24,000 nt of DNA from Clostridia bacterium (GTDB lineage Bacteria > Bacillota > Clostridia > UMGS1810), in assembly GCA_045646385.1 (NCBI GenBank), contig JAZRKQ010000016.1, forward strand, positions 96,336 to 120,335, in the 5' to 3' direction. Position numbers and translations under genes: made by a program. This document shows positions 1 through 24,000 of this stretch, one piece after another. Position 1 is the stretch's first letter; the number at the start of each line of letters is the position of its first letter. The notes below the pieces were generated by a model. The model was not told the origin of the DNA and made no database searches. It saw only the letters and a program-made list of their open reading frames with translations.

Positions 1-303
1 GTTGTTAATAATCTTTCTGTATTAATTGAACATGCTAATGCCGCTAAAATTCCTGTATATGGCTCTGAAATAGAGCAGGTGGAAAAAGGGTGTTTAGCAT
101 CTGTCAGCATAGACTATGTTGAACTTGGTAAAAAAACGGCTGAACTTGCCGCACAGATTTTAAATGGCGCAGATGCATCTAAAGTCCCTGTTGCTACAAT
201 TACAGATACCACACCGGTAATAAATACTGCTGTTGCTGAAAAATTCAATATTCAGATTCCGGACTCTTACAGCAATGCTATAAAAATAAACAATATTGAA
301 TAA
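1..303 (+). CDS. ABC transporter substrate-binding protein, C-terminal fragment (gene begins upstream of the window)
   Basis: Frame 1 is open from base 1 to the stop at 301-303, so the ORF-track GTG at 79 is internal. A permease gene and an ATPase gene follow directly. The sequence resembles ABC_sub_bind/COG2984-type binding proteins by eye only. Confidence 0.65.
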   Translation, partial: VVNNLSVLIEHANAAKIPVYGSEIEQVEKGCLASVSIDYVELGKKTAELAAQILNGADASKVPVATITDTTPVINTAVAEKFNIQIPDSYSNAIKINNIE

Positions 304-317
304 TAGAGGTTTGTTTA

Positions 318-1238
318 ATGGATATATTTTTAAATGTTTTAAAAGTTACATTAGAAGAAGGCTTTATGTATGCCATACTTGCTATGGGTGTATATATCAC
401 TTATTCAATACTTGATTTTCCTGATTTGTCTGTTGACGGAACAATGCCGCTGGGTGCGATTGCTACAGGTGTTCTTATAATGGCTGGTGTAAATCCTTGG
501 GTTTGCCTTCTTATTTCTTTTGTACTTGGTGCTCTTGCAGGTGTTATTACGGGTATATTGCATGTAAAATTTAAAATTCGCGATTTACTATGCGGAATAC
601 TCACATACACATCATTGCTTACGATTAATTTAATAATTGTGACGTCGGGAACAGGTGGTATGTCTATTGCATCATTTTTCAGAGATCCAACAATATTCAA
701 CACTTTTCCTGCCACGATAATACCGGAAAAAGTAGGCGGATATTCTTTAAGAATACTTGTCATGTCATTTGTTATTGTTTTGGTCGTAAAGATAATAATG
801 GATTTGTATTTAAAAACAAAATCAGGTATTTTACTTCGTGCTACTGGTGATAATTCGAGGTTTGTAACGATGCTTGCCGTTGATTCAGGTAAAATCAAAA
901 TTTTAGGTCTTGCTTTGGGAAATGGATTGGCAGCACTATCCGGTTCTGTTATTGCACAATCTAAAGGCTCTGCTGATCCTCAAATGGGAGTGGGAATGGT
1001 AGTTCTTGGCTTGGCATCGGTTATTATTGGACTGAGCATATTTAAAAAGTTTTCGTTAATTAAAACAACCACTATGGTTATTTTGGGCAGTATAGCATAC
1101 AAGGCTTGTTTATCTATTGCGCTTGAGTTGGGCTTACCCACCAATTATTTAAAACTTCTTATGGCTGTTATTTTTACTATAGCGATAGTTGCAAGCAGAA
1201 TATCAATAAAAAAGGGTGGTGCACATGTTAAGGCTTGA
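318..1238 (+). CDS. ABC transporter permease
   Basis: 306-aa, highly hydrophobic, multi-TM protein. ATG at 318 is preceded by AGAGG. It lies between the binding-protein and ATPase genes, and its 3' end overlaps the ATPase start. Confidence 0.85.
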   Translation: MDIFLNVLKVTLEEGFMYAILAMGVYITYSILDFPDLSVDGTMPLGAIATGVLIMAGVNPWVCLLISFVLGALAGVITGILHVKFKIRDLLCGILTYTSLLTINLIIVTSGTGGMSIASFFRDPTIFNTFPATIIPEKVGGYSLRILVMSFVIVLVVKIIMDLYLKTKSGILLRATGDNSRFVTMLAVDSGKIKILGLALGNGLAALSGSVIAQSKGSADPQMGVGMVVLGLASVIIGLSIFKKFSLIKTTTMVILGSIAYKACLSIALELGLPTNYLKLLMAVIFTIAIVASRISIKKGGAHVKA

Positions 1239-1998
1239 AAATATCACCAAAAAATTTAATCCGGATACAATAGATGAAAGCATTGTTTTTGATAATTTCA
1301 ATTTTATGGTTAATAAAGGCGAGTTTGTATCAGTTATAGGCTCTAACGGAAGCGGAAAAAGTACATTGCTCAACCTGATATGCGGAACACTTGCACAGGA
1401 TAGTGGCAATATCATATTCAATAATAAAAATATAAATAAACTTTCTGAATATAAACGTGCAAAATTTATCGGGCGAGTTTATCAAGAACCAAAAGCCGGA
1501 ACTTGCGGGAATCTGACTATTGCCGAAAACATAGCATTGGCAGATAATAAAAATCAGTTTTATGGGCTTTCCAAATGCCTGACAAAGAAACGGATTGATT
1601 ATTATAAAACTTTGCTTGAAAAATGCAATTTAGGGCTTGAAAATCGTATATCGACTAAGGTCGATGCACTAAGCGGTGGTCAAAGGCAAGCATTAGCCCT
1701 TGTTATTGCAAATATGTGTGATATAGATTTACTTATACTTGATGAGCATACTGCTGCGCTTGACCCGAAATCTTCCGATACAGTTATGCATTTAACAGAT
1801 AAACTTGTAAATGAAAAGGGGATAACAACCCTTATGGTAACTCACAATTTAAGATTTGCTGTTGAGTATGGTAATCGTCTTGTAATGATGCATGAAGGGG
1901 ATACTGTCTTAGATGTTTCGGGCGAAGACAAGGAAAATGTTGATGTTGACGATTTGCTTGGAAAGTTTTATGAAATCAGTATAGAAAAAGGAAATTAA
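1225..1998 (+). CDS. ABC transporter ATP-binding protein
   Basis: Walker A GSNGSGKST, ABC signature LSGGQRQ and Walker B LLILDEHT. ATG at 1225 is preferred over the ORF-track GTG at 1216 because AAGGGTGG sits just upstream. Confidence 0.9.
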   Translation: MLRLENITKKFNPDTIDESIVFDNFNFMVNKGEFVSVIGSNGSGKSTLLNLICGTLAQDSGNIIFNNKNINKLSEYKRAKFIGRVYQEPKAGTCGNLTIAENIALADNKNQFYGLSKCLTKKRIDYYKTLLEKCNLGLENRISTKVDALSGGQRQALALVIANMCDIDLLILDEHTAALDPKSSDTVMHLTDKLVNEKGITTLMVTHNLRFAVEYGNRLVMMHEGDTVLDVSGEDKENVDVDDLLGKFYEISIEKGN

Positions 1999-2024
1999 AA
2001 AAGGTGGCGTTTGCCACCTTTTTA
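1997..2024. terminator. Bidirectional rho-independent terminator between the ABC operon and spoIVA
   Basis: AAGGTGGC (2001-2008), loop GTTT, GCCACCTT (2013-2020), flanked by an A-run on the left and a T-run on the right. Confidence 0.8.
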
Positions 2025-2026
2025 AT

Positions 2027-3505
2027 TTATAAAATAATACAAATGAGTCCACCGCTACCTTCGTTGATGATTTTTTGCAATGTTTCTTGTAGTTTGTATT
2101 GTGCATCTTCAGGCATTCGATACAATTTGTTATGTAAGCCTTCGTTTACTAATTCATGAAGTGATTTTCCAAATATATTTGTCTGCCAAATTGATTTTGG
2201 GTCAATTTCAAATTCCTTTAAAAGATAATGTACCAATTCTTCGCTTTGCTTTTCTGTTCCTACTATTGGCGAAACCTCTGTTTCGATATCAGCACGTATC
2301 ATATGGATACTGGGTGCAGAAGCGCGCAAACGAACACCAAAGCGATTTCCTTGTTTGACAATTTCAGGTTCTTCCAATGAAAGTTCGTCAATAGATGGAG
2401 ATACAATTCCATATCCTGTTTCTTGCACTTCCTTAAGTGCATATGAAATCTTATCATATTTTCTTTTTGTTTCTGCTAATTCCTGCATTAAAGACATTAA
2501 CGTATCTTTTCCGCTGATTTCAAGACCTGACGTTTCACCAAGAATTTTATAATACAGATTATCATCAGTCATAATTTCAAGAGTTACTGTGCCGTCACCG
2601 GGATTGATTTCAGATATATCAATATTAGATATATTATCATTTGATTTAAGTTTTTCCATAACTTTATGAGTTTCGTTAATTTTACTTACGCTTATCATGG
2701 AAGAAAGAACGCAATCGTAAATAGATTTTTTTAAATGATGATTTGGTTCTAAAACATCAATCCACTCCGGAATATTGATAGCGATTTCTTTTAACGGGAA
2801 CTCAAACAGTACGTTCTCGATAATACAGTTAATATCCTCGTGCGTAAGTTCTTGACAGTTTACAGCCATTACACTTACATCATGTCGCTTTTCAATTTCT
2901 TCTTTTATGGCAATGGCAGAGGTGCCTTCAGGATTTGTGGAGTTCACCAACACTATAAAAGGCTTGCCGATTTCCTTGAGTTCTGTAATAACTCTGTTTT
3001 CGGCTTCAAGATATTCATTGCGATCAATATCAGATATGCTTCCGTCTGTTGTTACAACAATACCAATGGTGGAATGGTCGGTTATTACTTTTTTTGTTCC
3101 GATTTCGGCTGCCTGAGCAAACGGGATTTCGTTTTCAAACCAAGGGGTCTTGACCATTCTTGGTGCATCGTTTTCTATGTGTCCCATTGCAGAATTTACT
3201 ATGTAACCAACACAGTCTATCATTCTTACCTTGAATTTTGCATTATCTGACAGTTCAATTTCTACGGCTTCATTTGGAATAAATTTAGGCTCTGTGGTCA
3301 TAATAGTTCTGCCGGCAGCGCTTTGAGGTAATTCGTCCTTTGCACGTTCCCGTTTGAAAGCGTTATCTATGTGTGGAATAACAAGAGAATCCATAAATTT
3401 CTTAATGAAAGTTGATTTTCCTGTCCTTACCGGTCCGATAACGCCAATATAGATATTGCCGTCTGTCCTTGAGGCAATATCTTTGTACACATTGTAATCA
3501 CTCAT
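2027..3505 (-). CDS. spoIVA: Stage IV sporulation protein A (spore coat morphogenetic ATPase)
   Basis: 492 aa. The N-terminus DIASRTDGNIYIGVIGPVRTGKSTFIKKFM and the C-terminus INEGSGGLICIIL align along the full length with my recollection of B. subtilis SpoIVA. A GGAGGAAAT RBS precedes the ATG. Confidence 0.95.
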   Translation of the reverse strand: MSDYNVYKDIASRTDGNIYIGVIGPVRTGKSTFIKKFMDSLVIPHIDNAFKRERAKDELPQSAAGRTIMTTEPKFIPNEAVEIELSDNAKFKVRMIDCVGYIVNSAMGHIENDAPRMVKTPWFENEIPFAQAAEIGTKKVITDHSTIGIVVTTDGSISDIDRNEYLEAENRVITELKEIGKPFIVLVNSTNPEGTSAIAIKEEIEKRHDVSVMAVNCQELTHEDINCIIENVLFEFPLKEIAINIPEWIDVLEPNHHLKKSIYDCVLSSMISVSKINETHKVMEKLKSNDNISNIDISEINPGDGTVTLEIMTDDNLYYKILGETSGLEISGKDTLMSLMQELAETKRKYDKISYALKEVQETGYGIVSPSIDELSLEEPEIVKQGNRFGVRLRASAPSIHMIRADIETEVSPIVGTEKQSEELVHYLLKEFEIDPKSIWQTNIFGKSLHELVNEGLHNKLYRMPEDAQYKLQETLQKIINEGSGGLICIIL

Positions 3506-3543
3506 AGTGAATTTCCTCCTTCAACTGTACAAGTCTGATTTAT

Positions 3544-3573
3544 ATATGTATATGAAAGGAGAGGTGTAATATT
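3544..3573 (-). promoter_or_regulatory. Candidate sigma-E-type promoter for spoIVA
   Basis: On the minus strand, TAATATT is followed by about 15 nt and then TATACATA. This resembles the sigma-E consensus kmATATT / CATACAmT. The match is imperfect. Confidence 0.3.
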
Positions 3574-3624
3574 ACATTTAATAAATTAAATTTTAAAAAT
3601 ATTGAAAAAAACGTGAAAAAAGTG

Positions 3625-3653
3625 TTGACACGAAAGTGAAAATGTGCTATTAT
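3625..3653 (+). promoter_or_regulatory. Sigma-A promoter for the tRNA-Ser pair
   Basis: TTGACA (3625-3630), a 17-nt spacer, then TATTAT (3648-3653) with TG at 3645-3646 (extended -10). It lies about 18 nt upstream of the first tRNA. Confidence 0.7.
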
Positions 3654-3670
3654 ATTTAACGTAGTCTTTT

Positions 3671-3754
3671 GGAGAGGTGTCCGAGTGGTTTAAGGAGCTA
3701 GTCTTGAAAACTAGTGATGCGAAAGCACCCAGAGTTCGAATCTCTGCCTCTCCG
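3671..3754 (+). tRNA. tRNA-Ser (anticodon UGA)
   Basis: Acceptor GGAGAGG/CCTCTCC with discriminator G. Anticodon stem CTAGT/ACTAG with loop CTTGAAA. Long variable arm. T arm CAGAG-TTCGAAT-CTCTG. No encoded CCA. Confidence 0.9.
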
Positions 3755-3804
3755 TTTTTTTATATCTAAATGACTGTTTCATCTCATCATGGCAGTCTGA
3801 GTAT

Positions 3805-3892
3805 GGAGAAGTACTCAAGTTGGTGAAGAGGTGCCCCTGCTAAGGGTATAGGTCGGGAAACCGGCGCGAGAGTTCAAATCTCTCCTTCTCCG
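3805..3892 (+). tRNA. tRNA-Ser (anticodon GCU)
   Basis: Acceptor GGAGAAG/CTTCTCC with discriminator G. Anticodon stem TGCCC/GGGTA with loop CTGCTAA. Long variable arm. T arm GAGAG-TTCAAAT-CTCTC. Confidence 0.9.
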
Positions 3893-3894
3893 TG

Positions 3895-3931
3895 AAAATA
3901 CAAGTGTCTATAGAGGCACTTGTATTTTTTG
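3895..3931 (+). terminator. Rho-independent terminator after the tRNA genes
   Basis: ATACAAGTGTCT (3898-3909) pairs with AGGCACTTGTAT (3914-3925) around loop ATAG, followed by a T6 run. Confidence 0.8.
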
Positions 3932-3971
3932 TTTGTGTAGGTATTCAACTAAATTTTTTGTGTGCAAATAC

Positions 3972-4000
3972 TTGACATATTAAAATTAATATGATATATT
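3972..4000 (+). promoter_or_regulatory. Sigma-A promoter driving the T-box leader
   Basis: TTGACA (3972-3977), a 17-nt spacer, then TATATT (3995-4000) with TG at 3992-3993. Confidence 0.7.
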
Positions 4001-4013
4001 TATGTAGAATAAA

Positions 4014-4280
4014 GGCTTTGACGGAGAGTACATATTCATTTGAACTTTAGAGAGAAGTGGCGGTTGGTGCGAGTCATAAGGGATGGAATATGTTTGTAGC
4101 TTCTGAGCCGGGAGGAAGAAAGCAATTTTGTTAGTAGAACCTTCCCGTGATTGCTGCGTTAATGCATATGGGTTGTTTGACCCTGAGAGTGGCGCATATT
4201 TTGCGCAATTTGAGTGGTACCGCGGGTGAATTACACTCGTCTCAAAGATTTTAACTATACTTTGAGGCGAGATTTTTTTT
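4014..4280 (+). promoter_or_regulatory. T-box riboswitch leader (tRNA-sensing transcription attenuator), probable GUA (Val) specifier
   Basis: Stem I: GA/K-turn motif, AGUA (4027-4030), AG bulge AGAGAGAA (4049-4056) and distal loop GGUUGGUGCGAG (4062-4073). Stem II spans 4110-4147 and contains AGUAGA. Stem III is GCGCA/UGCGC (4192-4206). The T-box motif AAUUUGAGUGGUACCGCG is at 4207-4224. A 12-bp terminator (4236-4247/4260-4271) plus U8 competes with an antiterminator. Confidence 0.85.
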
Positions 4281-4308
4281 GCCTCATGATAAAGGAGAAA
4301 TTTTTAAT

Positions 4309-6600
4309 ATGGAAAACTCAAGGGATATTAATCTCAAAATCAAGGAAATGGCTGAACGTATCCGTGAACTGCGTGAGATTGAGAACTATACCACGCAGGA
4401 AATGGCCGAAAAAACAGGTATTTCTGTTGAAGAGTACATAAAATGCGAAAATGGCGAATCAGACCTCAACTTTGCTTTTATTTATCGTTGTGCGGCTGCA
4501 TTAAGAGTAAACGTTACAGATATTATAGAAGGTTATAGCCCTAACCTTAAATCTTATACTGTTACACGTGCAGGTGCAGGGCAACAAATTGCCAAAGCAC
4601 ATGGTATGATTTATCATAACCTTGCTTATGCATTTAAGAATCGTATTGCTGAACCTCTTTTTGTTGTAAGCGCATATGATGAAGACGCGCAAAATAAAGA
4701 TATCGAACTTACAACACATTCAGGGCAGGAATGTGATATTGTTATTGAGGGACACCTTATGGTACAGATAGGCGAGCATAAGGAAGTGCTCGGCCCTGGC
4801 GACAGTATCTATTATAATAGCGACACTCCACACGGTATGATTGCTGTTAACGGAAAAGAATGTAAGTTTTATGCTATAGTTTTAAGAGCGGATGTAGATG
4901 GAGCAGATACACCTTCTGATGTTGTTTCTACTGAACAGATTATAGGTTCTATCCACAGAGATACAAAAGACAGAATCTACCATAACTTTATTGATGTGGT
5001 TGAAGATGATAAAGGCACACCGATTTCTATAGAATTTAAAAATACTGAAAAGTTCAACTTTGCATTTGACCTTGTTGACGAACTTTCAAGACGTGAGCCC
5101 GACAAACTTGCTATGCTTCATATCGGTAAAGACAAAACCGAAAGACGTTTTACTTTTACTGATATGAGAAAGGCTTCAAGTCAATGTGCTAATTATTTTG
5201 CTTCACTCGGAATTAAAAAGGGTGACAGAGTAATGCTTATTTTGAAACGCCATTATCAATTCTGGATAGCAATGCTCGGTTTAAATAAACTTGGTGCAAT
5301 TGCAATTCCTGCAGTTGACCAACTTCACGAACACGACCTTGAGTATAGATTTAATTCTGCGGGCGTAAGTGCTATTGTATGTACATCGGATGGAGAAGTT
5401 GCAAATTATGTTGATATTGCAGCAGAAAAATGTCCATCACTTATAAATAAAATGATTGTAGGAGGAAGTAAAGAGGGTTGGAGAAACTTTGACGAAGAGT
5501 ATAAGCGTTTTAGTTCGCACTTTGACCGTACTGAAGACTCTCCGTGTGGCGATGATACTATGCTTATGTATTTCACATCCGGTACATCAGGTTATCCAAA
5601 AATTGCTACGCACAATTATAAATATCCTTTAGGACATTTCCATACTGCTAAATATTGGCACAATGTTGATCCTGATGGTTTACATTTTACAATTTCAGAT
5701 ACCGGTTGGGCAAAGGCGATGTGGGGTAAACTTTATGGACAATGGCTTTGTGAGGCTGCAACATTTGTATATGACTTTGACCGTTTTGATGCATCTGAAA
5801 TATTACCAATGTTTGCAAAACACCATATTACAACTTTCTGTGCACCTCCAACAATGCTCCGTATGATGATTAAGCAAGATATTTCAAAATATGATTTTTC
5901 ATCTGTTCGTCATATGACAACGGCAGGCGAGGCTCTTAATCCGGAGGTTTATCGTCAGTTTGAAAAGGCAACTGGTCTTCAGATTAAAGAAGGTTTTGGA
6001 CAGACAGAGAGCACGATGATTATAGGTAATCTTGTTGGCAAACCTCATAAAATTGGTGCTATGGGTAAACCGGCACCTATATACAAGGTTGAACTTCATG
6101 ATTCTGATGGTAATCCTGTTAAAACAAGTGAGTCAGGTGAAATTGTTATCAATGTTAAAGACGGAGCACCTTGTGGTTTGTTTACCGGATATTATGGCGA
6201 TGAGGAAAAAACAAAAGAAGTATGGCACGATGGATATTACCATACCGGTGACGTTGCATGGTGCGATGAAGACGGATTCTATTGGTATGTAGGACGTATA
6301 GATGATGTTATTAAGTCTTCCGGATACCGCATTGGTCCTTTTGAAATTGAAAGTGTTATTATGGAATTACCATATGTACTTGAGTGCGGTGTTTCTGCCG
6401 TTCCTGATGAAGTAAGAGGTCAAATCGTTAAAGCTAGCATTGTTTTGGTAAACGGTACAGAGCCTACTGAGGAACTTAAAAAAGAGATACAGAATTATGT
6501 AAAAGATAAAACCGCGCCGTATAAATATCCAAGAATTGTTGAATTTAAAGACAGTTTACCAAAAACAGTAAGCGGAAAAATCCAAAGAAATAAACTTTAA
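4309..6600 (+). CDS. Fusion protein: XRE-family HTH, cupin domain and AMP-forming (ACSM/MACS-type) acyl-CoA synthetase
   Basis: ATG at 4309 follows AAGGAG. The ORF-track TTG at 4279 lies in the terminator U-tract and is rejected. In ORF-track numbering, the HTH covers about aa 22-80, the cupin about aa 115-203 (HSGQE...GPGDSIYYNSDTPHG) and the linker aa 204-232. Ligase motifs are FTSGTSGYPK, GFGQTES, YHTGD, GRIDDVIKSSGYRIGPFEIE and SGKIQR. Confidence 0.85.
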   Translation: MENSRDINLKIKEMAERIRELREIENYTTQEMAEKTGISVEEYIKCENGESDLNFAFIYRCAAALRVNVTDIIEGYSPNLKSYTVTRAGAGQQIAKAHGMIYHNLAYAFKNRIAEPLFVVSAYDEDAQNKDIELTTHSGQECDIVIEGHLMVQIGEHKEVLGPGDSIYYNSDTPHGMIAVNGKECKFYAIVLRADVDGADTPSDVVSTEQIIGSIHRDTKDRIYHNFIDVVEDDKGTPISIEFKNTEKFNFAFDLVDELSRREPDKLAMLHIGKDKTERRFTFTDMRKASSQCANYFASLGIKKGDRVMLILKRHYQFWIAMLGLNKLGAIAIPAVDQLHEHDLEYRFNSAGVSAIVCTSDGEVANYVDIAAEKCPSLINKMIVGGSKEGWRNFDEEYKRFSSHFDRTEDSPCGDDTMLMYFTSGTSGYPKIATHNYKYPLGHFHTAKYWHNVDPDGLHFTISDTGWAKAMWGKLYGQWLCEAATFVYDFDRFDASEILPMFAKHHITTFCAPPTMLRMMIKQDISKYDFSSVRHMTTAGEALNPEVYRQFEKATGLQIKEGFGQTESTMIIGNLVGKPHKIGAMGKPAPIYKVELHDSDGNPVKTSESGEIVINVKDGAPCGLFTGYYGDEEKTKEVWHDGYYHTGDVAWCDEDGFYWYVGRIDDVIKSSGYRIGPFEIESVIMELPYVLECGVSAVPDEVRGQIVKASIVLVNGTEPTEELKKEIQNYVKDKTAPYKYPRIVEFKDSLPKTVSGKIQRNKL

Positions 6601-6602
6601 TT

Positions 6603-6638
6603 AAAAATGACTCATTCAACTGAATGAGTCATTTTTTT
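6603..6638. terminator. Bidirectional rho-independent terminator
   Basis: ATGACTCATTC (6607-6617) pairs with GAATGAGTCAT (6622-6632) around loop AACT, with an A-run on the left and T7 on the right. It serves the convergent genes on both sides. Confidence 0.85.
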
Positions 6639-8118
6639 ATTGTATTGTTTTTTTGCTTTGGTAAACTGGTTCGCAAGTAACATTAATCCCAAGTCTGCGT
6701 AATACATTTTCATCTACTGAAGAAAGTATTACAGAGGAATGAACTTCGCAACCTCTCAATTTGCTTAACTGTTCCATAGCAAGTTCTGCATTTTCATCAG
6801 TTGGTGCACAAATTGAAAGAGCAATCAGCGCTTCGTCAGTATGAAGTCTTGGATTTCTGTTACCAAGATGATCGGTTTTTAAATGTTGGATTGGTTCTAT
6901 AATTACAGGTGAAATAAGGTGGATAGCGTCATCAAGTCCGGCAAGTTCTTTCAATGCATTAAGCAAAAGTGCCGCAGCAGCACCTAAGAGTTCAGAAGTT
7001 CTTCCGGTAATAATTTTCCCGTTTGGTAGTTCTAATGCTGCAGCAGGAGCGCCAGTAATAGCAGATTTTTGAAGAGCAGGACCTATAACGGCACGGTCGT
7101 TTGTTGTTACACCAGCTTTTTTCATAAGTAATTCAAGTTTCATAACAACATCATCGTCTGTTAAAATTCCTTTTCTTTGGTCACATAATGCAGTATAGTA
7201 TCTTCTTACAATTTCTTGTTTCGATGCGGTTTTGGTTATCTCATCATCAATAATGCAGTTTCCTGCCATATTTACCCCCATATCGGTAGGTGATTTGTAT
7301 GGACAAGCACCTAAAATGTCTTCAAGCATAGCCTTAACAACAGGGAAAATTTCTACATCTCTGTTATAATTTACTGTTGTCTCACCATATGCTTCGAGGT
7401 GAAAAGGATCAATCATGTTAACATCGTTTAAATCTGCAGTTGCAGCCTCGTACGCAAGGTTAACCGGATGAGTAAGCGGAAGATTCCAGATAGGGAATGT
7501 TTCAAACTTAGCATATCCTGACTGAATACCTTTCTTATGCTCATGATAAAGTTGAGAAAGGCATGTTGCCATTTTTCCGCTTCCGGGGCCGGGTGCAGTA
7601 ACAACAACTAATTCTTTTGTTGTTTCGATATATTCGTTTTTTCCATACCCATCATCGCTTACAATTTTAGGGATATCAGATGGATAACCATCAATAGAGT
7701 AGTGACGGTATACCTTAATGCCGAGTGCCTCAAGACGTTTCTGAAATGCGATTGCAGTGGCTTGTCCACTAAAGCGAGTCATAACCACACTGCCTACGTA
7801 TAAGCCAATAGAACGGAAGCAATCAATTAAGCGGATAACATCCAAATCGTAAGTAATTCCTAAATCACTGCGAAGTTTGTTTTTTTCTATATCAGCGGTG
7901 TTTATGGCTATAACGACCTCTACGCGGTCTTTAAGTTGAAGAAGCATTTTGAGTTTGCTGTCAGGCTCAAATCCGGGCAGAACTCTTGATGCATGGTAAT
8001 CATCAAAAAGTTTGCCGCCAAATTCCAAATATAATTTGCCGCCAAATTGTTCAATACGCTCTTTAATATGTTGAGATTGCATATGAAGATATTTTTCATT
8101 ATCAAATCCTATAGCCAC
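6637..8118 (-). CDS. DUF1846 / UPF0371 family protein (function unknown)
   Basis: 493 aa. Matches the family along its full length as I recall it: [77 protein letters not shown] start at 8118 with an AGAGGTG RBS. Confidence 0.9.
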
Positions 8119-8156
8119 AACAAAACACCTCTTTAAAAATTACTTTACATCGTAAT

Positions 8157-8185
8157 ATTATACTACAGTATTTATTTTATTTCAA
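8157..8185 (-). promoter_or_regulatory. Sigma-A promoter for the DUF1846 gene
   Basis: Minus strand: TTGAAA (8185-8180), a 17-nt spacer, then TATAAT (8162-8157). Confidence 0.6.
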
Positions 8186-8192
8186 GGGTAAA

Positions 8193-9044
8193 TCATCCAA
8201 ATAAAGCAATAAATATTCCGAATAAGATAATTAAAGTGCAAATTAATTTATATATGATGTGCTTCTCTTTAAAACACAGCCATCCAATAAGAACAGTAAA
8301 AATTACAGATGATTGTTTTATAACTGTCATCAGGGTAACTTCGCTTGCACTTGATGCATTTGCTTCAAATAAAAATTTATCGCCAACAACTAATGAAATA
8401 CTCATAAGTGGAATCCAATAATTACTTTTTATTGATTTTATTGAAATCTGTTCATTACGAATTAATATGATTATTCCATATATTACTGTCATAAAAAACA
8501 TAAACCAAAATTGCAGTTGCGATGACTCCATATGCTTCATAAGTACTTTATCCATAGTGCCGGATACAGCGTTTAAAAAGCAGTTGAGCAATGCTGCAAC
8601 AAGAACGGTAAAAGTCATACCTTTAGATGAAGTGCTTTTCTTTAGGTTTACTAATACGAGGCCGATAATAACAAGAATAATACCAATCGCTTTGTTATAA
8701 GTAAAATTTTCGCCGAGAACAAATACACCCAGCATTGTTGAAAATATCATTCGTGACATATCCATAATTCCGTAAAGGCTTACAGAAATATTTTTAAGTG
8801 CAGCAAATGCAAACAACCACGCTGCACAAACCACAGAAGATTTTAAAAATGAATAAAAAATATATATTGGCTGAAGTTCAAAAACAGTTTTAGAAAAAGG
8901 TATTGTTAAAATCCAACCAATTAGTGTGAAGAAAAACAATATTTCTATCGAATTGCTTTTTGATAATGCGGCCTTTTTCATGCCTTCGCGCGTTCCTTTT
9001 AAAAAACTGTATATAAAAACAAAAAGTATCCATAAATCTTGCAT
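8193..9044 (-). CDS. EamA/DMT-family transporter
   Basis: 283 aa with about 10 predicted TM helices in two repeated halves, typical of drug/metabolite transporter (EamA) proteins. A GAGGT RBS lies 8 nt upstream of the ATG. Confidence 0.75.
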   Translation of the reverse strand: MQDLWILFVFIYSFLKGTREGMKKAALSKSNSIEILFFFTLIGWILTIPFSKTVFELQPIYIFYSFLKSSVVCAAWLFAFAALKNISVSLYGIMDMSRMIFSTMLGVFVLGENFTYNKAIGIILVIIGLVLVNLKKSTSSKGMTFTVLVAALLNCFLNAVSGTMDKVLMKHMESSQLQFWFMFFMTVIYGIIILIRNEQISIKSIKSNYWIPLMSISLVVGDKFLFEANASSASEVTLMTVIKQSSVIFTVLIGWLCFKEKHIIYKLICTLIILFGIFIALFG

Positions 9045-9079
9045 ATATAATACCTCAATTAAAATTCTTCAACTTAAAC

Positions 9080-9108
9080 ATTGTACTATTGTTTTATACA
9101 AAAATCAA
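9080..9108 (-). promoter_or_regulatory. Candidate sigma-A promoter for the EamA gene
   Basis: Minus strand: TTGATT (9108-9103), a 17-nt spacer, then TACAAT (9085-9080). Confidence 0.45.
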
Positions 9109-9126
9109 GCATAATAGCATATTAGA

Positions 9127-9155
9127 TTGACAAAATGTGACATGAATTATATAAT
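9127..9155 (+). promoter_or_regulatory. Consensus sigma-A promoter for the PstS-like gene
   Basis: TTGACA (9127-9132), a 17-nt spacer, then TATAAT (9150-9155). Confidence 0.7.
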
Positions 9156-9185
9156 TGGAAATATACAAAGAAAGTAGGTGTTTTG

Positions 9186-10376
9186 ATGGATTTTAAGTCA
9201 CCCAAAATGATTAATGTATATAAAATTATTATTATGATTATGTCTACGGCAGTCTTGCTGTTTCTTTTTGCAGTTTGCGCAATAATCATTTCTTTTGGCA
9301 ACGTTCATGCAAATTTTTATAATACAATGCTTTTGATTGCTGTTGGAATTATTTTAGGTGCACTGGGATGTACTTTGTGGAAAGTAATTACAAATAAATT
9401 TGTGTATATACCGCTTTGTACAATGGTTGGTTTGTGGCTTATTATATTGCTTGCTTTTTCTGGATATTATAGTTATTTTGACTCTATCCCTACTGTTGGT
9501 GAAAGTGATAATATTTGGTGGGATTATTCTCCGTTTTCTAAACACGGAAAAGTTGCAACACTAAATGAAGAATCTACACTTAAACTAACAGATAATATAC
9601 CGCGCCTTGACGGTGCTACTGCTTTATACCCAATATATTCTGCGTTTGTAAAGGCGGTTTATCCTTTGCCAACGGATAATGCTAAACCTACAGATGGATA
9701 TATAAATTGCTCTACAACTGCCGGTGCGTATAAAAATATAGTTGATGGGAATGCAGATATAATATTTGTTGGCGCACCCTCTAAAAAACAAGAAGAGTAT
9801 GCCCAGTCCAAAGGTGTAAAGCTTATATATACACCAATTGGAAAAGAAGCATTTGTTTTCTTTGTAAACAGCGAAAATCCAATTTCTGATATTACGGTTG
9901 AACAGATACAGGAAATATATTCCGGTAAAATTGATAATTGGGGTGCGTTGGGCATTGATGGTTTAGGAGAAATACGTGCTTTTCAGCGAGAAGAGGGAAG
10001 TGGTAGCCAAAGTGCACTTGTACGCCTTATGGAAGGCAGAGAACTTATTGCTCCTCCAAAAGAAGATGTTATAGAAGGAATGGGCGGTATAATTAAGAAA
10101 ACTGCAGACTACAGAAACTATAAAAATGCCTTGGGTTATTCTTTTAGATTTTATTCTACCGAGATGGTTAAAAACAATCAAATTAAATTATTGAGTGTTG
10201 ACGGAATTGAACCCACATTAGAAAATATAGAAAACGGCAATTATCCGATTGCATCTCACTTTTATGCGGTTACACGGGCAGAAAGAGATACTAATACCGA
10301 AAAATTAATTAATTGGATTCTTGGTAAACAAGGTCAGGAACTGATTGAAAAAACAGGGTACGCTCCTCTTAACTAA
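9186..10376 (+). CDS. Membrane-anchored PstS-like (PBP_like_2) substrate-binding protein
   Basis: The first ~100 aa form about four hydrophobic helices. The remainder resembles phosphate-binding PstS-family domains (LDGATALYP, IIFVGAPS, VEQIQEIYSGKIDNWGALG, REEGSGSQSA). ATG at 9186 follows AGGTG. Confidence 0.7.
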   Translation: MDFKSPKMINVYKIIIMIMSTAVLLFLFAVCAIIISFGNVHANFYNTMLLIAVGIILGALGCTLWKVITNKFVYIPLCTMVGLWLIILLAFSGYYSYFDSIPTVGESDNIWWDYSPFSKHGKVATLNEESTLKLTDNIPRLDGATALYPIYSAFVKAVYPLPTDNAKPTDGYINCSTTAGAYKNIVDGNADIIFVGAPSKKQEEYAQSKGVKLIYTPIGKEAFVFFVNSENPISDITVEQIQEIYSGKIDNWGALGIDGLGEIRAFQREEGSGSQSALVRLMEGRELIAPPKEDVIEGMGGIIKKTADYRNYKNALGYSFRFYSTEMVKNNQIKLLSVDGIEPTLENIENGNYPIASHFYAVTRAERDTNTEKLINWILGKQGQELIEKTGYAPLN

Positions 10377-10463
10377 CCTGTAGTATGATTTGTTTATAAT
10401 ACACAACTGAGAATATTTCTCGAAAAAAAATAAATGTAAATATTACAAAAAACGCATAAATGC

Positions 10464-10492
10464 TTGACAAAACGATATGTATATGATATCAT
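10464..10492 (+). promoter_or_regulatory. Sigma-A promoter (extended -10) upstream of the small ORF and the long operon
   Basis: TTGACA (10464-10469), a 17-nt spacer, then TATCAT (10487-10492) with TG at 10484-10485. Confidence 0.6.
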
Positions 10493-10522
10493 AAATGTAT
10501 ATTTTTGAAAGGGGATGTACGT

Positions 10523-10804
10523 ATGTCGAATTTTGTTAAACATTTTGCTAATATGTTTACCAAAGATGCGTCTGTAAGTGCGTGTTCCTCTTGTGGTGCA
10601 GTTAATACTGCTACCAATTTTAATTTTATTAAATTTGCAGACACTGTTTTTTCAGTGTCTGTTTTGTTATGTTCTTTAATTTCCATTATTGGTTTTGCTT
10701 TGCTTGGTCTAATTTATGTGATTATACTGGCAAACATTATAATTATTAACATTATATGTCTGAAAAAAATATTCTATAAAAAGCGAAACATTATTAAATT
10801 CTAA
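10523..10804 (+). CDS. Hypothetical small membrane protein (93 aa)
   Basis: ATG at 10523 follows GAAAGGGGA. The N-terminal half is soluble and carries a CSSCG motif. The C-terminal half is hydrophobic and very Ile-rich. No family was recognised. Confidence 0.45.
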   Translation: MSNFVKHFANMFTKDASVSACSSCGAVNTATNFNFIKFADTVFSVSVLLCSLISIIGFALLGLIYVIILANIIIINIICLKKIFYKKRNIIKF

Positions 10805-10833
10805 TTTTTCGATATAAACAATCCAAGTTTAAG

Positions 10834-10868
10834 ACGGTTTTGCTTTTTATAGGCGGAGCCGTTTTTTA
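10834..10868 (+). terminator. Rho-independent terminator/attenuator-like hairpin directly upstream of the operon
   Basis: ACGGTTTTGC (10834-10843) pairs with GCGGAGCCGT (10853-10862). The stem is 10 bp including 3 G-U pairs, the loop is 9 nt, and a T6 run follows. It ends 29 nt before the next start codon. Confidence 0.55.
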
Positions 10869-10896
10869 ATAAAAGAGGAAAAGAGGAGAAAATTGT

Positions 10897-12312
10897 ATGA
10901 CAGAAATCAAAATTGCCGACATTACTTTAAGAGAAAAATCTTTTTGTGAGGTTGATGCTCTAAGTTTTAAAGAAAAAACAGAGATTGCCAAACAACTGGA
11001 TAATCTAAAAGTTGATATAATTGAAACAGCGCCAATCACAAGTGGCAAAAAAGATATTCTGTTCTTACACACAATTTCTTCAATTGTAAAAAACAGTATA
11101 ATTTCTTGCCCGACAGGTCTTTCTGAGGAATCTGTTTTAGAGGCTTATGATGCTATTAAAAATTCTGTTAAGTCAAGACTTAATATTATTGTTCCTGTTT
11201 CAACTGTGCAAATGGAATATATATGCCACAAAAAGCCTGATAAAGTTCTTGATATGATTGCAAATCTTACCAAATACGCAAGTTCGCTTTGTAAAGATGT
11301 TGAAGTGTCATTGGCAGACAGCACCAGAGCTGAAAGTGAATTTTTATATAAAGCGATTTCTGCTGCTATAGGAAATGGAGCAAAGGTCATTACCTTGTGT
11401 GATTCTGCCGGAATTATGATGCCGTCTGAATTTGAACAGTACATAAATACTATTTATGATAATGTTCCTGAACTTAAAGAAGTGGCTCTTTCAGTTGAGT
11501 GCTCAAACGAAATGAACATGGCTACCGCATGTGCTATTGCCTGCATTAATGCCGGTGCTACACAAATAAAGGTTGCCACAGGCTCAAATTCATGCCCATC
11601 ACTTAAATCTACTGCTAATGTATTCAGAATTAAATCTGATGTTTTAAAAATTTCTACTTTAATGAATATGACGGTTCTGGATAAAGCGGTTGCCCGTATT
11701 TCTTCTATTGCTGATGGCAATATTGGTAATGCAACTGTGTATAATACTGAAGAACATAAAAACTATTTTGAAGATACAAAATTCAGTGCTGATGACGATA
11801 TTAAAACTATTGAAAAAGCGCTTGTAACTATGGGATATGAATTACCTGCAGAAGAACTTAAAAATGTATATGACGAGTTTTCAAAAATCGCTGTAAAAAA
11901 ATCTGTTGGTATTAAAGAACTTGACGCAATTGTTGCAAGTACTGCTATGCAAGTTGCACCTACATATAAAGTTAAAAGTTATGTTATTAACAGCGGTAAC
12001 ATTTTAACGCCTACTGCTAATATAGAACTTACTAAAAGTGGTGATGTACTTCACGGTTTTTCTATAGGTGATGGCCCGATTGATGCTGCGTTTATGGCTA
12101 TAGAGCAGATTACAGGTCACCATTACGAACTTGATGATTTCCAGATACAATCTGTAACTCGCGGACGAGAGGCAATGGCAGAGAGTATTGTAAAACTCAG
12201 AAATGATGGTAGACTTTATTCCGGAAAAGGCACGTCTACAGATATTGTAGGCGCAAGCATTAATGCCTATATCAACGCATTGAATAAAATTTGCTTTGAG
12301 GAGGAGATATAA
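10897..12312 (+). CDS. LeuA/2-isopropylmalate-synthase-like protein with degenerate catalytic motifs and an intact LeuA_dimer regulatory domain
   Basis: The HMGL-like TIM-barrel N-terminal half aligns with LeuA (EKTEIAKQLDNLKVDIIE). The N-terminal DTTLRDGEQ motif reads DITLREKSF, and the HxH metal motif reads ECSNE (nt 11497-11511). The C-terminal GDGPIDAAFMAIE...DIVGASINAYINALNK is well conserved. Confidence 0.8.
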   Translation: MTEIKIADITLREKSFCEVDALSFKEKTEIAKQLDNLKVDIIETAPITSGKKDILFLHTISSIVKNSIISCPTGLSEESVLEAYDAIKNSVKSRLNIIVPVSTVQMEYICHKKPDKVLDMIANLTKYASSLCKDVEVSLADSTRAESEFLYKAISAAIGNGAKVITLCDSAGIMMPSEFEQYINTIYDNVPELKEVALSVECSNEMNMATACAIACINAGATQIKVATGSNSCPSLKSTANVFRIKSDVLKISTLMNMTVLDKAVARISSIADGNIGNATVYNTEEHKNYFEDTKFSADDDIKTIEKALVTMGYELPAEELKNVYDEFSKIAVKKSVGIKELDAIVASTAMQVAPTYKVKSYVINSGNILTPTANIELTKSGDVLHGFSIGDGPIDAAFMAIEQITGHHYELDDFQIQSVTRGREAMAESIVKLRNDGRLYSGKGTSTDIVGASINAYINALNKICFEEEI

Positions 12313-14768
12313 TGAATTTATCTTTTTCTACCAATAAATGGACAGATTTTAAAATTAGTGATTTCATTAAAATTGCTGCTGAATACAAATTTAACGGTAT
12401 AGAAATTCATGATGTTAATGAAATCAACGAGGAAAGTCTTTCCGATACTTATCACTCGCTTATTGAACATGGTATAAAAATACCGTGTATAGATATGGTG
12501 AACGATGTTTCAATTGATTCTTCAGAACTTTATAATGAATTTGAAAGGTTAAAAGAAGTAGTTGCTAAACTGCGAATCCCTTATATAAGATTGAAATCAA
12601 GCGGAGATGCAGCGGAATTTATAAAAAAAGTTTTGCCTTATGCAAAAGAAAATGGAATTACTTTGCTTGTTGAAACAGTGGGGGAATATGCAGATACTTC
12701 AAAACTCCGTACTTTGCTTGAAAGTTTTGCAGACGATAACCTTGCTGCATTGTGGGATTTTCATTATCCTTACCGTGTTAACGGCGAAGCGCCTGAAGAC
12801 ACTATCAGAAATCTTGGGGCATATGTTAAGCATATCCATATAAAAGACTCTGAAAGTTTAGCAGAGCATAGCCTGATAGGCGAGGGCAGTCTTCCTGTTG
12901 ATGAATTTATTAATGCATTAAGAAGTATAAATTTTAACGGATTTGTTTCGATAGAATGGAATCCTGACTGGGTATCAGAGGTTGATGATATAGACATTAT
13001 TTTCCCGCACTTTGTAAGTTTTATGTCAAGATATAAAGATCCTTCAAGAGCGAAAAAAGTTCTTTATGACAATAAAACAAAAACAGGCAAGTTTGTATGG
13101 AAAAAAGATGCATTGGTTGAAAAGACATTTTCACAAGTCCTTGATACTATGGCGGAGCAGTTTCCTGACCAGTACGCAATAAAATACACAACGCTTGATT
13201 ATACAAGAACATATTCGCAATTTCGTGATGATGTTGATAACTTTGCTAAAAGTTTGCTTGCTTTGGGTGTAAAAAAAGGAAGTCACGTTGCTGTTTGGGC
13301 AACAAATGTTCCTCAATGGTATATTGCATTCTGGGCAACAACAAAAATTGGTGCTGTTTTAGTTACAGTAAATACCGCGTATAAAATCCATGAAGCAGAG
13401 TATCTACTCAGACAGTCAGACACACACACACTGATTTTGATTGAAGGATACAGAGATTCAAATTACTCACAGATTATTGCAGAACTCTGTCCTGAACTTG
13501 AAACTAAAGAAGCAGATGCGCCATTACATGCTAAGAGATTACCTTTCCTTAGAAATGTAATTACCGTCGGATATAAGCAAAAGGGTTGCCTTACATGGGA
13601 AGCTGCACTTTCCAAAGGTGAAAAAGTACATATTGATGAAGTTAAGCGTGCTGCCGCCGCTGTTGATGTTCATGATGTATGTAATATGCAGTATACATCA
13701 GGTACTACAGGTTTTCCAAAGGGTGTAATGCTTACACATTATAATATTGTAAATGATGGTAAATGTATTGGCGATAGAATGGACCTTTCAACTGCCGACC
13801 GAATGATGATTCAAGTTCCTATGTTACATTGCTTCGGAATGGTGTTGGCGATGACGGCTTCTATGACGCATGGCGCTACAATTTTCCCGTTGCCATACTT
13901 TACTCCAAAGCCTGCGTTAGCTTGTATAAATCAGGAACATATTACAGCGTTTCACGGTGTTCCTACAATGTTTATTGCAATGCTTGAACATCCTGATTTT
14001 GAAAAAACCGATTTCAGTCATATGAGAACTGGTATTATGGCTGGCTCTCCTTGTCCTGAGCCTGTTATGAATCAGGTTATAGAGCAGATGAATATGCGTG
14101 AAATTACAATTGTGTATGGTCAGACAGAGGCTTCACCCGGTTGTACAATGAGTTCTACTGATGATTCTGTTGAAGTTCGTGTTTCTACTGTAGGCAGAGC
14201 GCTTCCTGAAATCGAATGCCGAATTGTAGATCCTGAAACAAACGAGGAACTTCCTGATAATACTATCGGCGAATTTGTTGCCAGAGGATATAATATTATG
14301 AAAGGGTATTACAAAATGCCCGAAGCAACGGCTGCTGCTATTGATAGTGACGGTTGGCTACATACAGGTGATTTGGCCCTCAAAACTCCCGAAGGAAACT
14401 ATCGAATTACAGGCCGTTTAAAAGATATGATTATTCGCGGAGGAGAAAATATTTATCCTAAAGAAATTGAAGAATTTATTTACACGCATCCCAAAGTTAG
14501 CGATGTTCAGGTAATTGGTGTTCCTGATGAACAGTATGGCGAGGAAATTATGGCTTGTATTATTCCTAAAGAGGGAGAGACCATTACCATTGATGAAATG
14601 AAAGAATATATTCTTTCACATATGGCTAAGCACAAAGTGCCTAAATACATTGATTTTGTTGATGCTTTCCCGACAAATGCTGCGGGAAAAATCCTCAAAT
14701 ATAAAATGCGTGAAGATGCTGTCGAAAGACTTAAAATTAAAAAAGTTGACGGCATTGTAGCAGAATAA
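12312..14768 (+). CDS. Fusion protein: xylose-isomerase-like TIM barrel (sugar-phosphate isomerase/epimerase family) and AMP-forming acyl-CoA ligase (FadD/ACSF2-like)
   Basis: The ATG overlaps the upstream stop (TAATG). Aa 1-240 resemble the AP_endonuc_2/XylA-like TIM barrel (LLVETVG, HIHIKD, VSIEWN). Aa ~266-818 carry the ligase motifs YTSGTTGFPKG, YGQTEASP, WLHTGD, GRLKDMIIRGGENIYPKEIE and AGKILK. Confidence 0.85.
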   Translation: MNLSFSTNKWTDFKISDFIKIAAEYKFNGIEIHDVNEINEESLSDTYHSLIEHGIKIPCIDMVNDVSIDSSELYNEFERLKEVVAKLRIPYIRLKSSGDAAEFIKKVLPYAKENGITLLVETVGEYADTSKLRTLLESFADDNLAALWDFHYPYRVNGEAPEDTIRNLGAYVKHIHIKDSESLAEHSLIGEGSLPVDEFINALRSINFNGFVSIEWNPDWVSEVDDIDIIFPHFVSFMSRYKDPSRAKKVLYDNKTKTGKFVWKKDALVEKTFSQVLDTMAEQFPDQYAIKYTTLDYTRTYSQFRDDVDNFAKSLLALGVKKGSHVAVWATNVPQWYIAFWATTKIGAVLVTVNTAYKIHEAEYLLRQSDTHTLILIEGYRDSNYSQIIAELCPELETKEADAPLHAKRLPFLRNVITVGYKQKGCLTWEAALSKGEKVHIDEVKRAAAAVDVHDVCNMQYTSGTTGFPKGVMLTHYNIVNDGKCIGDRMDLSTADRMMIQVPMLHCFGMVLAMTASMTHGATIFPLPYFTPKPALACINQEHITAFHGVPTMFIAMLEHPDFEKTDFSHMRTGIMAGSPCPEPVMNQVIEQMNMREITIVYGQTEASPGCTMSSTDDSVEVRVSTVGRALPEIECRIVDPETNEELPDNTIGEFVARGYNIMKGYYKMPEATAAAIDSDGWLHTGDLALKTPEGNYRITGRLKDMIIRGGENIYPKEIEEFIYTHPKVSDVQVIGVPDEQYGEEIMACIIPKEGETITIDEMKEYILSHMAKHKVPKYIDFVDAFPTNAAGKILKYKMREDAVERLKIKKVDGIVAE

Positions 14769-14780
14769 GGAGATATAAAA

Positions 14781-15839
14781 ATGGATATTAAAATTACAAA
14801 AACAACTGCATCAAAAGCAATTCCTACAGAAAATTTGGGATTTGGCAAAAGTTTTACTGACCATATGTTTATTGCTGATTACTCAAGAGATAAAGGTTGG
14901 TATAATGCCAGAATCGTTCCGTTTGCAAATTTGAGTATGCATCCTGCGGCAACCGTTTTTCATTACGGTGCTGAAATTTTCGAAGGATTAAAGGCATACA
15001 GAAGAGCAGATGGTAAAGTTCAACTTTTCAGACCTATTGAAAATGTAAGAAGAATGAACAATTCTGCTGAACGTTTAAGACTTCCTCAAATGCCGGAAGA
15101 AGATATGCTTCAGGCAATTATGGAACTTGTTAAAGTTGAAGAAGCATGGGTGCCTCATAACGAGGGTGAATCTCTTTACATTCGTCCATTCCTTTTTGGT
15201 AATGACGAACATTTAGGCGTTCATTCAATCGTGAACGCAACATTTGTAATCATTTGCTCACCAAGCGGAAGTTATTATGCTGAAGGTATAAATCCCGTTA
15301 AAATTATGATTGAAGAAGACGATGTAAGGGCTGTTCGTGGCGGTACTGGATTTGCTAAATGCGGTGGTAACTATGCTGCGGCTAACCGTGCCGGTGAAAA
15401 AGCAGAGCAGTTAGGCTATACACAGGTTCTTTGGCTCGATGGTGTTGAAAGAAAGTACATAGAAGAAGTAGGCGCTATGAATGTAATGTTTAAAATTGAT
15501 GGTGAAATTGTAACTCCCGCACTTACTGGTTCAATTCTTCCGGGTATAACGAGAAAATCATGTATCGAAGTATTAAAGAACGAGGGATATACAGTTTCTG
15601 AAAGACTTCTCTCTATTGATGAACTGACAGATGCAATGGAAAATGGCAAGTTAGAAGAGGCTTGGGGTTGCGGAACCGCTGCTGTTGTATCACCTATTGG
15701 ACAGTTGTTCTATAAAGGTAAAACTTATACTATCAACAATAACGAAATTGGTACTGTTACTCAGAATCTTTATAATAAACTTACCGGTATTCAGTGGGGT
15801 AAAGTTGAGGATACATTCGGATGGACAGTAGAGATTTAA
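14781..15839 (+). CDS. ilvE: Branched-chain amino acid aminotransferase
   Basis: 352 aa. Class IV BCAT hallmarks: FGKSFTDHMF, HYGAEIFEGLKAYR, FRP.ENV.RMN.SA.RL.LP and the PLP lysine context GTGFAKCGGNYAA. An AAGGAG RBS is present. Confidence 0.9.
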   Translation: MDIKITKTTASKAIPTENLGFGKSFTDHMFIADYSRDKGWYNARIVPFANLSMHPAATVFHYGAEIFEGLKAYRRADGKVQLFRPIENVRRMNNSAERLRLPQMPEEDMLQAIMELVKVEEAWVPHNEGESLYIRPFLFGNDEHLGVHSIVNATFVIICSPSGSYYAEGINPVKIMIEEDDVRAVRGGTGFAKCGGNYAAANRAGEKAEQLGYTQVLWLDGVERKYIEEVGAMNVMFKIDGEIVTPALTGSILPGITRKSCIEVLKNEGYTVSERLLSIDELTDAMENGKLEEAWGCGTAAVVSPIGQLFYKGKTYTINNNEIGTVTQNLYNKLTGIQWGKVEDTFGWTVEI

Positions 15840-16501
15840 AACGTGTTACCATTTTCGCAGGGCATTACGGAAGCGGAAAAACAAATATTGCCGTAAATTA
15901 TGCTTTAAGTATTTCTGCCTCTGGAAAACCTGTTGCTATTGCAGATTTGGATATTGTAAATCCGTATTTCAGGACGAAAGATTCTGAAAAAATATTATCA
16001 GCAAATAATATACGTCTTATATCTTCACCATATGCTAATACAAATGTTGATACCCCTGCATTACCGGCAGAGGCATATTCTGTAATACATGATAAAAATG
16101 TATATTCGGTAATAGATGTTGGTGGTGATGACAGAGGTGCATTGGCTCTTGGCAGATATATGCCTGCAATACGCGAACAAAACAATTACGAAATGATATT
16201 TGTTATAAACAAATACAGATATCTTACATCTACCCCCGAAGAAACTGTTCAAATAATGCGTGAGATTGAAATTGCTGCAGGTGCAAAATTTACATCTATT
16301 GTTAACAATTCAAATCTTGGAGAAGAAACTACTGTCGATGACGTGATTTCTTCTGTAAAATACGCTGAAAAAGTTGCTGAAATAACAGGGTTGAAAATTA
16401 AAATGACCACTGTTAAATCTGATTTAATTTCTAAATTGAATAACAAGATAGACAATCTTTTCCCGATTGAACTTTATGTAAGGCAATCGTGGCTAAAATA
16501 A
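15821..16501 (+). CDS. SIMIBI-like P-loop NTPase of unknown role
   Basis: Deviant Walker A GHYGSGKT, followed by ADLDIVNPYF and a Walker-B-like VIDVGGDD. The ATG lies 9 nt after GAGGA and overlaps the ilvE 3' end by 19 nt. Confidence 0.65.
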   Translation: MDSRDLKRVTIFAGHYGSGKTNIAVNYALSISASGKPVAIADLDIVNPYFRTKDSEKILSANNIRLISSPYANTNVDTPALPAEAYSVIHDKNVYSVIDVGGDDRGALALGRYMPAIREQNNYEMIFVINKYRYLTSTPEETVQIMREIEIAAGAKFTSIVNNSNLGEETTVDDVISSVKYAEKVAEITGLKIKMTTVKSDLISKLNNKIDNLFPIELYVRQSWLK

Positions 16502-16514
16502 GGAGGAAAAATAA

Positions 16515-16718
16515 ATGGCTAAAGTTACTTTTGACGAAAGCATTTGCAAAGGCTGCGGACTTTGCGTAGGTGCTTGTCCCAAAAAAATTGTTGCTTTGAA
16601 AGATGAACTGAATGCCAAAGGATATCATCCTGCCGGCGTTACCGATATGGAAAGTTGCATTGGTTGTGCGTTCTGCGCTACAATGTGTCCCGATTGTGTA
16701 ATTACAGTTGAAAAATAA
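16515..16718 (+). CDS. 2-oxoacid:ferredoxin oxidoreductase delta subunit (2x[4Fe-4S] ferredoxin)
   Basis: 67 aa with two CxxCxxCxxxCP motifs (CKGCGLCVGACP, CIGCAFCATMCP). AAGGAGG RBS. It lies immediately upstream of the alpha/beta/gamma subunits. Confidence 0.85.
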   Translation: MAKVTFDESICKGCGLCVGACPKKIVALKDELNAKGYHPAGVTDMESCIGCAFCATMCPDCVITVEK

Positions 16719-16731
16719 GGAGGAGAGAATT

Positions 16732-17802
16732 TTGAGCGAAAAAGTATTGATGAAAGGCAATGAAGCAATGGCAGAAGCCGCTATCATGGCCGGATGTAAA
16801 CATTATTTCGGATACCCCATTACTCCTCAGACAGAGGTTGCTGCATACATGGCAAAAAGACTTCCTAAAGTAGATGGTGGTGTATTCTTACAGGCAGAGA
16901 GCGAAATTGCTGCAATTAATATGGTAATTGGTGTTGCCGCTACAGGAAAAAGAGTTATGACCTCTTCTTCAAGTCCAGGTATTTCTTTAAAGAGTGAAGG
17001 TATTTCTTACCTTGCTGGTTGCGACTTACCTGCACTTATTGTAAACGTACAGCGTGGTGGTCCCGGTCTTGGCGGTATTCAGCCTTCACAGTCTGATTAT
17101 TTTCAGGCTACCAAGGGTGGGGGACACGGTGATTTTCATTTAATCGTTGTTGCACCTTCTTCTGTTCAGGAAATGGTTGATTTAACATCTAAATGTTTTG
17201 ATTTGGCAGATAAATACAGAATGCCTGCAATGATTCTTGCAGACGGCACTATGGGTCAGATGATGGAACCTGTTTCTTTAGAAGCAGCAGATGTTAAATC
17301 CGTTGATAAACCTTGGGCACTTACAGGTACTAAATGTGAACGTGAGCCAAATATTGTTAACTCACTTTTCTTAAAGCCTGATGAATTGGAGCAGTTTAAC
17401 ATTGAAAGATTCAAACGCTACAAAGAGATTGAAGCAAACGAAGTTATGTATGAAGAATATATGATGGATGATGCTGAAATTTGTATTGTTGCTTTTGGTG
17501 TTGCAGCAAGAGTATCTCAGAATGCTATTGATGAAGCACGCAAAAAAGGTATTAAAGTTGGTATGATAAGACCTATTACATTGTGGCCTTTCCCGAAAGA
17601 TGTTCTTAATAAGGCGGCAGATAAAGTAAAAGCATTTATTTCTGTTGAACTTAATATGGGACAGATGCTTGAAGATATTGAACTTGCTACACGCTGCAAA
17701 AAACCTGTACTTCTTTGCAGCAGAACAGGCGGTATGATTCACACAACTGAAAACATTCTTGATTCTATAGAAGAAGCACAGAAAATCGGAGGTGATAAAT
17801 AA
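16732..17802 (+). CDS. 2-oxoacid:ferredoxin oxidoreductase alpha subunit
   Basis: The N-terminus KGNEAMAEAAIMAGCKHYFGYPITPQTE is typical of Kor/Vor/Por alpha subunits. TTG at 16732, 6 nt after AAGGAGGAG, is preferred over the ORF-track start at 16708. ATG at 16750 is an alternative. Confidence 0.85.
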   Translation: MSEKVLMKGNEAMAEAAIMAGCKHYFGYPITPQTEVAAYMAKRLPKVDGGVFLQAESEIAAINMVIGVAATGKRVMTSSSSPGISLKSEGISYLAGCDLPALIVNVQRGGPGLGGIQPSQSDYFQATKGGGHGDFHLIVVAPSSVQEMVDLTSKCFDLADKYRMPAMILADGTMGQMMEPVSLEAADVKSVDKPWALTGTKCEREPNIVNSLFLKPDELEQFNIERFKRYKEIEANEVMYEEYMMDDAEICIVAFGVAARVSQNAIDEARKKGIKVGMIRPITLWPFPKDVLNKAADKVKAFISVELNMGQMLEDIELATRCKKPVLLCSRTGGMIHTTENILDSIEEAQKIGGDK

Positions 17803-18554
17803 TGGTAGTATTTGAAAAACCTAAAGCACTTACAGAAAACACTTTGCATTATTGTCCCGGTTGTACACATGGTATTATTCATCGTTTAGTTGCAGAAGCA
17901 ATTGATGAATTAGGTATTAGAGGAAGAACAATCGGTGTTGCATCTGTTGGATGCTCAGTATTTACATATAATTACTTTAATGTTGATATGGTTCAGGCAG
18001 CACACGGCAGAGCGCCTGCTGTTGCTACCGGTGTTAAACGCTCAGATAGTAATAACATTGTATTTACATATCAGGGCGATGGCGATTTGGCTGCTATTGG
18101 CACTGCTGAAACAGTTCACTCTGCTGCAAGAGGCGAAAATATTACCGTTATTTTTGTAAATAATGCAATTTACGGTATGACTGGCGGTCAGATGGCTCCG
18201 ACAACTCTGCCCGGACAGGTAACACAGACTTCGCCGTACGGAAGAGATGTCGACAAAGTTGGTTACCCCATTAAAGTTTGTGAAATGCTTTCTAAGGTTG
18301 ACGGTGCTACTTATCTTGAAAGAGTTGCTGTCAATAATGTTAAAAATATTAAAAAAGCAAAAGAAGCAATTAAAAAGGCTTTCCAGAATCAGATTGAAGG
18401 CAAAGGATTTTCTTTAGTAGAAGTACTTTCTACTTGTCCTACAAACTGGGGTAAAACTCCTGAAGATTCTCTTAAATGGCTTGAAAGCGAAATGATGCCT
18501 TACTATCCATTGGGAGTTTACAAGGACAAATACGCAGACGGGGAGGCAAAATAA
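17802..18554 (+). CDS. 2-oxoacid:ferredoxin oxidoreductase beta subunit (TPP-binding)
   Basis: YCPGCTHG cysteine motif and GDGD...NN TPP-binding region. The start overlaps the alpha-subunit stop (TAATG). Confidence 0.9.
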   Translation: MVVFEKPKALTENTLHYCPGCTHGIIHRLVAEAIDELGIRGRTIGVASVGCSVFTYNYFNVDMVQAAHGRAPAVATGVKRSDSNNIVFTYQGDGDLAAIGTAETVHSAARGENITVIFVNNAIYGMTGGQMAPTTLPGQVTQTSPYGRDVDKVGYPIKVCEMLSKVDGATYLERVAVNNVKNIKKAKEAIKKAFQNQIEGKGFSLVEVLSTCPTNWGKTPEDSLKWLESEMMPYYPLGVYKDKYADGEAK

Positions 18555-19084
18555 TGAGTAAACAGATGTTAATTGCCGGATTTGGCGGACAGGGAGTTCT
18601 TTTCGCAGGAAAATTTATTGCTTATGCAGGACTCATTGAAGAAAAAGAAGTTAGTTGGTTGCCATCTTACGGTCCGGAAATGCGTGGAGGTACCGCAAAC
18701 TGCAGCGTAATTTTGAGCGATACCAAAGTAGGTTCCCCAATCGTTGATAAACCTGATATTTTAGTTGCTTTAAACGCACCGTCACTTGATAAATATGAAA
18801 ATGATGTTGTTTCAGGAGGTCATATTTTTGTTGATAGTTCTCTCATTGACAGAAAGGTTAACCGTACTGATGTAAATGTGCACTATATTCCTGCATCTAA
18901 AATGGCGTCGGACGAAAATTTAAGTGGCCTTGCAAATATGATTATGATGGGACATATGATTAAACATAGCGATGTAATTGAATATGATAGCATTGAAAAA
19001 TCTATGGCCAAAGTAGTTTCTGCAAAAAAACAAAATCTTTTTGATGCTAATAAAAAGGCTGTGGAACTGGGATATAACTATTAA
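18554..19084 (+). CDS. 2-oxoacid:ferredoxin oxidoreductase gamma subunit
   Basis: N-terminal [10 protein letters not shown] motif and SYGPEMRGG, typical of gamma subunits. The start overlaps the beta-subunit stop (TAATG). Confidence 0.9.
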
Positions 19085-19098
19085 GGAGGGGACGCCTT

Positions 19099-19650
19099 GT
19101 GAATAACCAGATTAAAGATATCGGTATGCGTCTGGCTTTTTTGCGCGAAGATATGGAACTTACTACTGCACAAATGGCAGAGAAATTAGATGTTGATGAG
19201 GCAACATATATTTCTTATGAAAAAGGCGAGATGGATTTTTCATTTAGTTTTATTTATAATGCTGCTGATCATCTTGGTGTTGATGTTCTGGATTTAATCA
19301 GCGGTGATGCTCCTACACTTTCTATGTGTACAATGGTTGAAAAAGGGAATGGATATTCAGTTAAAAGAGAGCATGAGTATGATTATAAGCATCTTGCTTA
19401 CACCTTCAGAAATAAAAAGGCTGAACCATTTCTTGTAACAATAACCCCTGACGAAAAACCGCCTGTTATGAAATGTCATGAAGGACAGGAATTTAACTAC
19501 GTGCTTTCCGGAAAGATGAAATTCTTTATAGGAGATATTTCATATGAACTTTCCAAAGGTGATAGCGTTTATTTTGATTCCGGAATACCTCACGCGGAAG
19601 TTGCCCTTGGTGATAAACAGGCTCAGTTTATCGCCGTAGTAATTAAATAA
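19099..19650 (+). CDS. XRE-family HTH transcriptional regulator with C-terminal cupin domain
   Basis: 183 aa. It aligns over its whole length with aa ~20-203 of the fusion at 4309-6600 (MAEK...FIY.A...L.V.V.D.I; KHLAY.F.N..AEPF; GDSVYFDSGIPH). GTG start lies 7 nt after AAGGAGGGG. Confidence 0.85.
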   Translation: MNNQIKDIGMRLAFLREDMELTTAQMAEKLDVDEATYISYEKGEMDFSFSFIYNAADHLGVDVLDLISGDAPTLSMCTMVEKGNGYSVKREHEYDYKHLAYTFRNKKAEPFLVTITPDEKPPVMKCHEGQEFNYVLSGKMKFFIGDISYELSKGDSVYFDSGIPHAEVALGDKQAQFIAVVIK

Positions 19651-19665
19651 CTTTCGGAGGCTTGA

Positions 19666-21363
19666 TTGAAAATGGCAATATATGAAAAATTTGTTGGCGC
19701 ATCAAGAGATGATTTTATCTCTCTTGAAGACGCACAACGAAATTATAACCTTACATATGAAGAAGATTTTAACTTTGCATATGATGTCATTGATGAACTT
19801 GGTACTACCAAGCCCGACAAATTGGCATTATTGTATTTATCTTCTTCAGGTGAAGAAAAACGCTTTACATTCCGTGATATGATGCTTATGTCTAATAAGG
19901 CTGCGAATTATTTTAAGTATATGGGAATCAAAAAAGGCGATAGAGTTTTGCTGGTTATGAAGCGTAGTTATTATTTCTGGATTTGTGTTTTAGCACTTCA
20001 CAAAATTGGTGCTATTATGATTCAAGCAACAAATATGCTTAAGGCTAAGGATTATGTTTATCGTTGTAATGCTGCCAAAATCAATGCTGTAATTTTAACC
20101 GGCGATGGTATGGAAACTGAATATTTTGATGAGGGCGGTGACCAATACGAGACCGTTACAAAAAAATTTGTATTAGGTCATAAAAAGGCAGGACATGATT
20201 GGATAGATTTTGAAACGGGCTTTGAAATGGCAAGTGATCAATGGGAAAAGCCCCGCGGTAAAGATAAACCTATGGCTGACGATACTATGCTTATGGCCTT
20301 TTCATCTGGTACTACCGGTTATCCCAAAATTATTTCTCATAACTTCAAATATCCATTAGGGCATATTATGACTGGTGTATTTTGGCATAGAGTTGTAGAT
20401 GGTGGTTTGCATTTTACAATTTCTGATACCGGATGGCTTAAATCTCTTTGGGGTAAATTCTACGGTCAATGGTTTGGTGAATCTGCAATTTTGGTATATG
20501 ATTTTGAAAAGTTTGATGGTGCTGATATACTTTCTAAACTTGAAAAATATAAAGTTACTACTTTCTGTGTTCCGCCTACCATGTATCGCATGATGTTGCA
20601 AAACGATGTTAGTAAATATGATTTATCATCACTTACTCATTGCTGTTCTGCAGGTGAAGCATTAAACCCTGAGATCTTCAATAAGTGGCTCGATGCTACA
20701 GGTTTAAAAATTTATGAGGGTTTTGGACAGACAGAAACCGCTGTTTGTATTGCTACTATTGAACCTTGGACAGAACCTATCCCCGGTACAATGGGATTCC
20801 CCGTTCCCGGTTTTGATGTTCATATTCTCGATGAAAATAACAAATTCGTACAACGTGGTACAACCGGCGAAATATGCATACGTGTACTTAGCGCAAAACG
20901 TAAATCGTGTGGCCTTTTAGACAGTTACAACTTAAATAGCGAGGAAACAAAAAAGGCCATGTACGGTGGATTTTATCATACCGGTGATACTGCTTACCGT
21001 GATGAAAAAGGAATGTTTAGATATGTGGGTAGAAATGACGATGTAATTAAGTCATCTGGTTACCGCATTGGTCCTTTTGAGATTGAAAGTGTTATGTTGG
21101 AACATCCTGCAGTTATGGAAGTTGCAGTCACTGGTGTTCCTGATCCGGTTCGTGGGTTTGCAGTTAAGGCAACGGTGGTTCTTAGCGATGATTATGAGGG
21201 CAGTGATGAACTTACCAAGGAACTTCAATCATACGTTAAAACTAATACTGCTCCCTATAAATATCCAAGAATTGTGGAATATGTTAAAGAACTTCCAAAA
21301 ACTTTTAATGGCAAAATCCGCAGAGCAGAAATCCGTAATAAAGATAATGAACCCAAATTATAA
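19666..21363 (+). CDS. AMP-forming (ACSM/MACS-type) acyl-CoA synthetase
   Basis: Motifs FSSGTTGYPK, GFGQTET, YHTGD, GRNDDVIKSSGYRIGPFEIE and NGKIRR. It is a paralog of the ligase part of 4309-6600, with roughly half the residues identical by eye. The start is TTG at 19666 or ATG at 19672, after GGAGG. Confidence 0.9.
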   Translation: MKMAIYEKFVGASRDDFISLEDAQRNYNLTYEEDFNFAYDVIDELGTTKPDKLALLYLSSSGEEKRFTFRDMMLMSNKAANYFKYMGIKKGDRVLLVMKRSYYFWICVLALHKIGAIMIQATNMLKAKDYVYRCNAAKINAVILTGDGMETEYFDEGGDQYETVTKKFVLGHKKAGHDWIDFETGFEMASDQWEKPRGKDKPMADDTMLMAFSSGTTGYPKIISHNFKYPLGHIMTGVFWHRVVDGGLHFTISDTGWLKSLWGKFYGQWFGESAILVYDFEKFDGADILSKLEKYKVTTFCVPPTMYRMMLQNDVSKYDLSSLTHCCSAGEALNPEIFNKWLDATGLKIYEGFGQTETAVCIATIEPWTEPIPGTMGFPVPGFDVHILDENNKFVQRGTTGEICIRVLSAKRKSCGLLDSYNLNSEETKKAMYGGFYHTGDTAYRDEKGMFRYVGRNDDVIKSSGYRIGPFEIESVMLEHPAVMEVAVTGVPDPVRGFAVKATVVLSDDYEGSDELTKELQSYVKTNTAPYKYPRIVEYVKELPKTFNGKIRRAEIRNKDNEPKL

Positions 21364-21382
21364 GAAGGTGTAATTTAATTAA

Positions 21383-22249
21383 ATGACAGATGTAAAAATA
21401 ACTGATGTGCGTGTTCATCCCGGTGATAGCGGTTTCTTAGTTGATGATGGCGAAACATCAATACTATATGATTCAGGTTTTGCTTTTACCGGAAGCGGAA
21501 TGGTTAATAAAATCAAAGAACAACTTGGAAACAGAAAATTAGATTACATATTCCTTACACATTCTCATTACGATCATGTGCTTGGCGCTCTTTATGCAAT
21601 GAGGCAATGGCCTGATGCAAAAGTAATTGCAGGTGAATATGCTGCAAAGATTTTTTGCAAACCATCTGCAAAATCTGTTATGCGTAAACTTGACCAAAAG
21701 TTTGCAACTACCTGTGGAGCAGAACCGTATGAAGATATAATTGACGAACTCAGAGTTGACATTACCGTCAACGATGGTGATATTATAAATGCCGGAAAAA
21801 TGACATATAAAGTTGTTGATTTACCGGGACACACTAAATGTTCTGTTGGTTTTTATCTTGTTGGGAAAAAACTTTTACTAAGTACCGAAACTCTCGGTAT
21901 ATATGCCGGAAACGAAATTATATTGCCATCATTTTTAGTGGGTTATGAGATGACACTTAACTCTATTAAAAAAGTGGAAAATATGGATGTTGAGAATATT
22001 TTGGTGCCGCATTACGGTTTGCTAGACAGAGAACACACAAAAGTGTTTTTGAAAAAAGCAAAAGAAGTTGCACATATAACTGCAGAAGATTTTTCTGCAA
22101 GGATAAAAAAAGGGCAGACAGATGAGGAATTAATAGAATATTTCAAATCATTATATTATCACGATTACATTAGGGTTATTTACCCTATAGATGCTATTGA
22201 ACTTAATACAAGTTGTATGATTAACTTAATAAAACGAGAGTGTTTATAA
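21383..22249 (+). CDS. MBL-fold metallo-hydrolase
   Basis: 288 aa with the canonical HSHYDH (HxHxDH) zinc motif, followed by GHT and a later His. GAAGGTG RBS. It is the last gene before the terminator. Confidence 0.85.
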   Translation: MTDVKITDVRVHPGDSGFLVDDGETSILYDSGFAFTGSGMVNKIKEQLGNRKLDYIFLTHSHYDHVLGALYAMRQWPDAKVIAGEYAAKIFCKPSAKSVMRKLDQKFATTCGAEPYEDIIDELRVDITVNDGDIINAGKMTYKVVDLPGHTKCSVGFYLVGKKLLLSTETLGIYAGNEIILPSFLVGYEMTLNSIKKVENMDVENILVPHYGLLDREHTKVFLKKAKEVAHITAEDFSARIKKGQTDEELIEYFKSLYYHDYIRVIYPIDAIELNTSCMINLIKRECL

Positions 22250-22252
22250 ATT

Positions 22253-22284
22253 AAAAAGCGTATTGCATAAGCAATACGCTTTTT
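22253..22284. terminator. Bidirectional rho-independent terminator
   Basis: GCGTATTGC (22258-22266), loop ATAA, GCAATACGC (22271-22279), flanked by A5 and T5. It lies between the convergent MBL-hydrolase and sigH genes. Confidence 0.85.
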
Positions 22285-22924
22285 AATTTTCAACATTTTT
22301 AGTTTGCAGATATTTTTCCACTTTCTTTTTAATCCGCTGCAGAGCGTTATCAATTGATTTTTCGCTTTTGTCAAGACGTTTAGCAATTTCACTATAACTT
22401 TTACCATCTAAAAAAAGATTCATTACCTTCCATTCAAATTTACTTAATACCTCTGACATTTTTGTAAGAATGGAAGAAAAATGCTCTTTTGTTATCATAA
22501 TCTCTTCAGGATTAAAATTTTCTTTCTCAGCAATCATATCAATCATCATACGTTCGGATTCTTCGTCATAAACAGATTTATTTAGAGATATATATGAATT
22601 TAAGGGAATATGTTTTTGTCTGGTGGCTGTTTTAATGGCGGTTATTATCTGACGTGTAATACATATTTCAGCAAATCCTCTGAATGATGCAGGTTTGGTT
22701 GTGTCATAATCACGTATGGCTTTATAAAGGCCTATCATACCTTCCTGAATGATATCCTCTTTATCGGCTCCGATTAAAAAATATGTTCTTGCACGTGACT
22801 TAACAAAATTTTTGTATTTATTAATAATATAATCAGTGGCAATACTGTCGCCTGATTTTGCTATTGCCACAATTTCTTCATCGCTTAATTTATTGTATTG
22901 CGAAGGTGTTTCTGGAAATGACAT
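22283..22924 (-). CDS. sigH: RNA polymerase sporulation sigma factor SigH
   Basis: 213 aa. YFLIGADKEDIIQEGMIGLYKAIRDY...FAEICITRQIITAIKTATRQKHIPLNSY is nearly identical to my recollection of B. subtilis Spo0H/SigH region 2. Confidence 0.9.
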   Translation of the reverse strand: MSFPETPSQYNKLSDEEIVAIAKSGDSIATDYIINKYKNFVKSRARTYFLIGADKEDIIQEGMIGLYKAIRDYDTTKPASFRGFAEICITRQIITAIKTATRQKHIPLNSYISLNKSVYDEESERMMIDMIAEKENFNPEEIMITKEHFSSILTKMSEVLSKFEWKVMNLFLDGKSYSEIAKRLDKSEKSIDNALQRIKKKVEKYLQTKNVEN

Positions 22925-22956
22925 AGTATCGCCGCCTTTCTATGCAAGATAATAAT

Positions 22957-22985
22957 ATTTTAAACAAGTTTTTGTTTTTTGTCAA
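22957..22985 (-). promoter_or_regulatory. Sigma-A promoter for sigH
   Basis: Minus strand: TTGACA (22985-22980), a 17-nt spacer, then TAAAAT (22962-22957). Confidence 0.55.
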
Positions 22986-22993
22986 GGAATATG

Positions 22994-23022
22994 TAATATT
23001 AAAACACATAGCGGCATATTAT
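22994..23022 (+). promoter_or_regulatory. Candidate sigma-E-type promoter for the spoIIIA operon
   Basis: TAATATT (22994-23000), a 14-nt spacer, then CATATTAT (23015-23022), compared with the recalled consensus kmATATT-14-CATACAmT. Confidence 0.45.
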
Positions 23023-23039
23023 TTATCGAGGTGGATACA

Positions 23040-23945
23040 ATGGACAAAATTAATATTAAAGAACTTTTAAATTACATATCTCCAAATCTGCGTGAATGCT
23101 TGTTGAATATAGATGCAAGATTGTGGGATAAAGCAGAAGAGATACGTATTTCACTTGGGAAACCTGCTATGTTATGTTATAACGACGGATTTGAATATAT
23201 ATATAAACAAGACGAGCCCTTTATTTGTGATGTGCGTACTGTTAAAGAAACAATGATGCTTATTACGGATAGTTCCATATATGCCGCAAACGAGAAAATG
23301 ATTAATGGCTATATAACCCTTAAAGGAGGACATAGAGCAGGAATATGTGGTTGCACTGTGATAAACGATGGGAAAATATCTGCAATAAAAGATATATCTT
23401 CTATAAACATCAGAATTAAAAGGGAAATTATTGGTGCCGCCGATAAAGTGATTAATTATATTTATAATAAAGAACACATACAAAACACACTCATAATATC
23501 GCCCCCGCAATGCGGAAAAACCACTTTGTTACGCGATATTGCCAGAATACTTGGAAGAAACCGAAGAGTATCGATTGTAGATGAAAGAAGTGAAATTGCT
23601 GCAATGTATAATGGTATAGCACAAAATGATATTGGGTTACGTACAAACGTTCTCGATAATTGTCCTAAACAAATAGGGATACCATTGGTTATTCGCAGTA
23701 TGTCACCGGAAGTTGTAATAACGGACGAAATTGGTGCGGATAGTGACGCAGATGTTATAAAATATGCAGCAACAAGTGGCGTAAAAATAATTACGTCTGC
23801 GCATGGCCTTGATATAAATGATATGATGCGCCAAAAATCACTTAAAAATATAATTGGTTTTTTTGATGTTTTTATTTCACTTACGAATATCGGCGGAACA
23901 GGAAGTGTTTCCAATATAATACGGAGGAAAGAACTTGATATTTAA
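23040..23945 (+). CDS. spoIIIAA: Stage III sporulation protein AA (ATPase)
   Basis: Walker A PPQCGKTTLLRD and Walker B VVITDEIG, with length and context typical of SpoIIIAA. ATG at 23040, 6 nt after GAGGTG, is preferred over GTG at 23031. Confidence 0.9.
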   Translation: MDKINIKELLNYISPNLRECLLNIDARLWDKAEEIRISLGKPAMLCYNDGFEYIYKQDEPFICDVRTVKETMMLITDSSIYAANEKMINGYITLKGGHRAGICGCTVINDGKISAIKDISSINIRIKREIIGAADKVINYIYNKEHIQNTLIISPPQCGKTTLLRDIARILGRNRRVSIVDERSEIAAMYNGIAQNDIGLRTNVLDNCPKQIGIPLVIRSMSPEVVITDEIGADSDADVIKYAATSGVKIITSAHGLDINDMMRQKSLKNIIGFFDVFISLTNIGGTGSVSNIIRRKELDI

Positions 23946-24000
23946 AATAGTCGGAGCCATAATTGTTATTACTACTACAATTATTTTGGGGATATCAAAA
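23935..24000 (+). CDS. spoIIIAB: Stage III sporulation protein AB, N-terminal fragment (runs off the window)
   Basis: TTG at 23935 lies 7 nt after GGAGG and overlaps the spoIIIAA stop. It encodes a hydrophobic N-terminus, LIFKIVGAIIVITTTIILGISK, like SpoIIIAB. Only 22 codons are visible. Confidence 0.55.
   Translation, partial: MIFKIVGAIIVITTTIILGISK

Follow-up and report, generated by a model that had tools for sequence, protein, structure and literature searches.

A valine-type T-box leader on an acyl-CoA ligase gene likely marks genes that let gut and rumen anaerobes make valine from isobutyrate

Since the 1960s it has been known that rumen and gut anaerobes, cellulolytic ones among them, require isobutyrate, 2-methylbutyrate and isovalerate and carboxylate these acids to valine, isoleucine and leucine. 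In rumen bacteria, isobutyrate is the precursor of valine and 2-methylbutyrate that of isoleucine (PMC7356843, citing Allison & Peel 1971 and Robinson & Allison 1969). The genes for the branched-acid activation step and their control were not pinned down in the literature searched. Class I transcriptional T-boxes (B. subtilis tyrS and glyQS; the valS and ilv-leu leaders) have a Stem I with K-turn, specifier loop, AG bulge and distal loop, a Stem II with an S-turn, Stem IIA/B, Stem III, a 14-nt T-box sequence, a UGGN bulge, a competing antiterminator and terminator, and a purine after the specifier codon. In these leaders, uncharged tRNA induces amino-acid supply. An S-turn (AGUA...GAA) in the specifier loop is common among T-boxes but not universal. 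The T-box of B. subtilis rtpA (anti-TRAP) is a precedent for gating the gene of a regulatory protein instead of a supply enzyme. Two AMP-forming enzymes with a preference for small branched acids are relevant to the locus described here. MacsMa, the medium-chain acyl-CoA synthetase of M. acetivorans (PDB 3ETC), prefers 2-methylbutyrate (PMC10455477), and S. aureus MbcS is selective for 2-methylbutyrate and isobutyrate, with a documented role in supplying primers for branched fatty acids (PMC10026030).

The window, which is the whole 24,000-nucleotide stretch of Clostridia DNA that was analyzed, carries a leader that shares the full architecture of the class I T-boxes and would follow the same logic. 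The first-pass annotation, made from the letters alone, had proposed a complete T-box with a probable valine specifier and had named a covariance-model search and a comparison of orthologous leaders as checks. Each coordinate that it gave was correct when compared with the sequence. The elements of the leader are listed below.

3972..4000, + strand: promoter-like site, -35 TTGACA 3972-3977, 17-nt spacer, TG-extended -10 TATATT 3995-4000 (11/12 matches)
4009..4282, + strand: T-box leader RNA, transcriptional, class I type (RF00230 score; covariation, n=67 orthologs)
4014..4109, + strand: Stem I (helices 1-5, covarying among orthologs), base helix GGC 4014-4016 / GCC 4107-4109, K-turn UGA...UGA
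4023-4026/4100-4103, + strand: Stem I lower helix, GGAG / CUUC (100% paired, 4/4 pairs compensatory)
4027-4030, + strand: Stem I AGUA, read from the sequence
4031-4037/4086-4092, + strand: Stem I middle helix (covariation)
4049-4056, + strand: Stem I AG bulge, read from the sequence
4062-4073, + strand: Stem I distal loop GGUUGGUGCGAG, read from the sequence
4096..4098, + strand: supported specifier codon GUA (Val), followed by the purine G4099 (77/77 orthologs; TBDB position rule)
4110-4115/4140-4145, + strand: Stem II (helix 6), S-turn AGUAGA 4133-4138 (98.8% paired, 6/6 pairs compensatory)
4146-4148/4156-4158, + strand: Stem IIA hairpin (helix 7, invariant; Rfam model alignment), Stem II and IIA together spanning 4110..4158
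4169..4184, + strand: extra, family-specific hairpin between Stem IIA/B and Stem III (helix 8; 96% paired, 5/5 compensatory; RNAalifold)
4192..4206, + strand: Stem III (helix 9), GCGCA 4192-4196 / UGCGC 4202-4206 (97.5% paired, 4/5 compensatory)
4207..4246, + strand: T-box sequence (4207-4224) and antiterminator (helices 10-11), bulge UGGUACC 4215-4221
4209-4214/4241-4246 and 4222-4228/4234-4240, + strand: antiterminator helices (99% paired; -11.8 kcal/mol alone)
4236-4247/4260-4271, + strand: intrinsic terminator, 12-bp stem followed by U8 4273-4280 (98.6% paired among orthologs)

The Rfam search (cmscan) placed RF00230 at 4009-4247 (+) with a score of 100.3 bits, above the gathering score of 93 (E 2.4e-21), covering the full model (1-219). 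Orthologous leaders score 99.7-101.6 bits against the same model, and their structure covaries. Across 67 orthologous leaders, 94.3% of the proposed pair cells are paired, compared to 38-46% when the partners are slid. Compensatory changes occur in 39/55 pairs, and the observed values were reached by 0/500 shuffles. RNAalifold independently finds the same helices. It also suggests a long-range pairing (CUGCG 4154-4158 / CGCGG 4221-4225), which was set aside because both strands are invariant and covariation support is hence absent. The hairpin at 4169-4184 is inserted and has no counterpart in the Rfam model. The orthologous leaders share without exception AGAGA, the G/U positions of the distal loop and, in the T-box sequence, AAUUUGAGUGGUACCGCGGG, and UGGU (4215-4218) is invariant at all loci. 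The 5' strand of the terminator is the 3' strand of the antiterminator, and the two folds are mutually exclusive. The terminator fold (-17.1 kcal/mol, z -5.76) was reached by 0/200 shuffles; the folding energy of the whole leader is ordinary (z -0.96), and only the terminator is unusual. A TTGACA-17-TGnTAnAAT promoter lies about 10-25 nt 5' of the T-box in every orthologous Val and Ile leader. The RF00230 score, covariation, terminator pairing and RNAalifold result confirm that 4009-4282 is a genuine, complete transcriptional T-box leader.

The conservation pattern supports GUA (Val) as the specifier, in agreement with the first-pass annotation. GUA is invariant in 77/77 orthologous leaders, where the next base is G (68) or A (9), and one metagenomic ortholog has the synonymous GUG in its place. 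The codon sits directly 5' of the CUUC helix, apart from the purine G4099. The TBDB rule, which places the codon at positions 2-4 of the specifier bulge as read from its 3' end, also yields GUA. Among the related loci a single tRNA-Val gene was seen, tRNA-Val(CAC); it has A73, which matches UGGU. The surroundings of the codon are less regular. The codon-framing S-turn GAA is missing and replaced by variable U-rich bases, the AGUA on the 5' side of the loop is conserved only as AG-N-N, and Infernal deletes three model positions on that side. The bases flanking the codon partly pair, extending the helix. These irregularities could suggest a different specifier (UUU Phe, UUG Leu or UGU Cys) or a decayed T-box that no longer switches. 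However, the UUU 5' of GUA varies (columns 122-124; CGG in three orthologs), and therefore Phe and Leu are excluded; UGU is also unconserved, which rules out Cys. The +1 frame reads UAG or UAA, and all switching elements persist, with covariation, in species whose protein identity is as low as 76%. A different specifier or a decayed leader is thus highly improbable. The absent GAA does not overturn T-box membership, since the S-turn is not universal in the family.

The leader precedes a single gene, as the first-pass annotation had stated for the window; the Pfam domains and the terminator at 6603-6636 agree with this. The gene 3' of that terminator is convergent.

4309..6600, + strand: gated gene, 763 aa, with RBS AAGGAG 4292-4297; HTH_3/19 at residues 16-77, cupin at about 92-192, disordered linker at 197-215 and AMP-binding ligase at 253-763 (Pfam domains; AF2 model of residues 1-245)
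6603..6636, + strand: terminator that closes the monocistronic unit in the window genome, 15-bp stem followed by a T run

The ligase domain contains AMP-binding and AMP-binding_C and aligns end to end with MacsMa (PDB 3ETC, E 8.6e-187 across domain residues 2-516). The best NCBIfam match of the protein is MbcS, with 439.5 bits. This is below the equivalog cutoff of 850, which places the gated ligase in a related but different orthologous group. MacsMa and MbcS are its closest characterized relatives. The domain is fully intact and conserved about as strongly as a working enzyme. The protein is probably an AMP-forming short branched-chain acyl-CoA synthetase, with isobutyrate as the most likely substrate.

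At least 588 species of Clostridia from gut and rumen carry the HTH-cupin-ligase fusion, and its neighbors in these relatives suggest a pathway. At 49/52 loci that carry neighbor genes, the Val T-box gene lies no more than 21 nt from, or overlaps, a CbiA-like ATPase gene, which is followed by a ferredoxin gene, VorABC (gaps of about 0) and IlvE (median gap 15 nt). The ligase is the sole gene under the T-box in the window genome and in L001-L024, its closest relatives. The corresponding VOR/IlvE cluster of the window is 10 kb from the T-box gene. It contains all four VOR subunits, and the alpha subunit is of the VorB type. No T-box or other Rfam element was found upstream of the cluster (9000-21500, E up to 1).

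14781..19084, + strand: genes linked by function that lie apart from the T-box in the window genome and form an operon in relatives
14781-15839, + strand: IlvE (478 bits, NCBIfam cutoff 307)
15821-16501, + strand: CbiA-like ATPase, linked to the Val T-box gene in relatives
16515-16718, + strand: 2x[4Fe-4S] ferredoxin (VOR delta), 67 aa, from the ORF
16708-17802, + strand: VOR alpha (VorB NF005507, 544.6 bits, cutoff 399)
17802-18554, + strand: VOR beta, matching 2-oxoacid:ferredoxin oxidoreductase families
18554-19084, + strand: VOR gamma, matching 2-oxoacid:ferredoxin oxidoreductase families

Since the Val T-box ligase gene heads a ligase-VOR-IlvE operon in relatives, the T-box likely marks genes that let gut and rumen anaerobes make valine from isobutyrate. 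It is probable that the T-box is valine-specific and that uncharged tRNA-Val induces isobutyrate activation, which leads through reductive carboxylation to valine. Transcription would start about 8 nt 3' of the promoter (3972-4000) and would, in the default state, stop short of the gene as the 12-bp terminator (4236-4271) with its U8 forms. When valine is scarce, the anticodon of uncharged tRNA-Val would pair with GUA (4096-4098), the tRNA elbow would dock on the platform of the AG bulge and distal loop, and the free 3' ACCA would pair with UGGU (4215-4218). The tRNA would thereby stabilize the weaker antiterminator and allow readthrough into 4309-6600. The ligase would then convert isobutyrate, ATP and CoA to isobutyryl-CoA, the VorB-type 2-oxoacid:ferredoxin oxidoreductase would carboxylate this reductively to 2-ketoisovalerate, and IlvE would transaminate the product to valine. 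The analysis shows the RNA, how it folds and is conserved, the codon, the protein domains and the linkage of the genes; we infer that tRNA binds the leader, which acid the ligase uses and that the VOR runs anabolically.

Neighboring genes extend this pattern to other codons. A tandem paralog of the Val-type gene (61-70% identity) carries a T-box of its own, whose codon reads AUC (Ile) in 42/42 cases. A Ser (UCN) specifier was ruled out for this T-box, as AUC is invariant and the next base varies (A/C/G). A LeuA-like gene in the cluster has a T-box with CUC or CUG (Leu). The Val and Ile types are fully discriminated by residues beside the A4 motif (SDTGW-A468/G, M471/L) and beside the A5 motif (TE..M570/L, G573/A). 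At positions 468 and 573 MacsMa resembles the Ile type (G468, A573), and the Val type has A468 and G573. These differences in the pocket motifs, like the specifier codons, are indirect signs of activity on isobutyrate or 2-methylbutyrate. A third paralog in the window is unfused.

19099..21363, + strand: HTH-cupin gene (19099-19650) and ligase gene (19666-21363), without a T-box

This pair is not a split Ile-type gene: its identity to the Val type and to the Ile type is about 45% in each case, and its true orthologs (60-72% identity) also lack a T-box.

The same T-box could instead control a ligase that feeds membrane lipids by supplying isobutyryl-CoA, the primer from which FabH would start iso-even branched fatty acids. 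Once valine ran short, the valine-derived primer would be lost and exogenous isobutyrate would be activated in its place, as with S. aureus MbcS. The MbcS match and the solitary ligase gene of the window genome are consistent with this role. However, the same T-box drives VOR and IlvE in 49/52 related loci. These enzymes are needless for isobutyrate primers, and a VOR run in the oxidative direction would be counter-productive under valine starvation. The Ile T-box of the paralog and the adjacent Leu T-box on the LeuA-like gene also mark amino-acid supply. A role in lipid supply is therefore unlikely. The amino acid salvage suggested by the first-pass annotation is strongly reinforced, both by the VOR and IlvE genes that the Val T-box gene heads in most relatives and by the Ile T-box of the tandem paralog. 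That annotation had also set the target apart from the aaRS, biosynthesis or transporter genes that T-boxes normally control. The target is better classed as a gene of alternative biosynthesis, serving salvage, so that the T-box logic is canonical and not exceptional.

The role of the N-terminal module is less clear-cut. HTH_3, HTH_19 and Cupin_2 are above their Pfam cutoffs, and the AF2 model of residues 1-245 has five N-terminal helices followed by a beta-barrel. The best sequence and fold match is the XRE-cupin 'regulator' 1y9q. The module shares the two-domain fold, an HTH-like helical domain and a Cupin_2 barrel, with XRE-cupin regulators (PDB 1y9q, PuuR). It matches the HppE, Psf4 and HEPD enzymes equally well, and the HTH-like domain of these enzymes does not regulate. 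Unlike either group, it is fused to a ligase, and it is about 20% identical to each; therefore, function is not transferable. A homolog search with the N-terminal 245 aa found only fragments of the same fusion with generic names. The domains of the HTH-cupin-ligase fusion proposed by the first-pass annotation are present, but its 'regulator' label is not established because the fold fits HppE-type enzymes as well as XRE-cupin regulators.

These matches raise the question of whether the protein is mainly a transcription factor, in which the ligase makes an acyl-adenylate or acyl-CoA co-regulator in a BirA-like manner. Such a protein would switch other genes, for example the T-box-less VOR cluster (10897-21363). 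The unfused HTH-cupin gene directly 5' of the third ligase paralog and the absence of a riboswitch from the window VOR cluster are in line with this, as is the highest density of residues that discriminate Val from Ile types, which falls in the HTH and cupin. On the other hand, no conserved operator-like palindrome was found at about 115 Val and Ile promoters, which share only the promoter consensus and A-tracts. The promoters at 3972-4000 and about 10465 were considered as carriers of a shared operator for the HTH domain, but are alike only in the TTGACA-17-TGnTAT consensus. H137/E141/H175 in the cupin are invariant and occupy motif positions used for metal binding, which suggests a metal or ligand site. 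Together with the equal fit to non-regulatory enzymes and the intact ligase domain, this makes a role as mainly a transcription factor quite unlikely. A ligand-sensing HTH-cupin module that adds a second input is favored over a DNA-binding regulator.

A broader reading of the cluster is tentative. The Ile, Val and Leu T-boxes in series may form a supra-operon in which each codon reports the substrate of its ligase and the HTH-cupin provides a second, metabolite-sensing input. The setting would be gut and rumen Acutalibacteraceae and Oscillospiraceae that obtain branched-chain amino acids from branched-chain fatty acids. If so, the ligase would answer both tRNA charging and a small molecule (the acid, amino acid or acyl-adenylate), and it might double as a BirA-like enzyme and regulator.

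The proposed valine salvage has several consequences. The riboswitch would act as a built-in label, with the Val codon marking one ligase paralog and the Ile codon its neighbor. Specific and testable gene assignments would follow for at least 588 species, most of them uncultured, and the T-box regulon would extend to acid-salvage enzymes. The near-identical leaders (GUA and AUC) and enzymes (A468/G573 and G468/A573) form a natural pair for specificity swaps. The findings are relevant to feeding isoacids as supplements and to the cross-feeding of amino acids in gut communities.

The locus represents a known riboswitch class with a previously undescribed target. An acyl-CoA ligase target is absent from the 2008 and 2013 T-box regulon surveys and their supplementary tables. 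A T-box tied to a CoA ligase, VOR or isobutyrate was not found in the literature searched, although an earlier mention may exist in Vitreschak et al. 2008 or in the paper on the MacsMa structure. The present leader differs from other class I T-boxes in that its target is an acyl-CoA ligase gene (a ligase-VOR-IlvE operon in relatives) and not an aaRS, de novo biosynthesis or transporter gene. It also differs in its specifier loop without the S-turn GAA and in the added covarying hairpin at 4169-4184. The product of rtpA is a small anti-regulator, whereas the enzyme domain dominates the present protein and any regulatory role is putative. Compared to MacsMa and MbcS, the gated enzyme has an N-terminal HTH-cupin module and T-box control. 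The reductive carboxylation described for rumen bacteria by Allison and co-workers (1960s-71) was, as it is cited in the later source, physiological labelling without genes or regulation, and the link to it here is by genomic inference only. It predicts acid activation, a 2-oxoacid:ferredoxin oxidoreductase and a transaminase, as are found here.

The leader ahead of the fused HTH-cupin-ligase gene is a regular member of the Rfam T-box family (RF00230) with two local peculiarities, a missing S-turn GAA and an extra hairpin. The Rfam covariance model matches window positions 4009-4247 (+) over its entire length at 100.3 bits (E 2.4e-21; gathering score 93). The first-pass annotation, made from the sequence alone, had proposed this search, and its T-box coordinates are all correct when checked against the window. 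The parts are listed below.

3972-4000 (+), strong promoter-like site: TTGACA, 17 nt, TG-extended TATATT
(+), Stem I base, GGC/GCC
4023-4026 / 4100-4103 (+), Stem I lower helix, GGAG/CUUC
4027-4030 (+), AGUA of Stem I
(+), AG bulge and distal loop GGUUGGUGCGAG of Stem I
4133-4138 (+), AGUAGA of Stem II
(+), Stem III
4207-4224 (+), T-box sequence, with the UGGUACC bulge and two antiterminator helices
4236-4247/4260-4271 (+), 12-bp terminator, then U8

Folded alone, the terminator hairpin has a calculated energy of -17.1 kcal/mol (z -5.76 vs shuffles) and the antiterminator one of -11.8 kcal/mol, which predicts that the default state of the Val leader is OFF, like that of other T-boxes. Two tRNA-Ser genes (UGA, 3670-3755; GCU, 3804-3893) lie just 5' of the T-box promoter; a promoter-like site of their own (3625-3653) precedes them and a terminator (3894-3929) follows. 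In related genomes the DNA upstream of the locus carries other tRNA genes (Arg, His, Met, Gln, Pro, Lys).

At least 588 stretches encoding relatives of the gated protein turned up in a scan that took one genome per GTDB species. The best 80 of these, at 76-93% identity, all come from rumen or gut Clostridia MAGs with labels such as Acutalibacteraceae, Oscillospiraceae and Ruminococcus. The T-box core AGUGGUACCGCG is present about 100 nt 5' of the gene in 77 of the 78 loci with upstream DNA. Covariation, another check named in the first-pass annotation, was scored on 67 full leaders against a structure written from the window sequence. Of the cells in the proposed pairs 94.3% are paired, versus 38-46% after a shift of the 3' partners by 1-3 columns, and two-sided, compensatory changes occur in 39 of 55 pairs; none of 500 column shuffles reached the observed values. 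The alternative terminator is 98.6% paired in the ortholog alignment. RNAalifold, run without the hand-written model, recovers Stems I, II and III, the terminator and an additional hairpin at 4169-4184; of its 57 pairs, 38 are compensatory. Together with the RF00230 score, these results bear out the complete T-box first read from the sequence. The hairpin at 4169-4184, between Stem IIA/B and Stem III, is family-specific and covaries (5/5 pairs compensatory). An apical extension of Stem II at 4120-4132 (columns 121-123/137-139 of alignment A1) is also family-specific and covaries.

The specifier codon of the leader is read as GUA (Val). In the Infernal alignment GUUUGUAG (4092-4099), directly 5' of CUUC, falls on the eight unpaired model positions 'GAAauuca'. 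The T-box database (TBDB) counts from the 3' end of the specifier bulge and takes positions 2-4 as the codon (PMC7778990); this rule gives GUA at 4096-4098 and G4099 as the conserved purine. GUA is kept in 77/77 orthologs, followed by G (68) or A (9). The three columns before it vary (e.g. AAU, UCG, GCU, CGG), so UUU, UUG and UGU are not conserved as specifiers, and the +1 frame reads a stop codon. The metagenomic ortholog L107 has GCUU-GUG-A-CUUC, a synonymous Val change, ahead of a Val-type protein (the fused protein with a Val T-box). The orthologs thus settle the Val call of the first-pass annotation, and as judged from these alignments a non-Val specifier is effectively excluded. The L107 leader (5680-5930) falls under the Rfam gathering score with all elements still readable, and its contig also carries a divergent Leu T-box at 2915-2685 (-) before a LeuA-like gene. 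The lone tRNA-Val gene among the fetched loci (L051, anticodon CAC) ends in ...UGUCUCC-A-CCA; its A73 is what UGGU requires and lends weak support, because Ile and Leu tRNAs likewise carry A73. The S-turn GAA, already reported as replaced, is absent from both the Infernal alignment and the ortholog columns. The nucleotides just before the codon often pair across to the 5' strand: columns 22-92 pair in 52/60 leaders, 20-94 is G.U in 64/67 and 21-93 is paired in just 36/67. This is only suggestive of a compact specifier loop.

The gene under this leader encodes a three-part protein:

4309-6600 (+), gated ORF of 763 aa, with RBS AAGGAG at 4292-4297
Pfam domains of the protein: HTH_3/HTH_19 at residues 16-77, Cupin_2, and AMP-binding plus AMP-binding_C at 260-757
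6603-6636 (+), terminator 3' of the gene

The next gene is convergent, so with this terminator the gated gene is monocistronic in the window genome, and the HTH-cupin-ligase stands as the sole downstream gene, as had been proposed. Its ligase domain aligns over the full length with MacsMa of Methanosarcina acetivorans (PDB 3ETC, E 8.6e-187), which prefers 2-methylbutyrate (PMC10455477). The top NCBIfam model for the protein is MbcS at 439 bits, under the equivalog cutoff of 850; MbcS of S. aureus is selective for 2-methylbutyrate and isobutyrate (PMC10026030). In public databases the protein goes under no name beyond 'cupin domain-containing' or 'AMP-binding'.

The first-pass annotation had called the HTH-cupin module a regulator. 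Both domains are present, and the best Foldseek match to the AlphaFold model of residues 1-245 (pLDDT 82.7; five helices and a cupin barrel, with residues 197-215 as a disordered linker) is the XRE-cupin 'regulator' 1y9q (E 1.7e-14). The next matches are HppE, Psf4, HEPD and MPnS at about 1e-13 to 1e-9. In these enzymes Fe(II) is bound by the cupin, and the HTH-like domain has a structural role. The fold of residues 1-195 (window 4309-4893) resembles that of the HppE/Psf4/HEPD Fe(II) enzymes as closely as that of XRE-cupin regulators, and no conserved operator was found at about 115 promoters of Val and Ile loci; the regulatory role is therefore only hypothetical. H137, E141 and H175, invariant in a 45-sequence alignment, take the places of a His/Glu/His site in the cupin motifs. 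A module that senses a ligand or acts allosterically is no less likely than a regulator, a catalytic cupin is possible, and an account of the fused protein centred on regulation has a low probability.

Linked genes suggest a pathway for the ligase. The window holds a separate cluster:

10897-12312, LeuA-like gene
12312-14768, TIM-barrel::ligase fusion of 818 aa, xylose-isomerase-like (AP_endonuc_2) plus FadD-like AMP-dependent ligase
14781-15839, IlvE, above the equivalog cutoff
15821-16501, CbiA/MinD/ParA-type P-loop ATPase
16515-16718, 2x[4Fe-4S] ferredoxin of 67 aa
16708-19084, VorB-type 2-oxoacid:ferredoxin oxidoreductase, alpha/beta/gamma (VorB above cutoff)
19099-21363, unfused HTH-cupin gene and a third ligase paralog

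The gene at 12312-14768, flanked by the LeuA-like gene and IlvE, adds another enzyme::ligase fusion of a different kind to the cluster. Region 10465-10868 has a promoter-like TTGACA-17-TGATATCAT, a 99-aa ORF with an Ile-rich hydrophobic stretch (VIILANIIIINII) and no Pfam match, and a hairpin with a T-run just 5' of the LeuA-like gene; it could encode a small membrane protein, a leader, or neither. Other window genes are:

318-1998 (+), ABC transporter (BPD_transp_2 permease and ATPase)
2027-3505 (-), SpoIVA
6637-8118 (-), DUF1846 protein
22283-22924 (-), sigma-70-family factor
23031-23945 (+), SpoIIIAA-like ATPase

SpoIVA, the sigma-70-family factor and the SpoIIIAA-like ATPase mark the host as a spore-forming member of the Clostridia.

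No T-box or other Rfam element was found in cluster 10897-21363 at E up to 1. In the more distant relatives, L025-L080, the CbiA-like gene comes next after the Val T-box gene in 49/52 loci, overlapping it or at most 21 nt away, and ferredoxin, VorA/B/G (gaps about 0) and IlvE (median gap 15 nt) come after it. The ancestral operon seems to have parted from its T-box in the window lineage. The CbiA-like ATPase, conserved between the ligase and VOR (2-ketoisovalerate:ferredoxin oxidoreductase) genes in 52 loci, matches no specific family and could serve VOR as a maturation or Fe-S cluster factor. The main rival explanation, an MbcS-like supply of primers for branched fatty acids, agrees with the monocistronic layout of the window genome and disagrees with the operon of VOR and IlvE genes that most relatives have.

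Directly 5' of the Val unit in L025-L080 is a second fused paralog, 61-70% identical, with its own promoter and its own T-box; the specifier reads AUC (Ile) in 42/42 cases. In these loci this Ile-type gene is followed by the promoter and leader of the Val unit with no terminator in between, so the two units are in series. A LeuA-like gene 3' of IlvE has a third T-box with CUC, twice CUG (Leu). Rfam confirms all three in L028 and L077; those of L028 run in series at 3099-3338 (Ile), 5705-5951 (Val) and 12740-12973 (Leu). No T-box is present ahead of true orthologs of the third, unfused paralog, so this control belongs to the fused Val and Ile types.

Comparison of 74 Val-type with 40 Ile-type proteins gives 22 positions that are at least 90% conserved inside each type and differ between types. 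Ligase differences adjoin the SDTGW-A468/G-KA-M471/L and GQTE-ST-M570/L-II-G573/A motifs (Val/Ile), both of which presumably line the acyl pocket, as in adenylate-forming enzymes of the ANL superfamily generally. The MacsMa equivalents of 468 and 573 are G and A, matching the Ile type. This would fit 2-methylbutyrate as the Ile-type substrate and isobutyrate as the Val-type one. Discriminating residues number 6.1 per 100 aa in the cupin and 8.8 in the HTH, versus 1.7 in the ligase N-domain, and cupin residues 97, 100, 102, 117 and 133 fully separate the types.

The best-supported reading is an anabolic route from isobutyrate to valine under the Val T-box. Uncharged tRNA-Val would stabilise the antiterminator and the ligase would then be produced and activate isobutyrate. 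VOR would reductively carboxylate isobutyryl-CoA to 2-ketoisovalerate, from which IlvE would form valine. The anabolic direction is favoured because of induction by starvation, the effectively irreversible AMP-forming ligase and co-transcription of IlvE. In classical rumen physiology isobutyrate is converted to Val and 2-methylbutyrate is converted to Ile (PMC7356843).

Neither the 897 T-boxes of Wels et al. 2008 nor the 1134 of Sun et al. 2013 include, in text or supplementary tables, a target that is a CoA ligase, an AMP-binding protein, a ferredoxin oxidoreductase or a cupin. A full-text literature search for T-boxes linked to acyl-CoA synthetases, to VOR or to isobutyrate returned nothing relevant (Vitreschak et al. 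2008 lay outside its scope). Relative to these sources the new part is the T-box target; TBDB and similar automated catalogues may well hold such leaders without comment. In this way a 60-year-old physiological observation becomes a set of specific, testable gene assignments in hundreds of uncultured species from gut and rumen. The Val and Ile leaders are near-identical and look like a tandem duplication of leader and gene followed by a codon change, which is one evolutionary mode in Wels et al. 2008.

Follow-up and report, generated by a model that had tools for sequence, protein, structure and literature searches.

We describe a polypeptide of 763 aa, encoded at 4309-6600 on the + strand of a 24,000-nucleotide stretch of DNA from a gut member of the Clostridia (the window), in which an XRE-type helix-turn-helix (HTH) domain and a cupin domain are joined through a linker to a predicted AMP-forming short branched-chain acyl-CoA ligase. 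Judged from the sequences, the HTH-cupin module most likely senses a ligand at the protein level or works as a partner to the ligase. The explanation that we prefer for the whole, and to which we give slightly less than an even chance, is that of an isobutyrate ligase under a valine-specific T-box, whose HTH-cupin module would act as sensor or partner at the protein level and would not read an operator. The first-pass annotation had not recognised this architecture as characterised, and no description of it, or of trigger-enzyme ligases, was found in the literature searched.

Fused and split versions of the same modules

The fusion gene (paralog B, the Val-controlled type) is read without interruption from TTG 4279 or ATG 4309 to 6600, its length being counted here from the ATG. 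Pfam finds all the modules that the first-pass annotation had placed in this single frame, namely HTH_19/HTH_3 (aa 16-77), Cupin_2 (aa 132-190), AMP-binding (aa 260-629) and AMP-binding_C (aa 679-757). We delimit the acidic HTH domain at aa 10-77 (4336-4539), the cupin beta-barrel with its presumed ligand or metal pocket at aa 114-192 (4648-4884), the linker at aa 194-219 (4888-4965) and the ligase module at aa 220-763 (4966-6597). The same annotation had seen these modules again as two adjacent genes at 19099-21363, and the alignments bear it out along both halves: the whole of the 183-aa protein encoded at 19099-19650 matches fusion aa 7-193 (37% identity, E 2e-38), and aa 2-556 of the ligase encoded at 19666-21363 match fusion aa 220-763 (49% identity). 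The arrangement is that of a Rosetta-stone pair, each half being homologous to one of two separate, adjacent genes, with the fused and the split states both stably inherited.

Since the two alignments flank a linker that the split pair lacks and that AlphaFold models as disordered (pLDDT <50 at aa 195-218), the fusion junction corresponds to the intergenic gap of that pair. The linker does begin at nt 4888 as annotated, but it is 26 aa long (4888-4965) and not about 29 aa (4888-4974). Likewise, the junction maps onto the gap as claimed, but the 15 nt given for it apply to a ligase start at TTG 19666; the gap is 21 nt with ATG 19672, which is the likelier start because it is better placed behind GGAGG (19657-19661). 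A terminator on the + strand at 6603-6636 lies 3' of the fusion gene, which is therefore monocistronic in this genome.

The split pair belongs to a second locus on the + strand, whose leader (10464-10868) comprises a promoter, an Ile-rich small ORF (10524-10804) and a hairpin with a T run (about 10832-10868). The same layout is present in loci L081, L083, L085 and L086. No T-box or other known RNA was detected in this locus at E <= 1, nor in L081, L083 and L085, which are likewise of the split type. The genes that follow encode a LeuA-like synthase (10897-12312; HMGL-like and LeuA_dimer domains, scoring below the isopropylmalate synthase cutoffs), a second fusion enzyme of 818 aa that combines a xylose-isomerase-like TIM barrel with an AMP-binding ligase (12312-14768), a branched-chain amino acid aminotransferase (BCAT, 14781-15839; NCBIfam 478.5 bits, cutoff 307), a CbiA/MinD-like P-loop protein that is a conserved operon member (15821-16501) and a four-subunit 2-ketoisovalerate:ferredoxin oxidoreductase (VOR, 16515-19084; delta 16515-16718, alpha 16708-17802, beta 17802-18554 and gamma 18554-19084), the alpha subunit of which matches VorB in NCBIfam with 544.6 bits (cutoff 399). 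Then come the stand-alone HTH-cupin protein (19099-19650) and its partner, the 565-aa ligase (19666-21363); this mid-operon order of VOR-gamma, HTH-cupin and ligase is conserved in split operons.

Spread of the fusion

The same four-domain fusion, 760-765 aa in length, recurs in at least 120 protein clusters with 83-93% identity. At least 80 gut MAGs of Oscillospirales, each a genome at species level and drawn from several assembly projects, carry it, and 124 fused ORFs were counted in these 80. In the best 80 of 588 related genome stretches, which were the loci examined, the fusion is full length except where contig ends truncate it. The fused genes often form two tandem paralogs 5' of VOR and BCAT genes, and the paralog A family is abundant; the canonical operon reads fusion A, fusion B, CbiA-like, VOR, BCAT, LeuA-like and TIM-AMP.

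The idea that the fusion might be an error of sequencing or assembly, or else a neutral read-through of recent date whose N-terminal part is decaying, has practically no chance of being right. Apart from the caveat in the first-pass annotation that a stop or frameshift might separate cupin and ligase, the one point in its favour is an apparent frameshift in homolog L055. Against it, the same frame of 760-765 aa occurs in more than 120 independent clusters and in the 80 genomes, and the N-terminal module, instead of decaying, is 70-94% identical among orthologs and keeps its pocket residues invariant. The artefact explanation is thus refuted.

HTH-cupin and ligase as ancient partners

The first-pass annotation had argued that regulator and ligase work as a unit in both loci, and distant relatives bear this out and extend it. 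Among distant metagenome loci that were chosen by the cupin pattern alone, a ligase gene of this type follows the stand-alone HTH-cupin gene in 60 of 60 cases, the median gap being about 14 nt, and the pair is very widespread, with 574 metagenome stretches confirmed to carry it. The trees of the two modules are congruent (r = 0.66, Mantel 0/2000). Such comparisons indicate that the pairing is real and ancient. We considered several independent fusion events and rejected them, since the fused proteins fall into one clade, without exception, in the tree of either module; by these phylogenies, one fusion event joined the modules, in an Oscillospirales lineage.

T-box control of the fusion gene

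As the first-pass annotation had noted, the fused copy sits under a T-box. Its leader (4009-4247, + strand) matches Rfam RF00230 over model positions 1-219 with 100.3 bits, above the gathering score of 93. A sigma-70-type promoter precedes it (3972-4000, + strand; TTGACA, 17 nt, TG-n-TATATT; 11 of 12 matches plus the TG extension), and every orthologous leader is preceded by a -35 and an extended -10 element in this arrangement. The specifier is GUA (Val) at 4096-4098, followed by the purine G4099 ahead of the Stem I base helix; the tRNA-acceptor-binding bulge UGGU lies at 4215-4218, and an intrinsic terminator competing with the antiterminator is formed at 4236-4281 (+ strand) by the inverted repeat CTCGTCTCAAAG / CTTTGAGGCGAG and the T run behind it.

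The register of the specifier is fixed by Rfam structural alignments, in which sister leaders read AUC, GUA and CUC at the same position. In this common register the codons are AUC (Ile) for paralog A, GUA (Val) for paralog B and CUC (Leu) for the LeuA-like gene. The alternative registers UGU (Cys) and UUG/CUG (Leu) for the window leader were rejected, since a single register gives sense codons and a following base helix in all three leader classes. A strict pattern finds GTA in 60 of 80 orthologous leaders, and all three of the 20 unmatched leaders that were inspected have it too. Each fused gene has its own T-box, with the motif present upstream of 122 of the 124.

The specifier loop, UGGN bulge, terminator and a codon that matches the pathway product are all as in the T-box-controlled amino-acid biosynthesis operons of Firmicutes. 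The difference from them lies in the gene under control, a salvage-type acid-CoA ligase of a reductive-carboxylation route, and in the presence of separate Ile, Val and Leu T-boxes within a single gene cluster. Neither this combination nor T-box control of such ligases was found described in the literature searched.

The ligase and its probable pathway

The closest solved relative of the ligase module is MacsMa (PDB 3ETC), which aligns with it end to end (E 5.8e-187). The MacsMa residues W259, G459-Y460, R490, Y525 and Y527 correspond to W472, G672-Y673, R703, Y738 and Y740 of the fusion; the roles of these pocket and CoA-site residues have been described (PMC10455477). The A10 lysine is also kept, as K757, and the core motifs TSGTSGYPK, GFGQTE, YHTGD and SGK are intact and form invariant columns. 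MbcS is the best NCBIfam model for both the fusion (439.5 bits) and the split ligase (421.2 bits), and because both scores are below the equivalog cutoff of 850, the ligase is by its sequence a relative and not an ortholog of MbcS. MacsMa prefers 2-methylbutyrate (PMC10455477), and MbcS activates 2-methylbutyrate and isobutyrate (PMC10026030). Neither MacsMa nor the MbcS of S. aureus is described with an HTH-cupin domain, and the MbcS evolution paper makes no mention of 'cupin' or 'XRE'. MbcS, moreover, supplies fatty-acid synthesis and is CodY-responsive; the fusion, by contrast, stands in a VOR and BCAT context under T-box control.

By homology, by this context and by the Val and Ile codons of the T-boxes, a preference for isobutyrate or 2-methylbutyrate is suggested, and the 763-aa protein is most likely a short branched-chain acyl-CoA synthetase for isobutyrate. 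Isobutyrate, 2-methylbutyrate and isovalerate are known requirements of fibre degraders in rumen and gut, and a branched-acid route to the branched-chain amino acids is known from anaerobes of both habitats. The gene content points to such a route, from branched short-chain acid to acyl-CoA, keto acid and amino acid; AMP-forming ligases work in the direction from acid to acyl-CoA. A catabolic reading of the VOR/BCAT cluster, as amino-acid fermentation, was rejected because the ligase is AMP-forming and its gene would be induced by uncharged tRNA. The conversion of 2-methylbutyrate to isoleucine by reductive carboxylation has been documented in a rumen organism (PMC2812497). The genes and the control logic of this route in gut and rumen have so far been poorly defined. 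The locus offers a testable parts list for it, with VOR, BCAT and the ligases under T-box(Ile) and T-box(Val), and the T-box codons predict which acid each ligase paralog handles: 2-methylbutyrate would go to paralog A and isobutyrate to paralog B.

Conserved pocket and variable reading face of the HTH-cupin module

The module has the layout of XRE-cupin factors, an N-terminal HTH followed by a C-terminal cupin in about 180-200 aa, in the fused as well as in the stand-alone copies. The closest solved structure is 1Y9Q, a regulator-type protein that aligns over aa 12-190. AlphaFold modelled the first HTH helices with pLDDT 81-88; the full fusion (pLDDT 68.6, pTM 0.60) and the N-terminal module alone (pLDDT 50.8) gave models that were too weak for an analysis of the module-ligase interface or a fold search.

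Invariant throughout the family are the core residues of the HTH and the pocket of the cupin, not the DNA-reading head. The HTH fold residues R17, R22, Y43, E47 and G49 are all kept, as are the cupin residues H137, G139, Q140, E141, G164, D165, P174 and H175, which include three of the four canonical cupin metal ligands (H137, E141 and H175). The split HTH-cupin copy has a weak match to the EutQ-like Cupin_3. Column entropy among orthologs is 0.3-0.6 bits in helices 4-5 and the cupin, and 1.1-1.7 bits in helices 2-3 (1.2-1.7 bits in helix 3 alone). Variability within the module peaks at the exposed positions of helices 2 and 3, which reach 2-3.3 bits with charge swaps among the orthologs of this family, so that the conservation of the helix 2/helix 3 surface expected of an XRE-cupin factor is not seen here. 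The recognition helix and the loop behind it are acidic where canonical relatives carry S/T/K/R: the window HTH has the motif ISVEEYIKCENGESD and a net charge of about -5, and the family shares V-[S/D]-x-E-E-Y-x-x-x-E-x-G with HTH net charges of -5 to -9. We have downgraded net charge as a stand-alone argument against DNA reading, because the HTH of the proven DNA binder DdrO is at about -2 as counted from an alignment. In some regulators, moreover, DNA can be read by acidic residues.

Computational searches for a conserved operator-like palindrome, which lineage-specific sites could escape, found none in 40 + 57 fused-gene promoters, none in five split-operon leaders and none before 70 distinct distant pairs. 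When half-sites shared among the 70 distant upstream regions and the 40 + 57 promoters were sought, only A/T tracts by the -35 element rose above shuffles. Two palindromes in the window, ATATTAA-AA-TTAATAT in the spacer of the fusion promoter (3978-3993) and TATGATATCATA in the second-locus promoter (10482-10493), were rejected as operators because neither recurs in orthologous loci.

Sensor, repressor or accessory subunit

In the explanation that we prefer, uncharged tRNA-Val would switch on the fusion gene through its valine-specific T-box, the VOR of the second locus would reductively carboxylate the acyl-CoA made by the ligase, and BCAT would transaminate the resulting keto acid. The XRE-HTH/cupin module is an ancestral and obligate partner of the ligase family, encoded in most bacteria immediately upstream. 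Its cupin would be a small-molecule sensor acting on the ligase at the protein level, through which the end product, its keto acid or an acyl-CoA might, for example, feed back on the enzyme or gate it, and the HTH, now without specific operator reading, may serve as a structural or interaction element. The N-terminal XRE-type HTH of RodZ, which binds MreB and not DNA, is a precedent for this fold as a protein-interaction surface, although it has no sequence relationship to the module and belongs to another cellular process. More specifically, and with distinctly less than even confidence, we suggest that a module derived from a transcription factor has become an obligate allosteric subunit of the ligase (in Oscillospirales a covalent domain) that gates the enzyme in response to a metabolite, while RNA switches (T-boxes and a leader ORF) run transcription; the gated step would be the first ATP-consuming one on the branched-acid route to Val and Ile. 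If so, it would represent a previously unrecognised class of enzyme-regulatory subunit that is widespread in anaerobes.

The first-pass annotation had instead proposed a BirA-like trigger enzyme, and the layout, with an enzyme and a DNA-binding-type domain in one polypeptide, is indeed that of BirA, NadR and PutA. The HTH-cupin would then be a working XRE-cupin repressor, binding an operator as a dimer, either as trigger enzyme or as one-component regulator, and the fusion would tie DNA binding to the cupin ligand or to the catalytic state of the ligase, much as biotinyl-AMP does in BirA, adding an input on substrate availability to the T-box. Those XRE-cupin proteins that have been characterised repress neighbouring metabolic genes locally, with a palindromic operator in their own or an adjoining promoter (PMC7901475), and this habit counts against a protein-level reading because the adjacency is exactly as seen here. 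ErfA, PsdR, PauR and PuuR (fold 1Y9Q) have the same two domains, HTH_3 and Cupin_2 in about 185 aa, and likewise adjoin metabolic enzyme genes; the HTH fold residues are intact in our family, and its distant relatives have the HTH-cupin gene first in a two-gene operon, a common layout of autoregulated repressors. P0153, a fused homolog whose ligase is degenerate, suggests that in one lineage at least the role is regulatory and not catalytic; it fits a purely regulatory protein and speaks against our preferred explanation. Unlike those factors, however, the module is always co-directional with and directly upstream of one ligase family, often in mid-operon (behind VOR-gamma in the split operons), and in one clade is covalently fused to it. 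Although the HTH-cupin modules of the fused genes are 70-94% identical to that of the window, no conserved palindrome was found before them, or before the split operons or the distant pairs. In BirA, NadR and PutA both the DNA-binding head and the operator are conserved; here the head is not, and the searches gave no conserved operator. Because no such operator was found, because the reading face is acidic and the least conserved part of the module, and because transcription is controlled at the RNA level, by T-boxes or by a leader ORF with terminator, the BirA-like proposal is not supported, and we regard a working repressor as rather unlikely. Were it one, it would be a new trigger enzyme.

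An accessory structural or catalytic subunit, as opposed to a sensor, seems improbable. Such a subunit might serve in dimerisation, might bring ligase and VOR together for channelling, or might be a metal-dependent cupin enzyme that would act on the acyl substrate or acyl-AMP. The three invariant metal ligands and the weak Cupin_3 match of the split copy are in line with it, as is the tight operon coupling that is typical of subunits. Yet PuuR, a regulator, has the same H/E/H pattern in its sensor cupin, the nearest structure solved (1Y9Q) is of regulator type, most distant pairs have no VOR nearby, and the HTH has no obvious catalytic role. A protein-level sensor, as we favour, would be a new way of regulating adenylate-forming enzymes, and many automatic 'transcriptional regulator' labels in the subfamily would then be misleading. 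In databases, the HTH-cupin/ligase proteins are labelled just 'AMP-binding protein' or 'helix-turn-helix transcriptional regulator'.

A fused protein and its split counterpart

The reading frame of the fusion is unbroken from TTG 4279 or ATG 4309 to 6600 and, counted from the ATG, encodes 763 aa with four Pfam domains: HTH_19/HTH_3 (residues 16-77), Cupin_2 (132-190), AMP-binding (260-629) and AMP-binding_C (679-757). As the first-pass annotation had proposed, the same modules are also encoded by two adjacent genes in the window. The whole 183-aa HTH-cupin protein (19099-19650) aligns to fusion residues 7-193 (37% identity, E 2e-38), and residues 2-556 of the split ligase (19666-21363) align to fusion residues 220-763 (49% identity). 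A linker of 26 residues (nt 4888-4965) has no counterpart in the split pair and is predicted to be disordered in the AlphaFold model of the fusion; the inter-domain arrangement in the AlphaFold runs is not trustworthy. The proposed intergenic gap of 15 nt holds for a ligase start at 19666, but is better given as 15-21 nt, since the ligase probably starts at ATG 19672, downstream of GGAGG (19657-19661).

The fusion is common. A protein search retrieved at least 120 clusters matching it at 83-93% identity; every one has this four-domain layout in 760-765 aa, and named members are annotated as 'cupin domain-containing protein' or 'AMP-binding protein'. Across genomes sampled at one per species, 588 stretches proved related. 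The 80 best loci all come from gut MAGs (ruminant, human and other animal hosts) of uncultured Clostridia, Oscillospiraceae or Acutalibacteraceae. They contain 124 fused ORFs, the sole exceptions being contig-end truncations and one apparent frameshift. With the same fused frame in all these clusters and ORFs, an assembly artefact, the initial worry, is ruled out. The broken case, L055 (3345-5633), is an ortholog of the window fusion that reads as two parts, 109 aa from the N-terminus and the remaining 641 aa, apparently owing to a frameshift or sequencing error; no other of the 124 genes is like it. We also observed a 758-aa fused homologue, P0153, with degenerate ligase motifs (TSGTSGYPK to QSYSYGMAKP, YHTGD to FHTGT and SGKIQR to NGVVIR); it is an HTH-cupin-pseudo-ligase and may act solely as a regulator or sensor.

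HTH-cupin and ligase form an ancient unit

An exhaustive search gave 2795 relatives of the N-terminal module. Down to about 48% identity they are fusions or pieces of fusions, and stand-alone relatives of about 185 aa occur at 48% or below. The stand-alone 183-aa protein belongs to a stable lineage of more than 120 clusters, all of 182-188 aa, and in other genomes it occupies the same slot, between the gamma subunit gene of 2-ketoisovalerate:ferredoxin oxidoreductase (VOR) and the ligase gene. A metagenome search was built on an alignment of distant stand-alone relatives, with a pattern that covers the cupin only and is blind to neighbours; 574 stretches were confirmed as relatives and the best 80 loci kept. 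Within these, a same-strand ligase of the fusion's family follows all 60 HTH-cupin genes with 700 nt or more of sequence beyond them, at a median gap of about 14 nt. Neighbour-joining trees of the two modules show the same major clades, and their pairwise distances correlate (r = 0.66 for 28 split pairs, reached in 0 of 2000 permutations). The view that the two work as a unit is thus upheld, and we assign the partner relationship with high confidence. In each tree the fused proteins group as a single clade; there was therefore one fusion event, and it predates the duplication into the tandem paralogs A and B found in relatives. One metagenome contig (L124, 357-5076) carries two stand-alone pairs in tandem, mirroring the A/B fusions, so whole-pair duplication appears to recur.

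Gene neighbourhood and pathway

About 50 of the best 80 fusion loci are arranged alike. Fusion A (about 755 aa) comes first, then fusion B, which is the window type, the gene for a CbiA-like P-loop protein, the VOR subunit genes, a branched-chain aminotransferase (BCAT) gene and, last, the genes for a LeuA-like synthase and for a fusion of TIM barrel and AMP-ligase (TIM-AMP). In the window these genes are divided between two loci, fusion B alone, followed by a terminator (6603-6636), and 10897-21363, with LeuA-like, TIM-AMP, BCAT, CbiA-like, VOR delta/alpha/beta/gamma, and stand-alone HTH-cupin and ligase genes. The VOR alpha subunit scores 544.6 against the NCBIfam VorB cutoff of 399, and the aminotransferase exceeds the NCBIfam BCAT cutoffs. 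AMP-forming ligases run from acid to acyl-CoA; together with VOR and BCAT, this gives a reductive-carboxylation route from branched short-chain acids to branched-chain amino acids, an assignment we make with high confidence. Reductive carboxylation of branched short-chain acids to these amino acids has been invoked for a rumen organism (PMC2812497). The solved structure nearest to the ligase module is 3ETC (E 5.8e-187), MacsMa of Methanosarcina acetivorans, which prefers 2-methylbutyrate (PMC10455477); all MacsMa residues found important in that study are kept in the fusion. The top NCBIfam model is MbcS, which acts on 2-methylbutyrate and isobutyrate (PMC10026030), with a score below its cutoff; the fusion ligase is related to both enzymes, yet not an MbcS ortholog.

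Several neighbours were also noted. TIM-AMP (12312-14768) is an 818-aa fusion of a xylose-isomerase-like TIM barrel (AP_endonuc_2) and an AMP-binding ligase, and its gene always accompanies the LeuA-like gene. The CbiA/MinD-like protein (15821-16501, 226 aa, no NCBIfam match), whose gene overlaps the BCAT gene end, is encoded directly 5' of VOR delta in all the operons seen, fused-type and split-type alike, and may help VOR mature or serve it as an accessory factor. After the split ligase comes an MBL-fold hydrolase gene (21383-22249), its product weakly similar to thioester hydrolases of the glyoxalase II type; the gene does not belong to the conserved operon, because other split-type loci have a LytTR or AraC gene there. 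At the left edge (318-1998) are genes for the permease and the ATPase of a branched-chain amino acid ABC transporter, and a highly conserved DUF1846 protein (6637-8118, minus strand; PRK13663, 841 bits) is encoded convergently to the fusion.

T-boxes and other leaders

The T-box reported above the fused gene is confirmed at full length (4009-4247; 100.3 bits against a gathering threshold of 93); it has a promoter (3972-4000) and a terminator (4236-4281) of its own. Directly 5' of this promoter are two tRNA-Ser genes (3670-3929; anticodons UGA and GCU), ending in their own terminator (3894-3929). A T-box motif precedes 122 of the 124 fused genes, and in tandem loci each paralog has a separate promoter and T-box. 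In Rfam structural alignments the specifier falls at the same position in every leader. Leaders of paralog A read AUC (Ile) there, those of paralog B and of the window gene read GUA (Val), and those of LeuA-like/TIM-AMP, as in relatives L040 (16680-16912), L073 and L025, read CUC (Leu). Finding three branched-chain codons in one register and within a single cluster speaks for the register as well as for the pathway. By its codon the window fusion likely serves valine, and its substrate is likely isobutyrate. A T-box motif also precedes the HTH-cupin gene in 4 of 72 distant stand-alone pairs (among them L149/L150 and L165), so T-box control of the module extends outside the fused clade.

Split-type operons carry no T-box. 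In their leaders (window 10464-10896; L081 1149-1626; L085 about 5300-5632) a promoter is followed by a small ORF with isoleucine runs and then by a terminator hairpin, directly ahead of the first biosynthetic gene. In the window this ORF (10524-10804) includes VIILANIIIINIICL, and that of L085 is a 35-aa version containing MMNMSSFFSGIIIIISALIVIK. This leader looks like isoleucine leader-peptide attenuation, an unusual mechanism for Clostridia; alternatively, the ORF encodes a small membrane protein and a terminator simply comes after it.

Does the HTH-cupin module bind DNA?

The initial proposal was a BirA-like trigger enzyme, and characterised XRE-cupin proteins are indeed local repressors of neighbouring genes (PMC7901475). 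However, only the -35, the extended -10 and an A/T tract are conserved among fused-gene promoters, including those of genes whose HTH-cupin modules share 70-94% identity with that of the window, and these promoters yielded no operator; the two palindromes of the window's own promoters are not present in orthologs, and the 70 distinct upstream regions of distant pairs have no half-site in common beyond chance. At the reading head, canonical relatives such as DdrO and SinR have ISVPYLSDLERGRTNPS; fused and stand-alone family members have V-[S/D]-x-E-E-Y-x-x-x-E-x-G, then an acidic loop, and the HTH carries a net charge of -5 to -9, although acidic residues can touch bases in some regulators and the DdrO HTH is also slightly negative. 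Within each orthologous group variation peaks in helices 2 and 3 (1.1-1.7 bits, against 0.3-0.9 for helix 1, helices 4-5 and the cupin), with entropies up to 2-3.3 bits and charge swaps at exposed positions 40, 41, 44, 45, 48 and 50, in a test run without a positive control on proven repressors. Family-invariant are the HTH core and the cupin pocket (H137, G139, Q140, E141, G164, D165, P174, H175), not the reading surface. Transcription already has its sensors, T-boxes for fused genes and the promoter, Ile-rich small ORF and terminator for split operons. On these comparisons, the module is probably not a DNA-binding regulator, at least in the usual way. A trigger enzyme is unlikely, but we retain it given the uncontrolled entropy test, the DdrO charge, the XRE-cupin precedent, the weak AlphaFold models and P0153, whose lost catalytic motifs would fit a purely regulatory protein.

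Tentatively, we instead picture the fusion as a Val-T-box-controlled, isobutyrate-type CoA ligase on the branched-acid route to valine. Its XRE/cupin module is the ligase's ancestral partner, now covalently joined. In this tentative picture the module's likeliest role is metabolite sensing with a protein-level effect on the ligase, the HTH being retained as a structural or interaction element. In the literature searched we found no description of the fused architecture or of the conserved HTH-cupin/ligase pair, in line with the first-pass annotation. The module shares the architecture of the XRE-cupin group, but its reading head is not conserved, and no operator was found; as a T-box, the window leader is canonical.

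Follow-up and report, generated by a model that had tools for sequence, protein, structure and literature searches.

The genes of the locus

The plus strand of the window (the whole 24,000-nt stretch of DNA that was analysed) carries eleven open reading frames between positions 10897 and 22249, each overlapping the next or separated from it by no more than 19 nt. From 5' to 3', the spacings are -1, 12, -19, 13, 13, -1, -1, 14, 15, and 19 nt. The series begins with a gene for a LeuA-like protein (10897-12312; Pfam HMGL-like and LeuA_dimer) and one for an AMP-forming acyl-CoA ligase that also carries a TIM barrel, called ligase A here (12312-14768; AP_endonuc_2, AMP-binding, and AMP-binding_C). 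These are followed by genes for the aminotransferase IlvE (14781-15839) and a P-loop NTPase (15821-16501; CbiA). Then come the four subunits of a 2-oxoacid:ferredoxin oxidoreductase (OFOR; 16515-19084). These are VorD (delta; 16515-16718; Fer4_7), VorA (alpha; 16732-17802; POR_N and PFOR_II, with TTG taken as the start codon, following the call for its ortholog at locus L001), VorB (beta; 17802-18554; TPP_enzyme_C), and VorG (gamma; 18554-19084; POR). An HTH-cupin protein (19099-19650; HTH_3 and Cupin_2), ligase B (19666-21363; AMP-binding and AMP-binding_C), and an MBL-fold hydrolase (21383-22249; Lactamase_B, 4e-22) complete the set. Because the hydrolase is seen, among the loci compared, only in the closest relative (L001), this last gene is not regarded as a core part.

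A third ligase gene stands apart at 4309-6600 on the plus strand. Its product of 763 aa joins an HTH-cupin unit (HTH_19/HTH_3 and Cupin_2) to the N-terminus of an MbcS/Macs-like AMP-forming acyl-CoA ligase (AMP-binding and AMP-binding_C). We refer to it as the T-box ligase, after the leader described below.

The initial annotation had read this region as a tightly spaced, co-directional operon of eleven genes, bounded by hairpins and lacking an internal terminator. The spacing and the common strand are as it described, and the terminator claim also stands; between 4000 and 23900 there are 13 terminator-like sites, where 12.1 +/- 3.7 are expected by chance, and the internal sites show no excess. 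Both of the bounding hairpins fold strongly. The downstream hairpin (22248-22289; -23.1 kcal/mol, z -8.2) is a bidirectional terminator common to the operon and to a convergent sigH reading frame on the minus strand (22283-22924). The upstream hairpin, however, turned out to be part of a conserved leader. Likewise, the domain families of the genes are those that had been named, but the nature of the LeuA-like protein and the fusions in two of the ligases needed correction.

Two of the central enzymes pass curated NCBIfam cut-offs. IlvE is a class IV aminotransferase that scores 478.5 bits against 307 for NF009897 and 399.9 against 250 for TIGR01123. The OFOR has all of the expected Pfam architectures in its alpha, beta, gamma, and delta subunits, the last of the 2x[4Fe-4S] type, and its alpha subunit matches NF005507 ("VorB"; 538 bits, cut-off 399). 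Sequence does not reveal the substrate range of such an enzyme; from its linkage to IlvE, to the ligases, and to the T-boxes, we infer that it uses branched-chain 2-oxoacids, and in the carboxylating direction. The P-loop protein is a Cys-free member of the SIMIBI class, resembling MinD, ParA, and CbiA (Pfam CbiA, 8e-6); its structural model (pLDDT 82.8) finds only generic matches to SRP-GTPases and ATPase-type HypB, with TM scores of 0.5-0.6.

The leader of the operon

The best sigma-70-like promoter ahead of the operon (TTGACA-17-TATCAT with a TG; 10464-10492, plus strand) matches 11 of 12 consensus positions, is kept in L001 and L006, and is probably where the operon transcript starts. Downstream of it, at 10523-10804 on the same strand, lies a small reading frame of 93 aa whose C-terminal half is rich in Ile and Leu (NIIIINII). 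Orthologs of 83-93 aa occupy the same position in 10 loci. A run of four Ile residues is present in six of the nine sequences examined; the background has 7 such runs in 456,232 residues. This reading frame is a candidate leader peptide, a candidate small membrane protein, or both.

Its final codons hold the 5' strand of a predicted antiterminator (10774-10789), which can form 16 bp with 10837-10852. When the leader is ended at 10853, this helix folds (-20.6 kcal/mol). Its 12-bp core can pair in 10 of 10 loci with two covarying pairs, and the covariation score was equalled in 1 of 500 shuffles. Directly 5' of the operon follows the terminator, a hairpin with its U-run at 10831-10868 (hairpin 10831-10865; -18.3 kcal/mol, z -5.2), kept in 12 loci, among which compensatory changes occur (GC<->AU and UA<->CG). 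The 5' arm of the terminator overlaps the 3' strand of the antiterminator, making the two helices mutually exclusive. Since this hairpin belongs to a conserved leader and precedes the first ATG of the operon by only about 28 nt, it probably does more than mark the operon's boundary.

Thus, the leader is a candidate attenuator-type switch. In 9 of 10 loci, the end of the small reading frame and the antiterminator strand overlap; the placing of that strand in the last codons of a frame rich in Ile runs suggests attenuation through ribosome stalling. The ilv and leu operons of Proteobacteria are, of course, controlled by leader-peptide attenuators, and here too the choice between terminator and antiterminator may follow the position of the ribosome on a reading frame rich in regulatory codons. 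The present candidate, however, comes from Clostridia, and its frame is hydrophobic and about 90 aa long with a conserved N-terminus. Given that length and that conservation, its Ile-rich part could also represent plain transmembrane helices. No 1:2 pause hairpin was identified in the leader.

A LeuA-derived protein and the adjacent fused ligase

The LeuA-like protein had been described as retaining only the regulatory domain of LeuA. This is wrong. A match to the full HMGL-like barrel persists (residues 4-226; 3e-38) ahead of the LeuA_dimer domain (PF08502; residues 340-465; 1.5e-31), and what has been lost are the catalytic motifs. None of 80 family members has LRDGEQ, HxH, NGxGERAGN, or SGIHQDG, whereas 74 of them retain GDGPxDA; aligned with 3RMJ, the present protein has REKSF in place of RDGEQ and ECS in place of HCH. 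It also falls below every isopropylmalate synthase (IPMS) equivalog cut-off, the best score being 300.4 bits against 532. These absent motifs and low scores mean that the protein is not an IPMS. The regulatory domain, by contrast with the lost motifs, is the most conserved part of the family, and it has a weak match to 3F6G, the regulatory domain of CimA. The protein therefore shares with LeuA and CimA an HMGL-like barrel and an allosteric LeuA_dimer domain, but differs from them in having no catalytic or metal-binding motif in any of the 80 members. By sequence, it is a LeuA-derived pseudoenzyme with a degenerate barrel and a conserved regulatory domain. We propose that it is a leucine sensor partnered with ligase A.

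Ligase A, for its part, had been taken to be a plain acyl-CoA ligase, which is incomplete. Residues 1-260 form a xylose-isomerase-like TIM barrel, N-terminal to a ligase of the FadD3/PRK12583 type (NF009233, 697 bits). The barrel has an intact putative metal site (E121, D149, H174/H176, D179, and E215), each position being kept in 66 or more of 68 sequences, and its model (pLDDT 91.8) has a fold like that of the ketose-3-epimerases. All 79 loci have the fusion, and this TIM subfamily is known solely as a fusion with the ligase, whose own domain is 72-97% identical across phyla. The LeuA-like gene always adjoins that of ligase A; the two are adjacent in all 79 loci, and the pair is invariant in gut metagenome-assembled genomes (MAGs) of Clostridia, Lentisphaerae, and Planctomycetes. 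An Amidohydro_2 gene, co-oriented with the core pair and adjacent to it, is found in 24 of 83 loci.

The MbcS-like ligases

Ligase B and the T-box ligase belong to a different type. Both have the two-domain architecture of the ANL superfamily and close homology to characterised members. For each, the best NCBIfam match is MbcS (421 and 439 bits, respectively), and each aligns with PDB 3ETC, the structure of MacsMa (9e-184 and 2e-186). As the MbcS cut-off of 850 is not reached, the two are homologs rather than equivalogs of that enzyme. Identity with ligase B is 51% for the T-box ligase and 24% for ligase A; in a neighbor-joining tree, ligase B forms a separate clade.

The nearest characterised relatives favour 2-methylbutyrate and isobutyrate over isovalerate, which they reject. 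MbcS of S. aureus activates 2-methylbutyrate and isobutyrate but acts very poorly on isovalerate (Km >500 uM), and supplies FabH for lipid synthesis (PMC10026030, PMC11167679). [quoted passage not shown] It is the closest solved structure to both ligases over their full length (E about 1e-184), but is an archaeal stand-alone enzyme whose role is not linked in PMC10455477 to an operon for branched-chain amino acids. MbcS is the nearest NCBIfam family, and its selectivity for alpha-branched acids mirrors the Val and Ile T-box assignment given below; unlike the ligases proposed here, it feeds FabH and lipids, and the present scores are far under its cut-off. MbcS is not known to be under T-box control, to be fused to or paired with an HTH-cupin unit, or to be linked to OFOR or IlvE genes.

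From these comparisons, we propose that the T-box ligase is an isobutyrate-CoA ligase of the valine branch, and that ligase B activates 2-methylbutyrate, isobutyrate, or both. Because MbcS is poor on isovalerate, the leucine branch would need a different type of ligase; ligase A is the proposed isovalerate-CoA ligase.

The HTH-cupin units accompany only this second type of ligase. The XRE-type HTH-cupin protein encoded beside ligase B is a paralog of the N-terminus of the T-box ligase (37% identity; BLASTP 1e-41), a part overlooked when the third ligase was read as a plain enzyme. Across the related loci, an HTH-cupin unit is always fused to an MbcS-like ligase or encoded directly upstream of one. 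It may be the sensor or regulator paired with ligase B.

T-box leaders and their specifiers

The gene for the T-box ligase is preceded by a T-box leader at 4009-4247 on the plus strand (Rfam RF00230; 100.3 bits, gathering score 93). Specifiers were read from the cmscan alignment together with a motif rule, the codon followed by R, a 4-nt helix, N, and GAGC. In the window, the specifier is GUA with G as the next nucleotide, and it abuts the 4-bp closing helix (GGAG/CUUC) on its 5' side. Stem I has the AGAGA/GA motif and the distal GGUG loop that the class requires. The leader carries AGUGGUACCGCG, and its UGGU bulge, where N is U, fits the discriminator A73 of tRNA-Val. An intrinsic terminator (4236-4279, plus strand; a hairpin of 12 bp with U8 after it; -17.1 kcal/mol, z -5.7) completes what is predicted to be a leader of the third ligase responsive to tRNA-Val.

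The same GUA specifier is found in L001, in L039, and in most of 80 metagenome relatives. T-boxes in metagenome loci mostly lie under the Rfam gathering threshold (across five loci, one of about six passed) and were read by the motif rule; as a positive control, the rule gives AUG for a T-box before the ATPase of a methionine ABC transporter in L073 (MetN-like by its sequence). Read in this way, the window and 165 related loci show agreement, with no exception, between the specifier and the type of ligase that follows. Val (GUA or GUC) and Ile (AUC) specifiers lie only on the MbcS/Macs-like type, never on the pair of LeuA-like protein and ligase A. In about 65 related loci, a T-box of Val or Ile specificity precedes the HTH-cupin::ligase fusion, with 42 helix-validated Val specifiers (31 sequence clusters) and 8 Ile specifiers (7 clusters); in five loci, a ligase with an Ile T-box is followed in tandem by one with a Val T-box. 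Leu (CUC) T-boxes lie upstream of the LeuA-like gene and ligase A in all five cases (L035, L059, L073, L082, and L084), and in L073 the Leu T-box operon holds both the LeuA-like regulatory domain and IlvE. The specifiers thus support placing the ligases, by type, under uncharged tRNA-Val, tRNA-Ile, or tRNA-Leu. The Leu T-box could alternatively be an inheritance from the leader of an ancestral leuA.

Conservation of the neighborhood

Synteny was examined in 50 dereplicated loci with enough flanking sequence (about 50 species-level genomes). IlvE is present in 28, the four-subunit VOR with the P-loop gene in 25, an MbcS-like ligase in 27, and a detectable HTH-cupin domain in 29. In nine, a fused PFOR-type enzyme of 1168 aa occupies the same slot. 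Counting either architecture, the core pair is joined to an OFOR in 34 of the 50 loci; in the other 16, no OFOR lies within 10 kb of the pair. Here, the OFOR has been swapped by non-orthologous replacement while the order ligase-IlvE-OFOR has been conserved, and the neighborhood that the initial annotation suggested checking is indeed kept across these genomes. The P-loop gene accompanies the four-subunit enzyme in 25 of 25 loci and the fused enzyme in none of nine, which makes it a putative accessory of the former. All hosts are MAGs from ruminant, herbivore, or human gut, habitats rich in isoacids, which supports a role in assimilation.

A probable route from branched short-chain acids to amino acids

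The locus is probably one for isoacid assimilation, making Leu, Val, and Ile from branched short-chain acids available in rumen or hindgut. The idea of a module for acid activation, reductive carboxylation, and transamination, with different ligases for different acids, gains support from the T-box specifiers, the characterised relatives of the ligases, and the synteny. The carrier would be an uncultured, spore-forming, Oscillospiraceae-like gut bacterium. AMP-forming ligases would turn exogenous acids into acyl-CoAs, ligase A acting on isovalerate and the MbcS-like ligases on the alpha-branched acids, the T-box ligase on isobutyrate and ligase B on 2-methylbutyrate or both. The four-subunit OFOR would carboxylate these reductively to 2-oxoisocaproate, 2-oxoisovalerate, and 3-methyl-2-oxopentanoate, and IlvE would transaminate the products to Leu, Val, and Ile. 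The cost of the ligase step (2 ATP equivalents) would push the unfavourable carboxylation, and the transamination would pull it. Expression would follow shortage of the end products, through the Val T-box on the unlinked ligase and through the terminator/antiterminator leader of the operon, where stalling of ribosomes on the small reading frame would set read-through. Each ligase would, in addition, have a partner protein that senses the product. For ligase A, this would be the catalytically dead LeuA-derived protein, which retains its putative leucine-binding regulatory domain and whose gene is translationally coupled to that of the ligase; for the MbcS-like ligases, it would be the HTH-cupin unit encoded beside them or fused to them.

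That the operon ferments branched-chain amino acids, from IlvE through VOR to acyl-CoA, with the ligases recycling CoA or serving unrelated acids, appears very improbable. IlvE and VOR do also form the oxidative Stickland branch, OFORs are reversible, and the NCBIfam names read "dehydrogenase". Yet family profile searches of the 24,000-nt window found no phosphotransacylase/kinase (ptb/buk) and no ADP-forming acyl-CoA synthetase to conserve ATP, just as had been claimed for ptb and buk; three AMP-forming ligases oppose acid release; and induction under amino acid starvation, by way of the T-boxes and probably of the leader attenuator, would defeat the purpose of a catabolic operon. A further product might be acyl-CoA primers for branched-chain membrane fatty acids, IlvE and VOR working oxidatively from amino acids and the ligases salvaging isoacids. 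Every enzyme here meets at the acyl-CoA node, the MbcS-like ligases have a homolog, MbcS of S. aureus, with a demonstrated role in supplying such primers, and rumen labelling puts isoacids into lipids and amino acids alike. As the main product, however, primers are unlikely. Control by uncharged tRNA is the hallmark of genes whose products replenish the pool of the cognate amino acid, the specificity of the T-boxes tracks the ligase type, and a LeuA regulatory domain with IlvE in Leu T-box operons (L073) fits feedback by an amino acid product; no fab or FabH genes are linked to the locus or its relatives. Primer synthesis and isoacid assimilation are compatible, in that one pool of acyl-CoAs could serve both.

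The leucine branch deserves separate treatment, since the TIM metal site, the Amidohydro_2 protein, and the P-loop protein have no place in a three-step pathway, and its chemistry may therefore differ. The core (LeuA-like protein, TIM::ligase, and in some loci Amidohydro_2) might then perform another leucine-related chemistry that does not involve isovalerate, with the OFOR, IlvE, and MbcS-like ligase a separate, co-located module. The epimerase-like fold of the TIM domain and its metal site, whole in 66 of 68 sequences, the exclusive occurrence of the TIM subfamily as a ligase fusion, the adjacent Amidohydro_2 gene in 24 loci, and the 16 of 50 loci without a nearby OFOR all speak for this. 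We nevertheless hold it to be quite improbable, as frequent direct linkage to IlvE and to OFORs of two types, together with the Leu T-boxes and the regulatory domain of the LeuA-like protein, points to 2-oxoisocaproate and leucine as the end point, and no alternative substrate can be named.

A more far-reaching version of isoacid assimilation is possible but short of probable. Here, the locus would be a complete, undescribed regulon for alternative biosynthesis of branched-chain amino acids, in which each acid-activating ligase has a product-sensing protein partner of its own. The LeuA-derived pseudoenzyme would be the leucine-sensing subunit of a TIM::isovalerate-CoA ligase; the ligases for isobutyrate and 2-methylbutyrate, each with an HTH-cupin unit as neighbor or fusion partner, would be BirA-like enzyme/regulators. 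The Leu, Val, and Ile T-boxes and the Ile-run leader attenuator would form a second layer. Analogies exist for both kinds of partner. HisZ of the ATP-phosphoribosyltransferase is a pseudoenzyme regulatory subunit; the LeuA-like protein, too, is an inactive paralog of a pathway-related enzyme, and is proposed to lend end-product sensing to the first committed enzyme. BirA is a bifunctional ligase/repressor that, like the HTH-cupin::ligase, combines an adenylate-forming enzyme with an HTH. Neither is homologous to its counterpart here, and the regulatory roles are proposed by analogy. Were such a regulon real, hundreds of gut and rumen species that, judged by their genomes, seem to be auxotrophs for branched-chain amino acids would be prototrophic when fed isoacids.

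Relation to known routes

Formation of leucine in the rumen by carboxylation of isovalerate is established (PMC7356843); the same paper cites labelling work of the 1960s-80s in which anaerobes of the rumen and gut turned isovalerate, isobutyrate, and 2-methylbutyrate into Leu, Val, and Ile. The route defined by labelling has the same three steps (acyl-CoA formation, ferredoxin-dependent carboxylation, and transamination), but consists of fluxes, whereas a conserved gene set, specialised ligases, and regulation are proposed here. To our knowledge, pathway databases list the ligase step of the isoacid route without a gene, and none of the papers covered by our literature search describes this gene cluster. 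Candidate genes can now be named for a route known for decades.

Methanogens convert aryl acids to aromatic amino acids with AMP-forming ligases and indolepyruvate:ferredoxin oxidoreductase. Activation, reductive carboxylation by an OFOR-type enzyme, and transamination are common to the two routes, but the substrates and the OFOR family are different, and the methanogen route is not known to involve a T-box or a pseudoenzyme partner. In one related locus (L004), an IorAB-PaaK-ACT cluster adjoins the core pair.

Organization of the operon

Eleven open reading frames run in the same direction on the + strand from 10897 to 22249. In operon order, the junctions between them measure -1, 12, -19, 13, 13, -1, -1, 14, 15, and 19 nt, figures that assume that VorA starts at the TTG at 16732, as its ortholog is called in L001 (one of the related loci drawn from genome and metagenome collections). 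These coordinates bear out the initial annotation, which described a co-directional block whose gaps are 19 nt or less, or overlaps. It had also held that the block contains no internal terminator and is flanked by hairpins, and this description stands. Terminator-like sites are no commoner inside the block than in shuffled sequence (13 versus 12.1 +/- 3.7), and both hairpins are real, the 5' one at 10831-10865 (-18.3 kcal/mol, z -5.2) and the 3' one at 22248-22289 (-23.1 kcal/mol, z -8.2).

Domains were called with Pfam and NCBIfam. IlvE scores above its NCBIfam equivalog cut-off (478 versus 307), as does the alpha subunit of the four-subunit 2-oxoacid:ferredoxin oxidoreductase (OFOR; the four-subunit form is called VOR here) with NF005507, "VorB" (538 versus 399). 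The best family for ligase B (19666-21363) is MbcS, at 421 bits under a cut-off of 850. The product of the T-box gene (4309-6600) combines an HTH-cupin with a second MbcS-like ligase (439 bits) in one chain. Both of its halves have paralogs within the operon, the HTH(XRE)-cupin being 37% identical to its N-terminal half and ligase B 51% identical to its ligase half. Ligases A and B are only 24% identical to each other. The block ends with an MBL-fold hydrolase, otherwise found only in the closest relative.

The genes that surround the operon may be noted here. SpoIVA (2027-3505, - strand), SigH (22283-22924, - strand), and SpoIIIAA (23031-23945, + strand) flank the locus, and the host is thus an endospore-forming Firmicute. 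A DUF1846 protein (PRK13663; 6637-8118, - strand) sits between the T-box ligase and the operon, as it does in L001. At 318-1998 (+ strand) lies an ABC permease of Pfam BPD_transp_2 ("branched-chain amino acid transport system permease") with its ATPase; the NCBIfam matches of these ABC proteins are weak, and of sugar or urea type only. Of the assemblies seen, GCA_045589495.1 is the closest, with operon proteins 86-98% identical to those of the window.

A pseudoenzyme and the fusion protein beside it

The LeuA-like protein that opens the operon contains an HMGL-like barrel (residues 4-226) and a LeuA_dimer domain (340-465). It had been described as retaining only its regulatory domain. This must be corrected, as the barrel fold is kept; what is gone is the catalytic apparatus. 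In an alignment with the IPMS of N. meningitidis (3RMJ), DTTLRDGEQ has become DITLREKSF, and HCHND has become ECSNE. None of the four IPMS signature motifs (LRDGEQ, HxH, NGxGERAGN, SGIHQDG) occurs in any of 80 members of the LeuA-like family, and they vary where IPMS has its metal-binding Asp (E/M/V/N/I/S). The GDGPxDA motif of the regulatory domain is kept in 74 of the 80. Judging from its sequence, the LeuA-like protein is a pseudoenzyme whose allosteric domain has been conserved.

Its neighbor, ligase A (12312-14768; 818 aa), is a xylose-isomerase-like TIM barrel fused to an AMP-forming ligase of the FadD3/PRK12583 type. In at least 66 of 68 sequences, the residues where an E/D/H/E metal site would be expected are conserved. 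A model of the TIM domain (pLDDT 91.8) retrieved ketose 3-epimerases and isomerases in a fold search, these being generic matches only, at 15-22% identity. A homolog search gave no stand-alone close homologs of the domain, its matches being fragments of the same fusion; this TIM subfamily occurs only as part of ligase A.

Conservation of the gene neighborhood

A search for homologs, together with a single scan of species genomes in GTDB, delivered 80 loci from 556 confirmed matches. All are in MAGs from the guts of ruminants, other herbivores, and humans, and they belong to Oscillospiraceae, Acutalibacteraceae, other Clostridia, Lentisphaerae (Victivallales), and Planctomycetes (Thermoguttaceae). 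When the proteins of the window were mapped by tblastn, the LeuA-like gene was followed directly by the TIM::ligase A gene in all 79 loci that had enough sequence. Across these loci, the ligase domain of ligase A is 72-97% identical, even between phyla, with 48-87% for the LeuA-like protein and 37-91% for the TIM domain.

The initial annotation had proposed to check whether a ligase-OFOR-IlvE-LeuA-like neighborhood is conserved. It is, with the pair just described as its core and a composition that varies around it, as counted in 50 dereplicated loci having at least 9.5 kb downstream. IlvE is present in 28 of these, an MbcS-like ligase in 27, and a detectable HTH-cupin domain in 29. Four-subunit VOR is present in 25, and at its position nine others carry a single PFOR-type oxidoreductase of 1168 aa; in the remaining 16, no OFOR was found within reach. 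Many Clostridia keep the full gene order of the window. The order in Victivallales is LeuA-like, TIM::ligase A, fused PFOR, HTH-cupin::ligase. That one OFOR architecture can replace another in the same slot argues that the ligases are functionally linked to an OFOR.

The P-loop NTPase (226 aa) accompanies four-subunit VOR every time. It has no cysteines and is therefore not an Fe-S carrier, and a fold search returned only generic SIMIBI matches (SRP GTPases and ATPase-type HypB, TM 0.5-0.6). Because its co-occurrence with four-subunit VOR is strict, an accessory or maturation role for that enzyme is suggested.

Two loci, L036 (11688-11790) and L049 (10995-11097), have purine riboswitch aptamers a few kb downstream of the module; these are probably unrelated to it.

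T-boxes partition the ligases by amino acid

That a T-box precedes the third ligase gene, as first claimed, is confirmed by a match to RF00230 at 4009-4247, just before the gene at 4309-6600; its 100.3 bits exceed the gathering score of 93. Ahead of its closing helix the specifier loop has GUUUGUAG, so that the codon is GUA (Val) with G after it; the UGGU bulge is compatible with an A73 discriminator. Raw cmscan columns would have given UGU (Cys) instead. This reading was rejected, of course, because the bulge does not fit the U73 of tRNA-Cys; further, an ortholog in L019 has GAA-GUA-G, the codon being the triplet that precedes the final base of the loop. Two tRNA-Ser genes, at 3670-3755 (UGA) and 3804-3893 (GCU), lie just upstream of the T-box, and L039 has a similar pair of tRNA genes (Rfam matches) upstream of its T-box ligase.

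A metagenome scan with the T-box ligase as query added 80 more loci. Many of their T-boxes fall below the Rfam gathering threshold and were identified by conserved T-box sequence together with a rule taken from cmscan alignments: codon, one base, 4-nt helix, one base, GAGC. A specifier was considered validated when the 4-bp helix pairs with its 5' partner. As a positive control, the rule reads AUG (Met) in a T-box of L073 (1300-1543, - strand; 90.2 bits, just under the gathering score) that precedes the ATPase of a methionine ABC transporter, MetN-like by its sequence only.

Validated specifiers of HTH-cupin::MbcS-like fusions are Val in 42 cases (28 GUA and 14 GUC, in 31 sequence clusters) and Ile in eight (AUC, in seven clusters), one of the latter, in L117, being confirmed by cmscan. 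A looser rule adds 13 Val fusions, with five left unread and one spurious reading. Five loci (L116, L117, L131, L138, L150) carry both kinds in tandem, an Ile-T-box (AUC) ligase and then a Val-T-box (GUA) ligase; in L117 the T-boxes are at 1482-1721 and about 4110-4340. In a neighbor-joining tree, seven of the eight Ile-regulated ligases form a clade that is sister to the Val-regulated ligases, with operon-type ligase B and the Lentisphaerae fusions in separate clades.

Leucine is found elsewhere. Five loci (L035, L059, L073, L082, L084) have a T-box directly upstream of the LeuA-like gene, and its specifier is CUC (Leu) in all five; in L073, this operon continues into IlvE. Among the loci read, the two sets do not mix: Leu T-boxes are absent from MbcS-like ligases, and Val and Ile T-boxes are absent from LeuA-like/ligase A pairs. 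Thus, Leu T-boxes go with a different type of ligase from that behind the Val and Ile T-boxes.

Ligase B and the T-box ligase match PDB entry 3ETC over their own full length (E about 1e-184). This is MacsMa, which prefers 2-methylbutyrate (PMC10455477). The MbcS of S. aureus has a Km below 10 uM for 2-methylbutyrate and isobutyrate, and above 500 uM for isovalerate (PMC10026030). By this homology, the family that stands behind Val and Ile T-boxes is the family known to accept the acids that correspond to Val and Ile and to reject that of Leu. The early guess that different acids are handled by the three ligases would fit both the T-box partition and these substrates. Ligase A would then feed isovalerate into the Leu branch, and the T-box fusion would feed isobutyrate into the Val branch. 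By elimination, ligase B would take 2-methylbutyrate to Ile, or take both alpha-branched acids.

The HTH-cupin part diverges more in the Ile-regulated fusions (41-50% identity to that of the window) than in the Val-regulated ones (55-74%). From this divergence, from domain identity, from translational coupling (a TAATG overlap), and from obligate adjacency or fusion, we infer only that the LeuA-like protein and the HTH-cupin may be sensors of the product.

In L036 (1982-2229, - strand) and L049 (1146-1385, - strand), a T-box divergent from the LeuA-like operon lies upstream of another AMP-forming ligase, PRK06187-like and 24-29% identical to ligase A. Its specifier reads two ways: cmscan gives UAC (Tyr), and the motif rule gives ACG (Thr). 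With this ligase, the acid-to-amino-acid theme may reach a further amino acid.

Probable assimilation of isoacids, and alternatives

Isoacids (branched-chain volatile fatty acids, such as isovalerate, isobutyrate, and 2-methylbutyrate) serve as growth factors for rumen bacteria that degrade fibre, and dairy cattle receive them in feed. To our knowledge, the genes for their incorporation into amino acids are so far poorly defined. The operon described here is probably anabolic, assimilating isoacids into branched-chain amino acids (BCAAs). With the corrections made here, the proposal of activation, reductive carboxylation, and transamination is supported by the T-box partition, by synteny, and by the relatives of the ligases. 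The aryl-acid/IOR route in methanogens is analogous chemistry. Carboxylation of isovalerate to leucine is itself already known in the rumen (cited in PMC7356843).

Other readings must, of course, be weighed against this one. The module might supply branched acyl-CoA for lipids, which is unlikely as the whole account; it is also compatible with assimilation, as a second fate of the same acyl-CoAs. That the core pair carries out different chemistry is quite improbable, and here certain features deserve mention. A three-step route from isovalerate to leucine leaves the TIM domain without an obvious task. An Amidohydro_2 (PF04909) gene, absent from the window, is co-oriented with the core pair and adjacent to it in 24 loci, just upstream of the LeuA-like gene or after ligase A or IlvE (for example, L002 9204-9989, L027 13904-14764, and L004 15062-15859); it, too, has no role in a simple pathway. 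Catabolism is very improbable; induction on amino acid shortage through the T-boxes would work against it.

In L004 and L005, an operon of LeuA-like, TIM::ligase, IlvE, and Amidohydro_2 genes without VOR adjoins a cluster (168-6096, - strand) that encodes an IorA/IorB indolepyruvate:ferredoxin oxidoreductase, a PaaK-like ligase, an ACT-domain protein, and a further AMP-ligase.

Full-text literature searches found no description of this cluster. Within the literature searched, several things appear to be new: the conserved gene set; T-box control of acyl-CoA ligases that is specific for the amino acid; the pairing of a LeuA-derived pseudoenzyme with a TIM::ligase; the fusion of an HTH-cupin to a ligase; and a candidate leader switch. 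The T-box regulon is extended to acyl-CoA ligases, and the locus offers two regulatory ideas, a biosynthetic enzyme recycled as an allosteric pseudoenzyme and the HTH-cupin-ligase fusion. As a marker set, the LeuA-like and TIM::ligase pair, MbcS-like ligases behind Val or Ile T-boxes, and an OFOR and IlvE linked to them would allow isoacid dependence and cross-feeding to be predicted in models built from genomes. Such markers would also correct false calls of BCAA auxotrophy in MAGs, and would help in picking strains and enzymes for feed and fermentation.

A candidate switch in the operon leader

Neither a T-box nor any other Rfam family gave a meaningful match in 10370-10910 at E values up to 10. 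The upstream hairpin had been taken as the boundary of the operon. The hairpin is real (its z-score is quoted with the boundaries), but it is better described as a conserved leader element with a competing helix. It ends about 28 nt before the first ATG, and there is thus no space for a promoter between hairpin and operon. The best promoter, conserved in L001 and L006, is at 10464-10492, upstream of a small ORF at 10523-10804. The leader (10464-10896) therefore consists, in order, of promoter, conserved 93-aa small ORF with runs of Ile, and terminator hairpin. In 12 loci the hairpin is kept with compensatory changes, always directly 5' of the first operon gene, be it LeuA-like or Amidohydro_2.

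The last codons of the small ORF (10774-10789) can pair over 16 bp with 10837-10852, which comprises the distal 5' arm and loop of the terminator. When the leader is cut before the 3' arm of the terminator, it folds into this competing helix (-20.6 kcal/mol). A 12-bp core of the helix is paired in 10 of 10 loci, with two pairs covarying (GC<->UA; UG/CG/AU). Only one of 500 shuffles matches the covariation score, and every register shift scores lower. Across loci the small ORF is conserved at a length of 83-93 aa, and in nine of ten it ends 21-38 nt past the start of the AAAAAGC motif of the strand. Its C-terminal half is rich in isoleucine (9-16 among the last 45 residues), and tetra-Ile runs occur in six of nine small ORFs examined, against seven runs in 456,232 background residues.

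The simplest reading of this leader, offered tentatively, is ribosome-mediated attenuation. A ribosome at the stop codon of the small ORF would mask the antiterminator strand, and transcription would stop. A ribosome stalled in the Ile/Leu-rich stretch would leave that strand free, and the operon would be read through. Such an attenuator would give the operon of the window the same starvation logic as the T-boxes. The small ORF may also, or only, encode a small membrane protein, as it is long and hydrophobic, with a conserved N-terminus.

In Acutalibacteraceae-type loci, a palindrome, ACTTATAGTGCATAAGT, follows the promoter; in the window, it does not occur above chance. Eleven loci (L045, L050, L051, L058, L061, L066, L067, L071, L072, L074, L080) have it after a conserved promoter (TTGACT...TATATAATATAA), the two lying roughly 60-120 nt ahead of the operon's first gene. 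The palindrome is a candidate operator, perhaps for the HTH-cupin.

Follow-up and report, generated by a model that had tools for sequence, protein, structure and literature searches.

We describe a family of LeuA-like proteins that has lost the catalytic apparatus of 2-isopropylmalate synthase (IPMS), has kept its regulatory domain, and is encoded in an obligate, translationally coupled pair with an acyl-CoA ligase. The member studied here lies in the window, by which we mean the whole stretch of 24,000 nucleotides of Clostridia DNA that was analysed (contig JAZRKQ010000016.1, see Table 1). The loss of catalysis is well supported, as is the link between this gene and leucine. The chances are roughly even, in our view, that this non-catalytic LeuA paralog serves as the leucine-responsive subunit of a ligase dedicated to the leucine branch of a salvage pathway.

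An earlier note on this DNA, which was made from the sequence alone, had proposed homology to IPMS. Domain searches bear this out, as the 471-residue reading frame contains an IPMS (LeuA) TIM barrel and a LeuA_dimer regulatory domain. Pfam matches HMGL-like (PF00682) to residues 4-226 with an E-value of 3e-38, and LeuA_dimer (PF08502) at 109 bits against a cutoff of 24.9. The best NCBIfam match, the IPMS equivalog, scores 300 bits where the cutoff is 532, and the CimA, NifV and HCS models reach 57-109 bits against cutoffs of 413-950; the protein scores under every NCBIfam IPMS, CimA and HCS cutoff. The AF2 model is confident (pLDDT 86), and because Foldseek fits its barrel to the IPMS structures 3rmj and 3eeg at an rmsd of 1.7 Å over approximately 277 residues, the observation is not one of chance. 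Like IPMS (NF002086/TIGR00973; PDB 3rmj, 3fig), the protein has the domain order DRE-TIM barrel, linker and LeuA_dimer, and it keeps the framework residues D8, T10, S102, E136, D141, R144 and D169. It differs in being about 45 residues shorter and in its setting, which is outside any leu operon, with no leuBCD genes in the neighbourhood, and coupled to an acyl-CoA ligase gene.

The catalytic motifs were compared with E. coli LeuA (MAFFT) and with the IPMS sequences in the PDB (HMMER), and residues were counted in 106 family representatives at ≤50% identity. The earlier note had read DITLREKSF in place of DTTLRDGEQ, the motif of the substrate Arg and a metal-ligand Asp. The substitution is real, but its coordinates are nt 10918-10944, a shift of one codon upstream from the 10921-10947 that had been given. 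The other two proposals, ECSNEMN for the metal-binding motif (HTHDDLG) and TGSNSCPS at the GERAGN loop, were correct, the first also in its coordinates; in the second, GIGERAGN is replaced by a four-residue deletion within TGSNSCPS. Two further losses had been overlooked. The catalytic Glu is gone (SCED has become SLAD), and around 20 residues of subdomain I, with AFAHSSGIHQDG, are deleted relative to E. coli LeuA. The remnant of this subdomain, residues 275-292, has a pLDDT below 50 in the AF2 model.

The family counts show how freely these positions vary. At position 12, the substrate Arg of LRD, the query has R12 and the 106 representatives have R35/K26/C17/A6/Q5. At position 13, the metal Asp, there is an E13 in the query and E19/Q13/N11/K10/D9 in the family, and position 140, the catalytic Glu of SxED, is occupied by E25/L23/I13/V10. 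The two positions of the metal-binding motif behave likewise, with E201 in the query and E24/Q14/S11/C10/R9 in the family, and S203 in the query and S59/A8/N8, also R, in the family. The columns of the GxGERAGN loop vary as well. Because the catalytic positions are unconserved across the representatives, condensation chemistry is not what has been selected for. It had been suggested that a proper alignment might reveal metal ligands that are present but shifted; the MAFFT and HMMER alignments and the 106-representative counts all indicate loss instead. The earlier view that this is not a synthase thus has strong support, and we regard the protein as a non-catalytic IPMS paralog.

The family is nevertheless far from decaying. 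Members are encoded by at least 580 species-level genomes of Clostridia from gut and rumen, and the family falls into about 120 clusters at 50% identity, the most distant of which are 32% identical. The protein is under strong purifying selection, with a dN/dS of 0.077 in the barrel and 0.014-0.027 in the regulatory domain. The truncated subdomain I has the highest values within the protein (0.11-0.18). Around ten LeuA_dimer proteins with unrelated N-termini also appeared in a representative search. These are probable assembly chimeras and were discounted; the one that was traced sits on a single 3.4 kb contig.

The regulatory domain is clearly of the IPMS type, as in isolation it scores 125 bits on the IPMS model versus 20 bits on CimA. 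The AF2 model has two repeats, strands at 358-390 followed by a helix at 394-406, and strands at 411-447 followed by a helix at 450-468. The two motifs that had been called intact, GDGPIDAAFMAIE and DIVGASINAYINALNK, do fall in invariant family columns: G391, G393, S447 and D449 are invariant in 71 family sequences, and the model places them at the N-termini of the two regulatory helices. In Mycobacterium tuberculosis IPMS the leucine carboxylate is held between two helix N-termini (PMC11057210). The equivalent domain of CimA works as a stand-alone isoleucine-recognition element (PMC13381585). This is the same Pfam domain as in the LeuA-like protein, the difference being that the domain described here fits the IPMS model and that its genetic context indicates leucine, not isoleucine. 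The sensing of an amino acid, specifically leucine, that the earlier note proposed is therefore supported indirectly, by leucine T-boxes (see below), by an IPMS-type domain and by invariant helix N-termini. That said, conservation of LeuA_dimer alone is no proof of ligand sensing, because the domain also serves dimerization and catalysis; for Neisseria meningitidis IPMS both roles are mentioned in PMC9860122, which cites the original work. A further counterpoint is that the allosteric signal of IPMS travels via subdomains I and II (PMC9860122), whereas here subdomain I is truncated and no part of the protein is less conserved than the linker.

The gene downstream encodes a TIM barrel fused to an acyl-CoA ligase. 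The fusion is PRK12583-like (697 bits, NCBIfam), and the ligase half looks active, judging from its intact ANL core motifs. The TIM domain probably still binds a metal, as the putative ligands are kept in most of 71 sequences (E121 in 64, D149 in 67, H176 in 71 and E215 in 67). Its fold resembles the ketose 3-epimerases (TM of about 0.74), and sequence and fold searches return only generic similarity to ketose-3-epimerases and sugar isomerases, at 15-20% identity. The TAATG overlap between the two genes was confirmed at 12310-12314. Similar spacing is found in 59 of 70 related loci (-4 in 35, -1 in 4 and 0 to +3 in 20), the fusion follows the LeuA-like gene directly in every related locus with downstream sequence, and the LeuA-like gene adjoins the fusion in all three loci checked from the ligase side. 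The suggestion that the protein works with the neighbouring ligase thus gains strong support from context. No protein combining the LeuA-like, TIM and ligase parts was found among the 120 ligase homologs listed. The ligase half is unusually conserved, at 70-90% identity across loci in which the LeuA-like protein is 45-67% identical.

In about 25 loci the leucine T-box unit also encodes a third type of protein, Amidohydro_2; in two of them (L087 and L088) this gene completes the unit by itself. Amidohydro_2 is absent from the window and from the closest relatives of the locus. Its best solved relative, 3irs, is an uncharacterized protein. Taken with the metal ligands of the TIM domain, which like Amidohydro_2 had escaped the earlier note, this frequent companion may point to extra chemistry in the leucine branch.

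The link to leucine comes from the leaders of related genes. A T-box motif lies 64-221 nt upstream of the LeuA-like gene in 38 related loci, and all six of those examined by cmscan match RF00230 above the gathering score. The specifier codes for leucine in 34 of the 35 T-boxes that could be parsed (CUC in 30, CUG in 4). These leucine T-box leaders are new in the present analysis. No T-box was found upstream of the gene in the window or in its clade, either at the gathering score or at E-values up to 1; the leader of this clade holds a terminator hairpin with an alternative antiterminator. Separate T-boxes with isoleucine (AUC, 17 loci) or valine (GUA or GUC) specifiers precede genes for HTH-cupin::MbcS-like ligases, close to VOR and BCAT genes (see below). 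Of 22 such T-boxes checked, 20 are followed by an ortholog of this ligase, and one valine T-box of this kind lies in the window.

Because uncharged tRNA-Leu induces the related loci, they should serve the supply of leucine and not its breakdown. A catabolic operon, yielding isovalerate and ATP from leucine, is unlikely on the same grounds, given that the T-boxes induce upon uncharged tRNA-Leu, -Ile and -Val.

The remaining neighbours are a branched-chain amino acid aminotransferase (BCAT), a ferredoxin and the subunits of a 2-oxoisovalerate:ferredoxin oxidoreductase (VOR, VorBAC), which are present in the window and in most related loci. The window also has two MbcS-like ligases, at 421-440 bits. 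Together the gene set looks like a module for the carboxylation of branched-chain fatty acids to the corresponding amino acids. BCAT, VOR and an acyl-CoA ligase could operate in either direction, which is why the catabolic operon was considered.

Table 1. Features of the window, with positions numbered from its first nucleotide.
Feature	Position	Strand	Basis
T-box leader, specifier GUA (Val), ahead of HTH-cupin::ligase gene	4009-4247	+	RF00230, 100 bits vs gathering score 93
HTH-cupin::MbcS-like acyl-CoA synthetase fusion, 773 aa (proposed Val-branch ligase)	4279-6600	+	
Operon leader of the window clade	10464-10896	+	promoter-like site 10464-10492, small ORF 10523-10804
Terminator hairpin with alternative antiterminator	10831-10865	+	within the leader 10464-10896
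LeuA-like (IPMS-derived) non-catalytic protein, 471 aa	10897-12312	+	ORF, Pfam, NCBIfam, AF2 model, Foldseek
Degenerate DRE-TIM barrel, residues 4-226	10906-11574	+	fold match, dN/dS 0.077
DITLREKSF replacing DTTLRDGEQ	10918-10944	+	alignments
ECSNEMN replacing HxH(D/N)D metal-binding motif	11497-11517	+	alignments, family counts
TGSNSCPS, site of deleted GxGERAGN loop	11578-11601	+	4-residue gap vs E. coli LeuA
Truncated subdomain I, residues 275-292, without HxxGIHxDG catalytic His motif	11719-11772	+	alignment, pLDDT <50
LeuA_dimer allosteric domain (PF08502), residues 340-465	11914-12291	+	Pfam E 1.5e-31
GDGPIDAAFMAIE, residues 391-403, N-terminus of first regulatory helix (putative ligand-carboxylate site)	12067-12105	+	invariants, model
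DIVGASINAYINALNK, residues 449-464, N-terminus of second regulatory helix	12241-12288	+	invariants, model
TAATG stop/start overlap with fusion gene (translational coupling)	12310-12314	+	sequence; spacing in 70 related loci
TIM barrel (AP_endonuc_2, ketose-3-epimerase-like)::acyl-CoA ligase (AMP-binding), 818 aa	12312-14768	+	Pfam, NCBIfam
Branched-chain amino acid aminotransferase (IlvE type II; BCAT)	14781-15839	+	NF009897, 478 bits vs cutoff 307
ParA/CbiA-like P-loop protein, always ahead of Fd-VorBAC	15821-16501	+	domain search, related loci
2x[4Fe-4S] ferredoxin (VorD-like), 67 aa	16515-16718	+	Pfam Fer4 families on orthologs
2-oxoisovalerate:ferredoxin oxidoreductase (VOR) subunits	16708-19084	+	NCBIfam
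VorB	16708-17802	+	NF005507, 545 bits vs cutoff 399
VOR beta subunit; gamma subunit	17802-18554; 18554-19084	+	subunit families
XRE-HTH/cupin protein	19099-19650	+	
MbcS-like short branched-chain acyl-CoA synthetase	19666-21363	+	

How might such a module work? Labelling of rumen bacteria in the 1960s showed that isovalerate, 2-methylbutyrate and isobutyrate are carboxylated to leucine, isoleucine and valine. For isovalerate and leucine this pathway has long been known from the rumen, and PMC7356843 credits it to Allison 1966. In the leucine branch proposed here, the TIM::ligase fusion would be the leucine-specific entry enzyme, forming the CoA thioester of a branched-chain fatty acid, in the simplest case isovalerate. 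VOR, drawing on reduced ferredoxin, would then carboxylate the thioester to 4-methyl-2-oxopentanoate, which BCAT would transaminate to leucine. A distinct ligase for this branch makes sense because MbcS activates 2-methylbutyrate and isobutyrate but isovalerate only poorly (PMC10026030). A counterpoint is that the isovalerate route needs neither Amidohydro_2 nor the metal-binding TIM domain.

We infer that the LeuA-like protein, which is co-translated with the fusion, is probably also bound to it, that its regulatory domains bind leucine at their dimer interface, and that the ligase is throttled as a result. End-product feedback would in this manner have been shifted from LeuA to the first enzyme of an alternative route. 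The broader proposal is that a dead IPMS gives leucine feedback in trans to an adenylate-forming ligase, within a module that serves all three branched-chain amino acids; we advance it more tentatively, as falling a little short of an even chance. The module would comprise the LeuA-like/TIM::ligase pair with or without Amidohydro_2, the HTH-cupin::ligase fusions, VOR, ferredoxin, the ParA-like protein and BCAT, with a separate riboswitch and a separate protein-level sensor for every branch. A stronger version would add novel leucine-branch chemistry, for which the TIM, Amidohydro_2 and LeuA-like barrels would be responsible.

The LeuA-like barrel might instead have become a new enzyme, which would do without metal-dependent Claisen chemistry and rely on new residues, either to carry out another step or to bind its substrate. 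Along with the TIM domain, the ligase and Amidohydro_2, it could form a leucine-salvage pathway that begins with a precursor other than plain isovalerate. We consider this unlikely, although the strong purifying selection on the barrel (dN/dS 0.077) speaks for it. Besides the near-invariant D141, R144 and D169, the barrel has E107 (105 of 106 representatives), K113 (106 of 106) and P114, which are (near-)invariant and specific to the family, and the AF2 model puts E107 and K113 in the β4-α4 loop region, on the catalytic face. Barrel constraint and these three residues may reflect a new active site and not an interface, which also counts against the sensor reading. Furthermore, the E-D-H-E ligands of the TIM domain are kept in about 90% of sequences, Amidohydro_2 recurs in some 25 leucine T-box units, and the isoleucine and valine branches need a ligase only, leaving the extra proteins of the leucine branch to be explained. 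However, D141, R144 and D169 are inherited from the IPMS framework and are not newly gained, and the barrel has no conserved metal site, general base or substrate Arg. Amidohydro_2 is missing in the window and its closest relatives, no candidate reaction suits the domain set, and it is the allosteric domain, not the barrel, that is most constrained.

Could the protein simply hold the complex together? As a structural scaffold it would keep two ligase fusions together, or tether them to VOR and BCAT for channelling, and would sense no ligand; dimerization would then be the sole reason for the conservation of LeuA_dimer. LeuA_dimer is the dimerization module of IPMS (as its Pfam name says; PMC9860122), obligate adjacency and translational coupling speak for a partner of this kind, and the unusual conservation of the ligase (70-90% versus 45-67%) is of the kind that many interaction surfaces would give. 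Against this, the invariant residues cluster at the helix N-termini of the amino-acid site and not only on the dimer surface, and a dN/dS of 0.014-0.027 is extreme for a mere dimerization module. Why an operon under leucine control has kept a domain specific to IPMS would also be left unexplained. We find this improbable.

A genuine isopropylmalate, citramalate or homocitrate synthase, with Glu13 and Glu201 standing in for Asp and His as shifted ligands, is very unlikely. Homocitrate synthase does have a Glu in place of the Asp in its motif TLREGEQ, and the query resembles it in keeping Arg12-Glu13 (LRE); it also has a Glu at the first His position and a well-formed IPMS barrel fold. Positions 12, 13, 140, 201 and 203 vary freely in the family though, the GERAGN loop and the His motif of subdomain I are deleted, the scores are well short (300 bits versus the 532-bit cutoff, with CimA, NifV and HCS far lower), and there is no leuBCD nearby. 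Finally, the loss of every catalytic motif and the NCBI name 'hypothetical protein' on its relatives might suggest a decaying pseudogene or an annotation artefact, but a reading frame that is intact in hundreds of genomes, a dN/dS of about 0.07, sequence conservation, a conserved operon position and coupling, and a confident predicted fold rule out decay and leave this reading with next to no probability.

The leucine-responsive subunit, if true, would be a clean natural case of an allosteric module being reused between unrelated enzymes, and would provide a ready-made leucine-recognition element. It would also help to predict the exchange of branched-chain amino and fatty acids in gut and rumen communities. 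No prior description of the LeuA-like/ligase system was found in the literature, nor any paper assigning the ligases of the branched-chain fatty acid carboxylation route or their regulation. A candidate ligase for each amino acid is available in this locus and in over 500 related genomes, and the T-box specifier tells which amino acid a ligase serves.

A functional analogy is HisZ, a catalytically dead paralog of an enzyme that recognizes an amino acid, which acts as a separate subunit and gives end-product feedback to HisG_S, the first enzyme of its pathway. In keeping with this logic, the LeuA-like protein is an inactive paralog under purifying selection, with an obligate genetic tie to a catalytic partner. 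The two are not homologous, however, and partnership and allostery are demonstrated for HisZ, where for the LeuA-like protein we infer them. The LeuA-like protein differs again in its origin: the enzyme it derives from opens the de novo pathway, an alternative way of making the same amino acid. The small subunit of acetohydroxyacid synthase (IlvH/IlvN) is likewise a separate regulatory polypeptide that binds branched-chain amino acids and controls a catalytic partner, and IlvH serves as a valine-recognition element (PMC13381585). IlvH, however, has an ACT-domain fold instead of LeuA_dimer, does not descend from an enzyme, and partners a ThDP enzyme where the LeuA-like protein would partner an adenylate-forming ligase. 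On the side of the ligase, the methylbutyryl-CoA synthetase MbcS of Staphylococcus aureus shares the ATP-dependent activation of exogenous short branched acids, but its product goes into fatty-acid synthesis and no sensor is fused or coupled to it, whereas the leucine-branch ligase is of another ANL subfamily (PRK12583-like), carries a TIM barrel in the same chain and comes paired with a LeuA-like protein. The set of ligase, VOR and BCAT genes matches the classical carboxylation of isovalerate in the rumen; here an inactive form of LeuA, with which the de novo pathway starts, has apparently been reused to regulate salvage.

The LeuA-like protein belongs by descent to the 2-isopropylmalate synthase (IPMS, LeuA) lineage. 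An HMGL-like (DRE-TIM) barrel covers residues 4-226 (Pfam, E 3e-38) and a LeuA_dimer allosteric domain residues 340-465 (E 1.5e-31). The earlier note had aligned the protein with isopropylmalate and citramalate synthases, and the nearest curated families are all bacterial IPMS. The best of these reaches 300 bits, short of its 532-bit cutoff, and the models for citramalate synthase, homocitrate synthase and NifV come out far lower. An AlphaFold2 model (71 homologs) has a pLDDT of 86, with disorder limited to residues 275-292, the truncated subdomain I. In Foldseek the barrel superposes on the IPMS catalytic domains 3rmj and 3eeg (rmsd 1.7 Å, ~277 residues) and M. tuberculosis LeuA matches the whole chain.

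The protein is almost certainly not a synthase. For the motif comparison the protein was aligned with E. coli LeuA in MAFFT and with IPMS sequences of solved structure in HMMER. The replacement of DTTLRDGEQ by DITLREKSF stands, but at nt 10918-10944; the position given in the earlier note is one codon too far downstream. The same alignments bear out its reading of HxHDDLG as ECSNEMN (nt 11497-11517) and of an altered GIGERAGN loop, with a four-residue deletion inside TGSNSCPS. Beyond that list, the catalytic Glu of SCED is lost (SLAD) and ~20 residues of subdomain I, including the AFAHSSGIHQDG motif, are absent. Among 106 full-length family representatives the catalytic positions drift: 12, the substrate Arg (R35, K26, C17, A6, Q5); 13, the metal Asp (E19, Q13, N11, K10, D9); 140, the catalytic Glu (E25, L23, I13, V10); 201, the first His (E24, Q14, S11, C10, R9); and 203, the second His (S59, A8, N8). 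Metal-dependent Claisen chemistry is therefore not under selection, in line with the earlier verdict of "not a synthase". This drift rules out metal ligands that are present but shifted, and also a homocitrate-synthase-like reading of the query's Arg-Glu pair. Since the protein fails the defining catalytic features of IPMS, a synthase annotation is inappropriate.

It is only at ~220 bits, below the LeuA-like family, that sequences (497-516 aa) retain both HxH and GERxGN. The nearest whose barrel motifs DTTLRDG, HCH and GERxGN are all unbroken, P0243 (497 aa) and P0249 (516 aa), also lack the subdomain-I HxxGIHxDG motif. They may represent evolutionary steps from IPMS towards the dead family, or another atypical group of IPMS.

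The regulatory domain is preserved, as had been claimed. Alone it scores 125 bits on an IPMS model versus 20 on CimA, and G391, G393, G445, S447 and D449 are invariant in the family. In the model, G391, G393, S447 and D449 are placed at the N-termini of helices 394-406 and 450-468; two such helices hold the leucine carboxylate between their N-terminal ends in M. tuberculosis IPMS (PMC11057210).

The family is large: clustering at 90% identity gives more than 120 groups that share 53-93% with the query, and clustering at 50% gives ~120, the most distant at 32%. Relatives are encoded in at least 580 genomes at species level, almost all of them MAGs of gut or rumen Clostridia (e.g. Acutalibacteraceae, Oscillospiraceae, Ruminococcaceae). 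The gene is under purifying selection and is not decaying: comparison with two orthologs, in L090 (93% identical) and L089 (87%), gives a dN/dS of 0.077 in the barrel and 0.014-0.027 in the regulatory domain, the highest values (0.11-0.18) falling in the linker. Around ten database proteins (including P0239, P0244, P0248, P0254, P0255, P0257 and P0264) combine the family's last ~175 residues (60% identical) with parts of unrelated domains (MFS, MBOAT, TGT, response regulator, Laminin_G_3, 7TMR-HDED). The one that was traced (L091, 644-1750) is on a single 3.4 kb contig, with the next gene at -4 nt running off the contig end. These are probably assembly chimeras, though they may be real N-terminal replacements.

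The LeuA-like gene has an obligate, coupled partner. Among 84 related loci surveyed by tblastn, the TIM::ligase fusion gene is directly downstream in every locus with enough DNA, and the LeuA-like gene is upstream in all three loci approached from ligase homologs. Identity to the window's proteins is 70-90% for the ligase half, 45-67% for the LeuA-like protein and 34-79% for the TIM half. The stop/start overlap reported earlier is present (TAATG), and the spacing is -4 nt in 35 of 70 loci, -1 in 4 and 0 to +3 in 20, a distribution consistent with translational coupling. The suggestion that the protein works with the neighbouring ligase gains support from both observations. ANL core motifs are intact in the ligase half. 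The TIM half keeps E-D-H-E metal ligands in ~90% of sequences and resembles ketose 3-epimerases, generically only. In 7 of 71 fusion proteins, all seven from the 70 related loci aligned, Lys replaces the first metal-ligand Glu (E121) of this domain (window 12312-13121); one subclade may be on the way to losing catalysis in the fused barrel as well.

Features of the window and, where a locus is named, of related loci
Feature	Coordinates	Strand	Remarks
tRNA-Ser, two genes (anticodons UGA, GCU)	3670-3755 and 3804-3893		between spoIVA and Val T-box
T-box leader	4009-4247		RF00230, 100 bits; specifier read as GUA (Val)
XRE-type HTH + cupin + MbcS-like acyl-CoA synthetase	4279-6600		single 773-aa ORF; follows Val T-box, one of the 20 fusions found after the 22 Ile/Val-class T-boxes checked
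Strong promoter-like site	10464-10492		leader, clade without T-box
Conserved small ORF	10523-10804		~93 aa, SACSSCG motif, Ile/Leu-rich C-terminus
Intrinsic-terminator hairpin	10831-10865		-18.3 kcal/mol, z -4.3
LeuA-like gene	10897-12312	+	intact 471-codon ORF
AP_endonuc_2 (xylose-isomerase-like) TIM barrel + acyl-CoA ligase fusion	12312-14768	+	818 aa; after LeuA-like gene
Type-II branched-chain aminotransferase (BCAT)			downstream of LeuA-like gene
ParA/CbiA-like P-loop protein	15821-16501		226 aa
Ferredoxin			67 aa; downstream of LeuA-like gene
VorB, beta and gamma subunits of 2-oxoisovalerate:ferredoxin oxidoreductase (VOR)			downstream of LeuA-like gene
XRE-HTH/cupin protein			downstream of LeuA-like gene
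MbcS-like acyl-CoA synthetase			downstream of LeuA-like gene
MBL-fold hydrolase	21383-22249		after MbcS-like ligase; same in L089
Amidohydro_2 gene, L002	15062-15859		
Amidohydro_2 gene, L005	9205-9999		
Amidohydro_2 gene, L077	~13950-14760		
Amidohydro_2 gene, L086-L088			

Relatives of the window's operon are under leucine-specific RNA control. A T-box core sequence lies 64-221 nt upstream of the LeuA-like start in 38 related loci, and cmscan matched Rfam RF00230 above the gathering score in all six Leu-unit leaders examined. Immediately ahead of the closing helix, the specifier loop in these alignments is CUC or CUG, both leucine codons. When 35 leaders were parsed on this geometry, 30 gave CUC and 4 gave CUG; the last was a mis-parse. 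A second class of T-box is found 4-7 kb downstream in the same loci, and the window has one of this class at 4009-4247. Its specifier is AUC (Ile) in 17 cases and GUA or GUC (Val) in 6, and the next ORF is an HTH-cupin::MbcS-like ligase fusion (~755-795 aa) in 20 of the 22 checked. It is uncommon for a ligase to carry a DNA-binding/cupin module, an arrangement reminiscent of enzyme-regulators of the BirA type. Up to three successive T-boxes, Leu (CUC/CUG), Ile (AUC) and Val (GUA/GUC), are found per locus (L036, L050, L054, L057, L059-L062, L064, L065, L069, L074, L077, L080, L084, L085). The first precedes the LeuA-like and TIM::ligase genes, which are the leucine branch; the others each precede an HTH-cupin::ligase fusion. 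On this pattern, each branched-chain amino acid would have a ligase of its own under riboswitch control.

T-boxes switch genes on when the cognate tRNA is uncharged, so the ligases they control serve amino-acid supply, not degradation. Staphylococcus aureus MbcS activates 2-methylbutyrate and isobutyrate, and is poor with isovalerate (PMC10026030). Rumen labelling, as summarised in PMC7356843 (citing Allison 1966), had isovalerate, 2-methylbutyrate and isobutyrate carboxylated to Leu, Ile and Val. The ligases, VOR, ferredoxin and BCAT form a gene set that matches this route as outlined there, and the LeuA-like/TIM::ligase unit very probably serves leucine supply.

BCAT, ParA-like, ferredoxin, VorBAC and XRE-cupin genes occur in most related loci, in two or three arrangements. 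The ParA/CbiA-like gene overlaps the BCAT end by 19 nt and in related loci always immediately precedes ferredoxin and VorBAC; its product may be a VOR maturation or Fe-S delivery factor. The MBL-fold hydrolase gene is placed as if it were the last of the operon. In ~25 loci an Amidohydro_2 (PF04909) gene of ~265 aa is inside or adjoins the leucine T-box unit; its best solved relative is the uncharacterised 3irs. Neither the window nor its closest relatives carry this gene.

No T-box was found upstream of the window's own LeuA-like gene. The terminator hairpin in this leader is only ~25 nt ahead of the ribosome-binding site, and its 5′ arm can alternatively base-pair with 10773-10789, the final codons of the small ORF (-24.2 kcal/mol, stabler than the terminator). 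Alignment gaps in the ORF are multiples of three among the three relatives that have it intact. Ribosome-mediated attenuation may operate in place of the T-box, which is a lead and not a result. Inside the ORF is a perfect 9-bp inverted repeat followed by a T-run (CAGACACTG...CAGTGTCTGTTTT, 10637-10662). Its stem arms are identical in four relatives while synonymous sites are otherwise saturated, suggesting an RNA-level element within the coding sequence.

We propose that the LeuA-like protein, an IPMS paralog without catalysis, is co-produced with the Leu-branch ligase and most likely binds it. As in IPMS, dimerisation and leucine binding would fall to its regulatory domains, and leucine occupancy would lower ligase activity, with isovalerate the presumed substrate. 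The salvage route would thereby gain fast end-product feedback, as LeuA gives the de novo route, atop the slower T-box control. We put the chances of this sensor model at about even. The barrel keeps the IPMS framework residues D8, T10, S102, E136, D141, R144 and D169 and has family-specific near-invariants, E107 (105/106), K113 (106/106) and P114, which the model places in a short helix and loop after strand 4. These are on the former catalytic face, a likely docking surface.

A constrained barrel, and the extra proteins peculiar to the Leu branch, could also point to a neofunctionalised enzyme in some unrecognised leucine-salvage chemistry, acting with the metal-binding TIM domain and Amidohydro_2. 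We consider this unlikely, as no catalytic constellation is conserved and the window's clade does without Amidohydro_2. One point to set against the sensor model is that the IPMS allosteric signal travels via subdomains I and II (PMC9860122), the first of which is truncated here, and that the linker is the least conserved region. A scaffold or dimeriser without sensing seems rather improbable. A true synthase with shifted ligands is very hard to credit given the drift at catalytic positions, and a pseudogene can be dismissed given the purifying selection.

Our literature search found no published description of the LeuA-like family or its ligase pairing, nor of T-box-controlled branched-chain acyl-CoA ligases. 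We regard the protein as a pseudoenzyme whose ancestor was an allosteric enzyme. Its nearest functional precedent is HisZ, which regulates HisG and is itself a dead paralog of an aminoacyl-tRNA synthetase; separate regulatory subunits of the IlvH type offer a further parallel.

Follow-up and report, generated by a model that had tools for sequence, protein, structure and literature searches.

A TIM barrel-acyl-CoA ligase fusion of gut bacteria, paired with a degenerate 2-isopropylmalate synthase homolog, is a candidate leucine-arm ligase of branched-chain acid carboxylation

Background

What would a sugar-isomerase-like barrel contribute to an acyl-CoA ligase, and which acid might such a ligase activate? 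The question is raised by a gene of a Clostridia bacterium (GCA_045646385.1 JAZRKQ010000016.1:96336-120335; this whole stretch of 24,000 nucleotides is referred to as the window), in which an earlier note had seen an unusual fusion of two enzyme domains and a possible case of substrate channeling.

Results

Architecture and reality of the fusion

Positions 12312-14768 of the plus strand constitute a single uninterrupted ORF for an 818-aa protein, which begins with a xylose-isomerase-like TIM barrel and continues through a conserved linker into a complete adenylate-forming ligase. The anatomy given in the earlier note is borne out by the Pfam domains, the motifs and the unbroken frame:

12312..13031 (aa 1-240), plus strand: N-terminal, xylose-isomerase-like TIM barrel of the fusion (PF01261 match, AlphaFold2 domain model, Foldseek)
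13032..13121 (aa 241-270), plus strand: conserved inter-domain linker (column conservation, invariant residues)
13122..14768 (aa 271-818), plus strand: FadD/ACSF2-type adenylate-forming acyl-CoA ligase domain (Pfam, core motifs, catalytic K793)

Such a gene could be an artefact of assembly or gene calling that joins two separate genes. However, relatives of the fusion occur in at least 594 species-representative genomes of Clostridia, Lentisphaeria and a Thermoguttaceae, and the family turns up often in MAGs from gut and rumen; the same three domains, in proteins of 814-830 aa, recur in all 120 of the best protein clusters, which stem from independent sources. From at least 594 stretches encoding a relative, 80 loci were kept for comparison, two of them cut by contig ends, and in none of the 80 is the gene split at the TIM-ligase junction into the two ORFs that the earlier note had named as the mark of an error. 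We found nothing in favor of an artefact apart from one MAG (L063) with an internal stop, which lies at aa 320, within the ligase. With hundreds of genomes, spread over three phyla, sharing the architecture, and with the linker conserved, the probability of an artefact is negligible, and this reading is already refuted by conservation across assemblies. The fusion family is a widespread but unstudied gut-bacterial enzyme, unusual solely in being uncharacterized and not in being rare.

The linker contains four invariant residues (N254, G259, W263 and K264), and its mean column conservation (0.71) exceeds that of the TIM domain (0.64); the ligase half reaches 0.88, the TIM half evolving much faster. 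The AlphaFold model of the full-length fusion is poor (pLDDT 65.9, pTM 0.43).

The ligase domain

By its sequence features the C-terminal half classifies as an acyl-CoA ligase of the ANL superfamily (class I, adenylate-forming). Pfam recovers AMP-binding at aa 279-667 (309.6 bits, 3.6e-92, gathering score 29.9) and AMP-binding_C at aa 718-793 (65.3 bits, 9.7e-18, gathering score 24.5). All core motifs are there, namely TSGTTGFPKG (462-471), YGQTE (602-606), HTGD (684-687), GRLKD (701-705) and AGKILK (791-796), the last supplying K793, and they are invariant across 42 aligned members, orthologs being 75-87% identical; the ligase is thus complete, catalytic lysine included, as first described. 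Its top NCBIfam match is NF009233/PRK12583 ('fatty acid CoA ligase family protein'; 697.2 bits over aa 265-810), the cutoff of which (832) is missed, so that PRK12583 is the nearest family and the fusion is not a member of it by the curated threshold. The top PDB match is 8weu/8wev (about 1e-75), and no characterized close homolog was identified in the NCBIfam and PDB comparisons. The earlier assignment to a subfamily separate from that of the window's two other ligases also stands: identity to these is 23-25%, and they have MbcS, rather than PRK12583, as their top NCBIfam match.

The TIM barrel

The N-terminal domain matches AP_endonuc_2 (PF01261) at aa 20-218 with 70 bits (Pfam cutoff 31.1), and its AlphaFold2 model (pLDDT 93.8, pTM 0.90) finds ketose 3-epimerases as the top Foldseek matches (TM 0.75-0.81, 15-22% identity), with Art22, UlaE and AsbF also among the matches. 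None of the NCBIfam equivalog cutoffs for specific PF01261 enzymes (FrlC, IolO, hydroxypyruvate isomerase, D-psicose 3-epimerase, OtnI) is reached, the top score being that for FrlC (39.4 bits against a cutoff of 305) and the others lower. The closest standalone relatives of the barrel are found in sugar or polyol gene contexts, without a ligase.

The metal ligands picked out in the earlier note are present in the window protein, with E121 in LLVETVG, H174, H176 and D179 in HIHIKD and E215 in SIEWN. On alignment, E121-D149-H176-E215 corresponds to the E-D-H-E metal tetrad of ketose 3-epimerases and is intact in the window; the tetrad residues are kept in at least 96% of 194 members, as are the further polar residues E31, D61, R93, E159, D179 and E191, and by species the tetrad is conserved in about 90%. 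About seven species depart from this (L038, L055, L071, L072, L073, L075 and L076): these have lost two or more ligands, typically through D149N/H together with E215V/I, and retain the fusion, the LeuA-like partner gene described below and its leucine T-box. E121K is further seen in a subclade of partial sequences.

The earlier note suggested that the barrel is an active metal-dependent isomerase, epimerase or dehydratase that hands a modified keto or hydroxy acid to the ligase, which would make the fusion a bifunctional channeling enzyme. The retention of the tetrad and of the other polar residues is consistent with this, as are the likeness to ketose 3-epimerases, which enolize beside a carbonyl, and the conserved linker, which suggests a fixed geometry between the TIM and ligase domains. 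However, the species that have lost ligands retain the module and the Leu T-box, one subclade has E121K, the TIM half diverges far more quickly than the ligase, the standalone relatives are sugar-context enzymes, and the route from isovalerate to leucine considered below has no step requiring such chemistry. Hence, channeling from barrel to ligase is not supported, and we regard the bifunctional enzyme as unlikely.

A degenerate LeuA-like partner and its T-box leaders

The two most informative features of these loci, an obligate, degenerate LeuA-like partner and a leucine T-box in related loci, were missed by the earlier note. The partner is encoded immediately before the fusion, its stop codon overlapping the ATG of the latter (TAATG):

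10897..12312, plus strand: LeuA-like partner, a degenerate 2-isopropylmalate synthase (IPMS) homolog of 471 aa (HMGL-like barrel plus LeuA_dimer)

In each of the 73 loci with sufficient DNA, which span three phyla, the fusion is immediately preceded by a LeuA-like gene of the same orientation; the junction is mostly an overlap of 4 nt or 1 nt or a gap of 2-3 nt, and look-ups starting from the partner gave the same gene order in three of three cases. Although Pfam recovers both HMGL-like (3.4e-38) and LeuA_dimer (1.5e-31), the partner falls under the cutoff of every NCBIfam equivalog for IPMS, citramalate synthase and homocitrate synthase (top score 300.4 bits against 532), and its orthologs are labeled 'hypothetical protein' at NCBI. 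A comparison with the IPMS of N. meningitidis (3rmj) showed that: 1) LRDGEQ has become LREKSF; 2) SCEDA has become SLADS; 3) HCHND has become ECSNE; and 4) GLGERAGN is lost. Across 70 partner orthologs, other and varying residues stand where IPMS has its Arg-Asp, catalytic Glu and His-x-His. LeuA_dimer is the best-kept part of the protein (0.777 against 0.585 for the barrel), and the match found to a regulatory domain of solved structure (3f6g, E = 0.027) is weak. Judged by these replacements, the partner looks like a pseudoenzyme.

T-boxes were found in 27 of the 64 leaders upstream of the LeuA-like gene in related loci, seven of them scoring 103-122 bits with Rfam RF00230 (gathering score 93). 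The specifier columns of these seven read CUC (leucine) followed by a purine, and the CTC triplet is invariant in all 27, flanked by helices that vary. A CUC T-box also heads the ilv-leu operon of Bacillus. No T-box was found before the window's own LeuA-like gene, the Leu T-box of the gene pair being seen only in more distant clades (L036-L080). In many species the pair is thus predicted, from these leaders, to be induced by leucine shortage.

Neighboring genes

The remaining genes of interest in the window, all on the plus strand, are:

4009-4247, plus strand: T-box leader with specifier GUA (valine) (RF00230 100.3 bits, gathering score 93)
4279-6600, plus strand: fused HTH-cupin::MbcS-like ligase (Pfam HTH, Cupin_2, AMP-binding)
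14781..15839, plus strand: IlvE, branched-chain amino acid aminotransferase (NF009897 478.5 bits, cutoff 307)
15821..16501, plus strand: CbiA/ParA-like P-loop protein (Pfam CbiA 8.1e-06; weak matches to Fe-S cluster carrier families)
16515..19084, plus strand: 2-oxoisovalerate:ferredoxin oxidoreductase (VOR), four subunits (Pfam POR_N, PFOR_II, TPP_enzyme_C, POR)
16515-16718, plus strand: VOR delta ferredoxin subunit, 67 aa (two CxxCxxCxxxCP motifs)
16708-17802, plus strand: VorB (NF005507 544.6 bits, cutoff 399)
17802-18554, plus strand: VOR TPP subunit (Pfam)
18554-19084, plus strand: VOR gamma subunit (Pfam)
19099-19650, plus strand: split HTH-cupin regulator (Pfam)
19666-21363, plus strand: MbcS-like ligase (top NCBIfam match MbcS, 421 bits, missing the cutoff of 850)

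IlvE, which catalyzes the last step from 2-oxo acid to amino acid, is syntenic with the fusion in many loci and often follows it directly, and the CbiA/ParA-like P-loop gene precedes VOR in 26 loci. In two loci (L044 and L058) one CUC T-box heads a run of P-loop, VorBAC, IlvE, LeuA-like and fusion genes, the fusion being the operon's only ligase. In Lentisphaeria the gene pair adjoins a single-chain PFOR-type enzyme and an HTH-cupin::ligase. HTH-cupin::MbcS-like ligases are found behind AUC (Ile) or GUA (Val) T-boxes beside VOR and IlvE, and in 19 of 20 cases the Ile and Val specifiers follow two sister clades of ligases. The window ligase at 4279-6600 groups with the Val-specifier clade, and the T-box and ligase unit at 4009..6600 serves as the valine arm in the pathway proposed below. 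The ligase at 19666-21363 belongs to a separate clade without a T-box, and together with the HTH-cupin regulator (19099..21363) it is probably a further branched-chain acid arm.

Discussion

We propose, with roughly even confidence, that the fusion supplies the ligase, probably one for isovalerate, of the leucine arm in a reductive-carboxylation route from branched-chain acids to amino acids, and that a dead IPMS serves it as a leucine sensor. The ligase domain would convert isovalerate and ATP to isovaleryl-CoA, releasing AMP and PPi; the clustered VOR would carboxylate isovaleryl-CoA reductively to 4-methyl-2-oxopentanoate, and IlvE would transaminate this to leucine. Translational coupling links the ligase to the LeuA-like protein, and the two would act as an obligate pair. 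The LeuA-like protein, having lost the IPMS site and kept a leucine-binding-type domain, might sense leucine and throttle the ATP-costly first step; that it binds leucine we infer from the conservation of LeuA_dimer alone. The N-terminal barrel would serve mainly as a docking or ligand-binding module for this regulation and not as a channeling catalyst. Rumen bacteria were reportedly found by Allison and Bryant in the 1960s to carboxylate isovalerate to leucine. As the fusion always stands behind a dead copy of a leucine-pathway enzyme and appears to be induced by leucine shortage, activation of isovalerate for leucine synthesis is its most likely role. Further, purified MbcS of S. aureus activates 2-methylbutyrate and isobutyrate, isovalerate being a very poor substrate (PMC10026030), which leaves the leucine arm to a different ligase.

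Counting against isovalerate, a plain isovalerate ligase would need neither a TIM barrel with a conserved metal tetrad nor the Amidohydro_2 gene (PF04909, 2.4e-34) that is present in 44 of the 80 loci. The conserved tetrad and this gene may point to further chemistry, or else to another leucine-related compound as the substrate. The pseudo-IPMS, the fusion and Amidohydro_2 might form a short, leucine-controlled salvage pathway that takes some other leucine-related compound, rather than free isovalerate, to isovaleryl-CoA or 4-methyl-2-oxopentanoate, with the barrel and Amidohydro_2 providing the isomerization and the hydrolysis or decarboxylation. In favor of such a pathway, Amidohydro_2 sits no more than 1.3 kb downstream of the fusion in 37 loci and belongs to the same Leu-T-box unit, some compact operons consist of four genes (LeuA-like, fusion, IlvE and Amidohydro_2) with no VOR nearby, and the Val and Ile arms require no such additional genes. 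Nevertheless, Amidohydro_2 is absent from the window and from 36 of the 80 loci, the TIM ligands are gone in some species that still have it, and no candidate substrate can be named, which leaves salvage rather improbable.

Under leucine scarcity the ligase could alternatively make the isovaleryl-CoA primer of iso-odd branched-chain fatty acids, a role like that of MbcS and distinct from leucine synthesis. Leucine is the usual source of this primer, and induction by leucine shortage would also fit a shortage of primer. MbcS itself sets a precedent for activating branched acids for lipid synthesis (PMC10026030). Against this, the Leu T-box of L044 and L058 drives VOR and IlvE along with the fusion, many loci have IlvE as the next gene after the fusion, and the module is also present in Gram-negative Lentisphaeria and a Thermoguttaceae. 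The arrangement of VOR and IlvE with the fusion fits amino-acid synthesis better, and we give lipid priming only a slight chance.

A more specific form of the isovalerate reading can be put forward tentatively: a catalytically dead IPMS relic that still has its leucine-sensing domain may have been repurposed as a trans-acting allosteric subunit, which docks on the TIM barrel and gates the initial, ATP-consuming reaction of a route from isovalerate that replaces the classical leucine pathway. If true, this relic would represent a kind of regulatory partner new to adenylate-forming enzymes, and the system would provide the first gene-level account of how branched-chain fatty acids are taken up, amino acid by amino acid, into protein in abundant uncultured gut and rumen Clostridia.

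Comparison with known systems

A scheme in which each amino acid has a dedicated ligase under a T-box of its own specifier, and in which the leucine arm uses a ligase of the present architecture, is apparently undescribed in the literature that was searched. Its components have known counterparts. Like the fusion, MbcS of S. aureus is an ATP-dependent ANL ligase, and it converts exogenous short branched-chain carboxylic acids to CoA thioesters (PMC10026030). However, it barely uses isovalerate and serves lipid synthesis, whereas the fusion belongs to another, FadD/ACSF2-like subfamily (23-25% identical to the MbcS-like ligases of the window), has an N-terminal TIM barrel and an obligate LeuA-like partner, and is tied to leucine rather than to isoleucine or valine. 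That partner has the layout of LeuA (2-isopropylmalate synthase), a DRE-TIM barrel followed by LeuA_dimer, and keeps the regulatory domain strongly; it differs in the replaced catalytic Arg-Asp, Glu and His-x-His, in lying under every NCBIfam IPMS cutoff and in always being paired with the ligase and not with leuBCD, and any regulation by it would act in trans on another enzyme. The barrel of the fusion shares its fold and the E-D-H-E tetrad with the ketose 3-epimerases (D-psicose/D-tagatose 3-epimerase, e.g. 2hk0) and their PF01261 kin (FrlC, IolO, hydroxypyruvate isomerase), from which it is set apart by low identity (15-22%), fusion to a ligase, the lack of sugar genes nearby and the loss of ligands in some orthologs. 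It is classical physiology that rumen anaerobes make valine, isoleucine and leucine from isobutyrate, 2-methylbutyrate and isovalerate, respectively, by reductive carboxylation. The loci described here hold a matching gene set of ligases, a ferredoxin-dependent 2-oxoacid oxidoreductase and IlvE, and their hosts are likewise gut and rumen anaerobes.

Architecture and distribution of the fusion protein

The gene at 12312-14768 is an uninterrupted open reading frame encoding an 818-aa protein, in which a xylose-isomerase-like TIM barrel is followed by an acyl-CoA ligase with the complete set of core motifs of adenylate-forming enzymes.

Features of the fusion protein (12312-14768, forward strand)
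aa 20-218: xylose-isomerase-like TIM barrel, PF01261 (Pfam, 70 bits against a cutoff of 31.1)
aa 279-667: AMP-binding domain (Pfam, 309.6 bits)
aa 462-471: ligase core motif TSGTTGFPKG
aa 602-606: ligase core motif YGQTE
aa 684-687: ligase core motif HTGD
aa 701-705: ligase core motif GRLKD
aa 718-793: AMP-binding_C domain (Pfam)
aa 791-796: ligase core motif AGKILK

The ligase shares only 23-25% identity with the two other ligases of the window. Its closest NCBIfam family is PRK12583 (697 bits, below the cutoff of 832), while the top match of the other two is MbcS, the Staphylococcus aureus methylbutyryl-CoA synthetase (421-440 bits, below the cutoff of 850). As Pfam domains, motifs, identities and NCBIfam matches agree, the earlier note described the sequence correctly as a TIM barrel joined to a complete ligase of a separate subfamily. 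The 30-aa linker has a conservation of 0.71, with N254, G259, W263 and K264 invariant. An AlphaFold2 model of the full-length protein was poor (pLDDT 65.9, pTM 0.43), its input alignment containing only sequences at least 72% identical.

The fusion might have been an assembly artefact, in which case related genomes would carry two ORFs with a stop near the junction, as the earlier note pointed out. All of the best 120 protein clusters from NCBI, ENA, JGI and Logan (72-98% identity, 814-830 aa) share this three-domain layout, however, and a scan of one genome per species recovered 594 stretches with a relative of the fusion. Among the best 80 of these 594 loci none is split at the TIM-ligase boundary: one metagenome-assembled genome (MAG) has a stop at aa 320, contig ends cut two, and the remainder are single ORFs. 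Given an architecture shared across clusters and species, and no locus split at the junction, we reject the artefact. These 80 loci belong to Clostridia (Oscillospiraceae, Acutalibacteraceae, Ruminococcaceae), Lentisphaeria/Victivallales and one member of the Thermoguttaceae, and every one comes from a gut or rumen MAG. Full-length fusions of greater divergence were also found, with 37-43% identity in the TIM part. Of the distant relatives in the representative library, P0261 (776 aa) lacks the ligase P-loop and most TIM ligands, and P0215 and P0145 keep the ligase motifs with altered TIM ligands. The region in the window is flanked by the sporulation genes spoIVA and spoIIIAA, and the host is therefore a spore-forming Firmicute.

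A degenerate 2-isopropylmalate synthase accompanies the fusion

Immediately upstream on the same strand lies a gene (10897-12312, 471 aa) for a LeuA-like protein with an HMGL-like barrel and a LeuA_dimer domain; its stop codon overlaps the ATG of the fusion (TAATG), with a ribosome-binding site GAGGAG. In each of the 73 related loci whose upstream DNA is long enough, those of Lentisphaeria and Thermoguttaceae among them, a homolog occupies this position, mostly with a 4-nt or 1-nt overlap or a 2-3 nt gap at the junction, and the identical gene order was recovered in all three look-ups begun from partner proteins. The pair recurs at 65-71% identity in loci L022, L029, L032, L034, L037 and L077 of Lentisphaeria and in L039 of Thermoguttaceae; as these are Gram-negative phyla sharing gut habitats, this suggests horizontal transfer of the pair as one unit. 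Downstream of the pair, Lentisphaeria carry a 1166-aa single-chain PFOR-type enzyme, in place of the split 2-oxoisovalerate:ferredoxin oxidoreductase (VOR), and an HTH-cupin::ligase.

The partner scores below all NCBIfam cutoffs for 2-isopropylmalate synthase (IPMS), citramalate synthase and homocitrate synthase, and its orthologs are labelled "hypothetical" at NCBI. A comparison with the Neisseria meningitidis IPMS (3rmj) revealed the following replacements:

IPMS motifs and their equivalents in the partner
LRDGEQ in 3rmj: LREKSF in the window partner
SCEDA in 3rmj: SLADS in the window partner
HCHND in 3rmj: ECSNE in the window partner
GLGERAGN in 3rmj: absent from the window partner

Across 70 orthologs the catalytic positions are both changed and variable: the arginine is present in 37 of 70 and the aspartate in none, and the two histidine positions are mostly occupied by E/Q/L/M and S/E/A/D. 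The C-terminal regulatory domain has a conservation of 0.777 with 38 near-invariant sites, against 0.585 for the barrel. Because the catalytic positions vary and conservation is concentrated in the regulatory domain, the simplest reading of these sequences is that the partner would be a pseudoenzyme kept for its sensor domain.

Charging of tRNA and three proposed arms

A motif scan found a T-box directly 5' of the unit running from the LeuA-like gene to the fusion in 27 of the 64 loci with enough leader. Rfam confirmed 7 of these 27, at 103-122 bits (gathering score 93), and in the specifier columns of the seven a purine comes after CUC, which encodes leucine. All 27 leaders have the CTC triplet without exception, while the flanking helices vary. 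In L044 and L058, two related loci, a single CUC T-box, which at 81 bits (E = 5e-18) stays below gathering, precedes an operon of P-loop protein, VorBAC, the branched-chain aminotransferase IlvE, LeuA-like protein and fusion. Leucine T-box control is thus a feature of the L036-L080 clades. No T-box precedes the LeuA-like gene of the window itself, and the gap at 10377-10896 holds no credible T-box or other riboswitch, its sole features being a small ORF of CxxC/membrane type and a hairpin. This ORF (10524-10804) has a good ribosome-binding site, a CxxC motif with a hydrophobic membrane-like tail behind it and a weak match to the zinc-finger family TIGR04104; the hairpin, followed by a T-run, lies at about 10826-10868, just 5' of the LeuA-like gene.

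The HTH-cupin::MbcS-like ligases of these loci are likewise found behind T-box leaders, and the window has both a fused and a split form of them.

HTH-cupin/MbcS-like ligase modules of the window
4009-4247: T-box leader with specifier GUA (valine; Rfam, 100.3 bits)
4279-6600, directly 3' of this leader: 773-aa protein in which an XRE-type HTH, a cupin and an MbcS-like ligase are fused
19099-19650 and 19666-21363: split version of the same three modules, as HTH-cupin and ligase respectively

The leaders in other loci score 74-78 bits. Specifiers are AUC (Ile) or GUA (Val), and the tree of the ligases places the two kinds in sister clades, the specifier fitting in all 11 cases of the Ile clade and in 8 of 9 of the Val clade. 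The split ligase at 19666-21363 belongs to a separate clade that lacks a T-box, and is a candidate for the isoleucine arm. To our knowledge, control by tRNA charging and possession of a DNA-binding domain are unusual for an acyl-CoA ligase. Upstream of the 4009 T-box are two tRNA-Ser genes (anticodons UGA and GCU, 3670-3893), and the window starts with permease and ATPase genes of a branched-chain amino acid ABC transporter (318-1998).

VOR, with all four subunits, and IlvE are also encoded in the window, and both exceed curated NCBIfam cutoffs. The 67-aa ORF at 16515-16718, between the P-loop gene and VorB, has two CxxCxxCxxxCP motifs and is the ferredoxin-type delta subunit of VOR; it is shorter than usual ORF length filters. 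The CbiA/ParA-like P-loop protein (15821-16501) shows weak similarity to Fe-S cluster carriers, lies 5' of VOR in 26 loci, opens the operon behind the Leu T-box in L044 and L058, and may be a VOR maturation factor. An Amidohydro_2 (PF04909) gene is present in 44 of the best 80 of 594 loci, in 37 of them just 3' of the fusion, and is absent from the window. Its product is about 267 aa, and the gene follows the fusion or the fusion and IlvE within the leucine T-box unit (e.g. L044, 12529-13332; L163, 13003-13788). The operon of the window ends with an MBL-fold hydrolase gene (21383-22249) with weak matches that include glyoxalase II, a thioester hydrolase; its product might act on acyl-CoA or related thioesters.

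The TIM barrel

Modelled alone, the TIM domain has a confident fold (pLDDT 93.8, pTM 0.90), closest among solved structures to ketose 3-epimerases, Art22, UlaE and AsbF (TM 0.75-0.81, 15-22% identity). Its sequence matches PDB entries and specific NCBIfam families (FrlC, IolO, hydroxypyruvate isomerase and others) only weakly, with scores far below cutoff. The metal ligands, whose loss on alignment the earlier note had considered, are intact in the window protein: the epimerase tetrad corresponds to E121, D149, H176 and E215, and along with several further polar residues is kept in at least 96% of 194 full-length members. A catalytic reading is tempered by low conservation and by ligand loss in about seven species. 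Mean column conservation is 0.64 in the TIM half against 0.88 in the ligase half, and identity to the window protein across related loci is 37-68% against 75-87%. The seven or so species lack two or more ligands jointly, typically by D149N/H/E with E215V/I (the L076 set differs), and still retain the fusion, the partner gene and the leucine T-box. The proposal that the barrel modifies an acid and hands it to the ligase hence finds no support, given a faster-diverging TIM half and species that keep the module despite ligand loss. Roles in PPi hydrolysis or acyl-adenylate proofreading were considered and rejected for want of support.

Queried alone, the TIM domain retrieved almost exclusively copies of the fusion truncated by contig ends, and no close standalone relatives. 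A search for the context of more distant standalone relatives yielded 80 environmental loci. The closest of these relatives (about 30-35% identity) have aldo/keto reductases, Gfo/Idh/MocA oxidoreductases and sugar ABC permeases as neighbours and no ligase in the vicinity. In light of these neighbours, the TIM domain seems to derive from enzymes of the sugar type; this context tells of its origin and not of its present role.

Functional implications

Protein fermentation in the gut and rumen yields isobutyrate, 2-methylbutyrate and isovalerate as major products, which serve fibre-degrading anaerobes as growth factors; the carboxylation of these acids to valine, isoleucine and leucine is physiology sixty years old. 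We propose that each branched acid would follow this classical route, being converted to its acyl-CoA, then to the 2-oxo acid and finally to the amino acid, and that every amino acid would have a ligase of its own. In this scheme the TIM fusion would be the ligase of the leucine arm, and hence probably an isovalerate ligase. The purified MbcS of S. aureus acts on 2-methylbutyrate and isobutyrate, isovalerate being a very poor substrate (PMC10026030). Gene set, T-boxes and MbcS specificity fit the classical rumen carboxylation route. The opposite, catabolic direction, a fermentation of leucine to isovalerate, is rejected because induction by uncharged tRNA-Leu and AMP-forming ligases fit synthesis.

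The whole statement, that the fusion is a leucine-linked, probably isovalerate, acyl-CoA ligase acting with a dead but sensor-retaining IPMS homolog in a pathway from branched acids to amino acids, we consider evenly poised between right and wrong; the leucine link and the pairing with the partner are much more secure, while both the substrate and the regulatory mechanism are deduced. In the literature searched we found no paper describing the TIM barrel::ligase architecture, an IPMS pseudoenzyme, the combination of isovalerate, leucine and a T-box, or the genes activating each branched acid and their control. If confirmed, these proposals would allow auxotrophy for branched-chain amino acids, and cross-feeding, to be predicted better from the genomes of hundreds of uncultured Oscillospiraceae, Acutalibacteraceae and Lentisphaeria, and would offer a clear example of a biosynthetic enzyme turned sensor. 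The observations suggest a design with a single ligase per amino acid, each induced through a dedicated tRNA-sensing riboswitch; the one for leucine has an unprecedented architecture and a putative pseudoenzyme as partner. The arms differ in their choice of module: the leucine arm would use the TIM barrel with the putative pseudo-IPMS, whereas the other arms use the HTH-cupin module.
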